64,000 nt of DNA from a virus. How positions within the stretch are numbered: position 1 is the first letter of the stretch; each line of letters opens with the position of its first letter. The stretch covers positions 6,388-70,387 of the IMG/VR virus record IMGVR_UViG_3300044729_001490; one strand, written 5' to 3'. The position numbers and the translations under genes are program-made. Under the pieces are notes generated by a model. It ran no database searches. It was not told where the DNA came from and was given only the letters and a program-made list of their open reading frames with translations. This document shows positions 1 to 64,000 of this stretch, piece by piece.

Positions 1-462
1 GAGTACGACCATGAAACTCGCGGAGTGTACATTCACATTCCAGATGAGGTGTCTTGGTTGTACGACACAGAGCGGCAAGGGTTCTGGCCGTTCACTGTTG
101 GGTACACTGGGTCGCATGTTGCTATAGGTCCATTGCTCCTTGGTGACGGGAATACGATTGGTCGACTTAAGCAACTCCATGGAATCACAGCTAACGGAAG
201 CGTAGACATTACTTGGCGAGTTCTTGTAGCTGACACGGCTGAGCAGGTTAGCGTCAATGCGAAGGCTGCTATTGTCGCTTTGATTGACGGAGACGATGCT
301 TCAAATGTTCACAGTACGGGAGTTTGGACGGCTGGAATAAATCACAGGAGCTTTCCTCGGTCGAGAGGTCAGTACACGATTCTGTTGTTGTCTGCGGAAA
401 GCGGCAACTGGGCTTGGGAAGGTGCGTCGATAGTAATAGAGCCATCAGGAAAGTGGAGGTAG
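1..462 (+). CDS. Virion tail protein, C-terminal part (gene begins before the window)
   Basis: Frame is open from position 1; beta-rich; first gene of a tightly packed structural block. Function inferred from context only. Confidence 0.45.
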   Translation, partial: EYDHETRGVYIHIPDEVSWLYDTERQGFWPFTVGYTGSHVAIGPLLLGDGNTIGRLKQLHGITANGSVDITWRVLVADTAEQVSVNAKAAIVALIDGDDASNVHSTGVWTAGINHRSFPRSRGQYTILLLSAESGNWAWEGASIVIEPSGKWR

Positions 463-466
463 TAAA

Positions 467-2686
467 ATGCCGATAGAAGTACCAGAAATACCAGAAGTAC
501 CATATCAGTTCCCAAGACAGGATGAGATATACTACCCAGACGTCGCCAACCCAATTCTCGGTGTAGTTTGGAACACGCAAACTATTACGCGAGTCCCAGA
601 GAATGTCATGGGGTGGCTTGTTGCGCAAGGGTATCAAGTTACTGGTATCACTCAAGACACAACGACAGTCCCGCCAACTAATTACTTCTCGCTTACAAAG
701 GAGGAGGTAGACCCACAGCAAACGCTACTGAGTGTTTGCAATGCCTACACTTCTGCCGTCAATAACGCGAGGGACGCAAATGAGCATCGGTACAATCAGG
801 TAGTTACCAGCTGGTCGCAAATGGTCAGCACCTCGCAAGAGCAGTTTAATAAACAGGTAGAGCAGCAGAATGAGCAAGCTGGGATATTTTTTACTGACTT
901 AGATAGCTACATGACTGCTATCGAAACGTTAATCGCAGATAACCAGTCGGAGTTTGCATTAGACGCATCGGAAGCAAAAGTCTCGCTGGTGGTAATGGAC
1001 TCGCGATTGACTGAGCTGGAAGACAATGCGGCGGATAGCGCAGTTATCATCACCAATTTGTTGACTGAGCAAGAAAATAACCTGCAGGCATACATCTCCA
1101 GCTACGATGCTCGACTTGCTGAATTGCAGAATAATGTTACCGACCATATAGCCACAGTGCTTGCTGACGTGAGTTCGCTTGAAGCAGTGCTTGAGTCTCA
1201 CGTCGCAGACTATGCGCAGCAGTTCGATTTGCTAGTTTCGAATTACAATAATCACGTAGTGGATATTGACGCCTTGCTGGCAAACGTAGCTAGCAACGTT
1301 ACAACCTACGTTACGGATGTTGCTACAATTTTGACTGCGTTAGACAGCGACTACCAGGCTGTATCGACAGATCTTGGTGCAATCAGGACAACCGCTGGAA
1401 ACTTGGTTGATGCGCATGTGCTTGATTATAACGCAGTCTTGGCTTTGCTAAGCAGCGACTACACAACACAGGCGTCGACAATTAGAGCTGTTGTGAATTT
1501 CCTGTTTCCAGACTACGCGGCACATGCAACGGTCACCAGAAATATCACTGGTACGCTGGAGAGCGACTACCTATTGCACAGTCCAGCAGCCACGGCTTTT
1601 CTGGATGACCTCGGGTCTACGGAGCGTGCCAGGATAAACGAGCAAGCTGCCGCAAGTCTTTCGGTGCAGATGCAAATGCTTGTGTCTAAGGGGTTGTATA
1701 TGTCAACCATCCCTGTCGACGTTACGCAGCGAAACTGGCGGGACAGGGATGAGAATATTCAGCTGCATAACGACCGCTTGATGCGAGAGAAGTACGACAA
1801 TCAGCACAGGTTATACGAACAGCAGCGTGGCGTGCGTTCGCAGACAATGGACAACGAGCACAGGCTGTACGAACAGCAGCGTGCAATGCGTGCGCAGATA
1901 ATCGACGCTGAAGGGCGGCTGTACGAACAGCAGGCTGGCATGAGAGCTCGGACGCTTGATGGCAAAAACCAAGTCCACACAGTGCAGCAGGAGGTGTTGC
2001 GGTACCAGGCTTCGTTAATCAGTGGAGTCTATGCGTTGCTCCAAGACACTCGCAATCGCGTGCTGTCAGGTAAGCAAGCTATTTTTGCAGCTAGAGACGC
2101 CAATGAGAGGCTTGGAATAGAAGTTCAAACACGGCTATATTCGCAATTGCAAGACGTACGGCAGAGGATAATCGAATCTGCCGACAGGATTTATCAGTTG
2201 CGGGATGTGTACGCCAAGTGGGCTAACACAGAGACGCACCGAACCTATGAACAATTGCAGCAAATAAAGCAACAGTTTGTGGAAGCAGTCGAGCGTCAGC
2301 ACGCAGCGAAACAAACAGTAACTCGGACCGAGATGTCGCAGAGGGATACGCTTTTGCAGCAACTGCAAACAGCACTTACTGGCGTTCTTGGCGGAAAAGA
2401 AAGATTCTCGAACTTGCTTATGCAGAACGCTAACGCATTGTCCGCCAGCAAGCATAGAGCAATCGCAGAAAGAATGAACACTGCGGCACAGCGACTTGAT
2501 GGCTGGAAGTCTATTGCTGACGAGAACCGCAAGTTAATGATGTACCAATTGGACGAGAGGAACAAGCTGCTTGTTGGCTTGTACTCATTCGTTGAGCGCC
2601 GCGATGACATAGGTCCATCTTGGCAAGATGCGGCAAGAGTTGTTACTTCGCTCGGAGATGCTGCTGGAGGCTGGATCCAGCCCTGA
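467..2686 (+). CDS. Long alpha-helical/coiled-coil virion protein, possibly internal or ejection
   Basis: 739 aa, GGAGG SD, Q/A/L-rich heptads, internal 18-aa RLYEQQ repeats. Confidence 0.55.
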   Translation: MPIEVPEIPEVPYQFPRQDEIYYPDVANPILGVVWNTQTITRVPENVMGWLVAQGYQVTGITQDTTTVPPTNYFSLTKEEVDPQQTLLSVCNAYTSAVNNARDANEHRYNQVVTSWSQMVSTSQEQFNKQVEQQNEQAGIFFTDLDSYMTAIETLIADNQSEFALDASEAKVSLVVMDSRLTELEDNAADSAVIITNLLTEQENNLQAYISSYDARLAELQNNVTDHIATVLADVSSLEAVLESHVADYAQQFDLLVSNYNNHVVDIDALLANVASNVTTYVTDVATILTALDSDYQAVSTDLGAIRTTAGNLVDAHVLDYNAVLALLSSDYTTQASTIRAVVNFLFPDYAAHATVTRNITGTLESDYLLHSPAATAFLDDLGSTERARINEQAAASLSVQMQMLVSKGLYMSTIPVDVTQRNWRDRDENIQLHNDRLMREKYDNQHRLYEQQRGVRSQTMDNEHRLYEQQRAMRAQIIDAEGRLYEQQAGMRARTLDGKNQVHTVQQEVLRYQASLISGVYALLQDTRNRVLSGKQAIFAARDANERLGIEVQTRLYSQLQDVRQRIIESADRIYQLRDVYAKWANTETHRTYEQLQQIKQQFVEAVERQHAAKQTVTRTEMSQRDTLLQQLQTALTGVLGGKERFSNLLMQNANALSASKHRAIAERMNTAAQRLDGWKSIADENRKLMMYQLDERNKLLVGLYSFVERRDDIGPSWQDAARVVTSLGDAAGGWIQP

Positions 2687-2747
2687 TGATTGATTTGCGG
2701 CTTAAAGCGTGTTTTTGTGTAGATGACTAACTTAAAGGAAAAAGAAA

Positions 2748-3386
2748 ATGGCTAATCCTACAAACCTACCTGGCGACTTGATTGTTCCAGGCGATATTCG
2801 CGTAACTGGCAAGATGTCGCCAGCAATGTCCAAGGCGAACATCCTCGCCTTAGCTGAACTGCAAGCGTTCCCTGTTTCGCTGACTGACTTTCGAGTTTGG
2901 GATGCCATGCAGACCAGCCTGCCTGGAACGCCAGCTACTGACGACCTTGGCTTAGTGGGTGGAACATTCGGAACGGCGACTCCATCGCTGAGGTCAGAAG
3001 ACTTAAAGACTCTTGGCGCGACTAACAAGCGAGCTCGAGTCTTGGTGCAACTTCCGTGGGAGTACGTGGCTGGCGAAAGCGTTACACTGCGATTCATGGC
3101 TGGAATGATTACGACGGTCGCCGGAACAACTGCAACCATCGACTGCGAGGCTTATAAGCTTCAGTCTGACCCTGATGACGCTATCGGTTCTGACCTCGTT
3201 AGCACATCTGCGACGACCATGAACAGTCTTGTATTTGCGAATGTCGACTTCGTGGTGACTCCAAGTTCGTTGTCTCCTGGAGACATTCTGGACGTTCGCG
3301 TCACGTGTGCAGTAAATGACGGAGCTTCGGCGACCGCGGTTATTGCTGGCATAACATCCTGCAAATTACTTTGTGACGTTCGGTAG
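2748..3386 (+). CDS. Putative structural (tail/decoration) protein
   Basis: 212 aa, AAGGA SD, beta-sandwich-like composition. Confidence 0.5.
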   Translation: MANPTNLPGDLIVPGDIRVTGKMSPAMSKANILALAELQAFPVSLTDFRVWDAMQTSLPGTPATDDLGLVGGTFGTATPSLRSEDLKTLGATNKRARVLVQLPWEYVAGESVTLRFMAGMITTVAGTTATIDCEAYKLQSDPDDAIGSDLVSTSATTMNSLVFANVDFVVTPSSLSPGDILDVRVTCAVNDGASATAVIAGITSCKLLCDVR

Positions 3387-3394
3387 AGCATTCA

Positions 3395-3417
3395 TTTTGT
3401 GACAGCGTGTCACAAAA
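3395..3417. repeat. Dispersed palindrome copy 1 (TTTTGTGACAGCGTGTCACAAAA)
   Basis: 17-bp core at 3398-3414, just after the stop at 3386. Confidence 0.95.
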
Positions 3418-3438
3418 ACTACGGAAGGCAGGTGTAGC

Positions 3439-6330
<2,892 letters not shown>

Positions 6331-6337
6331 GTGAGTT

Positions 6338-6757
6338 ATGGGTTGGTTTGGACCAAGTGGAGATTGCGGATGCTGCGAGGAGCCGTGCGAGCCTTCCGTG
6401 TCTATTACAAAAAGCGTTTCGCCGAACCCAATCACTTTAGGAAACATTGCGTCGTGGACAATTACAGTCACAAATACGTCAAGCTGCGAAGTTCCAGCTG
6501 GAATCGAAGTGAGCGACCAATTGCCGGATGAATCAGACATACTCTATGAAACAGGTTCTCAATATGGTGGAACTTCAAACGATTCTACGTCAGCACCGAT
6601 TTTAACTTGGGTACTGCCAGCGATACCAGTAGGACAGTCTGTTGTGCTTGGTTACGACACAGACACACTTTCAACAGGCACATTTACCAACTTAGCAACA
6701 ATCGATGCGGGAACTGGCGTGGGACAATCAGACTCCGAAAGCCTAACCGTAAATTAA
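6338..6757 (+). CDS. DUF11-like Ig-fold protein with Cys-rich N-terminus
   Basis: SITKSVSPNPITLG...WTITVTN...VSDQLP pattern; N-terminal CGCC. Confidence 0.7.
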   Translation: MGWFGPSGDCGCCEEPCEPSVSITKSVSPNPITLGNIASWTITVTNTSSCEVPAGIEVSDQLPDESDILYETGSQYGGTSNDSTSAPILTWVLPAIPVGQSVVLGYDTDTLSTGTFTNLATIDAGTGVGQSDSESLTVN

Positions 6758-6858
6758 CACAACAGAAATTATTTGGGACGATGCTGTCAAGTTATGGAAT
6801 TGGAACCAGTATCATGGAGAGACAGGAATACACTAATGCTATTGGAGAGTAAAAAATA

Positions 6859-7926
6859 ATGCGAATCGTAGCCACAATGCTCGCGGGAAATACTGAGGCT
6901 ATCGCTGCAGATGCTGCCACCTCTGTCATTGATTTTGTTGACGAACTATGCCTTATCAACACTGGCATTACGGATAACACAATAGGCGTGGTGCGTGACG
7001 CAGTTGGCGACAAACTACATGTGGAAAGTTATGCATGGACTAACGATTTTGGTGCGGCACGCAACGCTGCACTCGAATGCGCTTTAAAGCGCGGAGCTGA
7101 CTGGTCGCTTTTTGTAGATACAGATGAGCGTTTTGCATTTCCAGGCTATAAAACACGCAGTGAACTAAACCAAGCGCTTGATGGAGCAAATATCTGGCTT
7201 GTGCAGCAACAGAACGGCACGTACGCTCAGGATCGATTTATCAGAATCCCAACTAATGCGTTCTGGCACGGAAGAGTACACGAGGGGCTTTGTAGTACTG
7301 AGAAGCGTTCAATACTTCCCGGTTGTTCGTTCTACGAGCTACCGAAAAACCCAGAATCGCTTAAGTCTAAGTTTGAACGCGATTTAGTTGTTTTGCTGGA
7401 AGAGGTGGCTGTACACAAGGACAAGCCTAGATGGCACTACTATCTCGGTCAGACACTGGAATGCCTTGGCGAGACAAGAAAGGCTATAGATGCTTACGAT
7501 AACTGCATAATGCTCGATGGGTGGGCTGATGAATCAGCGTGGGCTTGCTATACCGCAGCCCGATGCTGCTCAACACTTGGCGAGTATAAGCAGGCTGAGA
7601 AGTTCTGTGCCGCTGGGATGACAAGGAAGCCACGCATGCCAGAGCTTCCGTGGCTTGCAGGTTGGTGCTGCTACAAACGCGGAGCGTACGAAGATGCGAT
7701 AGCGTGGAGCGAGGTTGCTGCTGCTCTTGGAGGAAGAACAGCTCGCCACGACTCTGGCATGTTTGTGTATCCACCAGCTTGGTGGGAGGCTCCGTACGAT
7801 GTGATGCGATGGTCGTATAAAGCGATGGGGCATCGGGATGCAGAGCTAGCGGAAGAAAGATTTAAGGAGATGCTCGCCTTTCGAACTAACAAAACGATTA
7901 GCGGGAGTTTAGGTTATGCCAAGTAG
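6859..7926 (+). CDS. Glycosyltransferase family 2 with TPR repeats
   Basis: WTNDFGAARNAAL...WSLFVDTDE (DxD)...GRVHE motifs; C-terminal TPR (YYLGQTLECLG...AIDAY). Confidence 0.9.
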   Translation: MRIVATMLAGNTEAIAADAATSVIDFVDELCLINTGITDNTIGVVRDAVGDKLHVESYAWTNDFGAARNAALECALKRGADWSLFVDTDERFAFPGYKTRSELNQALDGANIWLVQQQNGTYAQDRFIRIPTNAFWHGRVHEGLCSTEKRSILPGCSFYELPKNPESLKSKFERDLVVLLEEVAVHKDKPRWHYYLGQTLECLGETRKAIDAYDNCIMLDGWADESAWACYTAARCCSTLGEYKQAEKFCAAGMTRKPRMPELPWLAGWCCYKRGAYEDAIAWSEVAAALGGRTARHDSGMFVYPPAWWEAPYDVMRWSYKAMGHRDAELAEERFKEMLAFRTNKTISGSLGYAK

Positions 7927-8863
7927 GAGGTGCTGCTGCGGAGGGGGAATTTGTAATATTAGTGGTTGCATTGAGGCCGGGCAAGCCTACTGTGCTTCAG
8001 CCGAAGCAGCCGAATCCTACATCATCTATTTAGACATAGACTCTGCACTTCTGGGGGTTGGTGATACTTTGTGTTGTGATGACATGTGGCAAGCTAGACT
8101 CGAGACACCTCCCGCTGTACTTCTTTTTCCTGTGTCAACATACTCGTGTATCTACGAAGACGAGGTAGAAGATGCTTGCGGGAGACTGTATCTTGAAGTC
8201 ATTAGTGCAACTTCAATTAAGGTCACACTGGAATTAGCTAGCGGTCAAACTATAGTTTGGAAAAACACCACAACTGCTGACCCGCTTTGCCCAACAGTAG
8301 TGAGATATTCGGCAGAGGACTCCGACCCGCCTGACGACTGTGCGTGGCGCTCTAGGCTATGTGTCTATCCGCGTGGCTCTTGCTGTCCTGACTTTGTTTA
8401 CCCAAAAACTTTGTACGTCACTTTGGTTGATACTGGCAACTGCGATTGCGACGTGACTGCCGTCAATAACACGGTTTCGTTAATCGAATTTGCGCCTCGG
8501 CATGATTTAGTGCCAGTACCGCCGTTGCTTAACGGTATTGTGCTTGCTAACCCATTTAAGCTGAAGGCTCGCTATCGTGGCACGCTAATAGTCGGAGACT
8601 GTGGTCTATCAGGATTGATTGAATTATGGTGCTACGATGACTTTGATTTTGCGGATGGTATTGGAGATATGGTGTGGATGTTTAACTGGGAAGTCATGGG
8701 AGGCGCTCCTTGCTTAGAAGGAGTTGTCATTGGAGCAAACGCTCCAATGAACGCCCCAGACATAACATGCGATCCATTTATAATTACGTTTTCGGCTATT
8801 ACTGACCTAGCTGGCTGCTGCCCTAACGGCGGCTCTAATTTAACGGTGATATTCAGTGAATAA
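7916..8863 (+). CDS. Cysteine-rich putative virion protein
   Basis: 315 aa, RRCCC N-terminus, more than 20 Cys. Confidence 0.6.
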   Translation: MPSRRCCCGGGICNISGCIEAGQAYCASAEAAESYIIYLDIDSALLGVGDTLCCDDMWQARLETPPAVLLFPVSTYSCIYEDEVEDACGRLYLEVISATSIKVTLELASGQTIVWKNTTTADPLCPTVVRYSAEDSDPPDDCAWRSRLCVYPRGSCCPDFVYPKTLYVTLVDTGNCDCDVTAVNNTVSLIEFAPRHDLVPVPPLLNGIVLANPFKLKARYRGTLIVGDCGLSGLIELWCYDDFDFADGIGDMVWMFNWEVMGGAPCLEGVVIGANAPMNAPDITCDPFIITFSAITDLAGCCPNGGSNLTVIFSE

Positions 8864-9332
8864 TTTACGTTGCGAAGACCTACCTGGACGATTACGAGAC
8901 ATCTGTCGCGGACACGACGAACAGGGCGTTCCTGTCTTAACTTTAGAAAAATGCAATAAATACAGGGACTTTTTTATTAACGGACAATTTAAAGCTGACC
9001 ATAGCGGTGCGGCTGCTGTTTTTAAAGAAAGAGCCGTAGGAAAAAAAGTTGCTTCAGTCTCAAAGGCAGAGCAAGGCAGGGCTCTTTGGAAAGAACTGTT
9101 TTTAGCGGTTGAAACTGAATTTCAGTTGCAAAATTGGGAACAGAAGATTCCAAAATACGGCTGCTCGTGTTCCAGTTTTTACACCAAATGGAAATCAAAC
9201 CATATTCCGTCGTTTCCGTTATCATTTGAATGGAAACATTCTCTCAAATCCGCAGTCAACCAGAAACTTGGGCACCCAGACCTCGCTTTAGAAGAAGCCC
9301 GTGCCTTTTGGAACTCACAATCAGGAACCTAA
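8856..9332 (+). CDS. Erv1/Alr-like sulfhydryl-oxidase-related protein (divergent)
   Basis: C-terminal ..IPKYGCSC..F...FEWKHSLKSAVNQKLGHP resembles the Erv CxxC...WxxxxHNxVNxKLGKP signature. Confidence 0.5.
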   Translation: MNNLRCEDLPGRLRDICRGHDEQGVPVLTLEKCNKYRDFFINGQFKADHSGAAAVFKERAVGKKVASVSKAEQGRALWKELFLAVETEFQLQNWEQKIPKYGCSCSSFYTKWKSNHIPSFPLSFEWKHSLKSAVNQKLGHPDLALEEARAFWNSQSGT

Positions 9333-9335
9333 TAA

Positions 9336-11171
9336 ATGGCGATACGAATTGTTAGTGACGCGGCGGCTGTCGTCATTCCTCCAAATCAATCTAGCAGGAA
9401 ATACGGTCAGCAACTCGTATTGCAGCAGCAGAAGTACGCGAACGACCAGCGGCAGTTGCAGCAGGAGAACATGTACGACCGCCAAAGGCTGTTTACGCAG
9501 AATGCCATGCAGTTGCAGCGTGAGCAGGAGCGAAGGAATCAGCTAGGTCAGCAAGCGTTAGCAGACTTGAATGCAAAGCAGGTTTTCGGTGCGCAGAAAG
9601 CTGACGCGGCTCAGGTCGCTCAAAAGCAAAAAGAGAGACAAGCAGCCGAGAAAGAGGCGCAGCAACGAGCGGCACAGTTAAAAGCTCAGGAGCGTGCAGA
9701 TGATTTTGCTGGCATAAAGTCTGGGGCTTTCCGCGGCAAGACAGCCGCCGAGTTAGAGGCTACTTATGCACTTGAAACGCAAATTGACCTTCAGGCGGAA
9801 CGTGGCGAACTGGATGAGGCGCAGAGGGCAGACGCGCACAGGCAAAACTATGCCGCACGCAGCAAACTTAGAGAGGCTCGCATTGCTATGCCATCGATGG
9901 CGGATAGGGGCAATGAGAATCTGCAGTATTACGTTCCGAGCAAAAGAGGCTTTGTCAATCGCGAAGAGGTGGATACTTTAAATCCAGATGTTGAAGTTCA
10001 GGTTTATCAGGACGGTAAACTAATGCCTACTCCTGCTTCTCAGCAGCCGCAACTCCCATTGTCGTATGAGGAATACATTGATTTTGAGCCTGACAAGGCT
10101 GACAAATCGCTTGACGCAAAAATTGCTGAGTTGCGAGATAGGTCTTTAGGCGGAGGGAAACAGTACGACACTGATGAAGAACTAGAAAACGCCGCCTATG
10201 CCGAATTGAAGGGCAAGTATGAGCGTCAACGTAGTCGTGCTGCTAGCGCAAGGCAAAAGCCTGTGGCACCCGCAATTCCACCGCAAGGCGGTCAGCCTGC
10301 AATGCCACCAGTACAAGCTCCAGCACAGCAACCGGAGATGGGGATGCAAGACCTCGAGCCGACTTACAATGAAGACAAAACGACTGTAGCGTCAGGGCAA
10401 CCTGTAATGCCACCTGCTGAAATAGGTCAGCCTGTTCAGGCAATGCCGCCTGCTGAAGCGAATCAGCCTGTAGCTCAAGGTCAGCCAGCAGCTGCGCCAA
10501 TGCGAGCTTACCACCAAGATGGACGCATATTCGAGCAATCGCCAGATGGGAATTGGAAAGAAGTTAAAGATGTAGCGTCGCAGCCAATTCAGCAAGCTGA
10601 TGGAAGTATGTGGCAGCAATCTCCAACTGATGGTGCTTGGAGGCAAGTACAGCCGACTCAGGTAGCGCAACCCGCGACTCAGCCTGTAATGCAGCCTGCT
10701 CGTCCACTACAGCCAGGCGAAGAGGAAGGCGGGTCTACGTTCGCTCCTAAAGCTCCAGTCGTAATGCAACAGCCTACAGAGACTCTTCCTGTAGACCAGA
10801 CTGGTATGCAGCCTCCAGCACAGAACGTGTGGGCAGAAGTCGCAATGCCAGAACAGCAAAAGCCTGAAGAAGAAATGGCAGACGTCGCAGCTTCTGCAAA
10901 ACAGCCTGTTGTACCGGCGGCGCCAGACTTCAAAAAACTTGCAGGCAGGATGACAGACTCCACGGATCGAGTTGTGCTAGGCAAGTTGCAAAGCATGTAC
11001 GACAACCAGACTCCCGATATTCAAAGTGCAATAGGCGTTGTCGTTGACCCTGAAGCAGATCCAAAGATGACTGCACAGGCGTATTTGTATTTGAAAAGCA
11101 AAGGTATTGATATTTCGCAATTGGCTAAGACCAAGAAACGTCAGCTTCCTGGGATGTCAGGAATAAAATAG
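9336..11171 (+). CDS. Putative internal virion/DNA ejection protein (Q/P/A-rich)
   Basis: 611 aa, low complexity, directly upstream of the giant protein. Confidence 0.55.
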   Translation: MAIRIVSDAAAVVIPPNQSSRKYGQQLVLQQQKYANDQRQLQQENMYDRQRLFTQNAMQLQREQERRNQLGQQALADLNAKQVFGAQKADAAQVAQKQKERQAAEKEAQQRAAQLKAQERADDFAGIKSGAFRGKTAAELEATYALETQIDLQAERGELDEAQRADAHRQNYAARSKLREARIAMPSMADRGNENLQYYVPSKRGFVNREEVDTLNPDVEVQVYQDGKLMPTPASQQPQLPLSYEEYIDFEPDKADKSLDAKIAELRDRSLGGGKQYDTDEELENAAYAELKGKYERQRSRAASARQKPVAPAIPPQGGQPAMPPVQAPAQQPEMGMQDLEPTYNEDKTTVASGQPVMPPAEIGQPVQAMPPAEANQPVAQGQPAAAPMRAYHQDGRIFEQSPDGNWKEVKDVASQPIQQADGSMWQQSPTDGAWRQVQPTQVAQPATQPVMQPARPLQPGEEEGGSTFAPKAPVVMQQPTETLPVDQTGMQPPAQNVWAEVAMPEQQKPEEEMADVAASAKQPVVPAAPDFKKLAGRMTDSTDRVVLGKLQSMYDNQTPDIQSAIGVVVDPEADPKMTAQAYLYLKSKGIDISQLAKTKKRQLPGMSGIK

Positions 11172-11200
11172 TCACCAGCAGAAGGGAAAGATGGACAATC

Positions 11201-14200
11201 ATGGGAACATTGACGCAAAGAATAGAGCAAGCAGAAAAGGATGCTGCGAAGTCTGGCGATGAAATTGAAGGCTTGGGGCGAGTTGATGAACGCGAAAAGG
11301 CGATTATTGACCGCCACAAAAGCGAATTGCCTGGAGGAAGTCTAATGCAAAAGATTTCCACTGGATTGGCAGACATGGAGATAGAAGACCGCCGACAGAA
11401 ACGTGCTTACGCAGAAAAGCCACCAACGGCACTTGCACAAATGACGGTTGACCCAGCGAGAGAGATGCTTGCAAACCTTGGCGACAGAGCAAGAGTTCTT
11501 GATGTTTATCGCAAGTTGTCTCCAGAGCAACGACAGGAAGCGTTAAAACTAGCCCCAGGTATTGCACAGATGGGCGGCGATGATCGAGGTGGCTTTACTG
11601 GTCGCGTAGGAAGTGCAGTCGCTCGCGGAATAGCTGGTGTGTCTCAGCCGATTATGGAGTTGCTGGGTGGTGGAGGTAGTTCCGAAGAAATTGAGTTCAT
11701 TCGCAAACTGGAAGGGGCTGCAGCTCAAGAGTTCAATCCAGCTCTCCCAAGTGATCCGTGGTATGAACGCGGTCCATTGCAAGCAGTCGAGATGCTTCCG
11801 TGGATGGCGACAACGGTAGGCGGTGCTGGGCTCGGGCGTGCTGCTGCTACTGGAATTGCTGGACGATTAGCTACTAGCGCTGCTGCTGGCAGCAAAGCGG
11901 CTGGCGTCGTCCAGAAGGCTGGACAGGTAGTTGGAAGTCTTCCGACCAAAGTACCAGTAGTTGGGAAATATATACCTGCATTGACTGCTGGCAAAGCTGG
12001 CGAGTTGGCTGGAATCACAACAGCGGCATTTCCATCGCAATACGCACAAGAAGTCGACCAGCTTAAAGCGTTGGGCATGGCTGATGATACAAGACTGCGA
12101 CTCTTGGCTGGAGGAACAGCGGCGGTTACTGGTCTTATTGAGGGGATTGTTCCAAATCCGTTTGGTGGCGGAAAAGTGTCGTTGACCGAGGGTGCTACTA
12201 AAGCTGCAAGACAGTATCTTTGGAACGCTGCTAAGAATGCTCCTGCAGAATTAACGGAAGAGTACCTACAAGGCGTTACGAGCGGTCTTGGCGAGCATGT
12301 CGCACAACATATTGGAAATGCAGCGGTTGATAAAGACGGAAATATTACCCCAATACAGAAGAAGTCTATTGCAGATTCTTTCAGTAAAGGCTGGAAGCAA
12401 GCGCAAGAAGCAGCGTTACCTATGGCGTTTCTGCTTGGCGTCCCAGCTGTTGGTGGAGCTAGTCTAACGGCAGCGCGAGCACAACGATTGCAACAAACTC
12501 TATCTAAGGGTTTTGTTTCAGAAGATGACGCTAAGCAGCTGGGTATATACGGCAACAGCCGCAAAGAACGAGAGGCTAGCGCGAAGGCGGAACTCGAGAA
12601 ACTGCAAGCTCAAGTCGCTCAGGAGTCAACTGCAACAAACGAAACTGCCGCAAGTGCAGAGTTGCCAGTCACTCTTGGAGCAAAGGAATTTACTTCTCCT
12701 TCGCTGCCAGAGCAGTCAGTACCCACTGATGAAGAGCAAGTTAAGTCGCAGTATGCTGAAGAAATCGCACGTCGACGAGCTGCAAAAACTCAACCACAAC
12801 CAACTGGTGACACCGCACCACCACCCGAACAAACGCCGCCTGAAGACGTGGCACCTTTTATTTCAGAGGAGCAAATCCGTGACAGCGTGTCACCAGTGCC
12901 ACCCACACAGACTGAAGTTCGTGACAGCGTGTCACAAAATGAACAAGTACCTGCTGTAGATGCTATTGGCGAGCGAATGAAGATAATGAATACGCCTGTT
13001 GTGCGTTCTAGTATCTTTACTGACAAAGATAACATTCGATATGAGATGTTTGAATCTGATGACGGCAAAAGTGGTATTGTTCGGTCGACAGACGTCGACT
13101 CTGGTAATGTCGTTTCTATTAAAAAGTACCCGAGCATCAACACTGCCAAGAATGCGTTTGATAAGGTTCAGGGAAGTCGAGAACAATCGCAACCCACTGC
13201 ACAGCCTGCTGCGCCCGAAGCGACCGTCACTACTTCGGTGCCACCAAGTAAAGCGATAGAGCCGTTCTTAACGCCTGAATGGCGAGCTAATCGCAAGAAG
13301 GAAATTACAGAAAGACCAGGCGCACCTGTTCCTAACGGAGAAAAGCAAAGAGCACTCATCGAGAAGGCAGTAGAAGAGCAGATTAATAAAGAAATCGAGA
13401 TGCTGACGAAGTATCCTCCTGGAACGAAGCTAATGGTTGGCGGCTACGAGCAAGTTCAGACGGTAATGCCTGATGGAAAGTTGTTGGACGCAAGTGGTCG
13501 GACTTACGCTGGTAATGCTGGTACTGTTCTTAAAGACTACGAGCCTGAGCAGATCAGAGTCATATCGAGTCTAGAGCCGAAAGTGAAGCAATCTGCTTCT
13601 ATGGTGCCAGAAGGCATATTAGAAGTAAGCGACGAATCGTCGGCTGCAGAAATTGATCGCAGGATGAAAGAGAAATCTCGTGACACGGTGCCTCGAGGCG
13701 ACTTAAAGCGTGCATTGAACAGATGGAAAGGCGATCCGTCTTCGATGCAATTACTGATCAGTGACATCCAAAGCGGTCAGTCTCCATCGAGCCAGAACGG
13801 CGTAGACGCCGCATCGATCCTGAACGAGGTCAGCTCTGCGCCAATGAATCCTGTCACGCTTTACCGTGGCGATTCTAGTAGTAGAGGTGGAGTACTTGAA
13901 CTCACTTCAGATAGAAACGTCGCTGAAGGTTTTGCAAAACATTACGGAGGGCAAGTTACGGAGTTTCCTGCTGGGACAATTCAAGCGTTAAATATAGAGG
14001 AAGCTACTGGACGTTCTGATGTGGAAAAGGGGTGGATCGGGCTGCTGCCAGATCCGAATGCGAAAAATAAAGGATCCGTGTCTCCTGGCGTGGTGTCAGG
14101 GGAGTCTCAACGTGACCAGGAGAAACAAGATGCTCCAAAGACCAAGAAGGGAGGTGATCCTAATGAAGTCGAAGCCAAAGATGGGCGGCAAAAGCAAGCC

Positions 14201-17200
14201 AATGCCGATGCCGAAACCAAAGCCGAAGCCGAAGGGCAAGTAGGCTCTAAAAAAGGTCGGGCGGCGGAGGAAACTCCGTCGTCTGATTCTTCTGTTGGTA
14301 AGCCAAGACCGCCAAAGGGCTACAAGCCTTTGAAGGAGTTCACGCCTGTCGTTACGCAAACTCAATCACCAAATTTGGAGTTGCGAGACAATAGGGACGG
14401 CATAAAGGAGCTAGGTCTTAAAGCTGGCGAAGCGGTAGGTTATCGCGTCTATCCCAAGCGAGGGTCTGTCAAAGGTGGCTACTGGCAGTACGGGACCGTT
14501 CAGTATGATCCGACCGGTAGCCATGCGTCTATTAAGCTTGAGGACGGGACTGTTGAGTCTGTTGGTGGCTCGCGTCTTATTCGCCTTGAGAAAGAAGAAG
14601 CTTCTTCGCCTGAGTCTTCTAAGTCGTCAGAAAAGGAAAAGGCTGATCGCGATGAAAAGCTTCGAGAGCGATTAAAGACTCTCGATTACGATAACCTGCG
14701 AAAGCTCAACAAGGATGCAATCATCCAGGTTGGTGATGAAGTCATCGGTGATGTTGGTGGTCTTGCTCTTGACGAATTGAATCGCCGTATGGATGAAGAT
14801 GCGCTCGAGGCGATGATTGAGGCGGAGTTCGATAAGCAGACAGAGCCAGTTCAGCCGAAGAAGAAGCGACCTGTTCGTAGGGAAAAAAGCGAATCCGTTC
14901 CTTTGCCGAAAAAGGCTACAGGGAAAAAGGAAACTCGCATTGAGCAAGCGGCAGACAAAGCGCGTAAAGAGGCTGACGACCTTTGGGCTCAATGGGGAAG
15001 CGTTGGCGGTGACAAGCTGACAGCAGGTTTGGACCCCGAGTTAGCGGCTTTGGCAGTACGAATCGCACTTGCTGAAATAAAGGCTGGAACATTGTCGTTT
15101 GCGTCGTTTGTTGAGAGGACGACAGCGAAAATTCCTGCGGCAATGCTTGAAAAGAGCAAGCCGTACATGGAGATGGCTTGGAAGGTTGCGCACAAGCGGG
15201 GTATGACGAGCGACCCTGGAGGGAAGTTTGACGCTTACTTGAAAAAGTACGGAACGGCAGAAAATCCAAATCGAGTCGCTTTGGGTAAGTATTTTGCATC
15301 AAGACTGCGAGACGGAGCTTCTTATGCTCGAATTACAGATGCGAGAAAGGAAGCCGCAGAGCTAATCGGTGGTTCGCCAAAAGATGGAACACAAGCAATC
15401 AAGACGATTGACGAAGCAATAGAGCTTGGTGTCGTAATAGTAGCTAGAGACATCGCGCAGAACGGAGAGACTGACTCTGCCATCTACGATGAGCTTGTTG
15501 ACTTGTACGAAAGGCAACCAAATTTAGGAACGAGAACAAGCACCTCGATGCTTAATCAGGCTTACAGTACGCCAGCTCCGTTGGCGTTCCTGGTTAATCG
15601 ACAGGCTGGAATTACGCAAGAGGATACTGTTTACGACTCGTCGGCTGGCAATGGAATGTTGCTAATTGTTGGAGGTAAGCGAATTGCCAACGAGCTGAAC
15701 CCCGACAGAGTTGAAGCATTAGAGTCTCAAGGAATCGAGACAACGAGCAATGACGCGACCGAGTTTGAGTTGGACAAACCCATTACTGCGCTGGCAATCA
15801 ATCCTCCATTTGGTGAGGTGAAGCAAGAGGATGGAAGCATCAAGCAATGGACAGTTGATGGTGTTAAGACAGACAAAGTGGATCATGCAATCACAATCAA
15901 GTCGTTGTCGGAAATTCCTGATAGTGGCAAGGTTGCAATCATCATTGGCGCGAAAGGATTCGAGCAAAGAAAATCCAAAGACGATTCAAGGCGAGGAAAA
16001 GCGTACTTGAACGGAAAGGCTTTCTATGACTTTGTGTACGACAAATATAACGTCACGGACCATTACACAGTTGATGGCGACTTGTATTCTCGTCAGGGGG
16101 CTTCGTTCCCTGTCGATGTGATAATCATTGAAGGACGAGGCAAGTCGTCTCGTCCAAAGCCGTACAACATCATTGGCGGCGGAATACCACAAGTGTTTAG
16201 TTCTTGGGAGGACTTAAAAAATGTCAAGTTACTGGGGAATATCCGACCAGCTGAAAGTGGAACTGGACGAGGGGCAGTTGACACTCGACAAGAAGGATTA
16301 TCTGAAAAAACTACAGGAGACGCTCGACAGGGACCAGAAGGAGTTCGAGCGGGAGCCAGGGGAGTTAATCAACAGGATGGACGAGACGTTCAGGGACCAG
16401 GGCAATCTGAAGACCTGGGGGGACGTAATAAAGATGCCAATGTTTCTGGACAAGCTGAATCGACTGTGGGGAGCGACCAGCAGTCGTCCAATGAAACCAG
16501 AGGAGATAAGCAACAATCGAGAGCCAGTAATGGCGGAAACGATAGTCGGGTTTCTGGAGGAGCCAAGAAGCGTGATGCTGGAATCGACAAACTAGATTCG
16601 GAAGAGTCAGAGGTCAAAGGCGACCAGTATCAGTCTGCTTACACGCCAAGCTCTAAGTCAAAGAGTGTTGATGCGCTTATTCCGAACAACCATCAGACAG
16701 CTGTTCAGGCGGCATTGGATTCCGTTGAGGAGCAGTACGGAGATATAGATGAGTTTGTAGCAAAAGAGCTTGGAGTAAACCAGAAACATCTTCAGAAAGT
16801 ATTCTCAGCAGAGCAGGTTGATGCTCTGGCGTTGGCTATAGCAAGACACAAGGATGGGCGTGCGTTTATTCTTGGCGACCAGACAGGCGTTGGGAAAGGT
16901 CGCGTGGCAGCTGGTATGCTCATTTATGCTAAGAAGCAAGGATTAGCTCCAGTATTCTTCACTGAGAAACCAACTCTATACGCAGACATAATTCGGGATT
17001 TGATTGATACTGGATTCAGCACTGACAGTTCTCCATTCAACCCGTTGATTACGAACGTCACAGCAAAAAAGTCAGACCAGATAGAACTGCCTGACGGAAG
17101 GGTTCTTAGGCAAACTGCTGGAGCAGACGAAAGAAATATCACTGAAGCGGTTGGTAATTTCCTTGCTGGTAAAGGCTTGGTGGCAACATCGAAGAAAGCT

Positions 17201-20200
17201 ACCAAAAAGAAAGCCGCACAGATGGAAAGCTACGATGCAATCTTCACGACGTACAACCAGATGGTGACGGTCAATGGAGAGCTCAAGCCACGGCATACGT
17301 TTTTGCAACAGTTGTCGCCTCGAGCGTTTTTTGTCCTAGATGAAAGCCATAACGCTGGCGGTTCCGCGCAGGATAGCGACCGAGAAAGAGCGGCAAGACC
17401 TGACGACATTAAGATACCAGTGTCTGAGATGGTTCGGAATCTGATTGAGAATGCTTCTGGTGTTTACTTCTCAAGCGGTACTTATGCCAAACGTCCTAGT
17501 GTCATGGACTTGTACGCAAAGACAGGCATGACGGCAGCGACTGGACAAGACGGTGACTCGTTGGCTTCTTCTATCGCAGCTGGTGGAGTGCCGTTGCAGC
17601 AAATTGTTTCGCAACAGCTTGTTGAGTCGGGAGCGTATCTCAGACGAGAGCGTTCGTTTGATGGAGTTGAGTTCAAGCCAGAAGTGTATGACGTCTCTAC
17701 TGAGGGGGCGGAACAGTCTGCGGCTATCTTCAGAGCAATCAATGCGTTCGACAAAATCAAGGGCAAGCTTGTTGAAGAAGAACTGGAGGACGGAGTTACA
17801 AGTGCAGGGGGTTCTATAAAGCCAGACTGGGCGACTGGCGAGGCTGGCATGACCAGCACTAACTTTTCTTCGATATTGTGGAATCTAACGGACCAGATGT
17901 TGCTGGCAGTTAAGTCAGACGTCATTGCCGACGAAGCAATAGCCTCGATAAAAAGGGGCGAATCGCCAGTAATCTATGTTGATGCGACTATGGAGGCGGC
18001 ATTAAACGCTTATATCGAATCGTCTGGTCTTCAGGTTGGCGAGAAATCAGAGTTTTCGTTTCGTGATCTTTTGCAGAGATACTTGGACAGAAGCAGGGAG
18101 GTTTTGGTTCAAAGAGATGTTGCAGATAAGGATTCATACGAGCAGGTCCGGCTTACGGATGAGCAGTTGGGTAAAATCGGTCTAGCGGCGTTTAATAGGG
18201 CACAAGAACTGATTGACAACTTCAGTGCAGACTTGCCTGCCTCGCCTATTGATTGGATTCGAAAGCGTATTGAAGACGCTGGATATTCGTTTGGTGAATA
18301 CACTGGGCGACAGGTGGTGATGCGTTACGAAACGTCTGATACTGCTACAGTAGAAAAACGACCAGAGGACGAAGTAGGAGCAGCAAACAGAATCAATCTT
18401 ATTCGCAAGTTCAATAACGGCGACTTGGATGTTTTGCTATTTAATCGGTCTGGGTCAACTGGAGTCTCGATGCACGCAAGCGAGAAGGTGAAAAACCAGA
18501 AGCCTCGCCACATGATTATTGGGCAACCGTCAAGCAATATCGACACATTTATGCAATCGCTAGGCAGAGTCCATAGAACAGGACAGGTAACTTTGCCGAA
18601 GTTCACATTGGCAATGACTTCTCTTCCGTCTGAGATTCGCCCCTCGAGCGTTTTGGTGAAAAAGCTTGCTAGCTTGAATGCCAATGTTACTGCATCAGAC
18701 AAAGGAAGTGTTTCATTCGATGTGCCAGACGTAATGAACGTCATTGGAGACAGAATCGTCGCTGAGTATTTGGCTGAGAATGACGAGCTAAACAGAGCGT
18801 TAAACGAAGGTGAAGAGGAAGGTCTTGTTACTGTAGGAAGGACTGGACAACCAAAAGTTGTTCCTGGGATCGCAAGGAAAGCAAGCGGTCGGCTGGCAAT
18901 CATGCCAATCAAGACACAGCAAGAGTTCTGGGATAGCGTCACGGAGACATTTGCTGACACTATCGCTGAATTAGATCGCATGGGAGCGAATCCGCTTTCA
19001 GCTCGAGTAGCCGACTTGGACGCGAAGACAGTAGAGTCGTTTCCTGTGTTCGAGGGAGATCCAGATTCGGCGAACGTGTTCGATAGACCAGCGTATATCG
19101 AGAAAGTAATTGCCAAGCGTCCAGGTAAGCCGATGACTCCTGAGGAGATCATGCAGAAAGTCAATTCTTTTTACAAGATAGATTCGTCGGATATGAAAGC
19201 TTTAGAAGCAGCGATGAATACATGGGAGATGAATCGAAGGGAAGAAGCTATCGCGATACACGCTAAGCGTATTGAAGAAATACGAAACGAAGGATTGGCA
19301 AAAGGAACAGATCCAGAGCGAATTAAAAACAGTATTGATAGAGAGAACCAGCAGAAGCAAAATTTCCTGTATTTGATGCGAGCGTTCATGCCTGGAAGTT
19401 CTGTATCGGTTTGGGAAAGTGGACCTTCTGATGGTTTGGATGTTATTCCAGGGGTAGTTTTGTCTATCGAGAGAAAAGGTAAAGAAGGCAACCCCTTGTC
19501 TCTTTCGAAATGGCGAGCTGAAATAGCGATTGGTTCTCCAGATCGCATTATTAGGATGTCGCTTTCCCAGCTTAGAGTCGCATCGGATCAAAACGACAAG
19601 TCAGGTCGAAACAGCGATTTAGAGGAAGACACTGAAGATAACGTAAAGATTTTTCCGAACCGAGAAATTGTCAGCAAAAGTGTATTAGATGATTTCGTTG
19701 AGTCTGAAGTATCGACTATGGAAACGCGGTATATCGGGACTGGAAACATCCTGGCTGCGTTTAATTTGTTCCGAGAGCAAAAGGGAAGGGTAACGTTCTT
19801 TCGCGACTCGGATGGAAATCTTCAAAGAGGCGTCTTGCTTCCGCGACGATTCAAAATCGATAAATGGATTAAGGACCAGCCTGTTGGATTTGATAAAGCA
19901 GAACAAATACAGCAATTCCTAGCATCGGGCAATAACTTACAAACACCAGACAGGGCGCTAAGCGTTATGTCTGTTCGTGGTGAGCTTGTTTTGAGAGCGC
20001 CGAAGTCGAAAGCCAGAGGTGGAAAGTACACGCTAAATCAGGTAATCCTGAAAGCGTCGTCGCCACAAGAGTTTGTTTCCATTGGCTCCAGGATGGAGAT
20101 GGTGGTTGACAACCCTGCAAAGCAAAATACTGTCATCGAGGCAATACTTTCCATTTCTGGATTGCAGGCTACGACGGAAAAGGAACTTGCTAGAAGAATC

Positions 20201-23200
20201 AAGAGCGAAGGCGTACCGAAAGACAGCAGCGGCTTGAGTGCAAAAATCAATGAGTTGCCAGATACGGAAACGTTGATGCAAACCGAGCCTGATGACGTCA
20301 ATGCTTCCATCCGAACGCAAGCCTTGGACATTGCTTTGGCGGCTGAGGATGCGGGAATCAAGACGTTTGATAGGTTGGTTGCGTATTCGGTCAAGACAGT
20401 CGGCGAACGTCGCACACGCGAAATTGGAGCGTATCTAAGGCTTGCTGCTGATGTGGCTGGTTTTGCTGGCGTTCGTCAGGTCGGCGATGTTCTTGGAACG
20501 GCAAACGTCACCAGGGAGCAAGCTGTCTCGTTTGCCAAGGCGGCGTTCCCGATGTTGTCGGACGAGCAGACTGAGGCTGGAGTAGCGATATTGGAGCAGC
20601 TTGGTTTGCTGAACAAGGTTGGTTTGGCACCTGCAGGAACTCCGATTCCAAGTTTGCCTCAAGCTGATGATTCTATTGTTCGCGGTGGAGAGCAGATTAA
20701 GTCAGACAGGGTAAAAGGCTGGACGCAGTTCATTTCTGCCACCAGGGCTATCATTGGGGCGACCAATAAAGCGGACGTATCGACGTTCATTCACGAGTTC
20801 TTCCATCCGACTCGCAAATTCCTTCTGGATCGCAGCATTCCGCAAGACCAGAGATATGGCATTACCGACGAAGATATCAAAGCGTTGGAGGAATATTCTG
20901 GAGTTGAAGATGGCAAGTGGACTCGAGAAGCAGAAGAGAAAGCAGCGAAGGCTTGGGAGCAATACTGGTTCGAAGGTCGTTCTCCATCAAAATCACTCAA
21001 AGGTATTTTTGAGAAGATGGCTCGTTGGATGCGAGATGTGTACAGCGGCATTCAGCAAATCACTGGTGGTCAGTTGCCGCAAGAAGTACGTGCACTGTTT
21101 GACAAGTTAGTGCAGCGAGGCGGAGACGGGCAATTTACTGACACGGTGTCAGTAAATGAGGACCCAGACACAACAAGCATTAAGAACGCCGCAGTAAACG
21201 AACTTCGCGCTAATCGTGGAGAGCCTGCTTTGGCTGACGTGGCGTCTCAAACGCAACAGCAGTGGCTTGATGCTGCAGATTCAATGCTGCAAGACGACCC
21301 AATGATTGGCGATAGGTTAGTAAAAGAGCTTAACGCGAATGCTCGCAACTTGAGCAACATTGAAGTTGCTGTAATGCAGATTCATTATCGGCAGTTAAAT
21401 AATCAACTAGAGAGAGCTTCAGACCGATTGTTTAAGGCGAAGGACGATAAGGATTCAGTTGCTTCAGCGCAGGCGATGATGGATACGGACATCATCATGA
21501 ATGCTCTTGCGGAGATGGAAGAAGCTACCAAGAAAGCTGGTAGAGAGTGGGGACGTGCGGGTGTCGCTCGACAAATCGCTTTGGAAAAAGACTTTTCTTT
21601 GGCTGCATTGATGCGAAAGGCTCGTATTGCCAATGCGGGAAATGCTTTAGACGAGAAGCAGCAAGAAGAAATGCGAGCACTCGCCAAGAGGGTAGCTGAA
21701 CTTGAAGGGCAGTTGGCTAAAGCGAACCAAGAAAAGCTTGATGCTGAGCGAGAGAAGAATGTCGATGCGCAGATTGAGGACAGCAAGAGCAAGGCTGTGC
21801 CGATTCCAAAAGCCGTCCGCAGCAAAGCGGTAGACAAGCTGACTGCGTTCAGGAACAAGTTCGCATCTGTTTTCGCTTTAAGTAGCAAGGGCGATACGGA
21901 ATCGTTGTTTGCAACGCAAGACGAGCAGATGGCTGACGAAGCCAAGACGGTCATTCAGGCGTATGTAGACATGGGTATCTTCTCGCTGGGTGAGTTTCTT
22001 GCGAACATTCGAAAGGATTTGGGTTCCGACATTCCTGTTTCTGCCAGGGCGGCGTTTGCGACTGCGTGGAAGGAAATGCATGACAACGGAGATATCCCAA
22101 CTCCAATGGTTGATGTGAACAATGTTCGAGCTCTGTCTAGGCTTGCAAAGCAAATTGAGCGTTCGTTAGTGGAAGCTGGAATTACGAAACGTGACGATGT
22201 TGTCCAGGGAGTGCACGAGTCGCTGCAAGAGTTCATTCCTGAAATTACAGTTCGCGAAACGATGGATGCGATGAGCGGGTACGGTCAGTATTCGCAGTTG
22301 TCTGACAACGAAACCGACAAGATTCTTCGAGATATAAACGGGCAGTTGCAGCAGTTGGCTAAACTGGACGATATGCGCAACAAGATTGCTCCAGCAAAGA
22401 CTGGTGTCGAAAGGCGAGAGCCAAGCGATGAAGAGCGACGTCTGATTGCTCAGGTTAATGAAATGAAACGACGTGGCGGGTTTGTTGTTACGGATCCAGA
22501 GTCGCAACTAAAAACAGCGATTGCTGCAACCAAAACTGCGTTACGAAACAGAATCAAGGATGTGCAGTTTGAAATAGACCGAAGGGAAAAGATTGTTCGT
22601 ACTCGCACCGATACGAAGGCGGACCCAGAAGTTATAGAGCTTCGCAAGCAGCTAGATGAGCTTATGAAGCAGCATAAGGAGTTATTCCCAAAGCCTGAAG
22701 CTACGATGGACCAGCGAATTGCTGCGACCAGTCGAGTTCTGGACAGGGTGATTGCTGACTTGGAAAAACAATTGCAAACGGGTGAGTTCGCTGGACCGAG
22801 GTCAGCAGAGCCAATATCGACGCCAGAGCTGGATGCTAAGAGAGCTCGCATTGATGCGTTACGGGACCAGCGAGATTTGCTGCGTGGAGTTAAGAATCGC
22901 ACTCCAGAGCAAATCGACAAAGCGTACAAGGCGAGCTTGATGAAGAAGATTGCTGACTACAAAGACATGGCTTTGCATAGCTACTTCGACCCAAAGCCAA
23001 AGAAAGAAGTCAGGGTTCTTACTCAAGAGCAATTAGCACTGAAGCTTGAGCTGCAGAAAGTGAAGGACGAGTTTTTCCGCCTGGCAGGTTTGTATCGACT
23101 GCAGAACATGAGCCCTAAGGAAAGAGCTTGGGATTACATCAAGGAAACAGTTCATTTGTCTCGAGCGCTGATGACGTCCTTGGACTTCTCGGCGGTGTTT

Positions 23201-24742
23201 CGTCAAGGTGGAGCTGTTGCGTTTGCTCACCCGCGAATGGCGGCTGAGACGAGCAAGGAGATGTACAGCGCGATGCGACGGGAAGCATCGGCATTTGATA
23301 CAGCGGAAAAAATCCGCAATGACGACATGTACCAGTTTGCCATAACGGCTGGTCTGTCTATCACCGAAGAGGAAGGAAAAATTACCAAGCAAGAAGAGGC
23401 GTTTATGGGGCGCTGGGCGAGAACAGGCATTGGAGCGCCAGGCTCGAGTCTGAATGTGTTCAGTCAGAAGTTACTGACTCCAATCGCATCTTCTGCGCGA
23501 GGCTACATGACATTCCTTAACGGGATCCGCTTCAAGCTGTTCAAGCACATGGTTGCCAATCTAGGCAAAGGCGGTCAAGTGACTGCCGACGAAGCCAAGG
23601 TAATCGCCATGTACATCAACGCGGCTACAGGTCGGTCGGAGCTTGGTCCGATGATGAAGTGGGCAGAGCAAGCCAACATGCTGTTCTTTGCACCTCGATT
23701 CGTCGCATCGCGATTCCAGTACCTTGGAATGCCGTTGTGGTTGCTGGGAAGCACAAAGGTGTCTGGGCGAGTCAAGAAGGCGATTGCCATGGAGTACATT
23801 CGGCACGCGACTGGCGTCGGGTCGTTCCTTGCGTTGACGGTGGCTCTTGGAAGCCTGCTTGGGGACGATGATGAAGAAAAGCCAACGGTTAGCCTGGACC
23901 CTCGTTCAAGCGACTTCTTAAAGATTAAGCTTGGCGAGACTCGAATCGACCCGATGTCTGGCTTGTCGCAGGTTATGGTTTTGATGGGGCGTATTAGATA
24001 CGGACAGCGAGTAGACCCAGATGGGGAGGTTGTGGATTTGCGAGGCGAAAAAGCTCCATACGGAGGACTTGGAGTGGCTGGTGTCATTGGGAACTTTATC
24101 CGAACAAAGCTTGCTCCAATCCCTGGTGCAGCATTGGATATAGCAACTTTGGAGAATGTTGTCGGTCAGGATGTGACTCCTTACTCGTCACTTGTGAACT
24201 TGTTTATTCCGTTGTCTCTCCGAGAAATCAGGGATACGGCTGAATCGCGAGGAATCCCGCAAGGCGCAGTAATCTCGCTGCTTTCATTGCATGGCATGGG
24301 AGCCAGCACGTACGGTCCAGAGTCGAATTACAGGAAGGGCACGATTGAGCAGCGCAAGAAGCAGTTCGATAAAGACCTGAAGAAGATGACGTTCGATTCA
24401 AAAGAGCCTGCTTACAAAGGGCTTCTGAGCAAAGAGCAGATGACTGAAGTTGCGGAACGTCGCGAAGACCGCAAGCAAGGGTTAGTGTACGCCGCGTCAG
24501 CGAACCCGATTCGAAAAACGTACAAAAACGAGGAGACGTATAGTCAAGCGGTAAAAGAAAGGGACGCTGCCTTGGAAAGCCTTAGAAAGTCAGGCTTTAC
24601 GCTGGATGATTCTCGCAAACTGCTAATTAAACACTGGGAATCGTCCTACGGATCCGCGAGAGAGATGCGAGGCGGGGTTCGTGTTTACAAAGAAGCATTA
24701 AGTGACCGATTGAAACAGCTGAGAAAAGTGTATTCGCAATAG
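11201..24742 (+). CDS. Giant polyvalent DarB-like virion protein: ART-like, N6-adenine MTase, Strawberry-notch-type SF2 helicase and zincin peptidase domains
   Basis: TLYRG..LTSDRNVAEGFA (ART-like); AYSTP..DSSAGNGML..NPPF (MTase); GDQTGVGKGR, DESH and QSLGRVHRTGQ (helicase); TFIHEFFH..AEEKAA (peptidase). Confidence 0.88.
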   Translation: MGTLTQRIEQAEKDAAKSGDEIEGLGRVDEREKAIIDRHKSELPGGSLMQKISTGLADMEIEDRRQKRAYAEKPPTALAQMTVDPAREMLANLGDRARVLDVYRKLSPEQRQEALKLAPGIAQMGGDDRGGFTGRVGSAVARGIAGVSQPIMELLGGGGSSEEIEFIRKLEGAAAQEFNPALPSDPWYERGPLQAVEMLPWMATTVGGAGLGRAAATGIAGRLATSAAAGSKAAGVVQKAGQVVGSLPTKVPVVGKYIPALTAGKAGELAGITTAAFPSQYAQEVDQLKALGMADDTRLRLLAGGTAAVTGLIEGIVPNPFGGGKVSLTEGATKAARQYLWNAAKNAPAELTEEYLQGVTSGLGEHVAQHIGNAAVDKDGNITPIQKKSIADSFSKGWKQAQEAALPMAFLLGVPAVGGASLTAARAQRLQQTLSKGFVSEDDAKQLGIYGNSRKEREASAKAELEKLQAQVAQESTATNETAASAELPVTLGAKEFTSPSLPEQSVPTDEEQVKSQYAEEIARRRAAKTQPQPTGDTAPPPEQTPPEDVAPFISEEQIRDSVSPVPPTQTEVRDSVSQNEQVPAVDAIGERMKIMNTPVVRSSIFTDKDNIRYEMFESDDGKSGIVRSTDVDSGNVVSIKKYPSINTAKNAFDKVQGSREQSQPTAQPAAPEATVTTSVPPSKAIEPFLTPEWRANRKKEITERPGAPVPNGEKQRALIEKAVEEQINKEIEMLTKYPPGTKLMVGGYEQVQTVMPDGKLLDASGRTYAGNAGTVLKDYEPEQIRVISSLEPKVKQSASMVPEGILEVSDESSAAEIDRRMKEKSRDTVPRGDLKRALNRWKGDPSSMQLLISDIQSGQSPSSQNGVDAASILNEVSSAPMNPVTLYRGDSSSRGGVLELTSDRNVAEGFAKHYGGQVTEFPAGTIQALNIEEATGRSDVEKGWIGLLPDPNAKNKGSVSPGVVSGESQRDQEKQDAPKTKKGGDPNEVEAKDGRQKQANADAETKAEAEGQVGSKKGRAAEETPSSDSSVGKPRPPKGYKPLKEFTPVVTQTQSPNLELRDNRDGIKELGLKAGEAVGYRVYPKRGSVKGGYWQYGTVQYDPTGSHASIKLEDGTVESVGGSRLIRLEKEEASSPESSKSSEKEKADRDEKLRERLKTLDYDNLRKLNKDAIIQVGDEVIGDVGGLALDELNRRMDEDALEAMIEAEFDKQTEPVQPKKKRPVRREKSESVPLPKKATGKKETRIEQAADKARKEADDLWAQWGSVGGDKLTAGLDPELAALAVRIALAEIKAGTLSFASFVERTTAKIPAAMLEKSKPYMEMAWKVAHKRGMTSDPGGKFDAYLKKYGTAENPNRVALGKYFASRLRDGASYARITDARKEAAELIGGSPKDGTQAIKTIDEAIELGVVIVARDIAQNGETDSAIYDELVDLYERQPNLGTRTSTSMLNQAYSTPAPLAFLVNRQAGITQEDTVYDSSAGNGMLLIVGGKRIANELNPDRVEALESQGIETTSNDATEFELDKPITALAINPPFGEVKQEDGSIKQWTVDGVKTDKVDHAITIKSLSEIPDSGKVAIIIGAKGFEQRKSKDDSRRGKAYLNGKAFYDFVYDKYNVTDHYTVDGDLYSRQGASFPVDVIIIEGRGKSSRPKPYNIIGGGIPQVFSSWEDLKNVKLLGNIRPAESGTGRGAVDTRQEGLSEKTTGDARQGPEGVRAGARGVNQQDGRDVQGPGQSEDLGGRNKDANVSGQAESTVGSDQQSSNETRGDKQQSRASNGGNDSRVSGGAKKRDAGIDKLDSEESEVKGDQYQSAYTPSSKSKSVDALIPNNHQTAVQAALDSVEEQYGDIDEFVAKELGVNQKHLQKVFSAEQVDALALAIARHKDGRAFILGDQTGVGKGRVAAGMLIYAKKQGLAPVFFTEKPTLYADIIRDLIDTGFSTDSSPFNPLITNVTAKKSDQIELPDGRVLRQTAGADERNITEAVGNFLAGKGLVATSKKATKKKAAQMESYDAIFTTYNQMVTVNGELKPRHTFLQQLSPRAFFVLDESHNAGGSAQDSDRERAARPDDIKIPVSEMVRNLIENASGVYFSSGTYAKRPSVMDLYAKTGMTAATGQDGDSLASSIAAGGVPLQQIVSQQLVESGAYLRRERSFDGVEFKPEVYDVSTEGAEQSAAIFRAINAFDKIKGKLVEEELEDGVTSAGGSIKPDWATGEAGMTSTNFSSILWNLTDQMLLAVKSDVIADEAIASIKRGESPVIYVDATMEAALNAYIESSGLQVGEKSEFSFRDLLQRYLDRSREVLVQRDVADKDSYEQVRLTDEQLGKIGLAAFNRAQELIDNFSADLPASPIDWIRKRIEDAGYSFGEYTGRQVVMRYETSDTATVEKRPEDEVGAANRINLIRKFNNGDLDVLLFNRSGSTGVSMHASEKVKNQKPRHMIIGQPSSNIDTFMQSLGRVHRTGQVTLPKFTLAMTSLPSEIRPSSVLVKKLASLNANVTASDKGSVSFDVPDVMNVIGDRIVAEYLAENDELNRALNEGEEEGLVTVGRTGQPKVVPGIARKASGRLAIMPIKTQQEFWDSVTETFADTIAELDRMGANPLSARVADLDAKTVESFPVFEGDPDSANVFDRPAYIEKVIAKRPGKPMTPEEIMQKVNSFYKIDSSDMKALEAAMNTWEMNRREEAIAIHAKRIEEIRNEGLAKGTDPERIKNSIDRENQQKQNFLYLMRAFMPGSSVSVWESGPSDGLDVIPGVVLSIERKGKEGNPLSLSKWRAEIAIGSPDRIIRMSLSQLRVASDQNDKSGRNSDLEEDTEDNVKIFPNREIVSKSVLDDFVESEVSTMETRYIGTGNILAAFNLFREQKGRVTFFRDSDGNLQRGVLLPRRFKIDKWIKDQPVGFDKAEQIQQFLASGNNLQTPDRALSVMSVRGELVLRAPKSKARGGKYTLNQVILKASSPQEFVSIGSRMEMVVDNPAKQNTVIEAILSISGLQATTEKELARRIKSEGVPKDSSGLSAKINELPDTETLMQTEPDDVNASIRTQALDIALAAEDAGIKTFDRLVAYSVKTVGERRTREIGAYLRLAADVAGFAGVRQVGDVLGTANVTREQAVSFAKAAFPMLSDEQTEAGVAILEQLGLLNKVGLAPAGTPIPSLPQADDSIVRGGEQIKSDRVKGWTQFISATRAIIGATNKADVSTFIHEFFHPTRKFLLDRSIPQDQRYGITDEDIKALEEYSGVEDGKWTREAEEKAAKAWEQYWFEGRSPSKSLKGIFEKMARWMRDVYSGIQQITGGQLPQEVRALFDKLVQRGGDGQFTDTVSVNEDPDTTSIKNAAVNELRANRGEPALADVASQTQQQWLDAADSMLQDDPMIGDRLVKELNANARNLSNIEVAVMQIHYRQLNNQLERASDRLFKAKDDKDSVASAQAMMDTDIIMNALAEMEEATKKAGREWGRAGVARQIALEKDFSLAALMRKARIANAGNALDEKQQEEMRALAKRVAELEGQLAKANQEKLDAEREKNVDAQIEDSKSKAVPIPKAVRSKAVDKLTAFRNKFASVFALSSKGDTESLFATQDEQMADEAKTVIQAYVDMGIFSLGEFLANIRKDLGSDIPVSARAAFATAWKEMHDNGDIPTPMVDVNNVRALSRLAKQIERSLVEAGITKRDDVVQGVHESLQEFIPEITVRETMDAMSGYGQYSQLSDNETDKILRDINGQLQQLAKLDDMRNKIAPAKTGVERREPSDEERRLIAQVNEMKRRGGFVVTDPESQLKTAIAATKTALRNRIKDVQFEIDRREKIVRTRTDTKADPEVIELRKQLDELMKQHKELFPKPEATMDQRIAATSRVLDRVIADLEKQLQTGEFAGPRSAEPISTPELDAKRARIDALRDQRDLLRGVKNRTPEQIDKAYKASLMKKIADYKDMALHSYFDPKPKKEVRVLTQEQLALKLELQKVKDEFFRLAGLYRLQNMSPKERAWDYIKETVHLSRALMTSLDFSAVFRQGGAVAFAHPRMAAETSKEMYSAMRREASAFDTAEKIRNDDMYQFAITAGLSITEEEGKITKQEEAFMGRWARTGIGAPGSSLNVFSQKLLTPIASSARGYMTFLNGIRFKLFKHMVANLGKGGQVTADEAKVIAMYINAATGRSELGPMMKWAEQANMLFFAPRFVASRFQYLGMPLWLLGSTKVSGRVKKAIAMEYIRHATGVGSFLALTVALGSLLGDDDEEKPTVSLDPRSSDFLKIKLGETRIDPMSGLSQVMVLMGRIRYGQRVDPDGEVVDLRGEKAPYGGLGVAGVIGNFIRTKLAPIPGAALDIATLENVVGQDVTPYSSLVNLFIPLSLREIRDTAESRGIPQGAVISLLSLHGMGASTYGPESNYRKGTIEQRKKQFDKDLKKMTFDSKEPAYKGLLSKEQMTEVAERREDRKQGLVYAASANPIRKTYKNEETYSQAVKERDAALESLRKSGFTLDDSRKLLIKHWESSYGSAREMRGGVRVYKEALSDRLKQLRKVYSQ
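12845..12859 (+). repeat. Motif B GACGTGGCACCTTTT (intragenic copy)
   Basis: Identical 15-mer at 44507 and 44531. Confidence 0.8.
12879..12936. repeat. Dispersed palindrome copies 2 and 3 (intragenic, 42 bp apart)
   Basis: GTGACAGCGTGTCAC at 12879-12893 and GTGACAGCGTGTCACA at 12921-12936; both read RDSVS. Confidence 0.92.
21133..21157. repeat. Variant palindrome ATTTACTGACA-CGG-TGTCAGTAAAT (intragenic)
   Basis: Perfect 11-bp arms, 3-nt centre, shared TGACA-N3-TGTCA core. Confidence 0.7.
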
Positions 24743-24816
24743 GTTTATAGCAAAGTTAGCCAGGTTATCGAAAACCGATAAGCTAAAAAAATTTCCAAAA
24801 TATTCCCAGGGTGCAA

Positions 24817-24844
24817 TTGCATCTTGGGGTGCGACTGCTAGGAT
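24817..24844 (+). promoter_or_regulatory. Sigma70-like promoter for the DNA metabolism block
   Basis: TTGCAT-16 bp-TAGGAT with extended -10 TG. Confidence 0.55.
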
Positions 24845-24883
24845 GCTCCTGGTTGAGAGTGACCTTTAGCTTTGGAGATGACT

Positions 24884-25699
24884 ATGAGTGACGAGGTGAA
24901 ATTTAGGGCAAGTGCTGTCGGCAACTTGCTGGTCGGCGGGAACGCCATAACTGACAAACAGCTTGCGAAACTCGAAGAGCTGCAAGCCAGGAAAGACAAT
25001 CCAGAAGCCAAGCCTTTGACTGCAAACATGCAGGCAGAACTTGACGAGCTGATTGCCAAGCGAGACGGAGATTTTGAGTTTGGTGCCACCGCGATGTCTT
25101 ACATCCGCGATGTGTGGATGCGGAACACGTTTGGGTACGACGAGCCACTCGTTTCTAACGAGATCCTGAAGGGGCTGATGTGTGAGGATGAAGTCATTGG
25201 CATTATGACTCGTCAAATTAATGGTGGGTTTCGTGTCAAGAATGAAGACTCGTTTGAGGATTCGCACTTCACTGGCACACCTGACGTTATTCTCGACGAT
25301 GCCGTTGAGGACGCTAAGGCATCTTGGACACTCAGGACATTTATCGAGACGCGACGTCCAGACCCAATGTACTACGCGCAGGGGCAAGTCTATATGGCGA
25401 TGACTGGTCGTAAGATGTTTCGCCTGTGCCACGTCCTGGTGGACACCCCTAAGGCATTAGTTGATGAGGAGAAAAAGCGACTGTACTTCCGTTTCAACTG
25501 TGACGAGGAAAACCCCATTTACCAAGAGCTAATCAAGAAGGTGGATGCGATGCACATCATCGCACACAAGATTCCTGAGAAGGACAGGATTAAGGTATTT
25601 GAGTTTCCTATCAACCACACTTACCTCGATGAGCTTCGTTTGCGAGTCAAGCAGGCTCGTGTTGTCTACGCGGGCATGTCGCTTGGACTTGAGTTCTAG
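24884..25699 (+). CDS. YqaJ/lambda-exonuclease-like PD-(D/E)xK nuclease
   Basis: KGLMCEDE..GTPDVI..EDAKAS..YYAQGQVYM motifs; adjacent to an annealase gene. Confidence 0.8.
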   Translation: MSDEVKFRASAVGNLLVGGNAITDKQLAKLEELQARKDNPEAKPLTANMQAELDELIAKRDGDFEFGATAMSYIRDVWMRNTFGYDEPLVSNEILKGLMCEDEVIGIMTRQINGGFRVKNEDSFEDSHFTGTPDVILDDAVEDAKASWTLRTFIETRRPDPMYYAQGQVYMAMTGRKMFRLCHVLVDTPKALVDEEKKRLYFRFNCDEENPIYQELIKKVDAMHIIAHKIPEKDRIKVFEFPINHTYLDELRLRVKQARVVYAGMSLGLEF

Positions 25700-25726
25700 T
25701 TTTTACTTTTGTTTTGGAGATTGAGC

Positions 25727-26506
25727 ATGAGTGAGAGTCTAAATTTGTACCAGCGTATCAACAAAGTCATGGAGAGCATGGGAGCCATCGGCAAAGGTGG
25801 TCGTGTTGATTACGGGGAAAAGTACGCTTTTCATCGCATCGATGACATCGACGACAAGTTGCGTGTCGCGTTGATTGAGCATGGTGTGGTTTGCACCGTA
25901 ACGGAAATCACCGACAGGAAGCTGGAGTACTTTGTCGAAAAAGACAGGTACGGCAAGGACCGTGGTGCGTGGTACGCAGAGTGTGCAATCACCATTGAGT
26001 TGGTGAACGTAGACAGACCAGACGAACGAACCAAGATTGTTGGTTGGGGGCAAGGGCTCGACTACAGCGACAAGGCGACTGGTAAAGCGGTTAGCTACGC
26101 CTCGAAGTCAGCCTACTTATCAGCTTTCCACCTGCGAGGTCAGCCAGACAACGAGCATGACAATATTGTCAAGCCAGGCAAGGATGTCAACACCACCGCT
26201 GTTGTTACTCCTGCCGTGGAGTACGACGACCTAGACGAGGCTTCGCAAGGATGGGTGAATGCAATCAATCAGTCGGACGACGCTGAAAAGCTAGCTGAGC
26301 TTGGTATTGATTGGCGAAAAGAGGCAAAGAATGTGCAGAGCGCAACATTGCCTTACTATTGCGACATGTGGAAGAAGTTTCTGAATAAGGCTTCCACTAA
26401 GCAAGAACTGCACTCGCTAGGTCTTATCCTAGCGAAAGAAGCGAAGAGTGTTGGCGATGGAGTTCGCCCGTTCTATAAAGCCAAGGCAGCTACATTGAGT
26501 GAGTAA
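25727..26506 (+). CDS. ERF-family single-strand annealing protein
   Basis: LYQRI..G.YAF..GQGLDYSDKATGKAVSYASK..D.E signature. Confidence 0.8.
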   Translation: MSESLNLYQRINKVMESMGAIGKGGRVDYGEKYAFHRIDDIDDKLRVALIEHGVVCTVTEITDRKLEYFVEKDRYGKDRGAWYAECAITIELVNVDRPDERTKIVGWGQGLDYSDKATGKAVSYASKSAYLSAFHLRGQPDNEHDNIVKPGKDVNTTAVVTPAVEYDDLDEASQGWVNAINQSDDAEKLAELGIDWRKEAKNVQSATLPYYCDMWKKFLNKASTKQELHSLGLILAKEAKSVGDGVRPFYKAKAATLSE

Positions 26507-26521
26507 TTTTGTGACCAATTT

Positions 26522-26538
26522 TGTGACAGCGTGTCACA
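26522..26538. repeat. Dispersed palindrome copy 4
   Basis: TGTGACAGCGTGTCACA after the stop at 26506, preceded by a half-site TTTTGTGACC. Confidence 0.95.
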
Positions 26539-26572
26539 GATTTTGACCTTTAAAGTTTTTAGGAGATTTGAA

Positions 26573-26854
26573 ATGAGTGAAGTGGCTACAAGCGAAGTTG
26601 TTATTGAGAAGACCGAAGACCCGATGATGGAAGAGATTCGGTCGCAGTTGAGAATTAGTTCAGCTGTGCGTGAGTACCTGCGTGCAGTGGAGCAATTCGA
26701 GACTGCAAGCAAGGAGTTCCACGATAGCTGCAAGGCTGTTCGTGAGAGCATTAAACCAGACTCGAGGTTCGTCCTGCGTAGTGGCTACAAGCATTACTTG
26801 GTGACGAGTGATGGCGGAAACAATTTCAACGTAGAGTCGATTGAGATTATCTAG
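26573..26854 (+). CDS. Hypothetical protein
   Basis: AGGAG SD before ATG 26573. Confidence 0.7.
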   Translation: MSEVATSEVVIEKTEDPMMEEIRSQLRISSAVREYLRAVEQFETASKEFHDSCKAVRESIKPDSRFVLRSGYKHYLVTSDGGNNFNVESIEII

Positions 26855-26883
26855 TCAGCATAACTTTTTTATAGAGAGCTATT

Positions 26884-27141
26884 ATGTCAGAAGAAAAAAA
26901 GGCAGTCGTTCACGATAATGAACTGGCTGCAATTAAGGATAGTCGCAAGCGGGACATGTTGTTGTTCGCAGTAACGAAAGACGATTGCGATATGTGGATT
27001 GTTGCGGTGAGCGACCATCAAGCGAAGTTGGCGTTAATCGACCGCATTTACCCAATGGAGAAGTGCAGCAAGAAAGACAGGGACTCGCGGTACTTGGGTC
27101 TGCTTGAGACTGCTGCCGAGAAAGTCGCGACGGACAGTTGA
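26884..27141 (+). CDS. Hypothetical protein
   Basis: 85-aa ORF in operon. Confidence 0.65.
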   Translation: MSEEKKAVVHDNELAAIKDSRKRDMLLFAVTKDDCDMWIVAVSDHQAKLALIDRIYPMEKCSKKDRDSRYLGLLETAAEKVATDS

Positions 27142-27151
27142 GAGTTTGATA

Positions 27152-27316
27152 ATGAAAATCGATAAGCAAGTCTGGGAAGCTATTCGTAAGTACCCAGACG
27201 CATATGACGAGGGGATGCAGGCTGCGATTGACGGTAAAGACGCAACAGCGTGCAAGTACCCGAATGATTTACCGCAAAGGTGGGCGTGGCGTGCAGGGTT
27301 TCTTGGCGTTTGTTAG
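27152..27316 (+). CDS. Small hypothetical protein (Rmf-like AY.EG..A..C.Y...W..GF pattern)
   Basis: AYDEGMQAAIDGKDATACKYP...WAWRAGF. Confidence 0.5.
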   Translation: MKIDKQVWEAIRKYPDAYDEGMQAAIDGKDATACKYPNDLPQRWAWRAGFLGVC

Positions 27317-27322
27317 TAAGGA

Positions 27323-28084
27323 ATGAGAGCTATGGTGAAGAAAGAGTTTAACGGCAAGATTCGAGTCGACAGTCGCATTGAGGCGTTGATTCCTCCTCTC
27401 GAAAAAGAGCAATTAAGGACTCTCGAAGACTCCATCTTGGCGGAAGGAGGCTCGCATAGTCCTCTTTGGTTATGGGGCGATTTGCTTGTAGACGGTCACC
27501 ATCGTTACAGGCTATGCAAGAAACACAAGCTGCCGTTCGAAGTGGTGCAAGTGTATGAAGATGCTGAAACGCTTGAAGAGGTTGAGTACCGCATTAAGCG
27601 TGACGCAATCGGACAGAGAAATCTTACTCTAGGTGCTCAGTCGAAGTTTCGCGCTGAGATGGTCGCGTATCACATCAAGAGCGGTTCGAAAAAGAGAGCT
27701 GCCGTCAAGACGGTTGCTGACGAATCAGAGGTGTCTATTCGCAAAGTGTACCGAGACGTTGAGCGAGCTGAACTGGTAGCAACGATTGACGATGAGGTAA
27801 AGCCTGTCACGGCAAACATGTCTACTCCAGCGGTCAAGAAACTCGCCAGCTTGCCTAAGCCTAAGCAGAAAGCAGCTGCGGAGCGTGCTGGTGGTGACGG
27901 CAAGAAGCTCGAGAAAGAGGTCAAGAAGGATACTCCTGCAGAAGCTGCTGCGAAGGTGAAGAGCATTGCGCACCAGCATCGAGACAAGTTGGTTCGCGCT
28001 ATCGACGATTACCACCAGCACAAACCGAACGCTAAGGAACGCGACAGGCTGGTGAAAGTGACACAAAACGTCTCGTTGTGGTGA
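27323..28084 (+). CDS. ParB-like protein (ParB N-terminal domain plus HTH)
   Basis: LIPPL..L.DSI..EG..PL..LVDGHHR..QRNLT; HTH KTVADESEVSIRKVYRD. Confidence 0.85.
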   Translation: MRAMVKKEFNGKIRVDSRIEALIPPLEKEQLRTLEDSILAEGGSHSPLWLWGDLLVDGHHRYRLCKKHKLPFEVVQVYEDAETLEEVEYRIKRDAIGQRNLTLGAQSKFRAEMVAYHIKSGSKKRAAVKTVADESEVSIRKVYRDVERAELVATIDDEVKPVTANMSTPAVKKLASLPKPKQKAAAERAGGDGKKLEKEVKKDTPAEAAAKVKSIAHQHRDKLVRAIDDYHQHKPNAKERDRLVKVTQNVSLW

Positions 28085-28091
28085 GGCGAAA

Positions 28092-29666
28092 ATGATTGAA
28101 CTACCTAAACTCAGACCATACCAGGAAGCATTAGTGCAAGAGGTTCGCGGAGCTCTCGTAAAGCATCGCAGTGTCATTGTGTGCATGCCTCCAGGTGCTG
28201 GTAAGACGAGAACGGCGAAGTACATCCTCGGCTTGTACCTTAATCGACCAAAGAGAGAGGGCGAGTCTGGCAAGGCTGCTTTTATGGTTCACCGGCGCGG
28301 TTTGGTGGAGAATGCAAGCGACTCATGCAACGAGCATCCACGCCTCCCGCATGGTGTCATCATGTCGGGTTGCGATACTGGACCAGGATATGATATCCAG
28401 GTGGCTTCGATTGACACGAAAAACAGTTGGTACGTTGATGGAGGCAACTACCGAAGCGATTTCACTTATGACTTCCTGGTATTCGACGAGATTCATGCTC
28501 ACGTAGCTAAGTTCAGGACATTCCTGAAGGCACACAGCAAGAAGCGAGAAGAGCTAGGTTTGCGACCTGCATTTATCCTCGGGCTGTCTGCAACGCCGCA
28601 GCACAAAGAACTGAACAAAGTCTTTAATCACATTGTGACTGGACCGTCGCCGTCATGGCTCATTGAGAACGGGTTCTTGTCTCCATTTCGATACTTCCAA
28701 GCCACCCAGGGCAAGCTAGGGCTGCTTGTGAAGAAAGGAGATGATTACACCGAGGACAGTGTGGCGGAGGCGATGCAGGGGCTCGCTGGCGATTTGGTGA
28801 GAGATTGGAAAAAACTGGCAGAAGGACGGGCGACTGTTGGTTTTTTTCCGAGAAGGTCGCATGCGTACGAAGCGATGGAGCTGTTGCGGCAGAACGGAAT
28901 TGATGCGCATTACGTGGACGGCGAGACGAATGATGAAGAACGTCAGTCGTTGTTCAAGAAGCTGAACTCTGGCGAAATTCAATACATTTGCAACGTAGGG
29001 GTTATCGAGCGAGGAACAGACATTCCTCGAGTGGGGTGCGTGCAGCTATGCACTGCTATTGGAAGTGTTGTTCGGTATCGGCAAATGGTTGGTCGAGGCT
29101 CGAGAGTGCACCCAGATGTTCCAGACTGCATCGTGTTGGACCATGCAAATAGCGTCAGGAAACATGGTTTTTTTGAGGATGACATTGCGTGGACGCTGGA
29201 GTGGGGCGAGCGACCAGCAAAGACGCATGAGCCCAGGGCAACGATTAGCTGCCCATCATGTGGAGCAATTTACAGAGGCGGTAAGTGTCGCGCGTGCGGA
29301 TACGAGCCAACAGGAAAAGACAGAAAGTCGCAAGGTCTTGAGTTCGTTGGTGGCGAGCTGAAGGAAGTTACGAAGTCCAACAGAAAGGAACCGAAGAAGT
29401 ACACCTGCGAACAGATGATGACAATTGCCTTGTTCAAGGCTGGACATATTGGCGGAACATGGGGTCAGGCGTGGTCTATAGCTAAGAGGATGGCAGAAAA
29501 GCAAGGCACGGCGTTTCGAGTTCCTGCAACGGTCGAAGTGGCAGGTCACAGATACAAAACGATTCCGTACGGTCATCCAGACTGCAAACGAAAGGTTCGA
29601 GATACCTACGGATTCACTGTCGGTAAGTATAACAAGGAACATAACCCATACAGGACAGGAAGCTAG
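28092..29666 (+). CDS. Superfamily II DEAD/H helicase with C-terminal zinc ribbon
   Basis: LRPYQ, PGAGKT, DEIH, LSATP, QMVGRGSR and CPSC..CRAC motifs. Confidence 0.92.
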   Translation: MIELPKLRPYQEALVQEVRGALVKHRSVIVCMPPGAGKTRTAKYILGLYLNRPKREGESGKAAFMVHRRGLVENASDSCNEHPRLPHGVIMSGCDTGPGYDIQVASIDTKNSWYVDGGNYRSDFTYDFLVFDEIHAHVAKFRTFLKAHSKKREELGLRPAFILGLSATPQHKELNKVFNHIVTGPSPSWLIENGFLSPFRYFQATQGKLGLLVKKGDDYTEDSVAEAMQGLAGDLVRDWKKLAEGRATVGFFPRRSHAYEAMELLRQNGIDAHYVDGETNDEERQSLFKKLNSGEIQYICNVGVIERGTDIPRVGCVQLCTAIGSVVRYRQMVGRGSRVHPDVPDCIVLDHANSVRKHGFFEDDIAWTLEWGERPAKTHEPRATISCPSCGAIYRGGKCRACGYEPTGKDRKSQGLEFVGGELKEVTKSNRKEPKKYTCEQMMTIALFKAGHIGGTWGQAWSIAKRMAEKQGTAFRVPATVEVAGHRYKTIPYGHPDCKRKVRDTYGFTVGKYNKEHNPYRTGS

Positions 29667-29669
29667 CTA

Positions 29670-29993
29670 ATGGAAATGCCGTTTAAGAAAGTTGACGAGT
29701 ACGACTTGGCTTGGGTGCGAGACGCATTGAACGTCATGAGAGTCGAACTCGGGCAGTGGAAGACAACGACTGTTCAGTTAGCCGACAGGTTAGAGGCAGC
29801 GGAGAAGTCGCTCCACGAAGCACGAGTGCAACGACAGCAAGACGTAATCAAGATGGGTTCGTTGTCGGTTGAACGCGACCAGTTCAAGAAGATTTGCAGC
29901 GACCAGGAAGAACGAATATTGAAGCTGGAGGCATCAATGGACAAGGCGCGAGAATACATTCTCGGGCTAAAGAGGCATGAGGCAGTAACGTAA
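29670..29993 (+). CDS. Coiled-coil hypothetical protein
   Basis: 107-aa ORF with heptad pattern. Confidence 0.6.
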   Translation: MEMPFKKVDEYDLAWVRDALNVMRVELGQWKTTTVQLADRLEAAEKSLHEARVQRQQDVIKMGSLSVERDQFKKICSDQEERILKLEASMDKAREYILGLKRHEAVT

Positions 29994-30034
29994 CGTGTTT
30001 GTGATTTGACGAAACTGTTTTAGGAGAGAGTGAG

Positions 30035-30577
30035 ATGATGATTCAAGACGTTAAGCGTATGGCGTACATGAAAACGAAAAATGTCATGGACCGTGACTAT
30101 TACGGTACTCCGCCAGAATTTGTAGACATGGCTCGGTCTGTCATGGGAAACATAGAATTGGATCCTGCTAGCTGCCGAGAGGCTAACGAGCGATTCATTC
30201 ACGCGAGTCGGTTTTACGACGAACAAACGGATGGACTGAAGCAGTCGTGGGCTACGTCAGCACTATGGCTGAATCCTCCGTACTCAGGGCGAGGGGCGTA
30301 TGAGTTTGCGCGTAAGTTTGCGGATGAAGCGTTAAGCATCACGCAAGCTATAGTGCTAGTGAACTCTGCAACTGGAACAAGGGCATTCCGTTACCTGTTT
30401 GATAACTGTGATGCGATTTGCTTTTGCAGTCGCCGTATTCAGTTCGTCGATCCGTCAGGATTACGTTCGCAAAGCAACAACTCGAAAGAGCAGTTGTTCT
30501 TCTACCGTGGGCGACGCATAGCACGGTTCATGTCGGTCTTCTGCAACATTGGACGTATCGTAAGGACGAAATCATAA
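30035..30577 (+). CDS. Phage Dam-like N6-adenine DNA methyltransferase
   Basis: YGTP..IELDPAS..DGL.QSW..WLNPPYS..RIQF. Confidence 0.88.
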   Translation: MMIQDVKRMAYMKTKNVMDRDYYGTPPEFVDMARSVMGNIELDPASCREANERFIHASRFYDEQTDGLKQSWATSALWLNPPYSGRGAYEFARKFADEALSITQAIVLVNSATGTRAFRYLFDNCDAICFCSRRIQFVDPSGLRSQSNNSKEQLFFYRGRRIARFMSVFCNIGRIVRTKS

Positions 30578-31113
30578 TGCCAGGGGGAAAAACAGCTGGC
30601 GAGTCTGGTAAAGCTGGCGAAGACATTATAGGAATCCAGCTTGCAGCGCTTGGATTTTATATTTACCCAAAATGGGCGATATGGCGAAAAGCTAAAAAGA
30701 AAAGTCTTTTTGCTATGCCGAAAAAATATGCCGTACACCAAATGCGGTATGAAAGCATTTACCGTCCAAACACAAACTGCCAAATGGACTGGGGGTGTTT
30801 TATTGAGGATGTTTTGGTTTTGCATATAGAATCAAAAGTTCAAACAGGCCAAGGCAGTGCAGCTGCAAAGTCGGTCGCTTCCGTGTATGAGCTTGAGGAT
30901 CAAATTACTCGCGGCAAGTGCCCAGAGGCTTATCTGATTATTCCACATGTAGATATCCTAAATACCTTGCCTAATTGCGATGCAGACTACTTCCGCTGGG
31001 CTGAGAGGCTGGTGCGAAAATCAACACTGCCTGTTGCTTGCGGAGACGTAGGTGCTTGCGGAGCGTATCTGGTCAAAAGGTTTCGGACGACCAAAAGGAT
31101 TATTGAAGTATGA
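30577..31113 (+). CDS. PD-(D/E)xK restriction-endonuclease-like protein
   Basis: GKAGED..QMD..IESKVQTGQGS; TAATG overlap with the upstream MTase. Confidence 0.6.
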   Translation: MPGGKTAGESGKAGEDIIGIQLAALGFYIYPKWAIWRKAKKKSLFAMPKKYAVHQMRYESIYRPNTNCQMDWGCFIEDVLVLHIESKVQTGQGSAAAKSVASVYELEDQITRGKCPEAYLIIPHVDILNTLPNCDADYFRWAERLVRKSTLPVACGDVGACGAYLVKRFRTTKRIIEV

Positions 31114-31877
31114 AGCTAATTCATGGAAGTTCTCTTACTGTTAGTGTTCCTCAATTTGACCACATTGTTACTTCGCCGCCGTACTACAAACTGCGAAAGT
31201 ACGGTGGAAAAGGAGAGCTTGGTTGGGAACCCAGCGAGCAGGAGTACATCGATAACTTGGTTCAGGTGTTTACGCGATTATGGAAACAGCAACCAGAGGA
31301 AGGGACGTTGTGGATAAACATAGGCGATAAGCACGATAAAGGCAGGCTGATGGGTTTGCCTTGGAGGTTGGCTATAGCGTTGATGCCACTCTATACATTG
31401 CATTCCGACAATATTTGGCACAAGCGCAGAATCATGCCGCAATCAGCGAAGACGCGATTTACTTGCGACCATGAGTATGTGTTTTTGTTTAGCAAGTCGT
31501 CGAAAGGATACACTTTTAACCATGAAGCAGTCATGCAAAAATCCCTATGGGCGCATGACCGCAGAGCAGGAAAAGGAGCGCATCGATACAGGCAAAAGAG
31601 GGAGCGAGATGGTTTAGGTCATACGGCTCCAGTGGTAATTAACGAGAAGCGATTGTGTCGTACTGTCTGGAATGATATTTCGACTAGCCAGGAAGATAAA
31701 AACCATTCTGCGACCTTTCCTGTGGCTATACCAGAAAGGTGCATATTGGCTGGAAGTAATCCTGGCGACACAATCCTCGACCCCTTTTGCGGCACTTGCA
31801 CTACTGGCGTGGCAGCGGAAAAGCATGGACGCAAGTTCGTAGGAATCGATACCAATAAGGAGTTTTTCCCAAAATGA
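31110..31877 (+). CDS. N4-cytosine/N6-adenine DNA methyltransferase (beta class)
   Basis: TSPPY..HEYVFLF..HSATFP..ILDPFCGTCTT. Confidence 0.92.
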   Translation: MKLIHGSSLTVSVPQFDHIVTSPPYYKLRKYGGKGELGWEPSEQEYIDNLVQVFTRLWKQQPEEGTLWINIGDKHDKGRLMGLPWRLAIALMPLYTLHSDNIWHKRRIMPQSAKTRFTCDHEYVFLFSKSSKGYTFNHEAVMQKSLWAHDRRAGKGAHRYRQKRERDGLGHTAPVVINEKRLCRTVWNDISTSQEDKNHSATFPVAIPERCILAGSNPGDTILDPFCGTCTTGVAAEKHGRKFVGIDTNKEFFPK

Positions 31878-32341
31878 GTTCCATCATCATCGGCATCGAT
31901 CCATCGCCTCTCTTGCAAGCGTGCGTCTTGTTTGACGTAACAGAGAAGCGTGTCGTATCGGTAGGCACGTTCAAAGCGGACGATTTGCCTGATGCGTTAT
32001 TCAAGCAAAAGGTTGCCATCGAATGGATTGAGTCGTACGGCATGGCAGTCGGGCAAGAAGTGTTTCGGACTGTGTTTCAAATTGGACGCATGCAGCAACA
32101 ACTTGGAGTTGTTCGTCTGATTCCAAGGCGAGATGTAAAGCTAACGCTATGCGGTTTAGCTCGAGCGAAGGACACCAACATTCGCCAAGCGTTGATAGAC
32201 GCGATTGGAGAGGTTGGCACGAAGAAGAATCCAGGACCGCTTTACGGCGTTTCTGGGCATTACTGGGCAGCGTTAGGCGTTGCTTACACGGCAAGTCGGT
32301 GTGAGCCGACGGAACATGAAGCGTTTTTTCACGTAGAGTAA
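31874..32341 (+). CDS. RuvC-like Holliday junction resolvase
   Basis: IIGIDP..VAIEWI.SYGM..AKDTNIRQAL..WAALGVA (RNase H fold). Confidence 0.75.
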   Translation: MSSIIIGIDPSPLLQACVLFDVTEKRVVSVGTFKADDLPDALFKQKVAIEWIESYGMAVGQEVFRTVFQIGRMQQQLGVVRLIPRRDVKLTLCGLARAKDTNIRQALIDAIGEVGTKKNPGPLYGVSGHYWAALGVAYTASRCEPTEHEAFFHVE

Positions 32342-32365
32342 TTCTGTGACAGCGTGTCACAGAAT
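32341..32365. repeat. Dispersed palindrome copy 5
   Basis: ATTCTGTGACAGCGTGTCACAGAAT with 11-bp arms, abutting the stop codon. Confidence 0.95.
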
Positions 32366-32393
32366 GTAGGTTTACTTAAAGAGGAGTTTGACA

Positions 32394-32648
32394 GTGACAG
32401 GATTTGAACAAAGAGATAACAACGGAGTTCTTTTCAAAAACGATAAGAAGACGAGCGATAAACACCCAGACTACAAAGGCAATGCGATGGTCAACGGCGA
32501 GGAGTTCTGGCTCAGCGCGTGGATTAAGGACGGCAAGAACGGTAAGTTCATGAGCATCGCACTTCAGCCAAAGGAGGAATCCAGCGGGGAAAAAAGCAAA
32601 CCCTCCAGGGGTAGTGCTGGAGTCGATGAATCGGAAATGCCATTCTGA
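32394..32648 (+). CDS. Small ssDNA-binding protein (DUF736-like)
   Basis: GVLFKNDKK..KHPDYKG..WLSAWIK; acidic tail ending MPF. Confidence 0.8.
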   Translation: MTGFEQRDNNGVLFKNDKKTSDKHPDYKGNAMVNGEEFWLSAWIKDGKNGKFMSIALQPKEESSGEKSKPSRGSAGVDESEMPF

Positions 32649-32649
32649 T

Positions 32650-32805
32650 GTGACCGTCCGTTGCCAGTGTGCAAGGGATAGGTCGCTGTGGGTTGACGAG
32701 CCAGACAGGAAGCGAGCCGATTGGATTCGAACAGTGTGTGGCGTGTGTGGCAGATGGTTAGGTTATCGTCCGAAGGGTAGAGATTATGAAGAAAATGAGC
32801 GATAA
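32650..32805 (+). CDS. Small zinc-finger protein
   Basis: CQC...CGVCGRWLGY. Confidence 0.5.
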   Translation: MTVRCQCARDRSLWVDEPDRKRADWIRTVCGVCGRWLGYRPKGRDYEENER

Positions 32806-33343
32806 GGCACGGAAGCGATATCAGGAAGCAAAACCTGTTCGTGATGCGTTGCGTGCTGAAGTTGGGCGATGCGAGATAACTGGAGCCACTGGCGTTCCTC
32901 TTGATGTGCATGAAATATGCCGGGGAGTGAACAGAAGTAAAGCACTAGACAAGCGGTTTGCGCTGCTTGTTGTGTGCCGTCTAGCTCACGAAGAGTTGGG
33001 CTCTGCGAGCAAGTGGCCTGAAGCTCGGCAGTTGGCGTGGCTTGCTGAGCGAAGACTGTATGATTTTGATTTGAAGGCATATCTGGAACTAACGAGCCCC
33101 AGAGCGCCAAACAGGATAACTTTAGAGGAGGTAGTAGAGCACATGAGTGATGAGCTGTTCAAAGTGGAAGAGGTGGCTGTTCGTCTTCGCGTGAACAGAC
33201 GGACGGCACAAAGCTGGATAGACTCTAAGGAACTGCCAGCAATTGACGTCAGACCAGACGGTGCGCAACGTGCCATGTGGAGAGTCAAGCCAGAGGACTT
33301 GTTGCGATTTGTCCAAGACCGTAAGTCCAAGGAGTCGCTGTAG
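32786..33343 (+). CDS. HNH-like domain fused to excisionase-type HTH
   Basis: CEITG..VHEI..VCRLAH; C-terminal VEEVAVRLRVNRRTAQSWIDSKELPA..WRV. Confidence 0.65.
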   Translation: MKKMSDKARKRYQEAKPVRDALRAEVGRCEITGATGVPLDVHEICRGVNRSKALDKRFALLVVCRLAHEELGSASKWPEARQLAWLAERRLYDFDLKAYLELTSPRAPNRITLEEVVEHMSDELFKVEEVAVRLRVNRRTAQSWIDSKELPAIDVRPDGAQRAMWRVKPEDLLRFVQDRKSKESL

Positions 33344-33609
33344 TGATTGCGTATATTGAAACAAAGATAACTAGGATGTTTGATGAAATGCCGTCAGGTG
33401 GCAGGTTTAACGAGACAACAACAACCTACGATACTATTGATTGCTGCGATGCATTCGATGCTGAACAAGAGGTTCGGAGGCGAAAAAGCAATTTAGCCGA
33501 CAAGTATACCGACAAGTTTGTTTGGTTTGATGTAAAGCGTATTTCTCTAGACGAGTTTGAGCTTGCTTGTGTGAAGGACGAAGCGTTTGAAAGAAAGTTT
33601 GCAATATGA
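33343..33609 (+). CDS. Hypothetical protein
   Basis: 88-aa coupled ORF. Confidence 0.55.
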   Translation: MIAYIETKITRMFDEMPSGGRFNETTTTYDTIDCCDAFDAEQEVRRRKSNLADKYTDKFVWFDVKRISLDEFELACVKDEAFERKFAI

Positions 33610-33764
33610 ATTCAAATCAAGGCTGCATTGGAGCTTTGTGTATGCTTGCTTTGCTGTTTTTCGCAATGACAGCATGGAGTTTGTGGCACATGGCAGGACT
33701 TTACGACCGCATTAACACATTAGAAGAGAAAGCTACCAGGATTGAAAATGGACAAAACAACTGA
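33606..33764 (+). CDS. Small membrane protein (52 aa, below ORF-track cutoff)
   Basis: MNSNQGCIGALCMLALLFFAMTAWSLWH...; ATGA overlap with the upstream gene. Confidence 0.55.
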   Translation: MNSNQGCIGALCMLALLFFAMTAWSLWHMAGLYDRINTLEEKATRIENGQNN

Positions 33765-33966
33765 GACTGAAGAACTAGCAAAAAGACTGAAGGAACTGCG
33801 ACTAATTGAAAGCATGCTGGTTGATGTCCACGATTGGTTCGAGAAACACGAACACGAAATGAGAAACGTAATCGATTACTATGACCTGAGCGATGCAATC
33901 AACGAAGTGCAGAACACGCTTTATGACATTGAGTACACCTTAGAGGAGGACGACGAAGATGAATAA
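33748..33966 (+). CDS. Acidic hypothetical protein
   Basis: D/E-rich coupled ORF. Confidence 0.55.
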   Translation: MDKTTETEELAKRLKELRLIESMLVDVHDWFEKHEHEMRNVIDYYDLSDAINEVQNTLYDIEYTLEEDDEDE

Positions 33967-34273
33967 ATTTCCAGTCGGTCCCGAAACCGTCAAGAAAGCC
34001 GCAAAGACGGTCCCAGGTCAGTTGGCCGTATTGCTCAATGAAGTGCTGTACTCGGCGGACTACAAAAAGGTTTTGGAGCCTGGATTCTCCGACATGCCGC
34101 AGATTGAACGCCGTCGATGGGTGGCGGAAGATGAAGTTTTCAAAGGGGACAAGCCAATCCCGTCAGGCATGAAAGGAATGGCAAACAGAAATTGCTATTT
34201 CGAGACGCAAGAACTAATGATTGCGATCCGTGACTATTTAGAATTCATGAGTTTTAAGGAAGTGATACCGTGA
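33959..34273 (+). CDS. Hypothetical protein
   Basis: 104 aa, GGAGG upstream. Confidence 0.6.
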   Translation: MNKFPVGPETVKKAAKTVPGQLAVLLNEVLYSADYKKVLEPGFSDMPQIERRRWVAEDEVFKGDKPIPSGMKGMANRNCYFETQELMIAIRDYLEFMSFKEVIP

Positions 34274-34677
34274 GCATATTTGAAGTCGGTCAGAAGTGGT
34301 ACACGCGAGGCGGGAAATTAGTAACTATCGTGTACATCAACGAAACAGCTTTAGTGCTTGAAGACGAGAATAAAGGGGTTCATGTTGTTGGAGCAAATGG
34401 GCAAATGTACGGTGGTTCTAATACAAACCACGCAGACGACTTGTTTGAACAGAATATTCCGCCGAGATACCGTCCGTTCGCCAATCGATACGACTTCGCT
34501 CCATACAGAGACAAGTGGGTAAAGAACAAGCACGACGGGACGTCGACGTGCAGAATTGGTGGGTACGATGACAGTTTTGTGTTTTTCCCTCCAATACAAG
34601 ATGCGATGACCTACGAGAAATGCTTCGAGATTTTGGTGTTTGATGACGAAACGCCATTCGGAGTTAAAATCGCATGA
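34270..34677 (+). CDS. Hypothetical phage protein
   Basis: 135 aa, GTGA overlap. Confidence 0.6.
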   Translation: MSIFEVGQKWYTRGGKLVTIVYINETALVLEDENKGVHVVGANGQMYGGSNTNHADDLFEQNIPPRYRPFANRYDFAPYRDKWVKNKHDGTSTCRIGGYDDSFVFFPPIQDAMTYEKCFEILVFDDETPFGVKIA

Positions 34678-35090
34678 ACAATGACAGCCTCGGTTTAAGC
34701 TGGACCGTAGCGTTTACGGTGGCGATGGTTGCGATTGTGTTCGCACCGACGCAAGAAAAGCCAGAATGGGAATACAAGTATCGCGCCGAAGTGGTTCGAG
34801 TTGTAGACGGAGACACTGTAGACGCGACGGTCGACCTTGGGTTCAACCTAAAGCTGTCAGCTCGCTTTAGGCTGCTTGGAATCAATGCCCCTGAGAAGAA
34901 TACCCGAGAGGGAAAGGAGTCGCTGGCAAGGCTTGCTGTGCTGCTTCCTGTGGGTTCCTCGGTTGTAGTTCAGACTACCAAGGACAAGAAAGAAAAGTTT
35001 GGGAGGTACTTGGGAACTTTCCTGTTAAATGGAAAGAGCGTCAATCAGCAGTTGGTTGACGAGGGTTTTGCTGTTTTGAAAGATTACTAG
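34674..35090 (+). CDS. Thermonuclease (SNase-like) with N-terminal hydrophobic segment
   Basis: VVRVVDGDTV..RLLGINAPE..KFGRYL..VNQQLVDEGFA. Confidence 0.9.
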   Translation: MNNDSLGLSWTVAFTVAMVAIVFAPTQEKPEWEYKYRAEVVRVVDGDTVDATVDLGFNLKLSARFRLLGINAPEKNTREGKESLARLAVLLPVGSSVVVQTTKDKKEKFGRYLGTFLLNGKSVNQQLVDEGFAVLKDY

Positions 35091-35100
35091 GAGAAAAGTT

Positions 35101-35352
35101 ATGAGAGTTCTAGGCTTATTGTTTGTTTTGGTTTTGGGGTCGTCGGCAACGGCGCAGGACTTTACGGCGAGATACGACACGAGGGGTCCGAGATTCACTT
35201 ACGGAACGTACAAAACCAGCAGCGGCGAGGTTGGTTCTGTGTCGTACAACCGTGTCGGTCGTTTTACTTATGGGTACTTCAGCGATGGGTCTCGCTCGAC
35301 CACCACTCAAGTGGGACGTCGTATCTACACCGACATCTGGATTAACAGGTAA
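35101..35352 (+). CDS. Small secreted beta-hairpin repeat protein
   Basis: Signal peptide (..SATA); repeated GxRFTYG motifs. Confidence 0.6.
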   Translation: MRVLGLLFVLVLGSSATAQDFTARYDTRGPRFTYGTYKTSSGEVGSVSYNRVGRFTYGYFSDGSRSTTTQVGRRIYTDIWINR

Positions 35353-35357
35353 CAGCC

Positions 35358-35585
35358 ATGCGAGTAACAGATAACGCTAGCGTCGTTCGCGACCTAGCGC
35401 TGGAGGATTTCGACGGGTGCTGGATAGCTCAGGATGGTGGCTCGTTTAGCCTGCATCGCAATAGCGGGTCGTCAACATCTAGTCTGACGATTAGCAGTGA
35501 AGATGCGCTCTGGATTATCGATACACTCGGGCTCGACGCATCGTTATCGATATCGCGTCGTCGGGTTGTTCTTTGGAAGCAATAA
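35358..35585 (+). CDS. Hypothetical protein
   Basis: 75-aa ORF. Confidence 0.55.
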   Translation: MRVTDNASVVRDLALEDFDGCWIAQDGGSFSLHRNSGSSTSSLTISSEDALWIIDTLGLDASLSISRRRVVLWKQ

Positions 35586-35595
35586 ACTCCGATTC

Positions 35596-35612
35596 TGTGA
35601 CAGAGTGTCACA
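35596..35612. repeat. Dispersed palindrome copy 6 (centre GAG)
   Basis: TGTGACAGAGTGTCACA after the stop at 35585. Confidence 0.92.
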
Positions 35613-35641
35613 AAACTTTTTATTAACTTAGCGAGGTAGAG

Positions 35642-35983
35642 ATGAGTAAGAAGTCTGGCGAATATTTGAATCAAAAGAACTGTAGGTTGTTGAAGATGGA
35701 CGGCTACAGTGACGAAGAACTTAAGAATCTAGGATACGATGAGGATACCATCAGGCGGACTATCGTCGCGCTGAATGGACCTCGCATCAATAAAACCACC
35801 AAAAGATGCAAGGAGTGCGGCGCGAAGTGCTACTACCTAGACCGGGGTGGAGATTGTTACGAATGCGCATTGAAAACGAAGATTGCCAGGGAAGGAAAGA
35901 TTCCGTCTACTGACAAGGTGTTTGCCAACGACGGTTGGAAACAGTGCCAAAAGATGATGGATGACCCAGACGGGTTGATTTAA
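35642..35983 (+). CDS. Zinc-finger hypothetical protein
   Basis: CKEC..CYEC; GAGG SD. Confidence 0.6.
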   Translation: MSKKSGEYLNQKNCRLLKMDGYSDEELKNLGYDEDTIRRTIVALNGPRINKTTKRCKECGAKCYYLDRGGDCYECALKTKIAREGKIPSTDKVFANDGWKQCQKMMDDPDGLI

Positions 35984-36007
35984 CGATAGGATTATCCGAG
36001 GCGACCA

Positions 36008-36355
36008 ATGCCAGACAGTTACGAATTACATTTACGCCAAATCGCGAGAGCAAAGATGGCAAACCAAAAGACCAAGCCTTCGGATCAATCCGTTGTTCAT
36101 ACGCCTGGACCCTGGGAGGCAGTTCGGTCATTAACTTGTGGTCATCTCAGAGCGGCACACAATTACCAAGTGGACCCTAAAGAAGAATGGACAGATGCAG
36201 ACCTTAAATTGATTTCGGCAGCCCCCGAAATGCTTAAAGCTTTGCGGCGAATCGTGCGGCATCAGGATTGCATTGGCGGGTCGATGGCGTCCATGTCGTC
36301 TACGCGACACATGGCAGCGCAGGCGATACAACACGCTACTGGAGAGGTCGTGTGA
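36008..36355 (+). CDS. Phage hypothetical protein (HTPGPW...LISAAPEML family)
   Basis: Motif common in small phage proteins. Confidence 0.7.
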   Translation: MPDSYELHLRQIARAKMANQKTKPSDQSVVHTPGPWEAVRSLTCGHLRAAHNYQVDPKEEWTDADLKLISAAPEMLKALRRIVRHQDCIGGSMASMSSTRHMAAQAIQHATGEVV

Positions 36356-36448
36356 ACGACATGGTTTACCGAGCCCCCTTCGGTAGACTTTCCATTTTAG
36401 AAACCGTTGTGAGGGGGCTTCGGTAGAACCAATTGTTTATAGTGCCTT

Positions 36449-36814
36449 ATGCCAAGAAACATTTCCTTTGCGTTGACAACAGATCAGATTCGGAATCGGA
36501 CTAAGACGGTCACCCGTCGTCTAGGCTGGAAGAATCTCAAGCCTGGTCAGATACTCAACGCGTGCGTGAAGTGCATGGGATTGAAACCAGGGGAACAGAT
36601 TCAGCGATTGGGTCAGATTCGTGTTGTCAGCGTGTTTCAGGAGCCATTGGTGGCGATGATGCGTGATGAGGCATACGGAAAGGCGGAAGCCCAGCGAGAG
36701 GGTTTCCCACAGATGGACGGCAAGCAGTTTGTAGAAATGTTCTGCGAACACATGCGACCAGTAAGCGGTTGCGTCACAGAGGTTACGCGGATCGAGTTCG
36801 AGTACGTTGATTAG
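36449..36814 (+). CDS. ASCH/PUA-like domain protein
   Basis: ISF..KTVTRR..A.REGF..VTRIEFEY. Confidence 0.75.
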   Translation: MPRNISFALTTDQIRNRTKTVTRRLGWKNLKPGQILNACVKCMGLKPGEQIQRLGQIRVVSVFQEPLVAMMRDEAYGKAEAQREGFPQMDGKQFVEMFCEHMRPVSGCVTEVTRIEFEYVD

Positions 36815-36948
36815 GTCAAATGAACGCTTGAAGCAGTCTGTTGTTTCTAATGAAAAAGGGGTGTTATTCATTAGAGAAAAAACGGCAAAAAGATACTGGG
36901 AAAACAGGTGACTCGCCTCTGATAATCCCGCAAAAGGGCAGCTGGAAG

Positions 36949-37323
36949 CTAGTCAAACGAATCCACGCCGTGAAGTTTACAGTGACATCGACAACACACA
37001 ACCATGATGTCCGTTCTCTTCTCTCTTCCAAGGCTTCGGTAGTGCTTGTGGTGGCATTGTAATCCTTTAGTCGTTCCGCACATCTCGCAAGTCTTTTGTA
37101 GCTGCCTGAACGACTTAGAGCGAGCCGCCCACTCGCTAGACTTTATGTACTTCCTGTAATCAACCCTCTTTTTCCTCAAAGGTTTAACCACCTTTGCTAC
37201 AAAACGAGGCTTCCCCGACTTAGTAAAGTTTTTTGCGTTATTCACCCAAAGTCTGAACGCGGTTTGCTTGTCCACGTCAGTAGGATTGTGCCGTAAGTAA
37301 ATCTCAAAGTCCTCTGGATACAT
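36949..37323 (-). CDS. Small HNH endonuclease (124 aa)
   Basis: YRKYIKSSEW..CEMC..HHKHY..CCRCH..H; likely start MYPED after AGGTGG. Confidence 0.85.
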   Translation of the reverse strand: MYPEDFEIYLRHNPTDVDKQTAFRLWVNNAKNFTKSGKPRFVAKVVKPLRKKRVDYRKYIKSSEWAARSKSFRQLQKTCEMCGTTKGLQCHHKHYRSLGREKRTDIMVVCCRCHCKLHGVDSFD

Positions 37324-37329
37324 AAACCA

Positions 37330-37770
37330 CCTACTTAAAAACAGCTGTAAGGTCCAAAAGTCGACAAGTCTAAGCGCAAAACCCCCCTCCTGCACCGCGC
37401 TAAGCCACGCAACCAATGCCGCTTGTCTCGGCATTCCCATCAGCACCAGGATATTTTAACGATAGAGCGTACATTACTGCACGTTATCGCCGTGCTGGCT
37501 TCGCGTAATTGCTTTCGCAGTGACTCACCAGCATATCGGATTTGTCGCCATGCCTTTGTTGCTCTCGACGCTCGGTAGCATGACCGTTGAACCGTTTTGC
37601 CAGATATGGGCTATCTGAGCCCATCAATAAAGAAAGCCCAGGTACTCCTGGAGGTGGAATCCTGAACAACACACCCAAGTTCGCGTTGCCAAGAACTCCA
37701 GGTGTAACTGGGCTCTGATGTAAACTACTTGGGTTTTTGTTGCCGTCAGGATTTCCACGTCCATTCGACA
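37330..37770 (-). ncRNA. Candidate large structured RNA or leader upstream of HNH
   Basis: Helices 37654-37680/37727-37758 and 37635-37653/37696-37714; hairpins 37606-37624, 37493-37533 and 37415-37435. Confidence 0.5.
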
Positions 37771-37775
37771 GAAGC

Positions 37776-37803
37776 ATTGTTATCATTGCCACACAAAAGT
37801 CAA
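37776..37803 (-). promoter_or_regulatory. Sigma70-like promoter for the structured RNA and HNH
   Basis: TTGACT-16 bp-AACAAT on the minus strand. Confidence 0.45.
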
Positions 37804-37936
37804 TCAACTATATTCAAAATGTTCGATGTCACCCAAAACAAGGAAAAAATCGATGCTCTGAATGTATTCGTGACCCGCCAAACGTGATTTTGACTGTTTC
37901 TTGGTTCAGTTGTCTTCAAATATGTTAGGGTTCAAA

Positions 37937-38362
37937 ATGATTTCTAAGCTAGTTCGTGCGAAGTTTCGGGTCAAAATCAACAGCCTTTCTGCCGAGTCCA
38001 GAATCATCCGCGTGGAGGAGAGGCGATGTGTCGGACAAAAGCGTTCTTCCGATCGCGGAGTCTTGCGGTGGCATCGGGTCAGCCTGCTGAGAGATGAGCA
38101 AAGGGCAACACTTTTGGCGTATGCCTTCGTTCGTGGCGTTCCTTACAAGGTTGTGGAGGGAAAAGGTGCCACGCCTTCAGATGCAATTATCGGCAGGATT
38201 TGCGAGATATCCCGCAGTCTGGCTTGGCGACGTATCTCGAATGATGACGTCGCCCCTGCAGAAGCTGCTGCGAAGGTGAAGAGCATGCGTCTGGCTTGGC
38301 GACGTATCTCGAATGATGACGTCGCCTGCTGGATGAGTGGTGTAAAAGAAAATGCGGCTTAA
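37937..38362 (+). CDS. Phage hypothetical protein carrying a 24-aa in-frame insertion
   Basis: KINSLSAESRIIR..HRV..LAYAFVRGVPY; LAWRRISNDDVA is duplicated. Confidence 0.75.
   Translation: MISKLVRAKFRVKINSLSAESRIIRVEERRCVGQKRSSDRGVLRWHRVSLLRDEQRATLLAYAFVRGVPYKVVEGKGATPSDAIIGRICEISRSLAWRRISNDDVAPAEAAAKVKSMRLAWRRISNDDVACWMSGVKENAA
38161..38175 (-). repeat. Motif B copy (GGCGTGGCACCTTTT)
   Basis: 14/15 match to GACGTGGCACCTTTT. Confidence 0.65.
38217..38326. repeat. CRISPR-like repeat-spacer-repeat unit (38-34-38 bp) with self-derived spacer
   Basis: Identical repeats at 38217-38254 and 38289-38326; 32 nt of the spacer are identical to 27935-27966. Confidence 0.9.
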
Positions 38363-38375
38363 CTAAGCCACATTG

Positions 38376-38447
38376 GCGACCATAGCATCAAGGCGATGCA
38401 AACGGCTTTCAATCCGTCTGAGGTGGGTTCGATTCCTACTGGTCGCA
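38376..38447 (+). tRNA. tRNA-Glu(TTC)-like gene with irregular anticodon arm
   Basis: Acceptor GCGACCA/TGGTCGC; D stem GCAT/ATGC; T arm GTGGG-TTCGATT-CCTAC; anticodon loop CTTTCAAT (8 nt); no CCA encoded. Confidence 0.75.
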
Positions 38448-38448
38448 A

Positions 38449-38691
38449 TTAGTCTGCTCCCTGTCTTGGGTTCAGGACTTCAGCCACCACGAACGTTTTA
38501 ACCCTCACCATTGACGCTGGAATCACATCGTCGTTCTCTCGTCGGACTTCGACCGGCCATTCGTACTGAGGCAGTCCAAGCCAGCTCAACGCCGCTTTAA
38601 CCGCCTCCTGCTTGGCTGCGCTGTACATGGAAACGTTTCCATAGTCGTTCCAGATGTCGGAACCTTCGAGTCTTGCTTGTGTGTTCGTCAT
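38449..38691 (-). CDS. Hypothetical protein
   Basis: 80 aa, last gene of the leftward operon. Confidence 0.6.
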   Translation of the reverse strand: MTNTQARLEGSDIWNDYGNVSMYSAAKQEAVKAALSWLGLPQYEWPVEVRRENDDVIPASMVRVKTFVVAEVLNPRQGAD

Positions 38692-38858
38692 TGTGCTTCA
38701 ACCTCTTCCTTTTTCTTTTCGAGTAGCTCAGTTCGTACAACTTCAATCTCCCGAGGAGCATCGATTGCCAGATTTGTTGTTCCGCCAGCTTTTACCGTAA
38801 TCACAATCGTTCCACCAATCGTGATGGACTCCCCAACTTTTCGTTTAATCATTAGCAT
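38688..38858 (-). CDS. csrA: CsrA/RsmA-family translational regulator (56 aa, missing from ORF track)
   Basis: MLMIKRKVGESITIGGTIVITVKAGGTTNLAIDAPREIEVVRTELLEKKKEEVEAQ. Confidence 0.9.
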   Translation of the reverse strand: MLMIKRKVGESITIGGTIVITVKAGGTTNLAIDAPREIEVVRTELLEKKKEEVEAQ

Positions 38859-38915
38859 TATTAATTCTTTCTGTTTAGTGGCTTACCATGCAAGCCATTC
38901 CATGATTGCTGTCCA

Positions 38916-39446
38916 TTAGCAGTAGTGCGGTCGTCGAGCTGGCATCGGCTCAGGCGGCCACGATTCAAGCCTAGCGCAGAAGTGCCCTTCGGATGCTACG
39001 GATGACGGAGAACGACGATTGCTATTCTCTCGCTCGCACCATGCACGCAGTTCCACCATAGCCTTTTCGGCTTCCTCCACTGACGTGAAGTGTCCATAGC
39101 GTGGTGGCGTCTCGTCCCAGTCTCCATCGGCAGGAGTGTAGGTGTCATACCACCATCCCCCCTCCTCGGGTCCACCATAGTCGCGGTCGTGCAGATACAA
39201 GTTCGCGTACAGATGTGGTGTTGCGTCTGCAATCTCCCACGATCCTGTTTCGTCCTCGCCTTCCAGCTTCGTTTGCTCCACGCGTCCGTCCTTCCATCGG
39301 ACGGTAATCGTTCCGATTGTTTCGTAACCGTCGCGGTCGCAATCCTCTTCAATTGCAATGATTGTCCCGCCGATAGCGTTATCGGGAACAATCCATTCAC
39401 CTTCGCCGTTCAGGTGCACAAACGTAACCAAGCTACCTACTCTCAT
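38916..39446 (-). CDS. Phage hypothetical protein (YGGPEEGGWWY motif)
   Basis: 176-aa acidic ORF. Confidence 0.7.
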   Translation of the reverse strand: MRVGSLVTFVHLNGEGEWIVPDNAIGGTIIAIEEDCDRDGYETIGTITVRWKDGRVEQTKLEGEDETGSWEIADATPHLYANLYLHDRDYGGPEEGGWWYDTYTPADGDWDETPPRYGHFTSVEEAEKAMVELRAWCERENSNRRSPSSVASEGHFCARLESWPPEPMPARRPHYC

Positions 39447-39573
39447 TTCTAATCCCCTTTTCTTCGAACTCGATACTTACAGACGGTTCACCGTGAACTC
39501 GTGTTACTGTTACTCTCACTCGCTGGCTTGCGCAACCGCAGCAAACTAGCAAAAGCAAAATCCATTTTGCCAT
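39433..39573 (-). CDS. Small putative lipoprotein (46 aa)
   Basis: MAKWILLLLVCCGCASQ...; AGGAG SD. Confidence 0.6.
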   Translation of the reverse strand: MAKWILLLLVCCGCASQRVRVTVTRVHGEPSVSIEFEEKGIRNESR

Positions 39574-39585
39574 CTCGATACTCCT

Positions 39586-39840
39586 TTAGTTTTGTTCTGG
39601 GTTGTAAGTCACTTCCGCCTTGAACTCTCTGCACTCTTGGTTCAGGCTTTCAATTAAATCAATGTGCGATTCCACGTTATCGCTGTCGTCGTCTGCACCT
39701 ATATCCTTCATGACTCGCATAATCGTATAAGCACCCGCAAAGAACGAGTTGCGCATGTCAGTGTATTGCCTGCTTGGTGGCTCCAATCCTAGCCCTTTAG
39801 CCAATAGCATCCACGCTTGTTGAATCAATCTTGTTTGCAT
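39586..39840 (-). CDS. Hypothetical protein
   Basis: 84 aa, ..MRNSFFAGA.. Confidence 0.65.
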   Translation of the reverse strand: MQTRLIQQAWMLLAKGLGLEPPSRQYTDMRNSFFAGAYTIMRVMKDIGADDDSDNVESHIDLIESLNQECREFKAEVTYNPEQN

Positions 39841-39843
39841 TAT

Positions 39844-40095
39844 TTATCCTTTGAGTAAATTGTTTTCCTCTACCAGTCTGATTAAGCCTTGTTCCAAGGC
39901 AGTTGGGATATGGACGTGTTTATTAAAGCTGTCTTCCGGATCGTCGTAAACGGCTTTGTCGTCCACTAATCCAGGAAACCACTTACCCTTGTAATAGAAC
40001 AGATCAGGGCGTTTCTCTAGCGGAGCACCTGTAGCCGCCACAACGTATTTCTTTTCCATAATTTCCTTGATACAAAATTCAGACACGTGAAACAA
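39844..40095 (-). CDS. Hypothetical protein
   Basis: 83-aa coupled ORF. Confidence 0.55.
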   Translation of the reverse strand: MFHVSEFCIKEIMEKKYVVAATGAPLEKRPDLFYYKGKWFPGLVDDKAVYDDPEDSFNKHVHIPTALEQGLIRLVEENNLLKG

Positions 40096-40243
40096 TCACA
40101 CCTAGCACAAACCCGCATAGCGTGGATATGAGTGCAGTGTAGTAAAGTTGCCGACGTATGTTGACAGTGGAATAGTTGTTTTCTGATGCGGCGTACCCTT
40201 CCAGGTAGGCCGCTTGGTAATTGTCATCGTCGATTGTGTTCAT
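40079..40243 (-). CDS. Small membrane protein
   Basis: MNTIDDD...C-terminal TM segment. Confidence 0.55.
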   Translation of the reverse strand: MNTIDDDNYQAAYLEGYAASENNYSTVNIRRQLYYTALISTLCGFVLGVIVSRV

Positions 40244-40247
40244 CGCT

Positions 40248-40718
40248 TTATGACACCGCCAGTTCTTCGTCTGTGTACGCGCAGCCACCATCAGCAAACC
40301 CATCGCTTGGGATAACCTGCGCGACCAATGGCAAGATGGATGCAGGGAAATCGTACTCGCTGCGGTTCGCCTTAGCTTTGGTATACAAGCGTTCAATGAG
40401 CTCGTCGTGCTTGCCGTTACGCACATCGTTCGCGATGCGCTCGAGTGTCTTAGCCGAGAATCGTGCGGCTGGCTCCAGGCTTGCGGTTGGGTTACCTTTT
40501 CCGTCGAGCAACATAGACGTAAAGCCTTGGTCTGACTTTCGGTCGTGTTGGACACTGATATCGTAACCTCTAGGGATTAGGTCACCTGTAAAGTAGCTGA
40601 CGCCTCCCTTTGTATAGCTCACGACCAGCGTAAGGCGTGGCGTAAGCATAGCGTTACAATCCTTGAATGCAGGCGCTGTAACTTGTTTGATAATGATGGA
40701 CTGTGTAGACATGTGCAA
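40248..40718 (-). CDS. Hypothetical protein
   Basis: 156 aa, AGGAG SD. Confidence 0.7.
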   Translation of the reverse strand: MHMSTQSIIIKQVTAPAFKDCNAMLTPRLTLVVSYTKGGVSYFTGDLIPRGYDISVQHDRKSDQGFTSMLLDGKGNPTASLEPAARFSAKTLERIANDVRNGKHDELIERLYTKAKANRSEYDFPASILPLVAQVIPSDGFADGGCAYTDEELAVS

Positions 40719-40740
40719 ATCTCCTTTGCGTTATTGAATG

Positions 40741-40796
40741 CCGACTCTGACAATCAGAGGCTCGGGCGGTCGGTCACTGGGCGAAGTGACCTCACG
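40741..40796 (-). ncRNA. Early-operon RNA motif, copy A
   Basis: CGTGA-GGTCACT-TCGCCC-AGTGACC-GACCGCC followed by a hairpin. Confidence 0.6.
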
Positions 40797-40835
40797 TTCG
40801 AGTCTATGCGTGGACTCCTCATGTCCGAACTCTAG

Positions 40836-40982
40836 TCATGACAATTTCCAAGGACCAACTACACGGACAATACAGGCATCTGGCATATCTTCCAAAATCT
40901 TTGCAGTTGCTTGCTCTTTAGTTTCGCACCTTACGTTTTTAGTGCCTTCGATTCCATTCACGGTGTATGTGACTTCAAACAT
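40836..40982 (-). CDS. Small hypothetical protein
   Basis: MFEVTYTVNG.. with GGAGG SD. Confidence 0.55.
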   Translation of the reverse strand: MFEVTYTVNGIEGTKNVRCETKEQATAKILEDMPDACIVRVVGPWKLS

Positions 40983-40984
40983 TA

Positions 40985-41278
40985 CTATGCCTCCACGTTT
41001 GTTGTACTGTCCTCGATTGCTTTGACCGCCGCATCTGCTCCCGCTTGACATCCGCGAACGTACTCGGCCATCAACGCTTTAGCTTCATCGCTCGAATCGA
41101 TTCCGTCCCATCCAAACTTTGTTTTCACAAAACTAGAATCGGCGTTGATTAGCATTCCATCCCAGCCATCGCAACCGGCATCGGCGGATTCGCTTTCGCG
41201 AGCCATTTCGTTGCCGTGCTCGAATCCCAGATCGTAGGCTTGCGATAGTGTCAACAGTGCAATTGTGTTGTTCGTCAT
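40985..41278 (-). CDS. Hypothetical protein
   Basis: 97 aa, AGGAG SD. Confidence 0.65.
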   Translation of the reverse strand: MTNNTIALLTLSQAYDLGFEHGNEMARESESADAGCDGWDGMLINADSSFVKTKFGWDGIDSSDEAKALMAEYVRGCQAGADAAVKAIEDSTTNVEA

Positions 41279-41306
41279 TTGTGAATCTCCTTGATTGTGT
41301 AGTGGT

Positions 41307-41349
41307 CCTGCGACGATGCAGGCGGTCGGGGTCGGGCGAACCCCTCACG
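41307..41349 (-). ncRNA. Early-operon RNA motif, copy B
   Basis: CGTGA-GGGGT-TCGCCCG-ACCCC-GACCGCC followed by a hairpin. Confidence 0.6.
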
Positions 41350-41360
41350 CGCAAAACGTC

Positions 41361-41657
41361 TTAGTCCTTCGTTCTCGCCCATCCGTAAGCGTAAGCAATT
41401 GATAGTTGGTATTTCATGGTTTCTTCGTGTCCGCTTCCCATTGCTGCCATACATTCAACATGATCCGCGCCGAGGTAAGTCTGCTTGTTCTGCGCAAGGT
41501 AATGGCTTGCCTCTTGGAGTTTCTTCCAGACGTGTTCAGCTCCCAGCCAATCGCCGTTGCCTCTAGGTAGTTTCGCTTGTCTCTTCTCAACTGGCGACAA
41601 TTCCATTGGCTTGAGTGGGCAATTGTTTTCCCAGAATATTTTTGAAGGCCTTGTCAT
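41361..41657 (-). CDS. Hypothetical protein
   Basis: 98-aa coupled ORF. Confidence 0.6.
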   Translation of the reverse strand: MTRPSKIFWENNCPLKPMELSPVEKRQAKLPRGNGDWLGAEHVWKKLQEASHYLAQNKQTYLGADHVECMAAMGSGHEETMKYQLSIAYAYGWARTKD

Positions 41658-41878
41658 TTCACGACTCCATTTCTTAGTTCTGTCGCGGTTTCCCAGTTGC
41701 AGTAAATGAATCCACGCGATTCCGCTTTAGAATCGACAACCGCCATCTTGTACGTGACCGACTCAGCGTGTTTGATTGCGTCCAATAGGCGAGCGTATTG
41801 CCCAGCTGGAACTACCTCGGGGTAGTCCGAGTATGCTTCGACGTTGAACACCTTGTATCGTTCGTCTGTTGTTGCCAT
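41654..41878 (-). CDS. Hypothetical protein
   Basis: 74-aa ORF. Confidence 0.6.
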   Translation of the reverse strand: MATTDERYKVFNVEAYSDYPEVVPAGQYARLLDAIKHAESVTYKMAVVDSKAESRGFIYCNWETATELRNGVVK

Positions 41879-41882
41879 TGTT

Positions 41883-42074
41883 TCAATCCTTCTCTTTTGT
41901 TTTAGTTAGTGTGATTTCTTGTGACGCGAAAAGCGCGTGCTCCATGTTGCAAAGTAAGTTCATCAGACCTTCAGCCCAATCGGGTAATGGCTGCCCCTTT
42001 TCGCCGTACTCTGCAAAGAGCAATTGCCCGAATTCGTTTGCTTGGTCGGTTAGCAGTTCTAGATTGATTTTCAT
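41883..42074 (-). CDS. Hypothetical protein
   Basis: 63-aa ORF. Confidence 0.55.
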   Translation of the reverse strand: MKINLELLTDQANEFGQLLFAEYGEKGQPLPDWAEGLMNLLCNMEHALFASQEITLTKTKEKD

Positions 42075-42298
42075 TTCGATATCCTTTCGCGGTTTAGCTT
42101 GGCGACCTCTTTTTTGTACTCAGTAACAGAACACTCTCCGATGCTCAATCGTGAGCCATCTGGTAGCGGCAGAGTGCCGACATAGCCTTTCATGTTGAAG
42201 TACAGTTGGTCGAAGAGCTTGCCATCGACCAGAACGTCATAGCGCGGCGTGCGCTCTAGCATTTGGCATCCGCGCGTTGTCTTAACGAGTTTAATCAT
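42071..42298 (-). CDS. Hypothetical protein
   Basis: 75-aa ORF. Confidence 0.6.
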   Translation of the reverse strand: MIKLVKTTRGCQMLERTPRYDVLVDGKLFDQLYFNMKGYVGTLPLPDGSRLSIGECSVTEYKKEVAKLNRERISK

Positions 42299-42309
42299 GG
42301 TCTTATTCC

Positions 42310-42933
42310 TTAGAATTTGAGAAATGCGATGTTTTTATCGGCAGCGAAGCAAGCCTTGCAGCGTGCGCATGTGGTTCGTTTTTCGGCTGGGACGCCCTTA
42401 CGCTTTTGCGCATCCACTGGGCAAAGAAACTCATCGGCTTGGCGTTCAGTCGCCTCGTTGATGACTCTCGCGGTTCTCCATCCGTTGGCGTTGTGTGCTG
42501 CTTTCTCGTCGGCAGAATCACAGCTCGCTAGGATGTGCAGATTGCTCGGTAAGTCTTTGGGTGTGATTCCAGCCTTGCGCCACTCTGCCGCTGCGTGTGT
42601 GTAGCCCCAACCCGTCAACCAGGGAGCTTTTTTGTGCAATGCGATGACGGCGCGGACGAACGCCTTATCGAGTGTCTTACGACCGTTTGCGAGAGTCTTG
42701 AGCCAATCACCACTAACCAAATGCCTTGCAAGTGTATTGCCTGCTAAAGCCATCAGGTCGCCGTTATCGTCGGCAGACTTTGTGGCGTGGATGCCAACGT
42801 GCCCACGTTGGGCATAGCATCCATTCCCCAGCAATGGGCAGGATGGAGGGCAAGTAATTCCGACGGGTCTGTAGGTCGTTCCAACGCCTGGTCCGAGCTT
42901 GGCGTTGTTGCCGTTTGAAACTACTTTGAGCAT
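42310..42933 (-). CDS. Cys-rich phage Gp88-like protein
   Basis: NAKLG..TCPPSCP..CYA..R..VSGD..YTH..CP..TCARCKAC. Confidence 0.6.
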   Translation of the reverse strand: MLKVVSNGNNAKLGPGVGTTYRPVGITCPPSCPLLGNGCYAQRGHVGIHATKSADDNGDLMALAGNTLARHLVSGDWLKTLANGRKTLDKAFVRAVIALHKKAPWLTGWGYTHAAAEWRKAGITPKDLPSNLHILASCDSADEKAAHNANGWRTARVINEATERQADEFLCPVDAQKRKGVPAEKRTTCARCKACFAADKNIAFLKF

Positions 42934-43376
42934 TACATAGACTCCAATACAGAAGTCGCGTAATCGCCAACAACGATATGGTCGAGAACCTTGATTCCGA
43001 CGATATCGCCCACCTTTTGGAGCATTTCGGTAACTGCTCGGTCTTGACGGCTCGGTGTCGGGTCGCCTGATGGGTGGTTGTGAATGAGCAAAATGCTCGC
43101 GGCGGCGTCGGCAATGGCTGCCCTGAATACTTCTCGGGGATGCACTAGCGAAGCGTCTAGCGTGCCTCTAGTGATGCGTACAACGCGACGAACTCGGAGT
43201 TGTGTGTCGAGTGTCGCAATCAAGAACTCTTCTTGGTCGAGTTTGTCGGCGAAATATTCGCCAAGACAGTTTTTCGCCCACTCGCAAGCGGCTGCCGACG
43301 AGTTGATTTTCGTCGACTGGTAGTGAGTTGCGGACTCGCCGACTTTCTGGAAGCGTGTTTCAAACACTGTTTTCAT
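42933..43376 (-). CDS. radC: RadC/JAB-domain protein
   Basis: GTLDASLVHPREVF..HNHPSGDPTPSRQD..VLDHIVVG. Confidence 0.93.
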   Translation of the reverse strand: MKTVFETRFQKVGESATHYQSTKINSSAAACEWAKNCLGEYFADKLDQEEFLIATLDTQLRVRRVVRITRGTLDASLVHPREVFRAAIADAAASILLIHNHPSGDPTPSRQDRAVTEMLQKVGDIVGIKVLDHIVVGDYATSVLESM

Positions 43377-43404
43377 TGGTCAATCCTTCTTAGATTGGCT
43401 TGGT

Positions 43405-43465
43405 GGTAGCTGCCATCGTCAGTACCTCGGAACTACCCGAGATAAACGCCCGAAGGCGTTTCGGC
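43405..43465 (-). ncRNA. Type II hammerhead ribozyme with loop I/3'-tail pseudoknot
   Basis: GCC-GAAA-CGCC(TTCG)GGCG-TT-TATCTCGG(GTAGTT)CCGAGGTA-CTGACGA-T-GGC-AGCTACC. Confidence 0.88.
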
Positions 43466-43466
43466 T

Positions 43467-43853
43467 TTAGTTTGCTGCCTTCAGTTCTGGTTTAATAACG
43501 AAACACTTCGAAGTCATCGTTTGAAACTCCGATTCGATGCGGCCTAGGATTCTTTCGGCGGTGTGCTCGCGGAATAGCATGGAACACTCAACGTCTAGGT
43601 CTTTCCATTCGCCACCCTTGGAAACGTCCCATTCTATTTCGACTGACTCCTCTGTGATGGAAACGCAGAAAAAGTAGCCGCCGTCTCTATTGTGGAGCAT
43701 GACTTGGCTCGCGTCCTCTGTGTAGACAAGCCCTGCGAAAAACTCGCGCAAGAATTCCGACACCTCTTTAGTGATTCCGGCGGCGTTCAATACTGATTGT
43801 GCTTCGATGAGGTAATCCAAAGCAGTCTTTTGTTTAAGTTCTTGTTCTGTCAT
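43467..43853 (-). CDS. Acidic hypothetical protein, first early gene
   Basis: Likely start MTEQ after AAGGA. Confidence 0.65.
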   Translation of the reverse strand: MTEQELKQKTALDYLIEAQSVLNAAGITKEVSEFLREFFAGLVYTEDASQVMLHNRDGGYFFCVSITEESVEIEWDVSKGGEWKDLDVECSMLFREHTAERILGRIESEFQTMTSKCFVIKPELKAAN

Positions 43854-43929
43854 TTTCTTAATCCTTCGTAGATAGTGGACTTGGGACCATTCCCCTATAC
43901 GCCGCGAAGTGCGGGTCTGTACTATGTCC

Positions 43930-43957
43930 ATTGTCGCCACCTGCGTTTCGGTGTCAA
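43930..43957 (-). promoter_or_regulatory. Leftward early promoter
   Basis: TTGACA-16 bp-GACAAT on the minus strand. Confidence 0.6.
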
Positions 43958-44212
43958 TACTATTTCTTCCAACATTGGGCATAAAATAGGGCAGATTCTA
44001 CAAAATAGCCTGTTTTCCCTGCGTTTGCTGCGTGTTTTTTTGGGGTAATGAGTGCTTAAATCTGGTACTATTGGGTCGTTTCGGAGGCTGTTTTGTGCTG
44101 TCTTGGGTGGTGTCCGATGCGGTCGCTTTAATGAGAGACTGCACGGAGCCAGGATGAGCGACGAAGTGCAACCGCCAGCAAGCAAACAAACGCAAGCAAA
44201 CCAAAGGAAACC

Positions 44213-44902
44213 ATGACGAAACAAACGCTGATGATGACCGTGTTCAAGCGACTGAAAGCCGAGAATCGCTGGGACGAAGCAGAACCCGTAAGGGATGAGC
44301 TGGCGACCCGTGCCAGAGACCTCCGCCTTAAAGGACAGGACGCCCAGAACTACACGTATACCGAACTCGCCAAGAAATACCCTCCACTGGACGGCTCGAA
44401 ACCTGAAACGGCAATCAGCGAGGATCCAGCAAACGAGCGAAAACCAAGCAAACCAGCAAAACAGCAACTTGAAACGGGGGACGCCGCCCGTTTTTCGACC
44501 GCGGCAGACGTGGCACCTTTTCCAGTCCAAGACGTGGCACCTTTTTCCAAAAGTGGCGATTTGTCAGTGTCAGGATTGTCAAAAATCCCTGAGAATTGGG
44601 GCGATTTGCCGTCTAACGCGCAGCTGAGCGCCGAGGTTAGCTGGGTGCAGGCAAACAGGCTTCGGGTGGTCCGCGAAACGGCTGATGGAGTCGTTGTCGA
44701 CCTGTCTCGGGCGTTGTCGCCAGCGCCGTCCTACGCGACCCTCGGCTGGCTCGAAACCTCGATCAAGACGTACGCTAAGTTCGTGGATGTTGCCGCCAAA
44801 GCGACCGCGACGCAGGATAGCGAGGCGGCTGAGATCCGCCGCGAGCAACAATCCATCGAGGAGGTTCGCCGACTGTTGGCGTCGATGCTGGAGGCTGATT
44901 AA
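44213..44902 (+). CDS. Hypothetical protein, possible terminase small subunit
   Basis: 229 aa, helical, first gene after the strand switch. Function inferred only. Confidence 0.4.
   Translation: MTKQTLMMTVFKRLKAENRWDEAEPVRDELATRARDLRLKGQDAQNYTYTELAKKYPPLDGSKPETAISEDPANERKPSKPAKQQLETGDAARFSTAADVAPFPVQDVAPFSKSGDLSVSGLSKIPENWGDLPSNAQLSAEVSWVQANRLRVVRETADGVVVDLSRALSPAPSYATLGWLETSIKTYAKFVDVAAKATATQDSEAAEIRREQQSIEEVRRLLASMLEAD
44507..44545 (+). repeat. Motif B tandem pair (GACGTGGCACCTTTT x2, 24-bp period)
   Basis: 44507-44521 and 44531-44545; both encode DVAPF. Confidence 0.85.
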
Positions 44903-44940
44903 GGCGTTTCCCCTGTGTTTTCATTGGTGGAAGTCAATTC

Positions 44941-44957
44941 TGTGACACGCTGTCACA
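44941..44957. repeat. Dispersed palindrome copy 7 (reverse orientation, centre CGC)
   Basis: TGTGACACGCTGTCACA. Confidence 0.95.
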
Positions 44958-45390
44958 AAATCTAGGCGTCGAGATGGCTAGCGATGTCGGCAATGACCGC
45001 TTTGCAGGAAACCTCGTATTTCGCAGGGATTTATAGGTTTTCACCCCTAGTCCGACACCAACAAGTATGGGCTACGTGGTGCGTGTGGACTGCTGGTGCT
45101 CATGTGTGCAGGCTGCTAGCTGTGGGATGCTGGCTACGCTTGGGTGCTTGGCGCACGGCGTGTGCGCTGTTTACGCGAGGCTAGCGCGTGGTGCTGCGAG
45201 CTGTGACGCAAGCAGGCACCGAGGCGTTGAAGGGCTAGAAGTGCAGGGATTCGTTGGGTTTTTGTGCGTGCAAGGTGATGGCAGCGGAAACGTAACCACA
45301 CCCCCACCCCACCGTCGCGGGACTCCTGACGAATGTCCATTTTTCGTCAGCCCTAATTTTCAAGTGCGTGTCTGGGTCAATGCTCCTGGC

Positions 45391-45430
45391 GTTAGTTTTT
45401 GGCTAACTGAGTTAGTTATTAGCTAACTGG
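45391..45430. repeat. Tandem GTTAG-N7-CTAAC palindromes (20-bp period)
   Basis: gttagtttttggctaactga gttagttattagctaactgg. Confidence 0.65.
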
Positions 45431-45608
45431 GGATAGTAGTGGGTTTAGTGTCTCTGAGGGGCATTTTGTTAAAGCGGTTGGTGGCAACTTTTCCAGTACA
45501 AAACACCTCCAGGAGTGAAGTGTTGGAGGTCTAACGGAATTTGAACCGCGACAGCCACCCATGCCTCGCGCTCCGAAGTACCACTCTAAAATCAGCCACA
45601 ATTTCCAG

Positions 45609-45637
45609 TTGCGTTGACGGGTCAATGGTGTTATGTT
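45609..45637 (+). promoter_or_regulatory. Sigma70-like promoter
   Basis: TTGCGT-17 bp-TATGTT with extended -10 TG. Confidence 0.5.
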
Positions 45638-45644
45638 GCTAGTG

Positions 45645-45777
45645 TGCTTGTCGCAGGGTTCTTAAGAATGATGGCCATCGACTACGCGATTAGGATTGCA
45701 ACCGAAAGCGAGACGGCAGCAAGGGATATTACGGTTCGATTCCGTTGTGTTGCGACTTGAGAATCCTGCGACTGGCA
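45645..45777 (+). ncRNA. Candidate structured small RNA with T-loop
   Basis: 17-bp closing helix 45650-45666/45756-45772 (two G-U pairs); internal ACGG-TTCGATT-CCGT. Confidence 0.55.
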
Positions 45778-45875
45778 TTCTGGTGGAATCCGCCATGTTT
45801 AGGCGTTGTGGTTTTGTAGTGTGAGGCTGGTTAGGATAGTGCCTTTGTTTGAAGTGGGACCCGGGACAGTATCTG

Positions 45876-46568
45876 ATGTTGTTTTCAAAGTTTCCTAGTT
45901 ATAAGTGCGAAGCTCCAATTGAACCTCAGAGTCTTTCAGAGGTTAATTTCCGTCCTTCGATGTTGGAGATTCCTGTTTTTTCAGACGACCGAGAGATTAC
46001 TTATCAGCTGCAAACGCTTTATCGAAACGGGTCGTACAACTCAACGATTCGGCTGGATTTCATACAGCCAATTTTTGATTACATGGCTGAGACTAAGGCA
46101 ATTCGCTTTCGCAGGGTTTCTCAAGGCGCAAGATTGATTATTGAGCAAAGCAATCGTTCAAAAGGAAAGAATGTTTTTGCTTGGGCAGGCGGAAACAAAA
46201 TTAGCTTGTCGCCTGATGCAAATTACGGACGAAGCGTTTACACGACAGCCGTTGTGCTGTGCCACGAGTTTTTACATTGCGCAGGAGGAAGTTCGCATTC
46301 TAAAAAAGCAGAACCATTAATGGCTGCTAATGGAGGGACGACAGGTGGGTTTACTGCTTTAGACGAACCGTGGTGGAAGGCTTACGCATGGAAAGGCTCA
46401 GCAAGACCTGAAGCTGGCGGTCTTAGAAAGCGATTTGGAAGTGTACAAACACTTGAGGGTCGTGATTTGTCAGGTGAAGAAATTGCTATTGAAAAACTTT
46501 TTAGCTCAAGTGGTTGTGGTTGCGAAATGTCGTGGTTAGAACTTTTTTTTGGAGTAATGGAACCGTGA
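45876..46568 (+). CDS. Metzincin (M10-like) zinc metallopeptidase
   Basis: HEFLHCAGGSSH (HExxHxxG..H) followed by Met-turn PLM. Confidence 0.7.
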   Translation: MLFSKFPSYKCEAPIEPQSLSEVNFRPSMLEIPVFSDDREITYQLQTLYRNGSYNSTIRLDFIQPIFDYMAETKAIRFRRVSQGARLIIEQSNRSKGKNVFAWAGGNKISLSPDANYGRSVYTTAVVLCHEFLHCAGGSSHSKKAEPLMAANGGTTGGFTALDEPWWKAYAWKGSARPEAGGLRKRFGSVQTLEGRDLSGEEIAIEKLFSSSGCGCEMSWLELFFGVMEP

Positions 46569-47026
46569 AAACAAAAACGCACAATTATTTGCGATGGTTA
46601 ATTTTTCGCGATATGCCGACAGTTGTGGATATTGAAAACGAAAGTTTCAGCAATCCTTGGACTAAAAAGGAGTTTGTTCGCTGCATGAGCAATTGCAACG
46701 TCATTGGTATGGTAGCTGAAGTTAACAATGAAGTTGTTGGCTACATGATTTACGAAATAATGCCGAAAGAAATAACTCTTCTTTCGTTTGCGGTTCACCC
46801 AAAACATCGAAGAAGTGGCGTCGGAAGAACTTTGATTGAAAGATTGATTTACAAACTTGATAAAGGGCGAAGAAACAGAATATTGGCTGCAGTTCGCGAA
46901 AGAAACCTCGAAGCTCAACTATTTCTTCGCAATATGGGGTTTCTTTGTACTCAAGTGCTGACGGATTATTACGAGAATGTCACAGAAGATGCGTACATGA
47001 TGGAGTATTTTATAAGTGACAATTGA
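46565..47026 (+). CDS. rimI: RimI-like GNAT N-acetyltransferase
   Basis: IENESFSNPW..FAVHPKHRRSGVG..VRERNLEAQLF...GF..YY..EDAYMM. Confidence 0.85.
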   Translation: MKTKTHNYLRWLIFRDMPTVVDIENESFSNPWTKKEFVRCMSNCNVIGMVAEVNNEVVGYMIYEIMPKEITLLSFAVHPKHRRSGVGRTLIERLIYKLDKGRRNRILAAVRERNLEAQLFLRNMGFLCTQVLTDYYENVTEDAYMMEYFISDN

Positions 47027-47175
47027 GCAACCTTGGCGTGGGAGCGTCGTAACGGGACGCAAAACGCTGGTGAGCACTAGAGCCGCGAGTCTTCATAATC
47101 GCAATCGGTGCAGCAGGGAGGCTGGCCTCAGAGGAAGAGCCGTCCCTGCAATTTTTTAGCGGTGATTGGTTGTAA
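47027..47175 (+). ncRNA. Candidate multi-stem intergenic RNA
   Basis: GGCGT..GCGTC/GACGC..ACGCT; GCAC..GCGA/TCGC..GTGC; GCAGGGA-GGCT/AGCC-TCCCTGC followed by a T-run. Confidence 0.4.
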
Positions 47176-47194
47176 AAAACTAAAGGAACAAAAC

Positions 47195-47752
47195 ATGATA
47201 TATTCGAAATCTGGCGACATACCAACTCATCAATACTGCTACGTCGAGCAAAGGTACATAACTGGCGGCGAGTTGCAAGGTGTTGAACCCTGCGTTTGGT
47301 TCGGTATTGTTGCCTACACCGGCAGAGTGTGGGGCTGTCAGATTATGTTGAAATGCGGCGCAGTGTATCGCGAAGTTCCGTTGCATGCACTGAGCTTTTG
47401 CAAGCAGCCAATCCCTGAATGGTCACCCGCACTTGCGCAACATTGGGATTGCTACGGCAATGAGTTTTCGACTCTGTGCTACAAATATCTTTACGGATTG
47501 GATGTAAAAGCAAGATGCGCATTCGACCAAGAGCACGAAGGTAAATATTTGTTTACAGCAATTCCGGTTGGAGATGCTTACTCCGAAGCTCCTGACGAAG
47601 CAAAAGAGTTTGCCTTTATCCAACTCGACAACGGCAGAGTTACATGCCAGCCAACAAACAGATTGTTGTTTATTGATAAATCGTTTACTTCTCGCGACGC
47701 CGAGTGGCCCAAGCACCTTAGACCTCTTGAAACAACGTACCACGCAGAATGA
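47195..47752 (+). CDS. Phage hypothetical protein
   Basis: 185 aa from MIYSK; ..GAVYREVPLHAL..WDCY..QPTNR. Confidence 0.7.
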   Translation: MIYSKSGDIPTHQYCYVEQRYITGGELQGVEPCVWFGIVAYTGRVWGCQIMLKCGAVYREVPLHALSFCKQPIPEWSPALAQHWDCYGNEFSTLCYKYLYGLDVKARCAFDQEHEGKYLFTAIPVGDAYSEAPDEAKEFAFIQLDNGRVTCQPTNRLLFIDKSFTSRDAEWPKHLRPLETTYHAE

Positions 47753-47759
47753 AAAATTT

Positions 47760-47775
47760 TGTGACAGCGTGTCAC
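47760..47775. repeat. Dispersed palindrome copy 8
   Basis: TGTGACAGCGTGTCAC between the convergent stops at 47752 and 47782. Confidence 0.93.
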
Positions 47776-47781
47776 TAAATT

Positions 47782-48366
47782 TTATTTTTCTCGCTGTATG
47801 CGAATGTATCTCCACACAGTGCTTTCGCAAACACCAAGTTTGTCTGCAATCCGCTTGGCACTCCATCCTCGCAATCTCCACCTTGCAATTTTCTTTGGGT
47901 CAAATCCTGGCTTGGTAGCACCAGGCTTTTTGCCTTTGTAGAGTCCTTTTGCTTGTGCTTGTTCGATTCCCTGTCTTTGGCGCATGCGTTTGTAGTGGTC
48001 CGCAAGGTTTAGAACAACATTTAGAAGAGAATGAGCAGACTTGATGCTCTCGGAGTCGAAAAAGATATCTTGCGAGATGACGACAATCGCTATGTCCTTC
48101 GAAGCCAGAACGGCAATTGCGTCTGTTATTGTTGCGATAGAGGTGAATGCTTGCTCGAGACTGTACAGAACTAGCGTCTGGATAGAGCCGTTTTGAATGT
48201 CTTCGAACATCTGCTGGAACTCAGACTTTGACTCGCGGTCAACGAACCAGTGGACAGACGACGGGACAATTTTGTTTTGCATAAGCCATTTTTGAATGCC
48301 CGCGCGCTGAATGACCTCTGGCGGGAAAAAACGGTCAACCTGCATATAAACCGCAACTGTCGTCAT
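47782..48366 (-). CDS. Resolvase/invertase-family protein with degenerate catalytic motifs and intact HTH
   Basis: YMQVDR in place of YxRVST; SLEQAFT in place of xLDRLxR; RQRQGIEQAQAKG.YKGKKPG and HTH retained. Confidence 0.8.
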   Translation of the reverse strand: MTTVAVYMQVDRFFPPEVIQRAGIQKWLMQNKIVPSSVHWFVDRESKSEFQQMFEDIQNGSIQTLVLYSLEQAFTSIATITDAIAVLASKDIAIVVISQDIFFDSESIKSAHSLLNVVLNLADHYKRMRQRQGIEQAQAKGLYKGKKPGATKPGFDPKKIARWRLRGWSAKRIADKLGVCESTVWRYIRIQREK

Positions 48367-48444
48367 AAAATCTCCTTCTTGCTTTATTACTGTTCTGGGT
48401 CTATGGTAGTATGAAGTATTGTTGTTTGTTTAGGGAGTGGGTTT

Positions 48445-48741
48445 ATGAAAAAGCTGGAAATCGCTGCGGATGCGAAGTACGGCAATTTGGTTATTGTTCA
48501 AGAGGTCGAGCCTCTTGGAACCAAGCGCAGGTTTTTGTGTGCGTGCTCTTGCGGAGCTTCAAAGATTGTCCGTCTAGACCACTTGCGTAGTGGACATACC
48601 CAGACATGCGGAAGCTGTGGGATTGAACATGAAGGCGAGAGGATGCCGCTTTGCGAGTGGGCGAAACTCGCTGGACTTCCTGAATCGACACTTCGGGCAA
48701 GGCTGAAGACTATGGACATGTCTGAGGCGTTACTTAGGTAG
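48445..48741 (+). CDS. Homing-endonuclease-associated DNA-binding domains without an HNH core
   Basis: FLCACSCG..LRSGHTQTCG joined directly to LCEWAKLAGLPESTLRARL. Confidence 0.55.
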   Translation: MKKLEIAADAKYGNLVIVQEVEPLGTKRRFLCACSCGASKIVRLDHLRSGHTQTCGSCGIEHEGERMPLCEWAKLAGLPESTLRARLKTMDMSEALLR

Positions 48742-48761
48742 TTTATTTCTAGGAGTTTGTT

Positions 48762-49046
48762 ATGAAAAAGTGCTTGTGTCTTGGTGGAAAAATGTTTTGG
48801 TCAGACTTGAGTAAGCAGCTTGCTAATGTCTGGTCTGAGGTTGCGGAGCTTGGCGGGACGTTGCAGCATGGAGATTTGGAAAATGCTGAAACTATGTTTT
48901 CAGTAGTTCTAAATAATCATGGTGGGCGTTGCTTTCATGCGGAAACGCCAATGGACGCATGGAGAAAAGCAAAAGATTGGCTTTTGTCTCCTAGTCGCCC
49001 TTCATTTGCGGCAACTCAAGACACTGTAGTTACTGAAGTTTGTTGA
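48762..49046 (+). CDS. Hypothetical protein
   Basis: 94 aa, AGGAG SD. Confidence 0.55.
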   Translation: MKKCLCLGGKMFWSDLSKQLANVWSEVAELGGTLQHGDLENAETMFSVVLNNHGGRCFHAETPMDAWRKAKDWLLSPSRPSFAATQDTVVTEVC

Positions 49047-49071
49047 CATGAAAAATGGACATGGCTATATT
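49043..49071 (+). promoter_or_regulatory. Near-consensus sigma70 promoter
   Basis: TTGACA-17 bp-TATATT. Confidence 0.8.
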
Positions 49072-49108
49072 TGGAATCTCACTCTGCCTAGTAGGCAAAT
49101 CTCCAAAG

Positions 49109-49141
49109 AAGGGTGCGTTACTTCGGTGGCGCACCCTTTTT
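49109..49141 (+). terminator. Intrinsic terminator
   Basis: GGGTGCGTTAC-TTCG-GTGGCGCACCC-TTTTT. Confidence 0.85.
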
Positions 49142-49148
49142 CTATTTC

Positions 49149-49165
49149 TGTGACACGCTGTCACA
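49149..49165. repeat. Dispersed palindrome copy 9 (reverse orientation)
   Basis: TGTGACACGCTGTCACA, 25 bp before terL. Confidence 0.95.
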
Positions 49166-49189
49166 AAATTCCTGAAAGGCTAATGTAGC

Positions 49190-51100
49190 ATGGAAGCGCT
49201 CTATTACGATTTATGCCCTCGCGACCCTGTTGAGAATTTGAAGTGGCGCATTCGCTGTCGAGAACGAGCTTTGACAGACATGAAGTTCAGAGACGCCTTT
49301 TATCAGGCTTGCATGAGCGATGTTTGTTTTTTCATGGCAGCGACCATGTACGGGTACGACCCACGCGCTAAGAATAAGATTGTTCCCTTCATTCCTTATC
49401 CGCATCAAGAAAAGGTGTTTCGGAAACTAGACGAAGCTTTTGATTACACGCAAGTGAACGACAGAACGCTTGACGTGCTGGTTGATAAGGCAAGAGCTCA
49501 AGGCGGAACGTTTGGCTACCTTTGGGTGGACTTGCGACGGTGGTTGCGTGATCCGATGTTCTCTGCTGGATACGTGACTCGTAATGCGGACCTTGTGGAT
49601 AGCAAGACTGACTCTGATACTGTTCTGTGGAAAGTGCAGTTTGCACTCAATATGCTTCCCTCTTGGATGCGACCTCGGTACGAACGGAACCTAAGTCAGC
49701 ACACGTTTGAGAACAAGGACAATGGTTCATTGCTTAAAGGTTACTCTGCAGGACAAGACGTCGCGGCGGGTGGACGTGCCACGGTATTTACGATGGACGA
49801 AGCTGGCGCGAAAGACTTCGTGTCTAATGGTAAAGACTACTCCGTAATGGAATCGTTGCACGATGTTAGTCATTATCTTAGGCTTGTCTCAGCTCGTTAT
49901 GTAGACCAAGGCGTGTTTCATGAAGCGTGCGAAGCTGGCGGGACTGAGGGTGGGTGGCACTTAGTCTTGGACTGGAAGGACCATCCTATTCACTCCAAGC
50001 ATTCTTACGTGGTAATGGACAATGTTCCGAAAGCATGCAAGCCAGAAGACGCGGAAGAGGTTGCTGAGTATCACAAAAGCAAACCGAACCTGAGAGATTT
50101 GTTGGAGAAGAAGGGGTTTAAATACGAAGGCGTAGTTCGGTCGCCATGGTACGACATGCGGTGCTTGCGAAAGACAGCTCGTCCGCAATTGATTGCATCG
50201 CAGCTCGACAGAAACCCAAAAGGTGCTGTGGGAAAAGTGTTCACAACTGACCTTCTCGACCGCATGAAGAAGATGAACGAGAGGAAGCCAGTGTGGAAAG
50301 GTACTCCAGTGTTCGACAGTGAAACATTGGAGTTAAAAGGGCTGGTTCCTCGGGAGGATGGACCGCTTACGCTTTGGTTTAGACCTGGAATAGACAGCAG
50401 CGCTCCACTTGGTCCGTTTACTCTGGCGTGCGATATTGCGTCAGGGGGAGTAGGCGTGTTTGCGTCCAATTCTATTGTGTCTGGAATGGACGACAGAACT
50501 GGCGAGCAAGTTCTTGAGTATGTTATCAAAGGACTTGAGCCAAGACCGTTTTCTCGCATTGCCGTCGGGCTTGCTTTATGGATGCGAAAAGCAAAGCTAG
50601 CCTGGGAAGACTCGGGAGTCTCTGGTGGTTTCGCAAAGGAAGTAATGGAGGTTCTCTACTACGGAAATATCTACTTCAGAAACGTTACGCAGCTTGGTAC
50701 GCAGAAGAAAAGTCGAAAGCCTGGGTTCCCATGCCGAGACGTCGACAAGGCTGACATGTTCGAGCAATTTGCTTTAGCTATGGAGACGGGGCGATACATT
50801 CCTAGGTCTGGCGAAATGCTCATTGAGTGCGGAGAATACGAGTGGGATGGTGGAAAAATCATCCATGCACCAACAAAAAACAAAGGAGCCACTGAGAAGA
50901 ATCACGGCGATAGAGCGATTGCTGCAGCAGGCGCTTGGCTTGTGTACTCTGCGGATAATATTCGTGAGAAAGTTGACAGCGACGATGAAATACACAAGAA
51001 TCCTGAATACGGGTCGTTTTTGTGGCGAGAGCAACAAGAGCGTCGAAGCGCAAACGCGGGTAGTCCTAGTTATGGAATACGGGACGTTTTGCGAGGATGA
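49190..51100 (+). CDS. terL: Terminase large subunit
   Basis: PFIPYPHQ, DKARAQGGT (Walker A), GGR..FTMDEA (Walker B), ACDIASG and HGDRAIA (nuclease). Confidence 0.9.
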   Translation: MEALYYDLCPRDPVENLKWRIRCRERALTDMKFRDAFYQACMSDVCFFMAATMYGYDPRAKNKIVPFIPYPHQEKVFRKLDEAFDYTQVNDRTLDVLVDKARAQGGTFGYLWVDLRRWLRDPMFSAGYVTRNADLVDSKTDSDTVLWKVQFALNMLPSWMRPRYERNLSQHTFENKDNGSLLKGYSAGQDVAAGGRATVFTMDEAGAKDFVSNGKDYSVMESLHDVSHYLRLVSARYVDQGVFHEACEAGGTEGGWHLVLDWKDHPIHSKHSYVVMDNVPKACKPEDAEEVAEYHKSKPNLRDLLEKKGFKYEGVVRSPWYDMRCLRKTARPQLIASQLDRNPKGAVGKVFTTDLLDRMKKMNERKPVWKGTPVFDSETLELKGLVPREDGPLTLWFRPGIDSSAPLGPFTLACDIASGGVGVFASNSIVSGMDDRTGEQVLEYVIKGLEPRPFSRIAVGLALWMRKAKLAWEDSGVSGGFAKEVMEVLYYGNIYFRNVTQLGTQKKSRKPGFPCRDVDKADMFEQFALAMETGRYIPRSGEMLIECGEYEWDGGKIIHAPTKNKGATEKNHGDRAIAAAGAWLVYSADNIREKVDSDDEIHKNPEYGSFLWREQQERRSANAGSPSYGIRDVLRG

Positions 51101-51138
51101 ATCTCAAGTGTTTCAGAGCTAGAACCTGGAAGGAAAAA

Positions 51139-51327
51139 ATGGAAAACGACGTAAATAGTACAATTGACGCTGCTGTTATTAAGATGGCAGACAAAGCAAG
51201 GGTTGAAGTAGATGCGAACAAGGCTTTGCATTTCTCACAATCGGCTTTGAACTTGGCGAACACAAAAGCGACTCTGTTTGGGTGTAAGGCTGCAGGCTCT
51301 TCGGAGTCGAGTAAAAAAACTAGCTGA
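51139..51327 (+). CDS. Small hypothetical protein
   Basis: ..ALHFSQSALNLAN..; AAGGA SD. Confidence 0.6.
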   Translation: MENDVNSTIDAAVIKMADKARVEVDANKALHFSQSALNLANTKATLFGCKAAGSSESSKKTS

Positions 51328-51410
51328 TGTAAATCAGGTTTTGAAGGTCGGAGTTAGAACCCGGTCGGAATACAACTTTTTGCAATTCAACGCAACTGTT
51401 CCGACTTTTA

Positions 51411-53198
51411 ATGCTAGACCTATTAAACAACGAAAAACGAGCAAGATTACTTAAGGCTATTAAGTCGTCTCGCGATTCACTTGAGCCGTTCAGGAGAGTT
51501 CGCAAGGAACTCATCAAAGACTACGTGGGAAGCTGGTACGCTGAGTCTGGCGCCAGCAACAAGACTCTCGTCAATCTGATTAACCAAACGGCACGTATCT
51601 ATACTGTCGCACTTGCCGCTAATAATCCGCAAGTGCTGGTCAGTACGCCAAAGACAGAGACGCTGGCATTCGCTCGTCGCTTTGAAGTGAATATCAATAA
51701 GCTCATTAGCGACATGGCACTTGATAAGACATTCCGAGCGATTGTCTTGGACGCATTCTTCTGTCTCGGGTGCGGTGTCGTAATGATGCGAGACACTGAC
51801 ACAAGATTTCATGGAATCCTTGAATCCGAAGAAGATGTCTGGCTAGACCCAGGTGAGCCATGGTTCAATCGAGTATCTCTCGATGACTTGATACTGGATA
51901 TGCCAGCCAAAGAGCTCAGTAAGATGCGGTATTGTGGGCACAGGTATCGTGCCGACTACGAAAAAGTCATGGACGAGCCTGGATACGACAAGAAAGTTCG
52001 AGACAAGCTCAGTCCAACAAGCAGAAGCCACCACGACTCGACTGGCGCAGCACGAGACATAGCGTCTGACTGGGGGAGCGCGGAAGACGACGACCTTAAA
52101 GACATGGTTTGGTTGATGGATGTCTGGATTGCCGAAAACAACTCCATTGTAACTATGGCTTGCGATCAAGACCTGCCACCATTGATTGAACGTGAGTGGG
52201 TCGGCTCGCAAGCAGGACCGTACAAGTTTCTTTCGTTAGGCGAGACGCCTGACAATGTGATACCGACGTCTCCAGCGATTAACCTGAAGGGCATGCATGA
52301 TTTGCAGAACCGATTGCATCGCCGCATGGAAGACGATTCAGATGCTCATCGAGTCGTGAATGTGTATCCGCCAAACATGTCAGATGATGCAGAGCGACTG
52401 CGAACAGCCGAACGAAACAGTTGGCAGCGAGGAACTAGCCCAGAGCAGATTAAGCAGTTTGAGATGGGTGGTATTGACCAGCGAGACATGGCAATGGCTA
52501 CGTTTTTGCAGAATGAATACGACAGGTTTGCTGGAAACTTGCAAGCGATGGGTGGTCTGGGCGCTCAGGCTTCGACTGTTGGTCAAGAAGAGATAATCAG
52601 CGGGAATTTGGCGAGAAACGTGGCAGACATGCGAATGGCTGTTGTCTCTTTTGCGTCTGAGTGTGTTTTGGATTTAGGGAGATTGATGTGGGAGGACCAG
52701 ACCCTTGAGTTGCAAACATCAATTCCTGTCGGGAATAGCGGCATTGAAGTCTCGTCTAACTGGATGCCAGATTACCGACAAGGAGCGTTCGAGGATTACG
52801 AGTTCCGCGTGGAGCCGTATTCCATGGTCTTCAAAACACCAGAACAGCACTTACAGGAATTGTTCCAGGTGCTCCGCGAGCTCGCGCCGCTTTGGCCCAT
52901 GTTCCAAGCGTCAGGAGCAACATTCGATGCCGAAGCCATCGTCGACGAAATTGCCAGATTGAAGAATCGTCCAGAGTTCAGGAAGTTCATAACGTTTGCG
53001 GATCCGATGGGAATGCTTGGAGGCGACGAGAACACGGTAAGGCAAGCCGCCAACACTACCAGGACGAACATTAGAAAGAACGTGAGCGATGGCGGAACCG
53101 CAGACGCTCGAAACTCGGCGATGATCCAAACGTTAATGGGTGGTAAACCACAAATTAACAGTCAGCAAGCGGCAATGTTGAAAAGGGCACCAGCATAA
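51411..53198 (+). CDS. Portal protein
   Basis: 595 aa after terL; podovirus-type size and position. Confidence 0.8.
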   Translation: MLDLLNNEKRARLLKAIKSSRDSLEPFRRVRKELIKDYVGSWYAESGASNKTLVNLINQTARIYTVALAANNPQVLVSTPKTETLAFARRFEVNINKLISDMALDKTFRAIVLDAFFCLGCGVVMMRDTDTRFHGILESEEDVWLDPGEPWFNRVSLDDLILDMPAKELSKMRYCGHRYRADYEKVMDEPGYDKKVRDKLSPTSRSHHDSTGAARDIASDWGSAEDDDLKDMVWLMDVWIAENNSIVTMACDQDLPPLIEREWVGSQAGPYKFLSLGETPDNVIPTSPAINLKGMHDLQNRLHRRMEDDSDAHRVVNVYPPNMSDDAERLRTAERNSWQRGTSPEQIKQFEMGGIDQRDMAMATFLQNEYDRFAGNLQAMGGLGAQASTVGQEEIISGNLARNVADMRMAVVSFASECVLDLGRLMWEDQTLELQTSIPVGNSGIEVSSNWMPDYRQGAFEDYEFRVEPYSMVFKTPEQHLQELFQVLRELAPLWPMFQASGATFDAEAIVDEIARLKNRPEFRKFITFADPMGMLGGDENTVRQAANTTRTNIRKNVSDGGTADARNSAMIQTLMGGKPQINSQQAAMLKRAPA

Positions 53199-53926
53199 TG
53201 CCTAGAAAAACAACAAAAGTGCAACGTTGCTGCAAGAAGTGCGGAGATCAGTTCTTTGCTTTGCAAAGTGTTGTTGATAAAGGGCTTGGCGTCTTCTGTA
53301 GTCGAGACTGCTATCTAATCTCAAGTGGGAAATCGCCAGCACGACCAAAAGTTCAACGAACCTGTAAACAGTGCGGGAAGGAATTTCTCATAAGACCACG
53401 CACAGCAGATTCAGGGAAAGGTATCTTCTGCAGCCCAAAGTGCTGGAAAGAATCGCCCAAGCCTGCGCCTATTGTTACATGCGGTTGCTGTGGAAAAGTA
53501 TTTGCGGATCCAGGTAGATACAGACCTAAGTATTGTTCGCCTGAGTGCTATCAAAATTCGCGACCGAAAGCGGCACAATCTCCCGCAAGACCTCACGAAC
53601 ATGACACATGGGCTTTGGCTGTTATTCTGCGAGACAAAAAATGCGTTCGCTGTGGTGATGTAGAAAACTTGCAAGCTCATCACTTGAAGGAGTGGAAAGG
53701 CTATCCCGACTTGCGGTTTGTTGTTTCCAACGGGGTGGCGTTGTGTCCATTGTGTCATCACGCACAGCACCCGTACCTTCCTTTGGAGAGATTTGTAGCC
53801 TCTGGCGGTAAAAAAGTTCAGTATTGCGTCGTTTGTGAAACGGCGTTTTTGGTCAGGAAGAAAACACAGCGAGTTTGCAGTCGACAATGCGGCTGGGCTC
53901 GTAAGAAGCAAGAGGCGGTGACGTAA
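53198..53926 (+). CDS. HNH endonuclease with repeated CxxC..FCSxxC zinc fingers
   Basis: RDKKCVRCG..AHH..SNGVALCPLCH; four zinc-finger repeats. Confidence 0.85.
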   Translation: MPRKTTKVQRCCKKCGDQFFALQSVVDKGLGVFCSRDCYLISSGKSPARPKVQRTCKQCGKEFLIRPRTADSGKGIFCSPKCWKESPKPAPIVTCGCCGKVFADPGRYRPKYCSPECYQNSRPKAAQSPARPHEHDTWALAVILRDKKCVRCGDVENLQAHHLKEWKGYPDLRFVVSNGVALCPLCHHAQHPYLPLERFVASGGKKVQYCVVCETAFLVRKKTQRVCSRQCGWARKKQEAVT

Positions 53927-54090
53927 TGAAGATTCATGTGCATGTGCGTTTGGCTGATACGGAACGAACTCTCGAATGGCGAGAAGTCGAAGCCTTGACG
54001 TTGAGCGAAGCGATCAAAGTCGCTGAAGCTATGCCAGATGTGGAAGTGTGTTTGGAAGCAAGCGTAATACCTGGAGGTGTAGTGACGTGA
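53926..54090 (+). CDS. Small hypothetical protein (54 aa, below cutoff)
   Basis: MKIHVHVRLAD..; overlaps its neighbours on both sides. Confidence 0.55.
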   Translation: MKIHVHVRLADTERTLEWREVEALTLSEAIKVAEAMPDVEVCLEASVIPGGVVT

Positions 54091-54407
54091 GTACTATTGT
54101 TCGCATGTACAAGGGCAGGGAAGTAACGCAGGAGGAGTTGGATAAGCTCATGCCTCGCAAGGCTAATTGGCTTGAGGCTCCGTCGATGGCTGCTAACACG
54201 TACACCGAGCATGATCCTTTAATTTCTGAAGGGTGTGGCGTCATGAAGTCGCAGGTTGGCGAAGCAAGAGAAATGATTCGCCAACACAACATCCAAGGCG
54301 CAGCTGTGCACGATAACGGACAGATTCGATTTACGAGCAAAGGCGCCAGGAGGGAGTTTCTTAAGCGCCGGGGCTTAGTTGATATCGATGGCGGGTATTC
54401 AGACTAG
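54087..54407 (+). CDS. Hypothetical head-region protein
   Basis: GTG start behind GGAGG. Confidence 0.6.
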   Translation: MSTIVRMYKGREVTQEELDKLMPRKANWLEAPSMAANTYTEHDPLISEGCGVMKSQVGEAREMIRQHNIQGAAVHDNGQIRFTSKGARREFLKRRGLVDIDGGYSD

Positions 54408-54455
54408 CACGATTTAGCCCAGCATTACAACAAAACACTTACGGAAAACAACACA

Positions 54456-55436
54456 ATGTCATTATCAGACCTAGCCGAAGTCACTCAGGAAACAACAAGC
54501 GACGAAATTGCCGCTTACGCTGATGCCGTTGCTCAAGAAGTTGAAAGCGAGCGACAGGGAGATACAAAGTCAGACGCAGAAATCATCAACGATGTCGCGT
54601 CCATTGAAACATCTGCTGAGAAAAATGCCAGCAGTGAATCCGCTAAGGCGTCGAGCCAAAGCGAGGAGTCCGGTGATGAACCGTCATATCCAGAATGGGT
54701 AGATGATGACGTGAAAACCGAGGTTGCCGCGTACGGCATTAGTGAGTCGGACTTGTCTGACTTTGCCAGTCGCGAGGAGTTGGATAGGGCGTTACGCCTA
54801 CTTGATAAGACAGCTCTTGAAGTCGGTCGCAAGGCGACAGTAGAAGGCGATTCGGATAAGAGTCGCAACGACAAGGGGCAGTTTGTCAAAAAGGAAGAGC
54901 CCAAGCCTAGCAGCTCAGAAGAAAGTTCTCCAAAGAGTGGCAGGTACGAAATTTCGTTGAGCAAGGATATTTACGATGACGAGATTGTGAATGAGTTTAC
55001 GCGAATGCGTGACCATTACGAATCACGTCTCGAGCAGCTGGAGTCGCACTTTATGCAAGTGAGCGCCAGTGAGGAGGAGAGGCAGTTCGACAGCTATGTT
55101 GACTCGCTCGGTCATTCCGATTTGTTTGGAAAGACAGGAAGTGAGTCAGAAAAAGAGCTGGAACGTCGCAGAGATTTGCACGTTGCTGTCAAGGCTCAAC
55201 TCATAGGCTTAGAGCGACTTGGGCGACCGTCCGAGCTTAACGACAAGCTGATTAGCCGCGTTGCAAACATGGTGTTTGCTGACGAATTGAGTAAGAAACG
55301 ATTAAAGCAACAGACTCAGAAGATTTCCAGACAAAGCCAACTTCGTCAGGGTGGAAGCCCAACGAAGCCGTTACCACCGCGAGATAACGCTCGCGATGAG
55401 GCGGACAGACTTTATCGGGAGCTCGAACGAGCTTAA
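54456..55436 (+). CDS. Capsid scaffolding protein
   Basis: Acidic, RNDKGQF motif, directly upstream of the major capsid gene. Confidence 0.7.
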   Translation: MSLSDLAEVTQETTSDEIAAYADAVAQEVESERQGDTKSDAEIINDVASIETSAEKNASSESAKASSQSEESGDEPSYPEWVDDDVKTEVAAYGISESDLSDFASREELDRALRLLDKTALEVGRKATVEGDSDKSRNDKGQFVKKEEPKPSSSEESSPKSGRYEISLSKDIYDDEIVNEFTRMRDHYESRLEQLESHFMQVSASEEERQFDSYVDSLGHSDLFGKTGSESEKELERRRDLHVAVKAQLIGLERLGRPSELNDKLISRVANMVFADELSKKRLKQQTQKISRQSQLRQGGSPTKPLPPRDNARDEADRLYRELERA

Positions 55437-55454
55437 TTATAAAGGAATCGCCAA

Positions 55455-56573
55455 ATGGCACTTTCAATTGAACAAATTGATGATTTTGTAAACAGCATTC
55501 ACCAAAAGTTTGCTGGTGAAGAAAAGCTTGCAGCACAGGACTTGTCCTTGCCGTTGCAAGAGTACAAGTACGCATCGCGTCTATTCTCGGGCAACCTGAA
55601 GAAGGACACGATGAGCACGTCGCAGTGCAAGTGGAAGGTAAAAGTCAATACTAATGACAACTTCCAGACGGTTGGTCTTTACCACCGCGATTCGTCAACC
55701 CGCGTGAATACGCTGGATGAAGGCGAGTTGAAGTGGGCGTTGACCACCAACAACTACCACTACGACATTGACGAAGAGATTTTCCGAACGGGTGGTCGGC
55801 AAATCTACGATTACATCGAGGACATGGAACGTGACTTGATGACGTCGTTTTACACAGGGATGGAAGACCTTGTGTTTGGTCCTGGTCCTACAGGTCCAAC
55901 TCAGTCTCCGTTCTCGGTCGCATCGTTGCTGTGGTGGATTACCGCAACAAACGACAGCACAACTGAAAACAACGCGACAGAAGGCTTTAATGGATTTGAG
56001 CCTGTTGGCTGGGGAAGCAATGGCGTTGGTGGAATTTCTTGCACGGATTACCCGCAATGGCGTAACCGCACGTTCCCGTACACCTCCGTTAGCCGTTCTG
56101 ATTTGGTCGAGAAAACCATCAATTCGATGGATTTGTGCCATTTCATTCCGCCTGTTCAACGACCAGACATTGTTGACCAAAAGCGTCACGACTGGGAATT
56201 GCTGACAACGCACAGCGTTTTGGCTGCAGGTCGTCGCTTGCTACAGTTGGGAAATGACAACATTGGCGACGATATGGCTGCAAGAAGCGGGACCGTGTTT
56301 ATTCGAGGCGTACCGTTGTCTTGGGTTCCGGCATGGACAAATGCTTCTAGCGTCAACGCTCGCACGGATGGTATAATCCTCGGTGTAAACTGGTCGACGT
56401 TCCGAGCTTACTATGCTGCTGGTCGGCAGATGCGTAAGCGAAAGGCGTTCCAGCATCCAGAAATGAGCAACGTTCGCGTTCGCTGCATGGATGACTCAGT
56501 ACAAATGGTTTGTTTCAATCGTCGCGGTAATTTCCGTGGTTATTGCACACAAGCCGTAACAGAAACTGCGTAG
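55455..56573 (+). CDS. Major capsid protein
   Basis: 372 aa after the scaffold; GGIS..YPQWRN motif. Confidence 0.8.
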   Translation: MALSIEQIDDFVNSIHQKFAGEEKLAAQDLSLPLQEYKYASRLFSGNLKKDTMSTSQCKWKVKVNTNDNFQTVGLYHRDSSTRVNTLDEGELKWALTTNNYHYDIDEEIFRTGGRQIYDYIEDMERDLMTSFYTGMEDLVFGPGPTGPTQSPFSVASLLWWITATNDSTTENNATEGFNGFEPVGWGSNGVGGISCTDYPQWRNRTFPYTSVSRSDLVEKTINSMDLCHFIPPVQRPDIVDQKRHDWELLTTHSVLAAGRRLLQLGNDNIGDDMAARSGTVFIRGVPLSWVPAWTNASSVNARTDGIILGVNWSTFRAYYAAGRQMRKRKAFQHPEMSNVRVRCMDDSVQMVCFNRRGNFRGYCTQAVTETA

Positions 56574-56591
56574 GCTTAATGCCTGCGTAAT

Positions 56592-56618
56592 AATTCTGTG
56601 ACAGCGTGTCACAGAATT
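56592..56618. repeat. Dispersed palindrome copy 10
   Basis: AATTCTGTGACAGCGTGTCACAGAATT, 12-bp arms. Confidence 0.95.
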
Positions 56619-56628
56619 AAATGTCTTT

Positions 56629-56664
56629 GGTGGGCGAGACAATAAAACACGCCCACCAATTTTG
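56629..56664 (+). terminator. Probable terminator after the major capsid gene
   Basis: TTGGTGGGCG-13 nt-CGCCCACCAA-TTTT. Confidence 0.55.
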
Positions 56665-56727
56665 TATAATGGGACAACACTCACCCAGAGCTGAGGCAAT
56701 CCCGCAATCTTCCTTGAAAGGGAAACA

Positions 56728-57579
56728 ATGATTACATTTGATGAACTGAATATTGGCTATCTTCCGTCTGGCAGGTTGTGGAAAGGCTTTGCTCCTCCAA
56801 CAGCTTTTGGTCCGCACGGAACTACTACGATTTCGCAATCTGGCAACCCGTCGTTTGGGTTTTACGACAACTTTCATTCGTTTCATGCCACGACAGCGGA
56901 AGGTCCATACAGGATTGTCGAAGGGACTGGCTGTACGATTGAGCAGATTGCAGATACTGCATCAGAGAAAGGTCTGGTTCAGCTTGCTATCGACGGTAAT
57001 GCCGCTAACGACGAAGCGATACTTCAATGGGGTCGTGGGCTTGGCGCTCCGTTTCAGTTTTCTGGCAATGATTTGGTGTTTGAAGCTCGTTTGAACGTGA
57101 GCAGCATCACTACGGCTTTGCATTCGTGGGCTATTGGGCTTGGGGTTGTTGGAGCTGGTGCGACTGACGGTTTGCTAACAGACACGACAGGCATCTTGGC
57201 TGACACAAGTTTTGTTGGTTTTGCTAAGCTGTCGGCGGCATCTTCTGGTGTTTCAGGTACCTACCGAGCTTCTGGGCAAGCGGTGCAAAACGGATCAACT
57301 AACACGAGGCTGTTGAATCTGGCGACACTGGCGGTGAATGGTTACGTCAAGCTTGGAATGCGTTTCCGAGCTGCTCCGCAAACGCTTGAGTGGTTTGTGA
57401 ACGGTAATCTAGCTGGGTCGTCTGCAGCTCCAGCTAGATTGACGACATCGCAAATCAGGGCTGCTACGTTTCCAAGTACGACCCTAATGACTCCAGTCAT
57501 TGCAGTGAAGGACGTTGCAGGGTCCGCGTCGTCGCTGAACATGAAAGTTGACTGGATTGCCTGCGCACAAATGCTGTAG
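56728..57579 (+). CDS. Putative capsid decoration or minor structural protein
   Basis: 283 aa, beta-rich, after the major capsid gene. Confidence 0.55.
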   Translation: MITFDELNIGYLPSGRLWKGFAPPTAFGPHGTTTISQSGNPSFGFYDNFHSFHATTAEGPYRIVEGTGCTIEQIADTASEKGLVQLAIDGNAANDEAILQWGRGLGAPFQFSGNDLVFEARLNVSSITTALHSWAIGLGVVGAGATDGLLTDTTGILADTSFVGFAKLSAASSGVSGTYRASGQAVQNGSTNTRLLNLATLAVNGYVKLGMRFRAAPQTLEWFVNGNLAGSSAAPARLTTSQIRAATFPSTTLMTPVIAVKDVAGSASSLNMKVDWIACAQML

Positions 57580-57592
57580 TAGCATGAGTTCT

Positions 57593-57627
57593 GCTGGGGC
57601 TGGCATTTCAGTCCCAGCTTTTATTTT
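57593..57627 (+). terminator. Intrinsic terminator
   Basis: GCTGGGGCTG-GCATTT-CAGTCCCAGC-TTTTATTTT. Confidence 0.75.
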
Positions 57628-57651
57628 GCTTCTGTTTACGAGGTTGATTCC

Positions 57652-57972
57652 ATGGCTAGTTATGAGTTCGCAGCACGGATCCCAGTCGATCACGTTGTTG
57701 CGTTGGTAAAGAATTTCCGAACTGGCGATTTTAGTATTGCTGGTAACGGGAAGTTGGTAGCATCGGCACTTGGCGAAATCTCCGCACTGATCGAGAGCGG
57801 ATTCATGGTGACTCTCGAGCTGGATGAACTGCCATCGACGATGGACGGTTGCTTGCTGGCACTTGATGCCATCACGACAGAAGATCCGCAAGCGACAGCA
57901 ATCGATCCTTCGCTGCTGATTCCTATCGTGCTGAAATTGATTGAGCTCTGGATAGCTCGTCGAGGTGGCTAA
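57652..57972 (+). CDS. Small protein with hydrophobic C-terminal helix
   Basis: IDPSLLIPIVLKLIELWIARRGG. Confidence 0.6.
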   Translation: MASYEFAARIPVDHVVALVKNFRTGDFSIAGNGKLVASALGEISALIESGFMVTLELDELPSTMDGCLLALDAITTEDPQATAIDPSLLIPIVLKLIELWIARRGG

Positions 57973-58890
57973 GTGGATTACACGATCCCACCTGATACCG
58001 TCTACAACAACGATCTGTTTGCTATGGCTCCGCGGCTATGGCACTGGCCGTCTGAACTTGCGGAAAAAGTCAAGTCGATTGCAACTGGGAAATCGATTAA
58101 AGTTGCGATCGGTGATACTGGCTACACAAAGCACGTAGACGGTCCTGAACCGATTGCAGCGAAGTCGTTTATCTCGGGTCAGTCTGCATTGCGCGACGGT
58201 AACGGACACGGTACGCACTGCGCAGGAACGGCACTAGGACGCAACGGAATCGGGGTTGCACCCGAAGCTGAGTTGATTGTTTTCAAGTGCTTGTCGGATC
58301 AGGGTAGCGGCTCTTCTGTTGGTATCGCAAACGGTATTCGATGGGCAGCGGAGCAAGGTGCGGACATCATTAGTCTGTCTCTCGGTGGTGGTGGTTCGGA
58401 TAACGAAACAAATCGAGCAATCGACTACGCATTTAGCCTCGGGTGCATTGTCAACGCTGCGGCTGGAAATGCTGGCTACAACGGTGCGAATACTATTGGT
58501 TGGCCTGGAAAATACGAAGGTTGCATCTGCTGTGGTGCGTACCAAGCAAGCGGACAGATAGCAAACTTCTCTTCTGGTGGACGAGAGATTGATTGGGCTT
58601 GTCCTGGTCAAGATATCATCTCGTTTTCAAAGAACGGTAGTGGCTACACATCGATGAGCGGAACATCGATGGCAACGCCGTTTGGTAGTGGTCTACTAGC
58701 TTGCATCGTCGAAGTCATGCGAAGGCAAGGTAAGCCACAATGGACTGCAGCGAAGAGCGTGAATGAGTTTTTTAAGGCGAACCTAAAGGACGCTGGATCG
58801 CCTGGTTTTGATCCTAGATTTGGTCACGGCATTCCTGTCGCTGACTCACTACTCCAATCGTTACTTCGGTTGGAATTGTTAATCGCTTAA
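57973..58890 (+). CDS. Subtilisin-like S8 serine protease
   Basis: VAIGDTG, HGTHCAG, AAAGN and SGTSMATP. Confidence 0.95.
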   Translation: MDYTIPPDTVYNNDLFAMAPRLWHWPSELAEKVKSIATGKSIKVAIGDTGYTKHVDGPEPIAAKSFISGQSALRDGNGHGTHCAGTALGRNGIGVAPEAELIVFKCLSDQGSGSSVGIANGIRWAAEQGADIISLSLGGGGSDNETNRAIDYAFSLGCIVNAAAGNAGYNGANTIGWPGKYEGCICCGAYQASGQIANFSSGGREIDWACPGQDIISFSKNGSGYTSMSGTSMATPFGSGLLACIVEVMRRQGKPQWTAAKSVNEFFKANLKDAGSPGFDPRFGHGIPVADSLLQSLLRLELLIA

Positions 58891-58920
58891 ATGTTTCTTT
58901 TATTTTAAAAAGGTGAAAAA

Positions 58921-59601
58921 GTGGGAATGATTACAGAACTATCGCTACAAGAACAAGTCGTCATCGGTGGCGAAAAAATTGCCGTGCACAAGTGGCAATT
59001 GAACAATCAACATTTGCAACAGTTTTGCTATGTTGTGTCGCGGTTGCAAATGGCAATCCTCGAAATGGATTCAAACAACTCGACTGGTCAAATGGTTGTT
59101 GCTGATTCCGAGGCTATCAATTCCGATTGGACTCGTGCCAAGCTAGAATGGGATCTTGCTAAAAAGTATCGTAACCTCGCACCAGCAGCGCAAGAGAAGC
59201 TTTTGACAGTTCTTGCAATCACAGACAACGAACAACTCAGGACTGGCAACGTCAAGTGCCGTCGAGTTATTACAGCTCTTTCGACTTTGATGCAAAAGAT
59301 TCTGTTCAGTGACTCTGCCAAACTTCAGTACGGCATTGGTGACCGAGACATTACACGTTTCGAAGAGCACATGCTTTACGTCGAAGAGTTGCTCTTGACC
59401 TACGTTGGTAACGGAACCGAGTTGAACACTGGAATTTCTATTCCTGCACACGAGCATCTTGGTGTTGTTATTCCACCAATCAATATGCACGAAGCACAAA
59501 TCTCCGAACCATCCCCAGGATCGGTCGGAACTCCAAGCAAGGATTATCCTGACACTCCTTCAACTGTACCAGCTTCTGGCAACTCAACTCCAGTTAAGTA
59601 A
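58921..59601 (+). CDS. Hypothetical protein
   Basis: 226-aa ORF. Confidence 0.65.
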   Translation: MGMITELSLQEQVVIGGEKIAVHKWQLNNQHLQQFCYVVSRLQMAILEMDSNNSTGQMVVADSEAINSDWTRAKLEWDLAKKYRNLAPAAQEKLLTVLAITDNEQLRTGNVKCRRVITALSTLMQKILFSDSAKLQYGIGDRDITRFEEHMLYVEELLLTYVGNGTELNTGISIPAHEHLGVVIPPINMHEAQISEPSPGSVGTPSKDYPDTPSTVPASGNSTPVK

Positions 59602-59606
59602 CCACT

Positions 59607-60308
59607 ATGAAACCCTTTTTGACTTTTGCAATATGGTCGTTTTGTTCGGTCGCGTTCGCGCAGGTCGAAGCGATTATTGTTGCACCTGATAAAGCACTTC
59701 CAGGAGAGCTGGTGGTGCTTAACTCGTCGAAGTCGAAAGGGGACAACCACAGGTGGATTACACCAGAAGGAATCTCGACGGCACAAGCGGGATGTACTGC
59801 GATTGACTCGCAAGTGTTCTTCGCGACTCCGCGAGCTGGCAGCTACACGTTCTATCTGATTGTTTCGGACAAGACGGCAGCGATTGATTACGCGAAGCAT
59901 ACGGTGGTGATCGAAGGCAGTTTAACTCCTGTCGATCCACCACCAAAACCAAATCCACCGACGCAGCCAGGCGACTTTGCAAAGCTGACGCAAATCAGTC
60001 GAGCGAACAGTTTAGCCTTGAACGACCCGAAGACGCGAGCTTCGTTGTTAGCATCTCTAAAGCCTGTTGTGGCACAACTCAAATCGTTATGCGATGCAAA
60101 TCAATGCCCAACGCTGGCGGCTGCACAGTCTCGTTTTATTGGCACGATGGAAGCGGTGTTACTTGCTCGTCCTAAAGGTGAGTCGAGAGACGCAAATTGG
60201 GAAGAGGTTTGGAGATTGCCGAACGCTAAGTTTATTTCTGACTCGAAAATTACCAGCGTCGCGAAAGGCATCGAAGCCTATGACGCAATCGTGAAAGGAT
60301 TGGAATAA
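59607..60308 (+). CDS. Secreted protein with Ig/PKD-like domain and Pro linker
   Basis: Signal peptide ..VAFA; GSYTFYLIVSD; PVDPPPKPNPP linker. Confidence 0.65.
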   Translation: MKPFLTFAIWSFCSVAFAQVEAIIVAPDKALPGELVVLNSSKSKGDNHRWITPEGISTAQAGCTAIDSQVFFATPRAGSYTFYLIVSDKTAAIDYAKHTVVIEGSLTPVDPPPKPNPPTQPGDFAKLTQISRANSLALNDPKTRASLLASLKPVVAQLKSLCDANQCPTLAAAQSRFIGTMEAVLLARPKGESRDANWEEVWRLPNAKFISDSKITSVAKGIEAYDAIVKGLE

Positions 60309-60556
60309 TGCTAAAAATCATCAACACGCTCATTGCTTTAGTCGTGCTTAGCGCGATTAGCTACTCGCAGGAAATCGAATGCCAGAACGGACGCTGTGAC
60401 GTTGTGCGAAAGGTCGCATCGGTTGCGGTGGCTCCGGTTGTTGTTGCTGCCAATGTCGTTGAGGCTACGGCTGAAAACGTCAAGACAGTCGCATGCGAAG
60501 TGAAATCGAAGCGAGCATGTCTACTCCAGAGAATCAGAAAGTTGTGCTGCAAGTGA
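60308..60556 (+). CDS. Small secreted Cys-containing protein
   Basis: Signal peptide; CQNGRC. Confidence 0.6.
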   Translation: MLKIINTLIALVVLSAISYSQEIECQNGRCDVVRKVASVAVAPVVVAANVVEATAENVKTVACEVKSKRACLLQRIRKLCCK

Positions 60557-60858
60557 CAGTCGAGCAGAACTCACTCACGGGCTGGATGTTGGCAGGTATT
60601 GCATCTGTAATAGCAACACTTACCTCAACTGTCGCATGGCTGTTCAAACTGCGCGAGAACGAGAACGCAAAGCATATCGAAGGACTCAAAAACGAAGTCG
60701 CAACGATAAGTGCTAAGGCGGACAAGTGCGAAGTCGAACGGGGTGATTTGAAAACAGAGTGTGCACTGATGCGTGGAAAGATTGAAGTCTTGGAGACGAA
60801 GCTTGCGTTTATCGATGTCAACGGCACGAAGTACGCACACAAGGACGATAAGAAATGA
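60553..60858 (+). CDS. Single-TM coiled-coil protein, holin-like
   Basis: WMLAGIASVIATLTSTVAWLF followed by a coiled coil. Confidence 0.5.
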   Translation: MTVEQNSLTGWMLAGIASVIATLTSTVAWLFKLRENENAKHIEGLKNEVATISAKADKCEVERGDLKTECALMRGKIEVLETKLAFIDVNGTKYAHKDDKK

Positions 60859-61061
60859 CGAGCTTTTTTATTCCTCGTGGGCTGCGAATACGAGACACCG
60901 ATAGTTCTGCCACAGGGATTGTATCCACGCTGGTCGTAACCGATGGAACGCTAACGATTGCAGACAGCACAGCGACTCTGAACGTACCAAGAATCACATT
61001 CGGAACAGCGGCACCGAGCGGCGGAAACGACGGCGACATCTACTTACAACACTCCCCCTAA
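60855..61061 (+). CDS. Small tail-fibre-related protein
   Basis: GTAAPSGGNDGDIYLQ motif. Confidence 0.6.
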   Translation: MTSFFIPRGLRIRDTDSSATGIVSTLVVTDGTLTIADSTATLNVPRITFGTAAPSGGNDGDIYLQHSP

Positions 61062-61071
61062 AGGAAAAAAA

Positions 61072-61491
61072 ATGGCTATTCAGTTTAATGTGGCTACGAG
61101 AAACGCAAGGCTTGACACAATCGAATCGACGAACGGTACGTCCTGTTCGCTGGAGATTCGGAGCGGTACTGTTCCAGCAAACTGTGCAGCAACACGGACT
61201 GGAACAGTGCTTGCCACAATCAACCTTCCATCCGACTGGATGGCCGCAGCGTCATCGGGTGCGAAAGCCATTGCAGGAACTTGGCAAGACTTGAGTGCGG
61301 ATGCTACTGGTACGGCAGGTCATTTCTGCGTCTACAACTCGCAAGCGACAAAGGACGGAACAACTTGTTTTATCCAGGGAACAGTTACAGCAACTAGCGG
61401 CGGTGGTGACATGGAAGTTTCTTCAACTTCATTCACCGCAGGTCAATCCTTTACTGTCAATACGTTTACCTTGACAGACGGCAACGCTTAA
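61072..61491 (+). CDS. Structural protein
   Basis: RNARLD..ADATGTAGHF..QGTV..GGGD family. Confidence 0.65.
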   Translation: MAIQFNVATRNARLDTIESTNGTSCSLEIRSGTVPANCAATRTGTVLATINLPSDWMAAASSGAKAIAGTWQDLSADATGTAGHFCVYNSQATKDGTTCFIQGTVTATSGGGDMEVSSTSFTAGQSFTVNTFTLTDGNA

Positions 61492-61493
61492 CT

Positions 61494-61964
61494 ATGGACA
61501 TGGCAGCTATTAAAACAGAGATTGCCAAGCCTGAGTATGACGGCCTAGACGATTCTGCCATTGCCGATTTGCTCAACGCGAAGACAGTAACACGCAATCG
61601 ATTAGTCCCAACTTGGGAAGTGAAAAAGCACGCAATTGAAAACCAGTATTGGTCTGCCATTGTCATGGCAACGGAGCCAGGCAACCCGCTTGCGATACCT
61701 GCCGAGAGTCTTGTGACTGTTCGAGGTTTGGCGATTGCGGCAAGAGATTGGATCGACGATACGTCTGGCAAGATACTGACAATCGATTTTGCTTTAGCTT
61801 CGGTGCAAACGCTTGTGGGTGGTTTAGTGCTGACTGGATTGATGACGCAAGCACAAGCAACATCATTAGCAGCACTAGGAACGGAAACGGTTGCGTTTGT
61901 TTCGACGGTTGGTGCGGTGAAGATTGGTCCTCATCACATAAGCGAGGCACGCAATGCCCAGTAA
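61494..61964 (+). CDS. Hypothetical structural or assembly protein
   Basis: 156 aa, D..IADLLNA motif. Confidence 0.55.
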   Translation: MDMAAIKTEIAKPEYDGLDDSAIADLLNAKTVTRNRLVPTWEVKKHAIENQYWSAIVMATEPGNPLAIPAESLVTVRGLAIAARDWIDDTSGKILTIDFALASVQTLVGGLVLTGLMTQAQATSLAALGTETVAFVSTVGAVKIGPHHISEARNAQ

Positions 61965-62445
61965 AGTTTATAGAGCTACGGAAACTCCGATCGTCTTTCG
62001 GGATAGCGGTGGCGACCGTGTTTTGACGCTTCAGAATCTTGGCTTTGGTGCGGGTAGAGTATCGGCACAATATGACCGAGGTTCTGGTAGCCAGGCAGAA
62101 CCGCATGAAGTGATTGGAGTCTTTCAGTTTGAAACTGCACCAGCGCTTGGCGAGGCCATTGAACTGTATTTGTTCCAGTCCGATGGAACCTACATGGACG
62201 GAACACTCGGCACGTCAGACGCTGCTTTGACAGCGGACAAGAGACGCAATGGGATACTAATTGGTGCTGTGATTGTAGACACGACATCGACAGCTACGGA
62301 CATCATTGCACGGTTCCAGAACGTACCAATCACTAGCCGATACTATTCGATCGGTGTCTGGAACGCATCGGCAGGTGACAACTTAGAGAACACAGCCAAC
62401 GCTTCACGAGTCATCGTTACACCAATGCCACCAGAGGCCCAATAA
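61954..62445 (+). CDS. Hypothetical structural protein
   Basis: 163 aa, beta-rich. Confidence 0.55.
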   Translation: MPSKVYRATETPIVFRDSGGDRVLTLQNLGFGAGRVSAQYDRGSGSQAEPHEVIGVFQFETAPALGEAIELYLFQSDGTYMDGTLGTSDAALTADKRRNGILIGAVIVDTTSTATDIIARFQNVPITSRYYSIGVWNASAGDNLENTANASRVIVTPMPPEAQ

Positions 62446-62446
62446 C

Positions 62447-63757
62447 ATGCTGCTGACATCCACCAGCGATAAAATCCGATTGGTCACTTCCGTAGCTGGT
62501 GATGTTCGCGTGCAAGCTAGCTACGTGGACCTCTCTGGTAGTACGGTTACACCGGGACGGCTTAACAGTTCTATCAGCACAGCTACGACGACCGATATAG
62601 TCGCAAGCCCAGCGAGTAGCACGCAACGAAAAATAAAGTACGTGTCCATTTGGAACGACTCTAGCAGTTCAGCCAATTCGGTTACAGTGCAACACACTGA
62701 CGGGACGACAGTCGTCGATATTTACGTCGTCAGTCTGCCAAGCCAATCAGGTTTGACCTACGTCGATAGTCAAGGCTGGACTGTCACCGGCAATTCACGA
62801 CCGACAAACATTCAAACCTTTTCCGCAAGTGGCACATGGAACAAGCCGACCAGCTTCAACCCGGGCGTTGTTATGGTTCGCGTCTGGGGTGCAGGTGGCG
62901 GTGGCGGTGGGGGTTCGTCTCTGGCAACTGCGACCGTTACCAAGGGTGGCGGTGGCGGCGGCGGGGGTTGCTTTGTTGAAAGAATTTTCAGAGCATCTGA
63001 CCTTGGCGACGACGTATCGGTGACCATCGGTGCAGGAGGCTCAGCGGGCACGGGTGCAACGGCAGGCGGCTCCGGCGGCGATGGTGGCGTCGGCGGCAAC
63101 ACGACATTCGGCTCACTGCTGACCGGCTATGGCGGCGGCGGCGGAAGAGGCGGGCAAAACTCTGCGCTTGCAACTGGCGGCGGGGGTGGTGGCGGCGGGC
63201 ACTCTGCCGGTCAAACAGCCACCGCAGCGGTGGGCGGCAACGGGGGGCAGCCAATTTCGTCCGGGCCGGGTTTCGACATTCAAGGCGTCACGGGGGCGGT
63301 TGGCTCGGGTAATAGTTATTACGGTCACTTCGGCGGCGGCGGCGGTGGCGGCTCGACAAATGCTGCCGCTTCAACCTCTGGCGGCGGCTCGCTTTTTGGC
63401 GGCGGTGGCGGCGGTTCGGGCGGTGGAACAAGCGCAGTTCCTGCGGCAACCAGCCCGACGACCGGCGGCGGTTTTAGCTCGTCTGTTGGCGGCGGGGGCG
63501 CGGCGGGCGTCTCAGCGGGCACGAGCGGCCCGGCACCTCTGCCCGGCGATGCGGGCGGGGCCACCAACGGCACAACGGGCGGCGCGGGCGGCGGAGGTGG
63601 TGGCTCGACTGTGCAGGCAAACGCGAGTGGGGCAGCGGGCGGCGCGGGCGGGCTTGGTGGCGGCGGTGGCGGTGGTGGTGGTCGCGGTAGCAACCCGGGT
63701 CTTGGTGGTGCTGGCGGCATTGGTGGCGCTGGATACTGTGTCGTAATCTCTTGGTAA
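62447..63757 (+). CDS. Glycine-rich tail fibre/receptor-binding-type protein
   Basis: [30 protein letters not shown]. Confidence 0.75.
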   Translation: MLLTSTSDKIRLVTSVAGDVRVQASYVDLSGSTVTPGRLNSSISTATTTDIVASPASSTQRKIKYVSIWNDSSSSANSVTVQHTDGTTVVDIYVVSLPSQSGLTYVDSQGWTVTGNSRPTNIQTFSASGTWNKPTSFNPGVVMVRVWGAGGGGGGGSSLATATVTKGGGGGGGGCFVERIFRASDLGDDVSVTIGAGGSAGTGATAGGSGGDGGVGGNTTFGSLLTGYGGGGGRGGQNSALATGGGGGGGGHSAGQTATAAVGGNGGQPISSGPGFDIQGVTGAVGSGNSYYGHFGGGGGGGSTNAAASTSGGGSLFGGGGGGSGGGTSAVPAATSPTTGGGFSSSVGGGGAAGVSAGTSGPAPLPGDAGGATNGTTGGAGGGGGGSTVQANASGAAGGAGGLGGGGGGGGGRGSNPGLGGAGGIGGAGYCVVISW

Positions 63758-63763
63758 TAAAAA

Positions 63764-64000
63764 ATGTACCTAACGTCAACCAGCGACAAAATCAGAGTCA
63801 CAACAAGTTCATCGAACAGCGTCCTAGTTCACGCTTCCTATGTGGACCTGTCCGGTAGTACGGTTACACCTGACAGGCTCAACACGAGCATAGCAGCGGC
63901 AACCACAACTGACGTAGTGGGCAGCCCTAGTGGGAGCGATAGCCGAGTCGTAAAGTTTCTATCGGTATGGAACGACCACAATTCAGCGGCTCAGACAATT
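63764..64000 (+). CDS. Paralog of the 62447 gene, truncated by the window end
   Basis: MYLTSTSDKIRV..ASYVDLSGSTVTPDRLN versus MLLTSTSDKIRL..ASYVDLSGSTVTPGRLN. Confidence 0.8.
   Translation, partial: MYLTSTSDKIRVTTSSSNSVLVHASYVDLSGSTVTPDRLNTSIAAATTTDVVGSPSGSDSRVVKFLSVWNDHNSAAQTI

What the first reader, a model, noticed from the sequence alone, without database searches (positions are those of the whole stretch)
43405..43465. Pseudoknotted type II hammerhead ribozyme between the first early gene and radC
Seen on the minus strand: stem II GCC/GGC, GAAA, stem III ACGCC/GGCGU capped by UUCG, a GUU cleavage triplet, 8-bp stem I UAUCUCGG/CCGAGGUA, and core CUGACGA with one extra U before stem II. 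Loop I GUAGUU is complementary to the 3' tail AGCUAC. Established: this is the hammerhead core, and loop-tail pseudoknots are typical of bacterial and phage type II examples. Inference: cleavage between 43445 and 43444 would split the early transcript and give the radC-led mRNA a 5'-OH end about 68 nt before its start.
Basis: partly seen in the sequence, partly recalled or inferred. Interest (0 to 1): 0.72.

Follow-up and report, generated by a model that had tools for sequence, protein, structure and literature searches.

The report
Type II hammerhead ribozyme between phage genes
A genuine copy of a well-known self-cutting RNA (a type II hammerhead ribozyme) sits between the first gene and the radC-like gene of a phage operon, an arrangement described since 2011 whose purpose is still untested.

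Summary
Minus strand 43466-43404 matches Rfam Hammerhead_II (RF02276) at 45.7 bits, above the gathering score of 37. The motif fills the 90-nt gap between the stop codon of an unknown gene and the ribosome site of a RadC/JAB gene, in a 70-kb phage record.

Two details are less common: an extra U after A9 (17 of 113 sampled phage type II hammerheads) and U at the cleavage position (1 of 113).

Syntenic relatives fill the same slot differently. One lineage has type II hammerheads, five have a pistol-ribozyme core lacking stem P1, two have an unassigned hairpin element, and one has no ribozyme match. This suggests selection for cutting at the gene junction, not for one RNA fold.

Cleavage itself is untested. 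This is a new member of a known kind. The scan has already reported ribozyme-punctuated phage operons and P1-less pistols on other DNA.

The parts
43930..43957 (-). Promoter-like site TTGACA-16-GACAAT. Candidate start of the leftward operon.
   Evidence: 10 of 12 consensus matches. This is a consensus match only. It lies inside the longest-ORF version of gene 1.
43467..43853 (-). Gene 1, unknown function. 128 aa from ATG 43853; the longest ORF starts at 43982 (171 aa). The TAA stop is at 43469-43467.
   Evidence: ORF. GAAGGA lies 8 nt before ATG 43853, like radC's ribosome site. No Pfam, PHROG or Atlas lead. No tblastn relative in viral contigs.
43404..43466 (-). Type II hammerhead ribozyme, whole Rfam match.
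   Evidence: RF02276, 45.7 bits, gathering 37, E 3.7e-6, model 1-66 of 66.
43463..43465 (-). Stem II 5' strand GCC (11.3-11.1). It starts 1 nt after the stop codon.
43459..43462 (-). Core G12 A13 A14 A15.1.
   Evidence: aligned to the model.
43446..43459 (-). Stem III ACGCC/GGCGU with UUCG loop. It would become the 3'-terminal hairpin of the upstream cleavage product.
43444..43445 (-). Predicted scissile bond, between H17 = U43445 and U43444.
   Evidence: Position follows from the hammerhead numbering applied. Not tested.
43423..43444 (-). Stem I (8 bp) with loop GUAGUU 43436-43431. It would become the 5'-terminal hairpin of the downstream product.
43416..43422 (-). Core C3-A9, CUGACGA.
43415..43415 (-). 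Extra U between A9 and G10.1.
   Evidence: One search shows it as an insert. The same U insert is in 17 of 113 sampled phage type II hammerheads.
43412..43414 (-). Stem II 3' strand GGC.
43406..43411 (-). 3' tail AGCUAC, pseudoknot partner of loop I.
   Evidence: The tail is in the same register as AGCC(A) in the L010 hammerheads.
43384..43390 (-). Ribosome site AGAAGGA, 7 nt before the radC ATG.
42933..43376 (-). RadC-like JAB-domain gene (147 aa).
   Evidence: PF04002, 8.4e-38; phrog_10276, 3.6e-36.

Best explanation
This is a functional type II hammerhead ribozyme transcribed as part of the leftward operon that starts near 43930-43957.

Once its 3' tail has been made, loop I pairs with the tail, stems I and II align, and the RNA cuts itself between U43445 and U43444. 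Cleavage was not tested; this step is inferred from family membership.

The cut would give two products.
- The gene-1 message ends 22 nt after its stop codon, in the stem III hairpin with a 2',3'-cyclic phosphate.
- The radC-led message begins with a 5'-OH directly at the stem I hairpin, 68 nt before the radC start.

Inferred consequence: the variable leader gene and the conserved radC module are physically uncoupled. Decay and translation of the downstream genes then no longer depend on what lies upstream, as with a natural insulator.
For: - Rfam match above the gathering score over the full model. All invariant core bases and the three helices are present, and the three stems are recovered by folding the 71-nt stretch.
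- The 6-bp loop-tail pseudoknot is the feature that Perreault et al. 2011 showed to be needed for fast cleavage in type II examples (PMC3088659, passages read).
- A syntenic relative (L008/L009/L010, RadC 69% identical) has a type II hammerhead at the same place, 48.9 bits, and a second one about 480 nt upstream, 53.2 bits. Their stems I and III differ from the window's but still pair. The tail and loop change together: AGCC(A) with (U)GGCU in L010, AGCUAC with GUAGUU in the window.
- In five other syntenic relatives the same slot holds a pistol-ribozyme core. L002/L003 show no ribozyme match and have a promoter-like site about 70 nt before radC.
- The extra U after A9 recurs in 17 of 113 sampled phage type II hammerheads.
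- The motif is packed stop-codon to ribosome-site like most of its kind. In 66 of 113 the stop of an upstream frame of at least 60 codons ends within 1 nt of stem II, against 28 of 2260 random positions.
- Precedents. Clustered prophage hammerheads cut 2-kb polycistronic transcripts in vitro and in E. coli (PMC3088659, passages read). Three predicted type II hammerheads of Desulfovibrio vulgaris cleave in vivo and in vitro (PMC8782182, passages read). The engineered ribozyme insulator RiboJ raises downstream protein 2-10 fold in E. coli (PMC6206723, abstract).
Against: - No cleavage or RNA-end data exist for this locus.
- H17 is U, seen in only 1 of 113 sampled phage type II hammerheads (C in 109, A in 3). 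GUC is the usual natural triplet (PMC1636495, passages read), so the rate may be lower.
- An extra base between A9 and G10.1 moderately lowered the rate in the one case I could read about, the CChMVd (+) hammerhead, which has an extra A (PMC1636495, passage read).
- Folded in 161 nt of context, the minimum-energy structure pairs the 5' strand and loop of stem III with bases in the last codons of gene 1 instead. That structure has frequency 0.004 and z -1.17, and the fold cannot score the pseudoknot.
- The 71-nt fold is only modestly better than shuffles (z -1.9; 5 of 200 shuffles fold as well).
- There is no general link to radC. Hammerhead_II was found in 3 of 50 further RadC-bearing viral records, 2 of them being L009 and L010, and in 1 of 5 close relatives' records.
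- The insulation role is inference only.
Confidence: 0.72

Rival explanations
1. Slow or decaying hammerhead. The motif descends from an active ribozyme, but the GUU triplet and the extra U have reduced or abolished cutting, so it now acts at most as an intergenic hairpin pair.
For: H17 = U occurs in 1 of 113 sampled relatives. There is an insert after A9. A competing helix appears in the 161-nt fold.
Against: All invariant core bases, all three core-adjacent pairs and a 6-bp pseudoknot are intact. The score is above gathering. U is allowed at H17 in the published consensus (PMC3088659). The U insert is common in nature (17 of 113).
Confidence: 0.12
2. Cassette joint. The ribozyme sequence mainly marks the junction at which small leader genes are gained and lost between the promoter and radC, by recombination at conserved joints. 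RNA cutting is then secondary or serves the incoming gene.
For: - The stretch between the divergent 229-aa gene and radC is variable, while both flanks are conserved.
- Mapped leader ORFs in several relatives end at a ribozyme-like element.
- In L010 about 70 nt of the 3' end of the 75-aa gene is repeated before both hammerheads. The second copy is not part of a listed ORF in its own frame, so it looks like a remnant. Together the repeats bracket an inserted 77-aa gene.
- Gene 1 of the window has no relative in viral contigs.
Against: Different ribozyme classes with no shared sequence fill the same slot, which argues for selection on RNA function rather than DNA homology. The stems of the two L010 hammerheads differ, so they are not a simple duplication.
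Confidence: 0.1
3. Translation-coupled switch. Stem II starts 1 nt after the stop codon, so a ribosome terminating on gene 1 would cover stem II and part of stem III. Cutting would then depend on how heavily gene 1 is translated.
For: Stop-codon abutment is strong and is shared by two ribozyme classes: 66 of 113 hammerheads against 28 of 2260 random positions, and 15 of 29 P1-less pistols. The competing helix uses the last codons of gene 1, which a translating ribosome would open.
Against: Tight packing of phage genes explains the abutment equally well. In the same sample the downstream start lies 11-30 nt after the tail in 68 of 113. There is no experimental support.
Confidence: 0.1
4. Chance resemblance with no ribozyme ancestry.
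For: The fold energy is only modestly better than shuffles (z -1.9).
Against: E 3.7e-6 for the window across 4227 families. A syntenic hammerhead is present in a relative. The loop and tail are complementary.
Confidence: 0.01

Closest known systems
Type II hammerhead ribozymes of bacteria and phages (Rfam RF02276; Perreault et al. 2011, PMC3088659)
   Same: Same core, same open stem II and capped stems I and III, same loop I to 3'-tail pseudoknot, short stem II (3 bp), and the same phage intergenic setting.
   Different: An extra U after A9 (a minority variant, 17 of 113) and a GUU rather than GUC triplet (1 of 113). It is a single copy in this genome rather than a cluster.
Clustered hammerheads flanking single genes in prophages (Agrobacterium tumefaciens ardA locus, Clostridium scindens, Azorhizobium caulinodans; PMC3088659, passages read)
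   Same: A ribozyme between co-oriented genes of one transcript. The relative L010 has two hammerheads bracketing a 77-aa gene.
   Different: Those were shown to cut; this one was not tested. The window has one ribozyme, and the neighbouring gene is radC-like rather than ardA.
HHphage of haloviruses HF1/HF2 (PMC3088659, passage read)
   Same: A hammerhead in the early region just upstream of a gene, with a mapped transcript 5' end near the cleavage site.
   Different: That one is an archaeal virus, lies 13 nt before the start codon, and is a core variant. Here the element is 27 nt from the start and follows an upstream ORF.
RiboJ, an engineered self-cleaving ribozyme insulator (PMC6206723, abstract read)
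   Same: A self-cleaving ribozyme placed before a ribosome site that removes upstream context. This is what the window's element would 'work like'.
   Different: RiboJ is synthetic and was tested in E. coli. The insulating role here is only inferred.
Pistol ribozyme (Rfam RF02679; Harris et al. 2015, PMC4604425)
   Same: This applies to relatives, not to the window. The element in the same slot of L004, L006, L011, L012 and L013 aligns to pistol model positions 24-68, with P2, P3, the 6-bp pseudoknot and the G-U site.
   Different: It lacks stem P1 and the linker and scores about 20 bits against a gathering score of 34.5. In the canonical ribozyme, disrupting P1 caused a substantial loss of activity (PMC4604425).

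Membership tests
Hammerhead ribozyme type II (RF02276) | Covariance-model score at or above the curated gathering score | tested here: met
   45.7 bits against 37, full model 1-66. Same result on the genome record.
Hammerhead ribozyme type II (RF02276) | Core C3 U4 G5 A6 N7 G8 A9 | tested here: met
   CUGACGA at 43422-43416. N7 = C, as in 39 of 113 sampled examples.
Hammerhead ribozyme type II (RF02276) | Core G12 A13 A14 and the A15.1-U16.1 pair | tested here: met
   GAAA at 43462-43459; U16.1 = 43446.
Hammerhead ribozyme type II (RF02276) | H17 = A, C or U 5' of the scissile bond | tested here: met
   U43445. This is allowed by the consensus quoted in PMC3088659 but rare: 1 of 113.
Hammerhead ribozyme type II (RF02276) | Type II topology: stems I and III closed by loops, stem II open to the flanks | tested here: met
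   Order is stem II 5' strand, GAAA, stem III hairpin, UH, stem I hairpin, CUGANGA, stem II 3' strand.
Hammerhead ribozyme type II (RF02276) | Standard pairs directly next to the core (1.1-2.1, 15.1-16.1, 10.1-11.1; criteria of PMC3088659) | tested here: inconclusive
   U43444-A43423 and A43459-U43446 are present. G43414-C43463 is present but separated from A9 by the inserted U43415. The same insert is seen in 17 of 113 natural examples. Its effect on rate is not known for this RNA.
Hammerhead ribozyme type II (RF02276) | Pseudoknot of four or more pairs between loop I and the bases just 3' of stem II | tested here: met
   GUAGUU with AGCUAC, 6 pairs including one G-U, starting right after stem II. 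A stricter script that extended stem I by a G-U pair still found 4 pairs.
Hammerhead ribozyme type II (RF02276) | Mg2+-dependent self-cleavage giving 2',3'-cyclic phosphate and 5'-OH ends | not testable with these tools
   There is no biochemical tool here and no RNA run could be used.
Pistol ribozyme (RF02679): element in relatives' slot, not in the window | Stem P1 whose loop forms the pseudoknot | tested here: not met
   Only 1 nt separates the 5' pseudoknot strand from P2 in all 29 aligned copies. Rfam aligns only model positions 24-68.
Pistol ribozyme (RF02679): element in relatives' slot, not in the window | P2, P3, 6-bp pseudoknot and a G-U junction, with covariation | tested here: met
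   11 of 17 pairs show changes on both sides in 29 sequences. Caveat: these 29 were chosen from 96 pattern matches because they pair perfectly.
Pistol ribozyme (RF02679): element in relatives' slot, not in the window | Score at or above the gathering score | tested here: not met
   19.5-20 bits against 34.5.

The most novel reading that the evidence does not exclude
In this phage family the stretch between the leftward promoter and radC is a class-agnostic self-cleavage slot. Most mapped leader genes end, at or within a base of their stop codon, in some self-cleaving RNA, and a genome with no convincing leader gene has none. The RNAs seen are a type II hammerhead, a P1-less pistol, and possibly the unassigned element of L005/L007. 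The ribozymes would then be the obligatory joints of a gene-cassette system, insulating the conserved radC module from whatever is inserted upstream, perhaps with cutting gated by ribosomes terminating on the cassette gene.
Probability: 0.25. Interest if true: 0.6.

Novelty: new member of a known kind. Interest (0 to 1): 0.3.

Why it matters
The biological role of bacterial and phage hammerheads is still open (review PMC6765202, passages read).

This single copy adds little by itself. Its family, however, offers a compact natural comparison. The gene junction is orthologous, with conserved flanks. Across ten distinct relatives it is filled by a hammerhead, a P1-less pistol core, an unassigned element, or no ribozyme match.

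That makes a swap-and-kill experiment easy to design and interpret: active versus dead ribozyme, one class exchanged for another, and both neighbouring cistrons read out.

Tried and rejected
- **Phage DNA search.** blastn of 42900-44000 against deposited phage genomes found no match.
- **Gene 1 relatives.** None in viral contigs. No Pfam or PHROG family. Atlas hits scored only 0.80, a level that shuffled proteins often reach.
- **RNA evidence.** No RNA holder was listed for 42900-44100.
- **Metagenome scan with RadC**. The best hits were 51-62% identical, no closer than the viral loci. These loci were not analysed further.
- **General radC link.** Rejected: Hammerhead_II in 3 of 50 further RadC-bearing records.
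- **Other ribozymes in the window.** None at the gathering score. None at E up to 5 in 36000-49500. No P1-less pistol core with up to 2 mismatches. A loose pattern for hammerheads with a closed stem II gave 2 matches against 3.7 expected by chance.
- **Terminator reading.** The two terminator-like calls at 43450-43464 are halves of the stem III region with weak T runs, and the count (2) equals the shuffle mean. Rejected.
- **Pattern with one N too many.** One search gave only chance-like matches (1 of 70 passed my pairing filter). It was repeated correctly.
- **Third element of L005/L007.** There was no Rfam match for it: L007 was scanned at E up to 10 and L005 at E up to 0.1. A pattern built from its conserved bases returned 116 distinct matches, of which 114 lacked the hairpin and look like GC-rich coding sequence. 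Nothing could be concluded.
- **Papers.** The Weinberg et al. 2015 paper (PMC4509812) is not held. I did not see its gene-association lists, nor any supplementary files, and these may bear on whether radC or stop-codon abutment is already noted. My searches for a printed statement on stop-codon abutment or radC found none.

Full report
**What is there**

On the minus strand, positions 43466-43404 carry a complete type II hammerhead. The parts, in order, are:
- the TAA stop of the upstream ORF (43469-43467), then one A;
- stem II 5' strand GCC;
- GAAA;
- stem III, ACGCC/GGCGU with a UUCG loop;
- U43445 as H17;
- stem I, UAUCUCGG/CCGAGGUA with loop GUAGUU;
- the core CUGACGA;
- one extra U (43415);
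- stem II 3' strand GGC;
- the tail AGCUAC, which pairs with loop I (6 pairs, one G-U).

Rfam's Hammerhead_II model matches at 45.7 bits (gathering 37, E 3.7e-6, full length). It is one of two matches at gathering score in the 64-kb window; the other is a tRNA. Folding the 71 nt alone returns the three stems (-23.4 kcal/mol, z -1.9).

**Setting**

The window is part of a 70,387-bp IMG/VR virus record rated complete. It holds tail-fibre-like, helicase and weak portal-like matches.

The hammerhead fills a 90-nt gap between two co-oriented minus-strand genes.
- Upstream lies an ORF with no family and no relatives in viral contigs.
- Downstream lies a RadC-like JAB gene (PF04002, 8.4e-38), followed by a DUF7227 gene.

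A promoter-like site, TTGACA-16-GACAAT at 43957-43930, lies inside the longest version of the upstream ORF. An ATG at 43853 is preceded by GAAGGA at the same kind of spacing as radC's own site. The first gene is therefore probably 128 aa, and it is the first gene of the operon. Beyond it lies a divergent 229-aa gene. 'Early' remains a guess.

**How typical the motif is**

I sampled phage type II hammerheads with a pattern that fixes the window's stem III and the core but nothing after A9. It gave 113 distinct matches.
- After A9, 93 continue directly into GG, 17 have an extra U, 1 has an extra A, and 2 do something else. The extra U is a recurrent natural variant.
- An extra base at this position is known in an active viroid hammerhead, where it moderately lowers the rate (PMC1636495, passage read). 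I recall, but did not see, that the original study found U there to be well tolerated.
- H17 is C in 109, A in 3 and U in 1. The window's GUU is allowed by the consensus (PMC3088659) but rare.
- In 161 nt of context, the minimum-energy fold pairs the 5' strand and loop of stem III with the last codons of gene 1. That structure has frequency 0.004 and z -1.17, and the fold cannot score the pseudoknot.

These three points are the reasons not to take full activity for granted.

**Relatives**

RadC found 159 relatives in viral contigs, of which 80 were kept. Twelve loci (L002-L013) have RadC 52-82% identical. Many also share the divergent 229-aa gene upstream and the DUF7227 gene downstream, so the junction is orthologous. 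Some loci are identical in the region shown (L002 = L003; L008 = L009 = L010). With the window this leaves ten distinct versions.

| Slot content | Versions | Evidence |
|---|---|---|
| Type II hammerhead directly before radC | 2: the window, and L008-L010 (48.9 bits), which has a second copy about 480 nt upstream (53.2 bits) | |
| Element that Rfam aligns to pistol model positions 24-68 at about 20 bits | 5: L004, L006, L011, L012, L013 | |
| Unassigned two-hairpin element | 2: L005, L007 | |
| No ribozyme match; promoter-like site about 70 nt before radC; only overlapping mechanical ORFs in the 600-nt spacer | 1: L002/L003 | |

In L012 and L013 both leader ORFs end in a pistol core.

The window and L010 hammerheads differ in stems I and III yet keep pairing, and the tail and loop change together.

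Hammerhead_II is not generally tied to radC. It was found in 1 of 5 close whole records and in 3 of 50 further RadC-bearing records, two of which are L009 and L010.

**The pistol-like neighbour**

A corrected pattern gave 96 distinct matches. Of these, 29 have a perfect 4-bp P2, a 6-bp pseudoknot and a P3 of at least 5 bp. The rest pair poorly, so the distribution is bimodal. Aligned, 11 of 17 pairs show changes on both sides, with the caveat that the 29 were selected for pairing.

Only one base separates the 5' pseudoknot strand from P2, so stem P1 of the canonical pistol cannot exist. In the canonical ribozyme, disrupting P1 caused a substantial loss of activity (PMC4604425).

I derived this before looking it up. 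The scan had already reported P1-less pistols on other DNA.

**Position rule**

In 66 of the 113 hammerheads, the stop codon of an upstream open frame of at least 60 codons ends within 1 nt of the first base of stem II. At random positions in the same loci the figure is 28 of 2260. In 68 of 113, the next start codon lies 11-30 nt after the tail. The same holds for 15 of 29 P1-less pistols. The window fits: stop +1 nt, start +27 nt. An earlier report of this scan noted the same abutment in another phage. I found no printed statement of it in my searches. Supplements and the 2015 discovery paper were not available to me.

**Mechanism**

What is shown: the sequence is a member of a ribozyme class whose members cut themselves 3' of H17.

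What is inferred:
- The operon transcript is cut between 43445 and 43444.
- The gene-1 message then ends in the stem III hairpin with a cyclic phosphate, 22 nt after its stop.
- The radC message then starts with a 5'-OH flush with the stem I hairpin.
- From general knowledge of bacterial mRNA decay (recalled, not checked here), both kinds of end hinder the usual end-dependent nucleases. The two halves would therefore decay independently.

Unrelated ribozyme folds occupy the same orthologous junction, and the version without a convincing leader gene has no ribozyme match. This favours selection for the cut itself. That matches the published view that the exact motif is unimportant at such sites (PMC6765202). 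It also matches the behaviour of engineered ribozyme insulators (PMC6206723, abstract).

Rivals are a slowed relic, a cassette joint, and translation-gated cutting. The cassette-joint reading is supported by the repeated gene end around an inserted gene in L010. None of the rivals is excluded.

**Verdict**

This is a real, ordinary type II hammerhead: a new member of a known kind, with two minority sequence features and no activity data. The scan has reported many ribozyme-punctuated phage operons before (31 findings in at least 29 genomes). The useful extra is the orthologous slot that different ribozyme classes fill in close relatives.

Noticed in passing
L004:689-738, L006:2392-2441, L011:2385-2436, L012:2081-2132 and 2386-2435, L013:1842-1893 and 2384-2433 (relatives, not the window): A pistol-ribozyme core without stem P1 sits in the slot before radC and after other leader ORFs. 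29 of 96 pattern matches in viral contigs pair perfectly and covary. There are up to 4 copies per contig (L301, L377). The scan has already reported this variant on other DNA.
   Followed up: yes
L005:2375-2450 and L007:2380-2450: A third, unassigned two-hairpin element occupies the same slot before radC. L007 had no Rfam match at E up to 10 and L005 none here at E up to 0.1. A pattern search for more copies returned almost only chance matches.
   Followed up: partly
window 41279-41360 and 40719-40835, minus strand: These are the only other long gaps I saw in the same operon (from the ORF list and the sequence). Each starts right after a stop codon and carries a shared motif: CGUGAGG, a hairpin with loop UUCGCCC, GACCGCC, then a second hairpin. 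There is no Rfam match at E up to 5. Because ribozymes cluster, these are candidates for another processing element. They are the subject of another note of this scan.
   Followed up: partly
L010:1850-1925 and 2330-2402: About 70 nt of the 3' end of a 75-aa gene is repeated before both hammerheads. No ORF is listed in the second copy's own frame, so it looks like a remnant. The pair brackets an inserted 77-aa gene, like a footprint of cassette insertion.
   Followed up: partly
L005, L007, L011, L012, L013, about 20-60 nt before radC; also P3 loops in L377: A short hairpin with a loop containing GUGAGA recurs just upstream of the radC ribosome site in several relatives and as the P3 loop of two pistol cores. 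It is absent from the window.
   Followed up: no
window 43854-43982, minus strand: The longest ORF for gene 1 (171 aa) contains the promoter-like site. The likely start is ATG 43853 (128 aa), which has a GAAGGA ribosome site.
   Followed up: partly
L005:1213-1276: Sub-threshold Hammerhead_3 match (32.7 bits, gathering 48.5), about 1.2 kb upstream of radC in a relative.
   Followed up: no
record of L039 (G038:C1:965-1029 and 4721-4796): Two sub-threshold Hammerhead_II matches (35.9 and 28.7 bits) in a more distant RadC-bearing viral contig.
   Followed up: no
window 11201-24742, plus strand: A single 4513-aa open reading frame, very large for a 70-kb phage.
   Followed up: no
window about 43451-43456 with about 43478-43483, minus strand: In the 161-nt fold, the last codons of gene 1 pair with the 5' strand and loop of stem III. 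This is a possible competitor of the ribozyme fold that a translating ribosome would remove.
   Followed up: no
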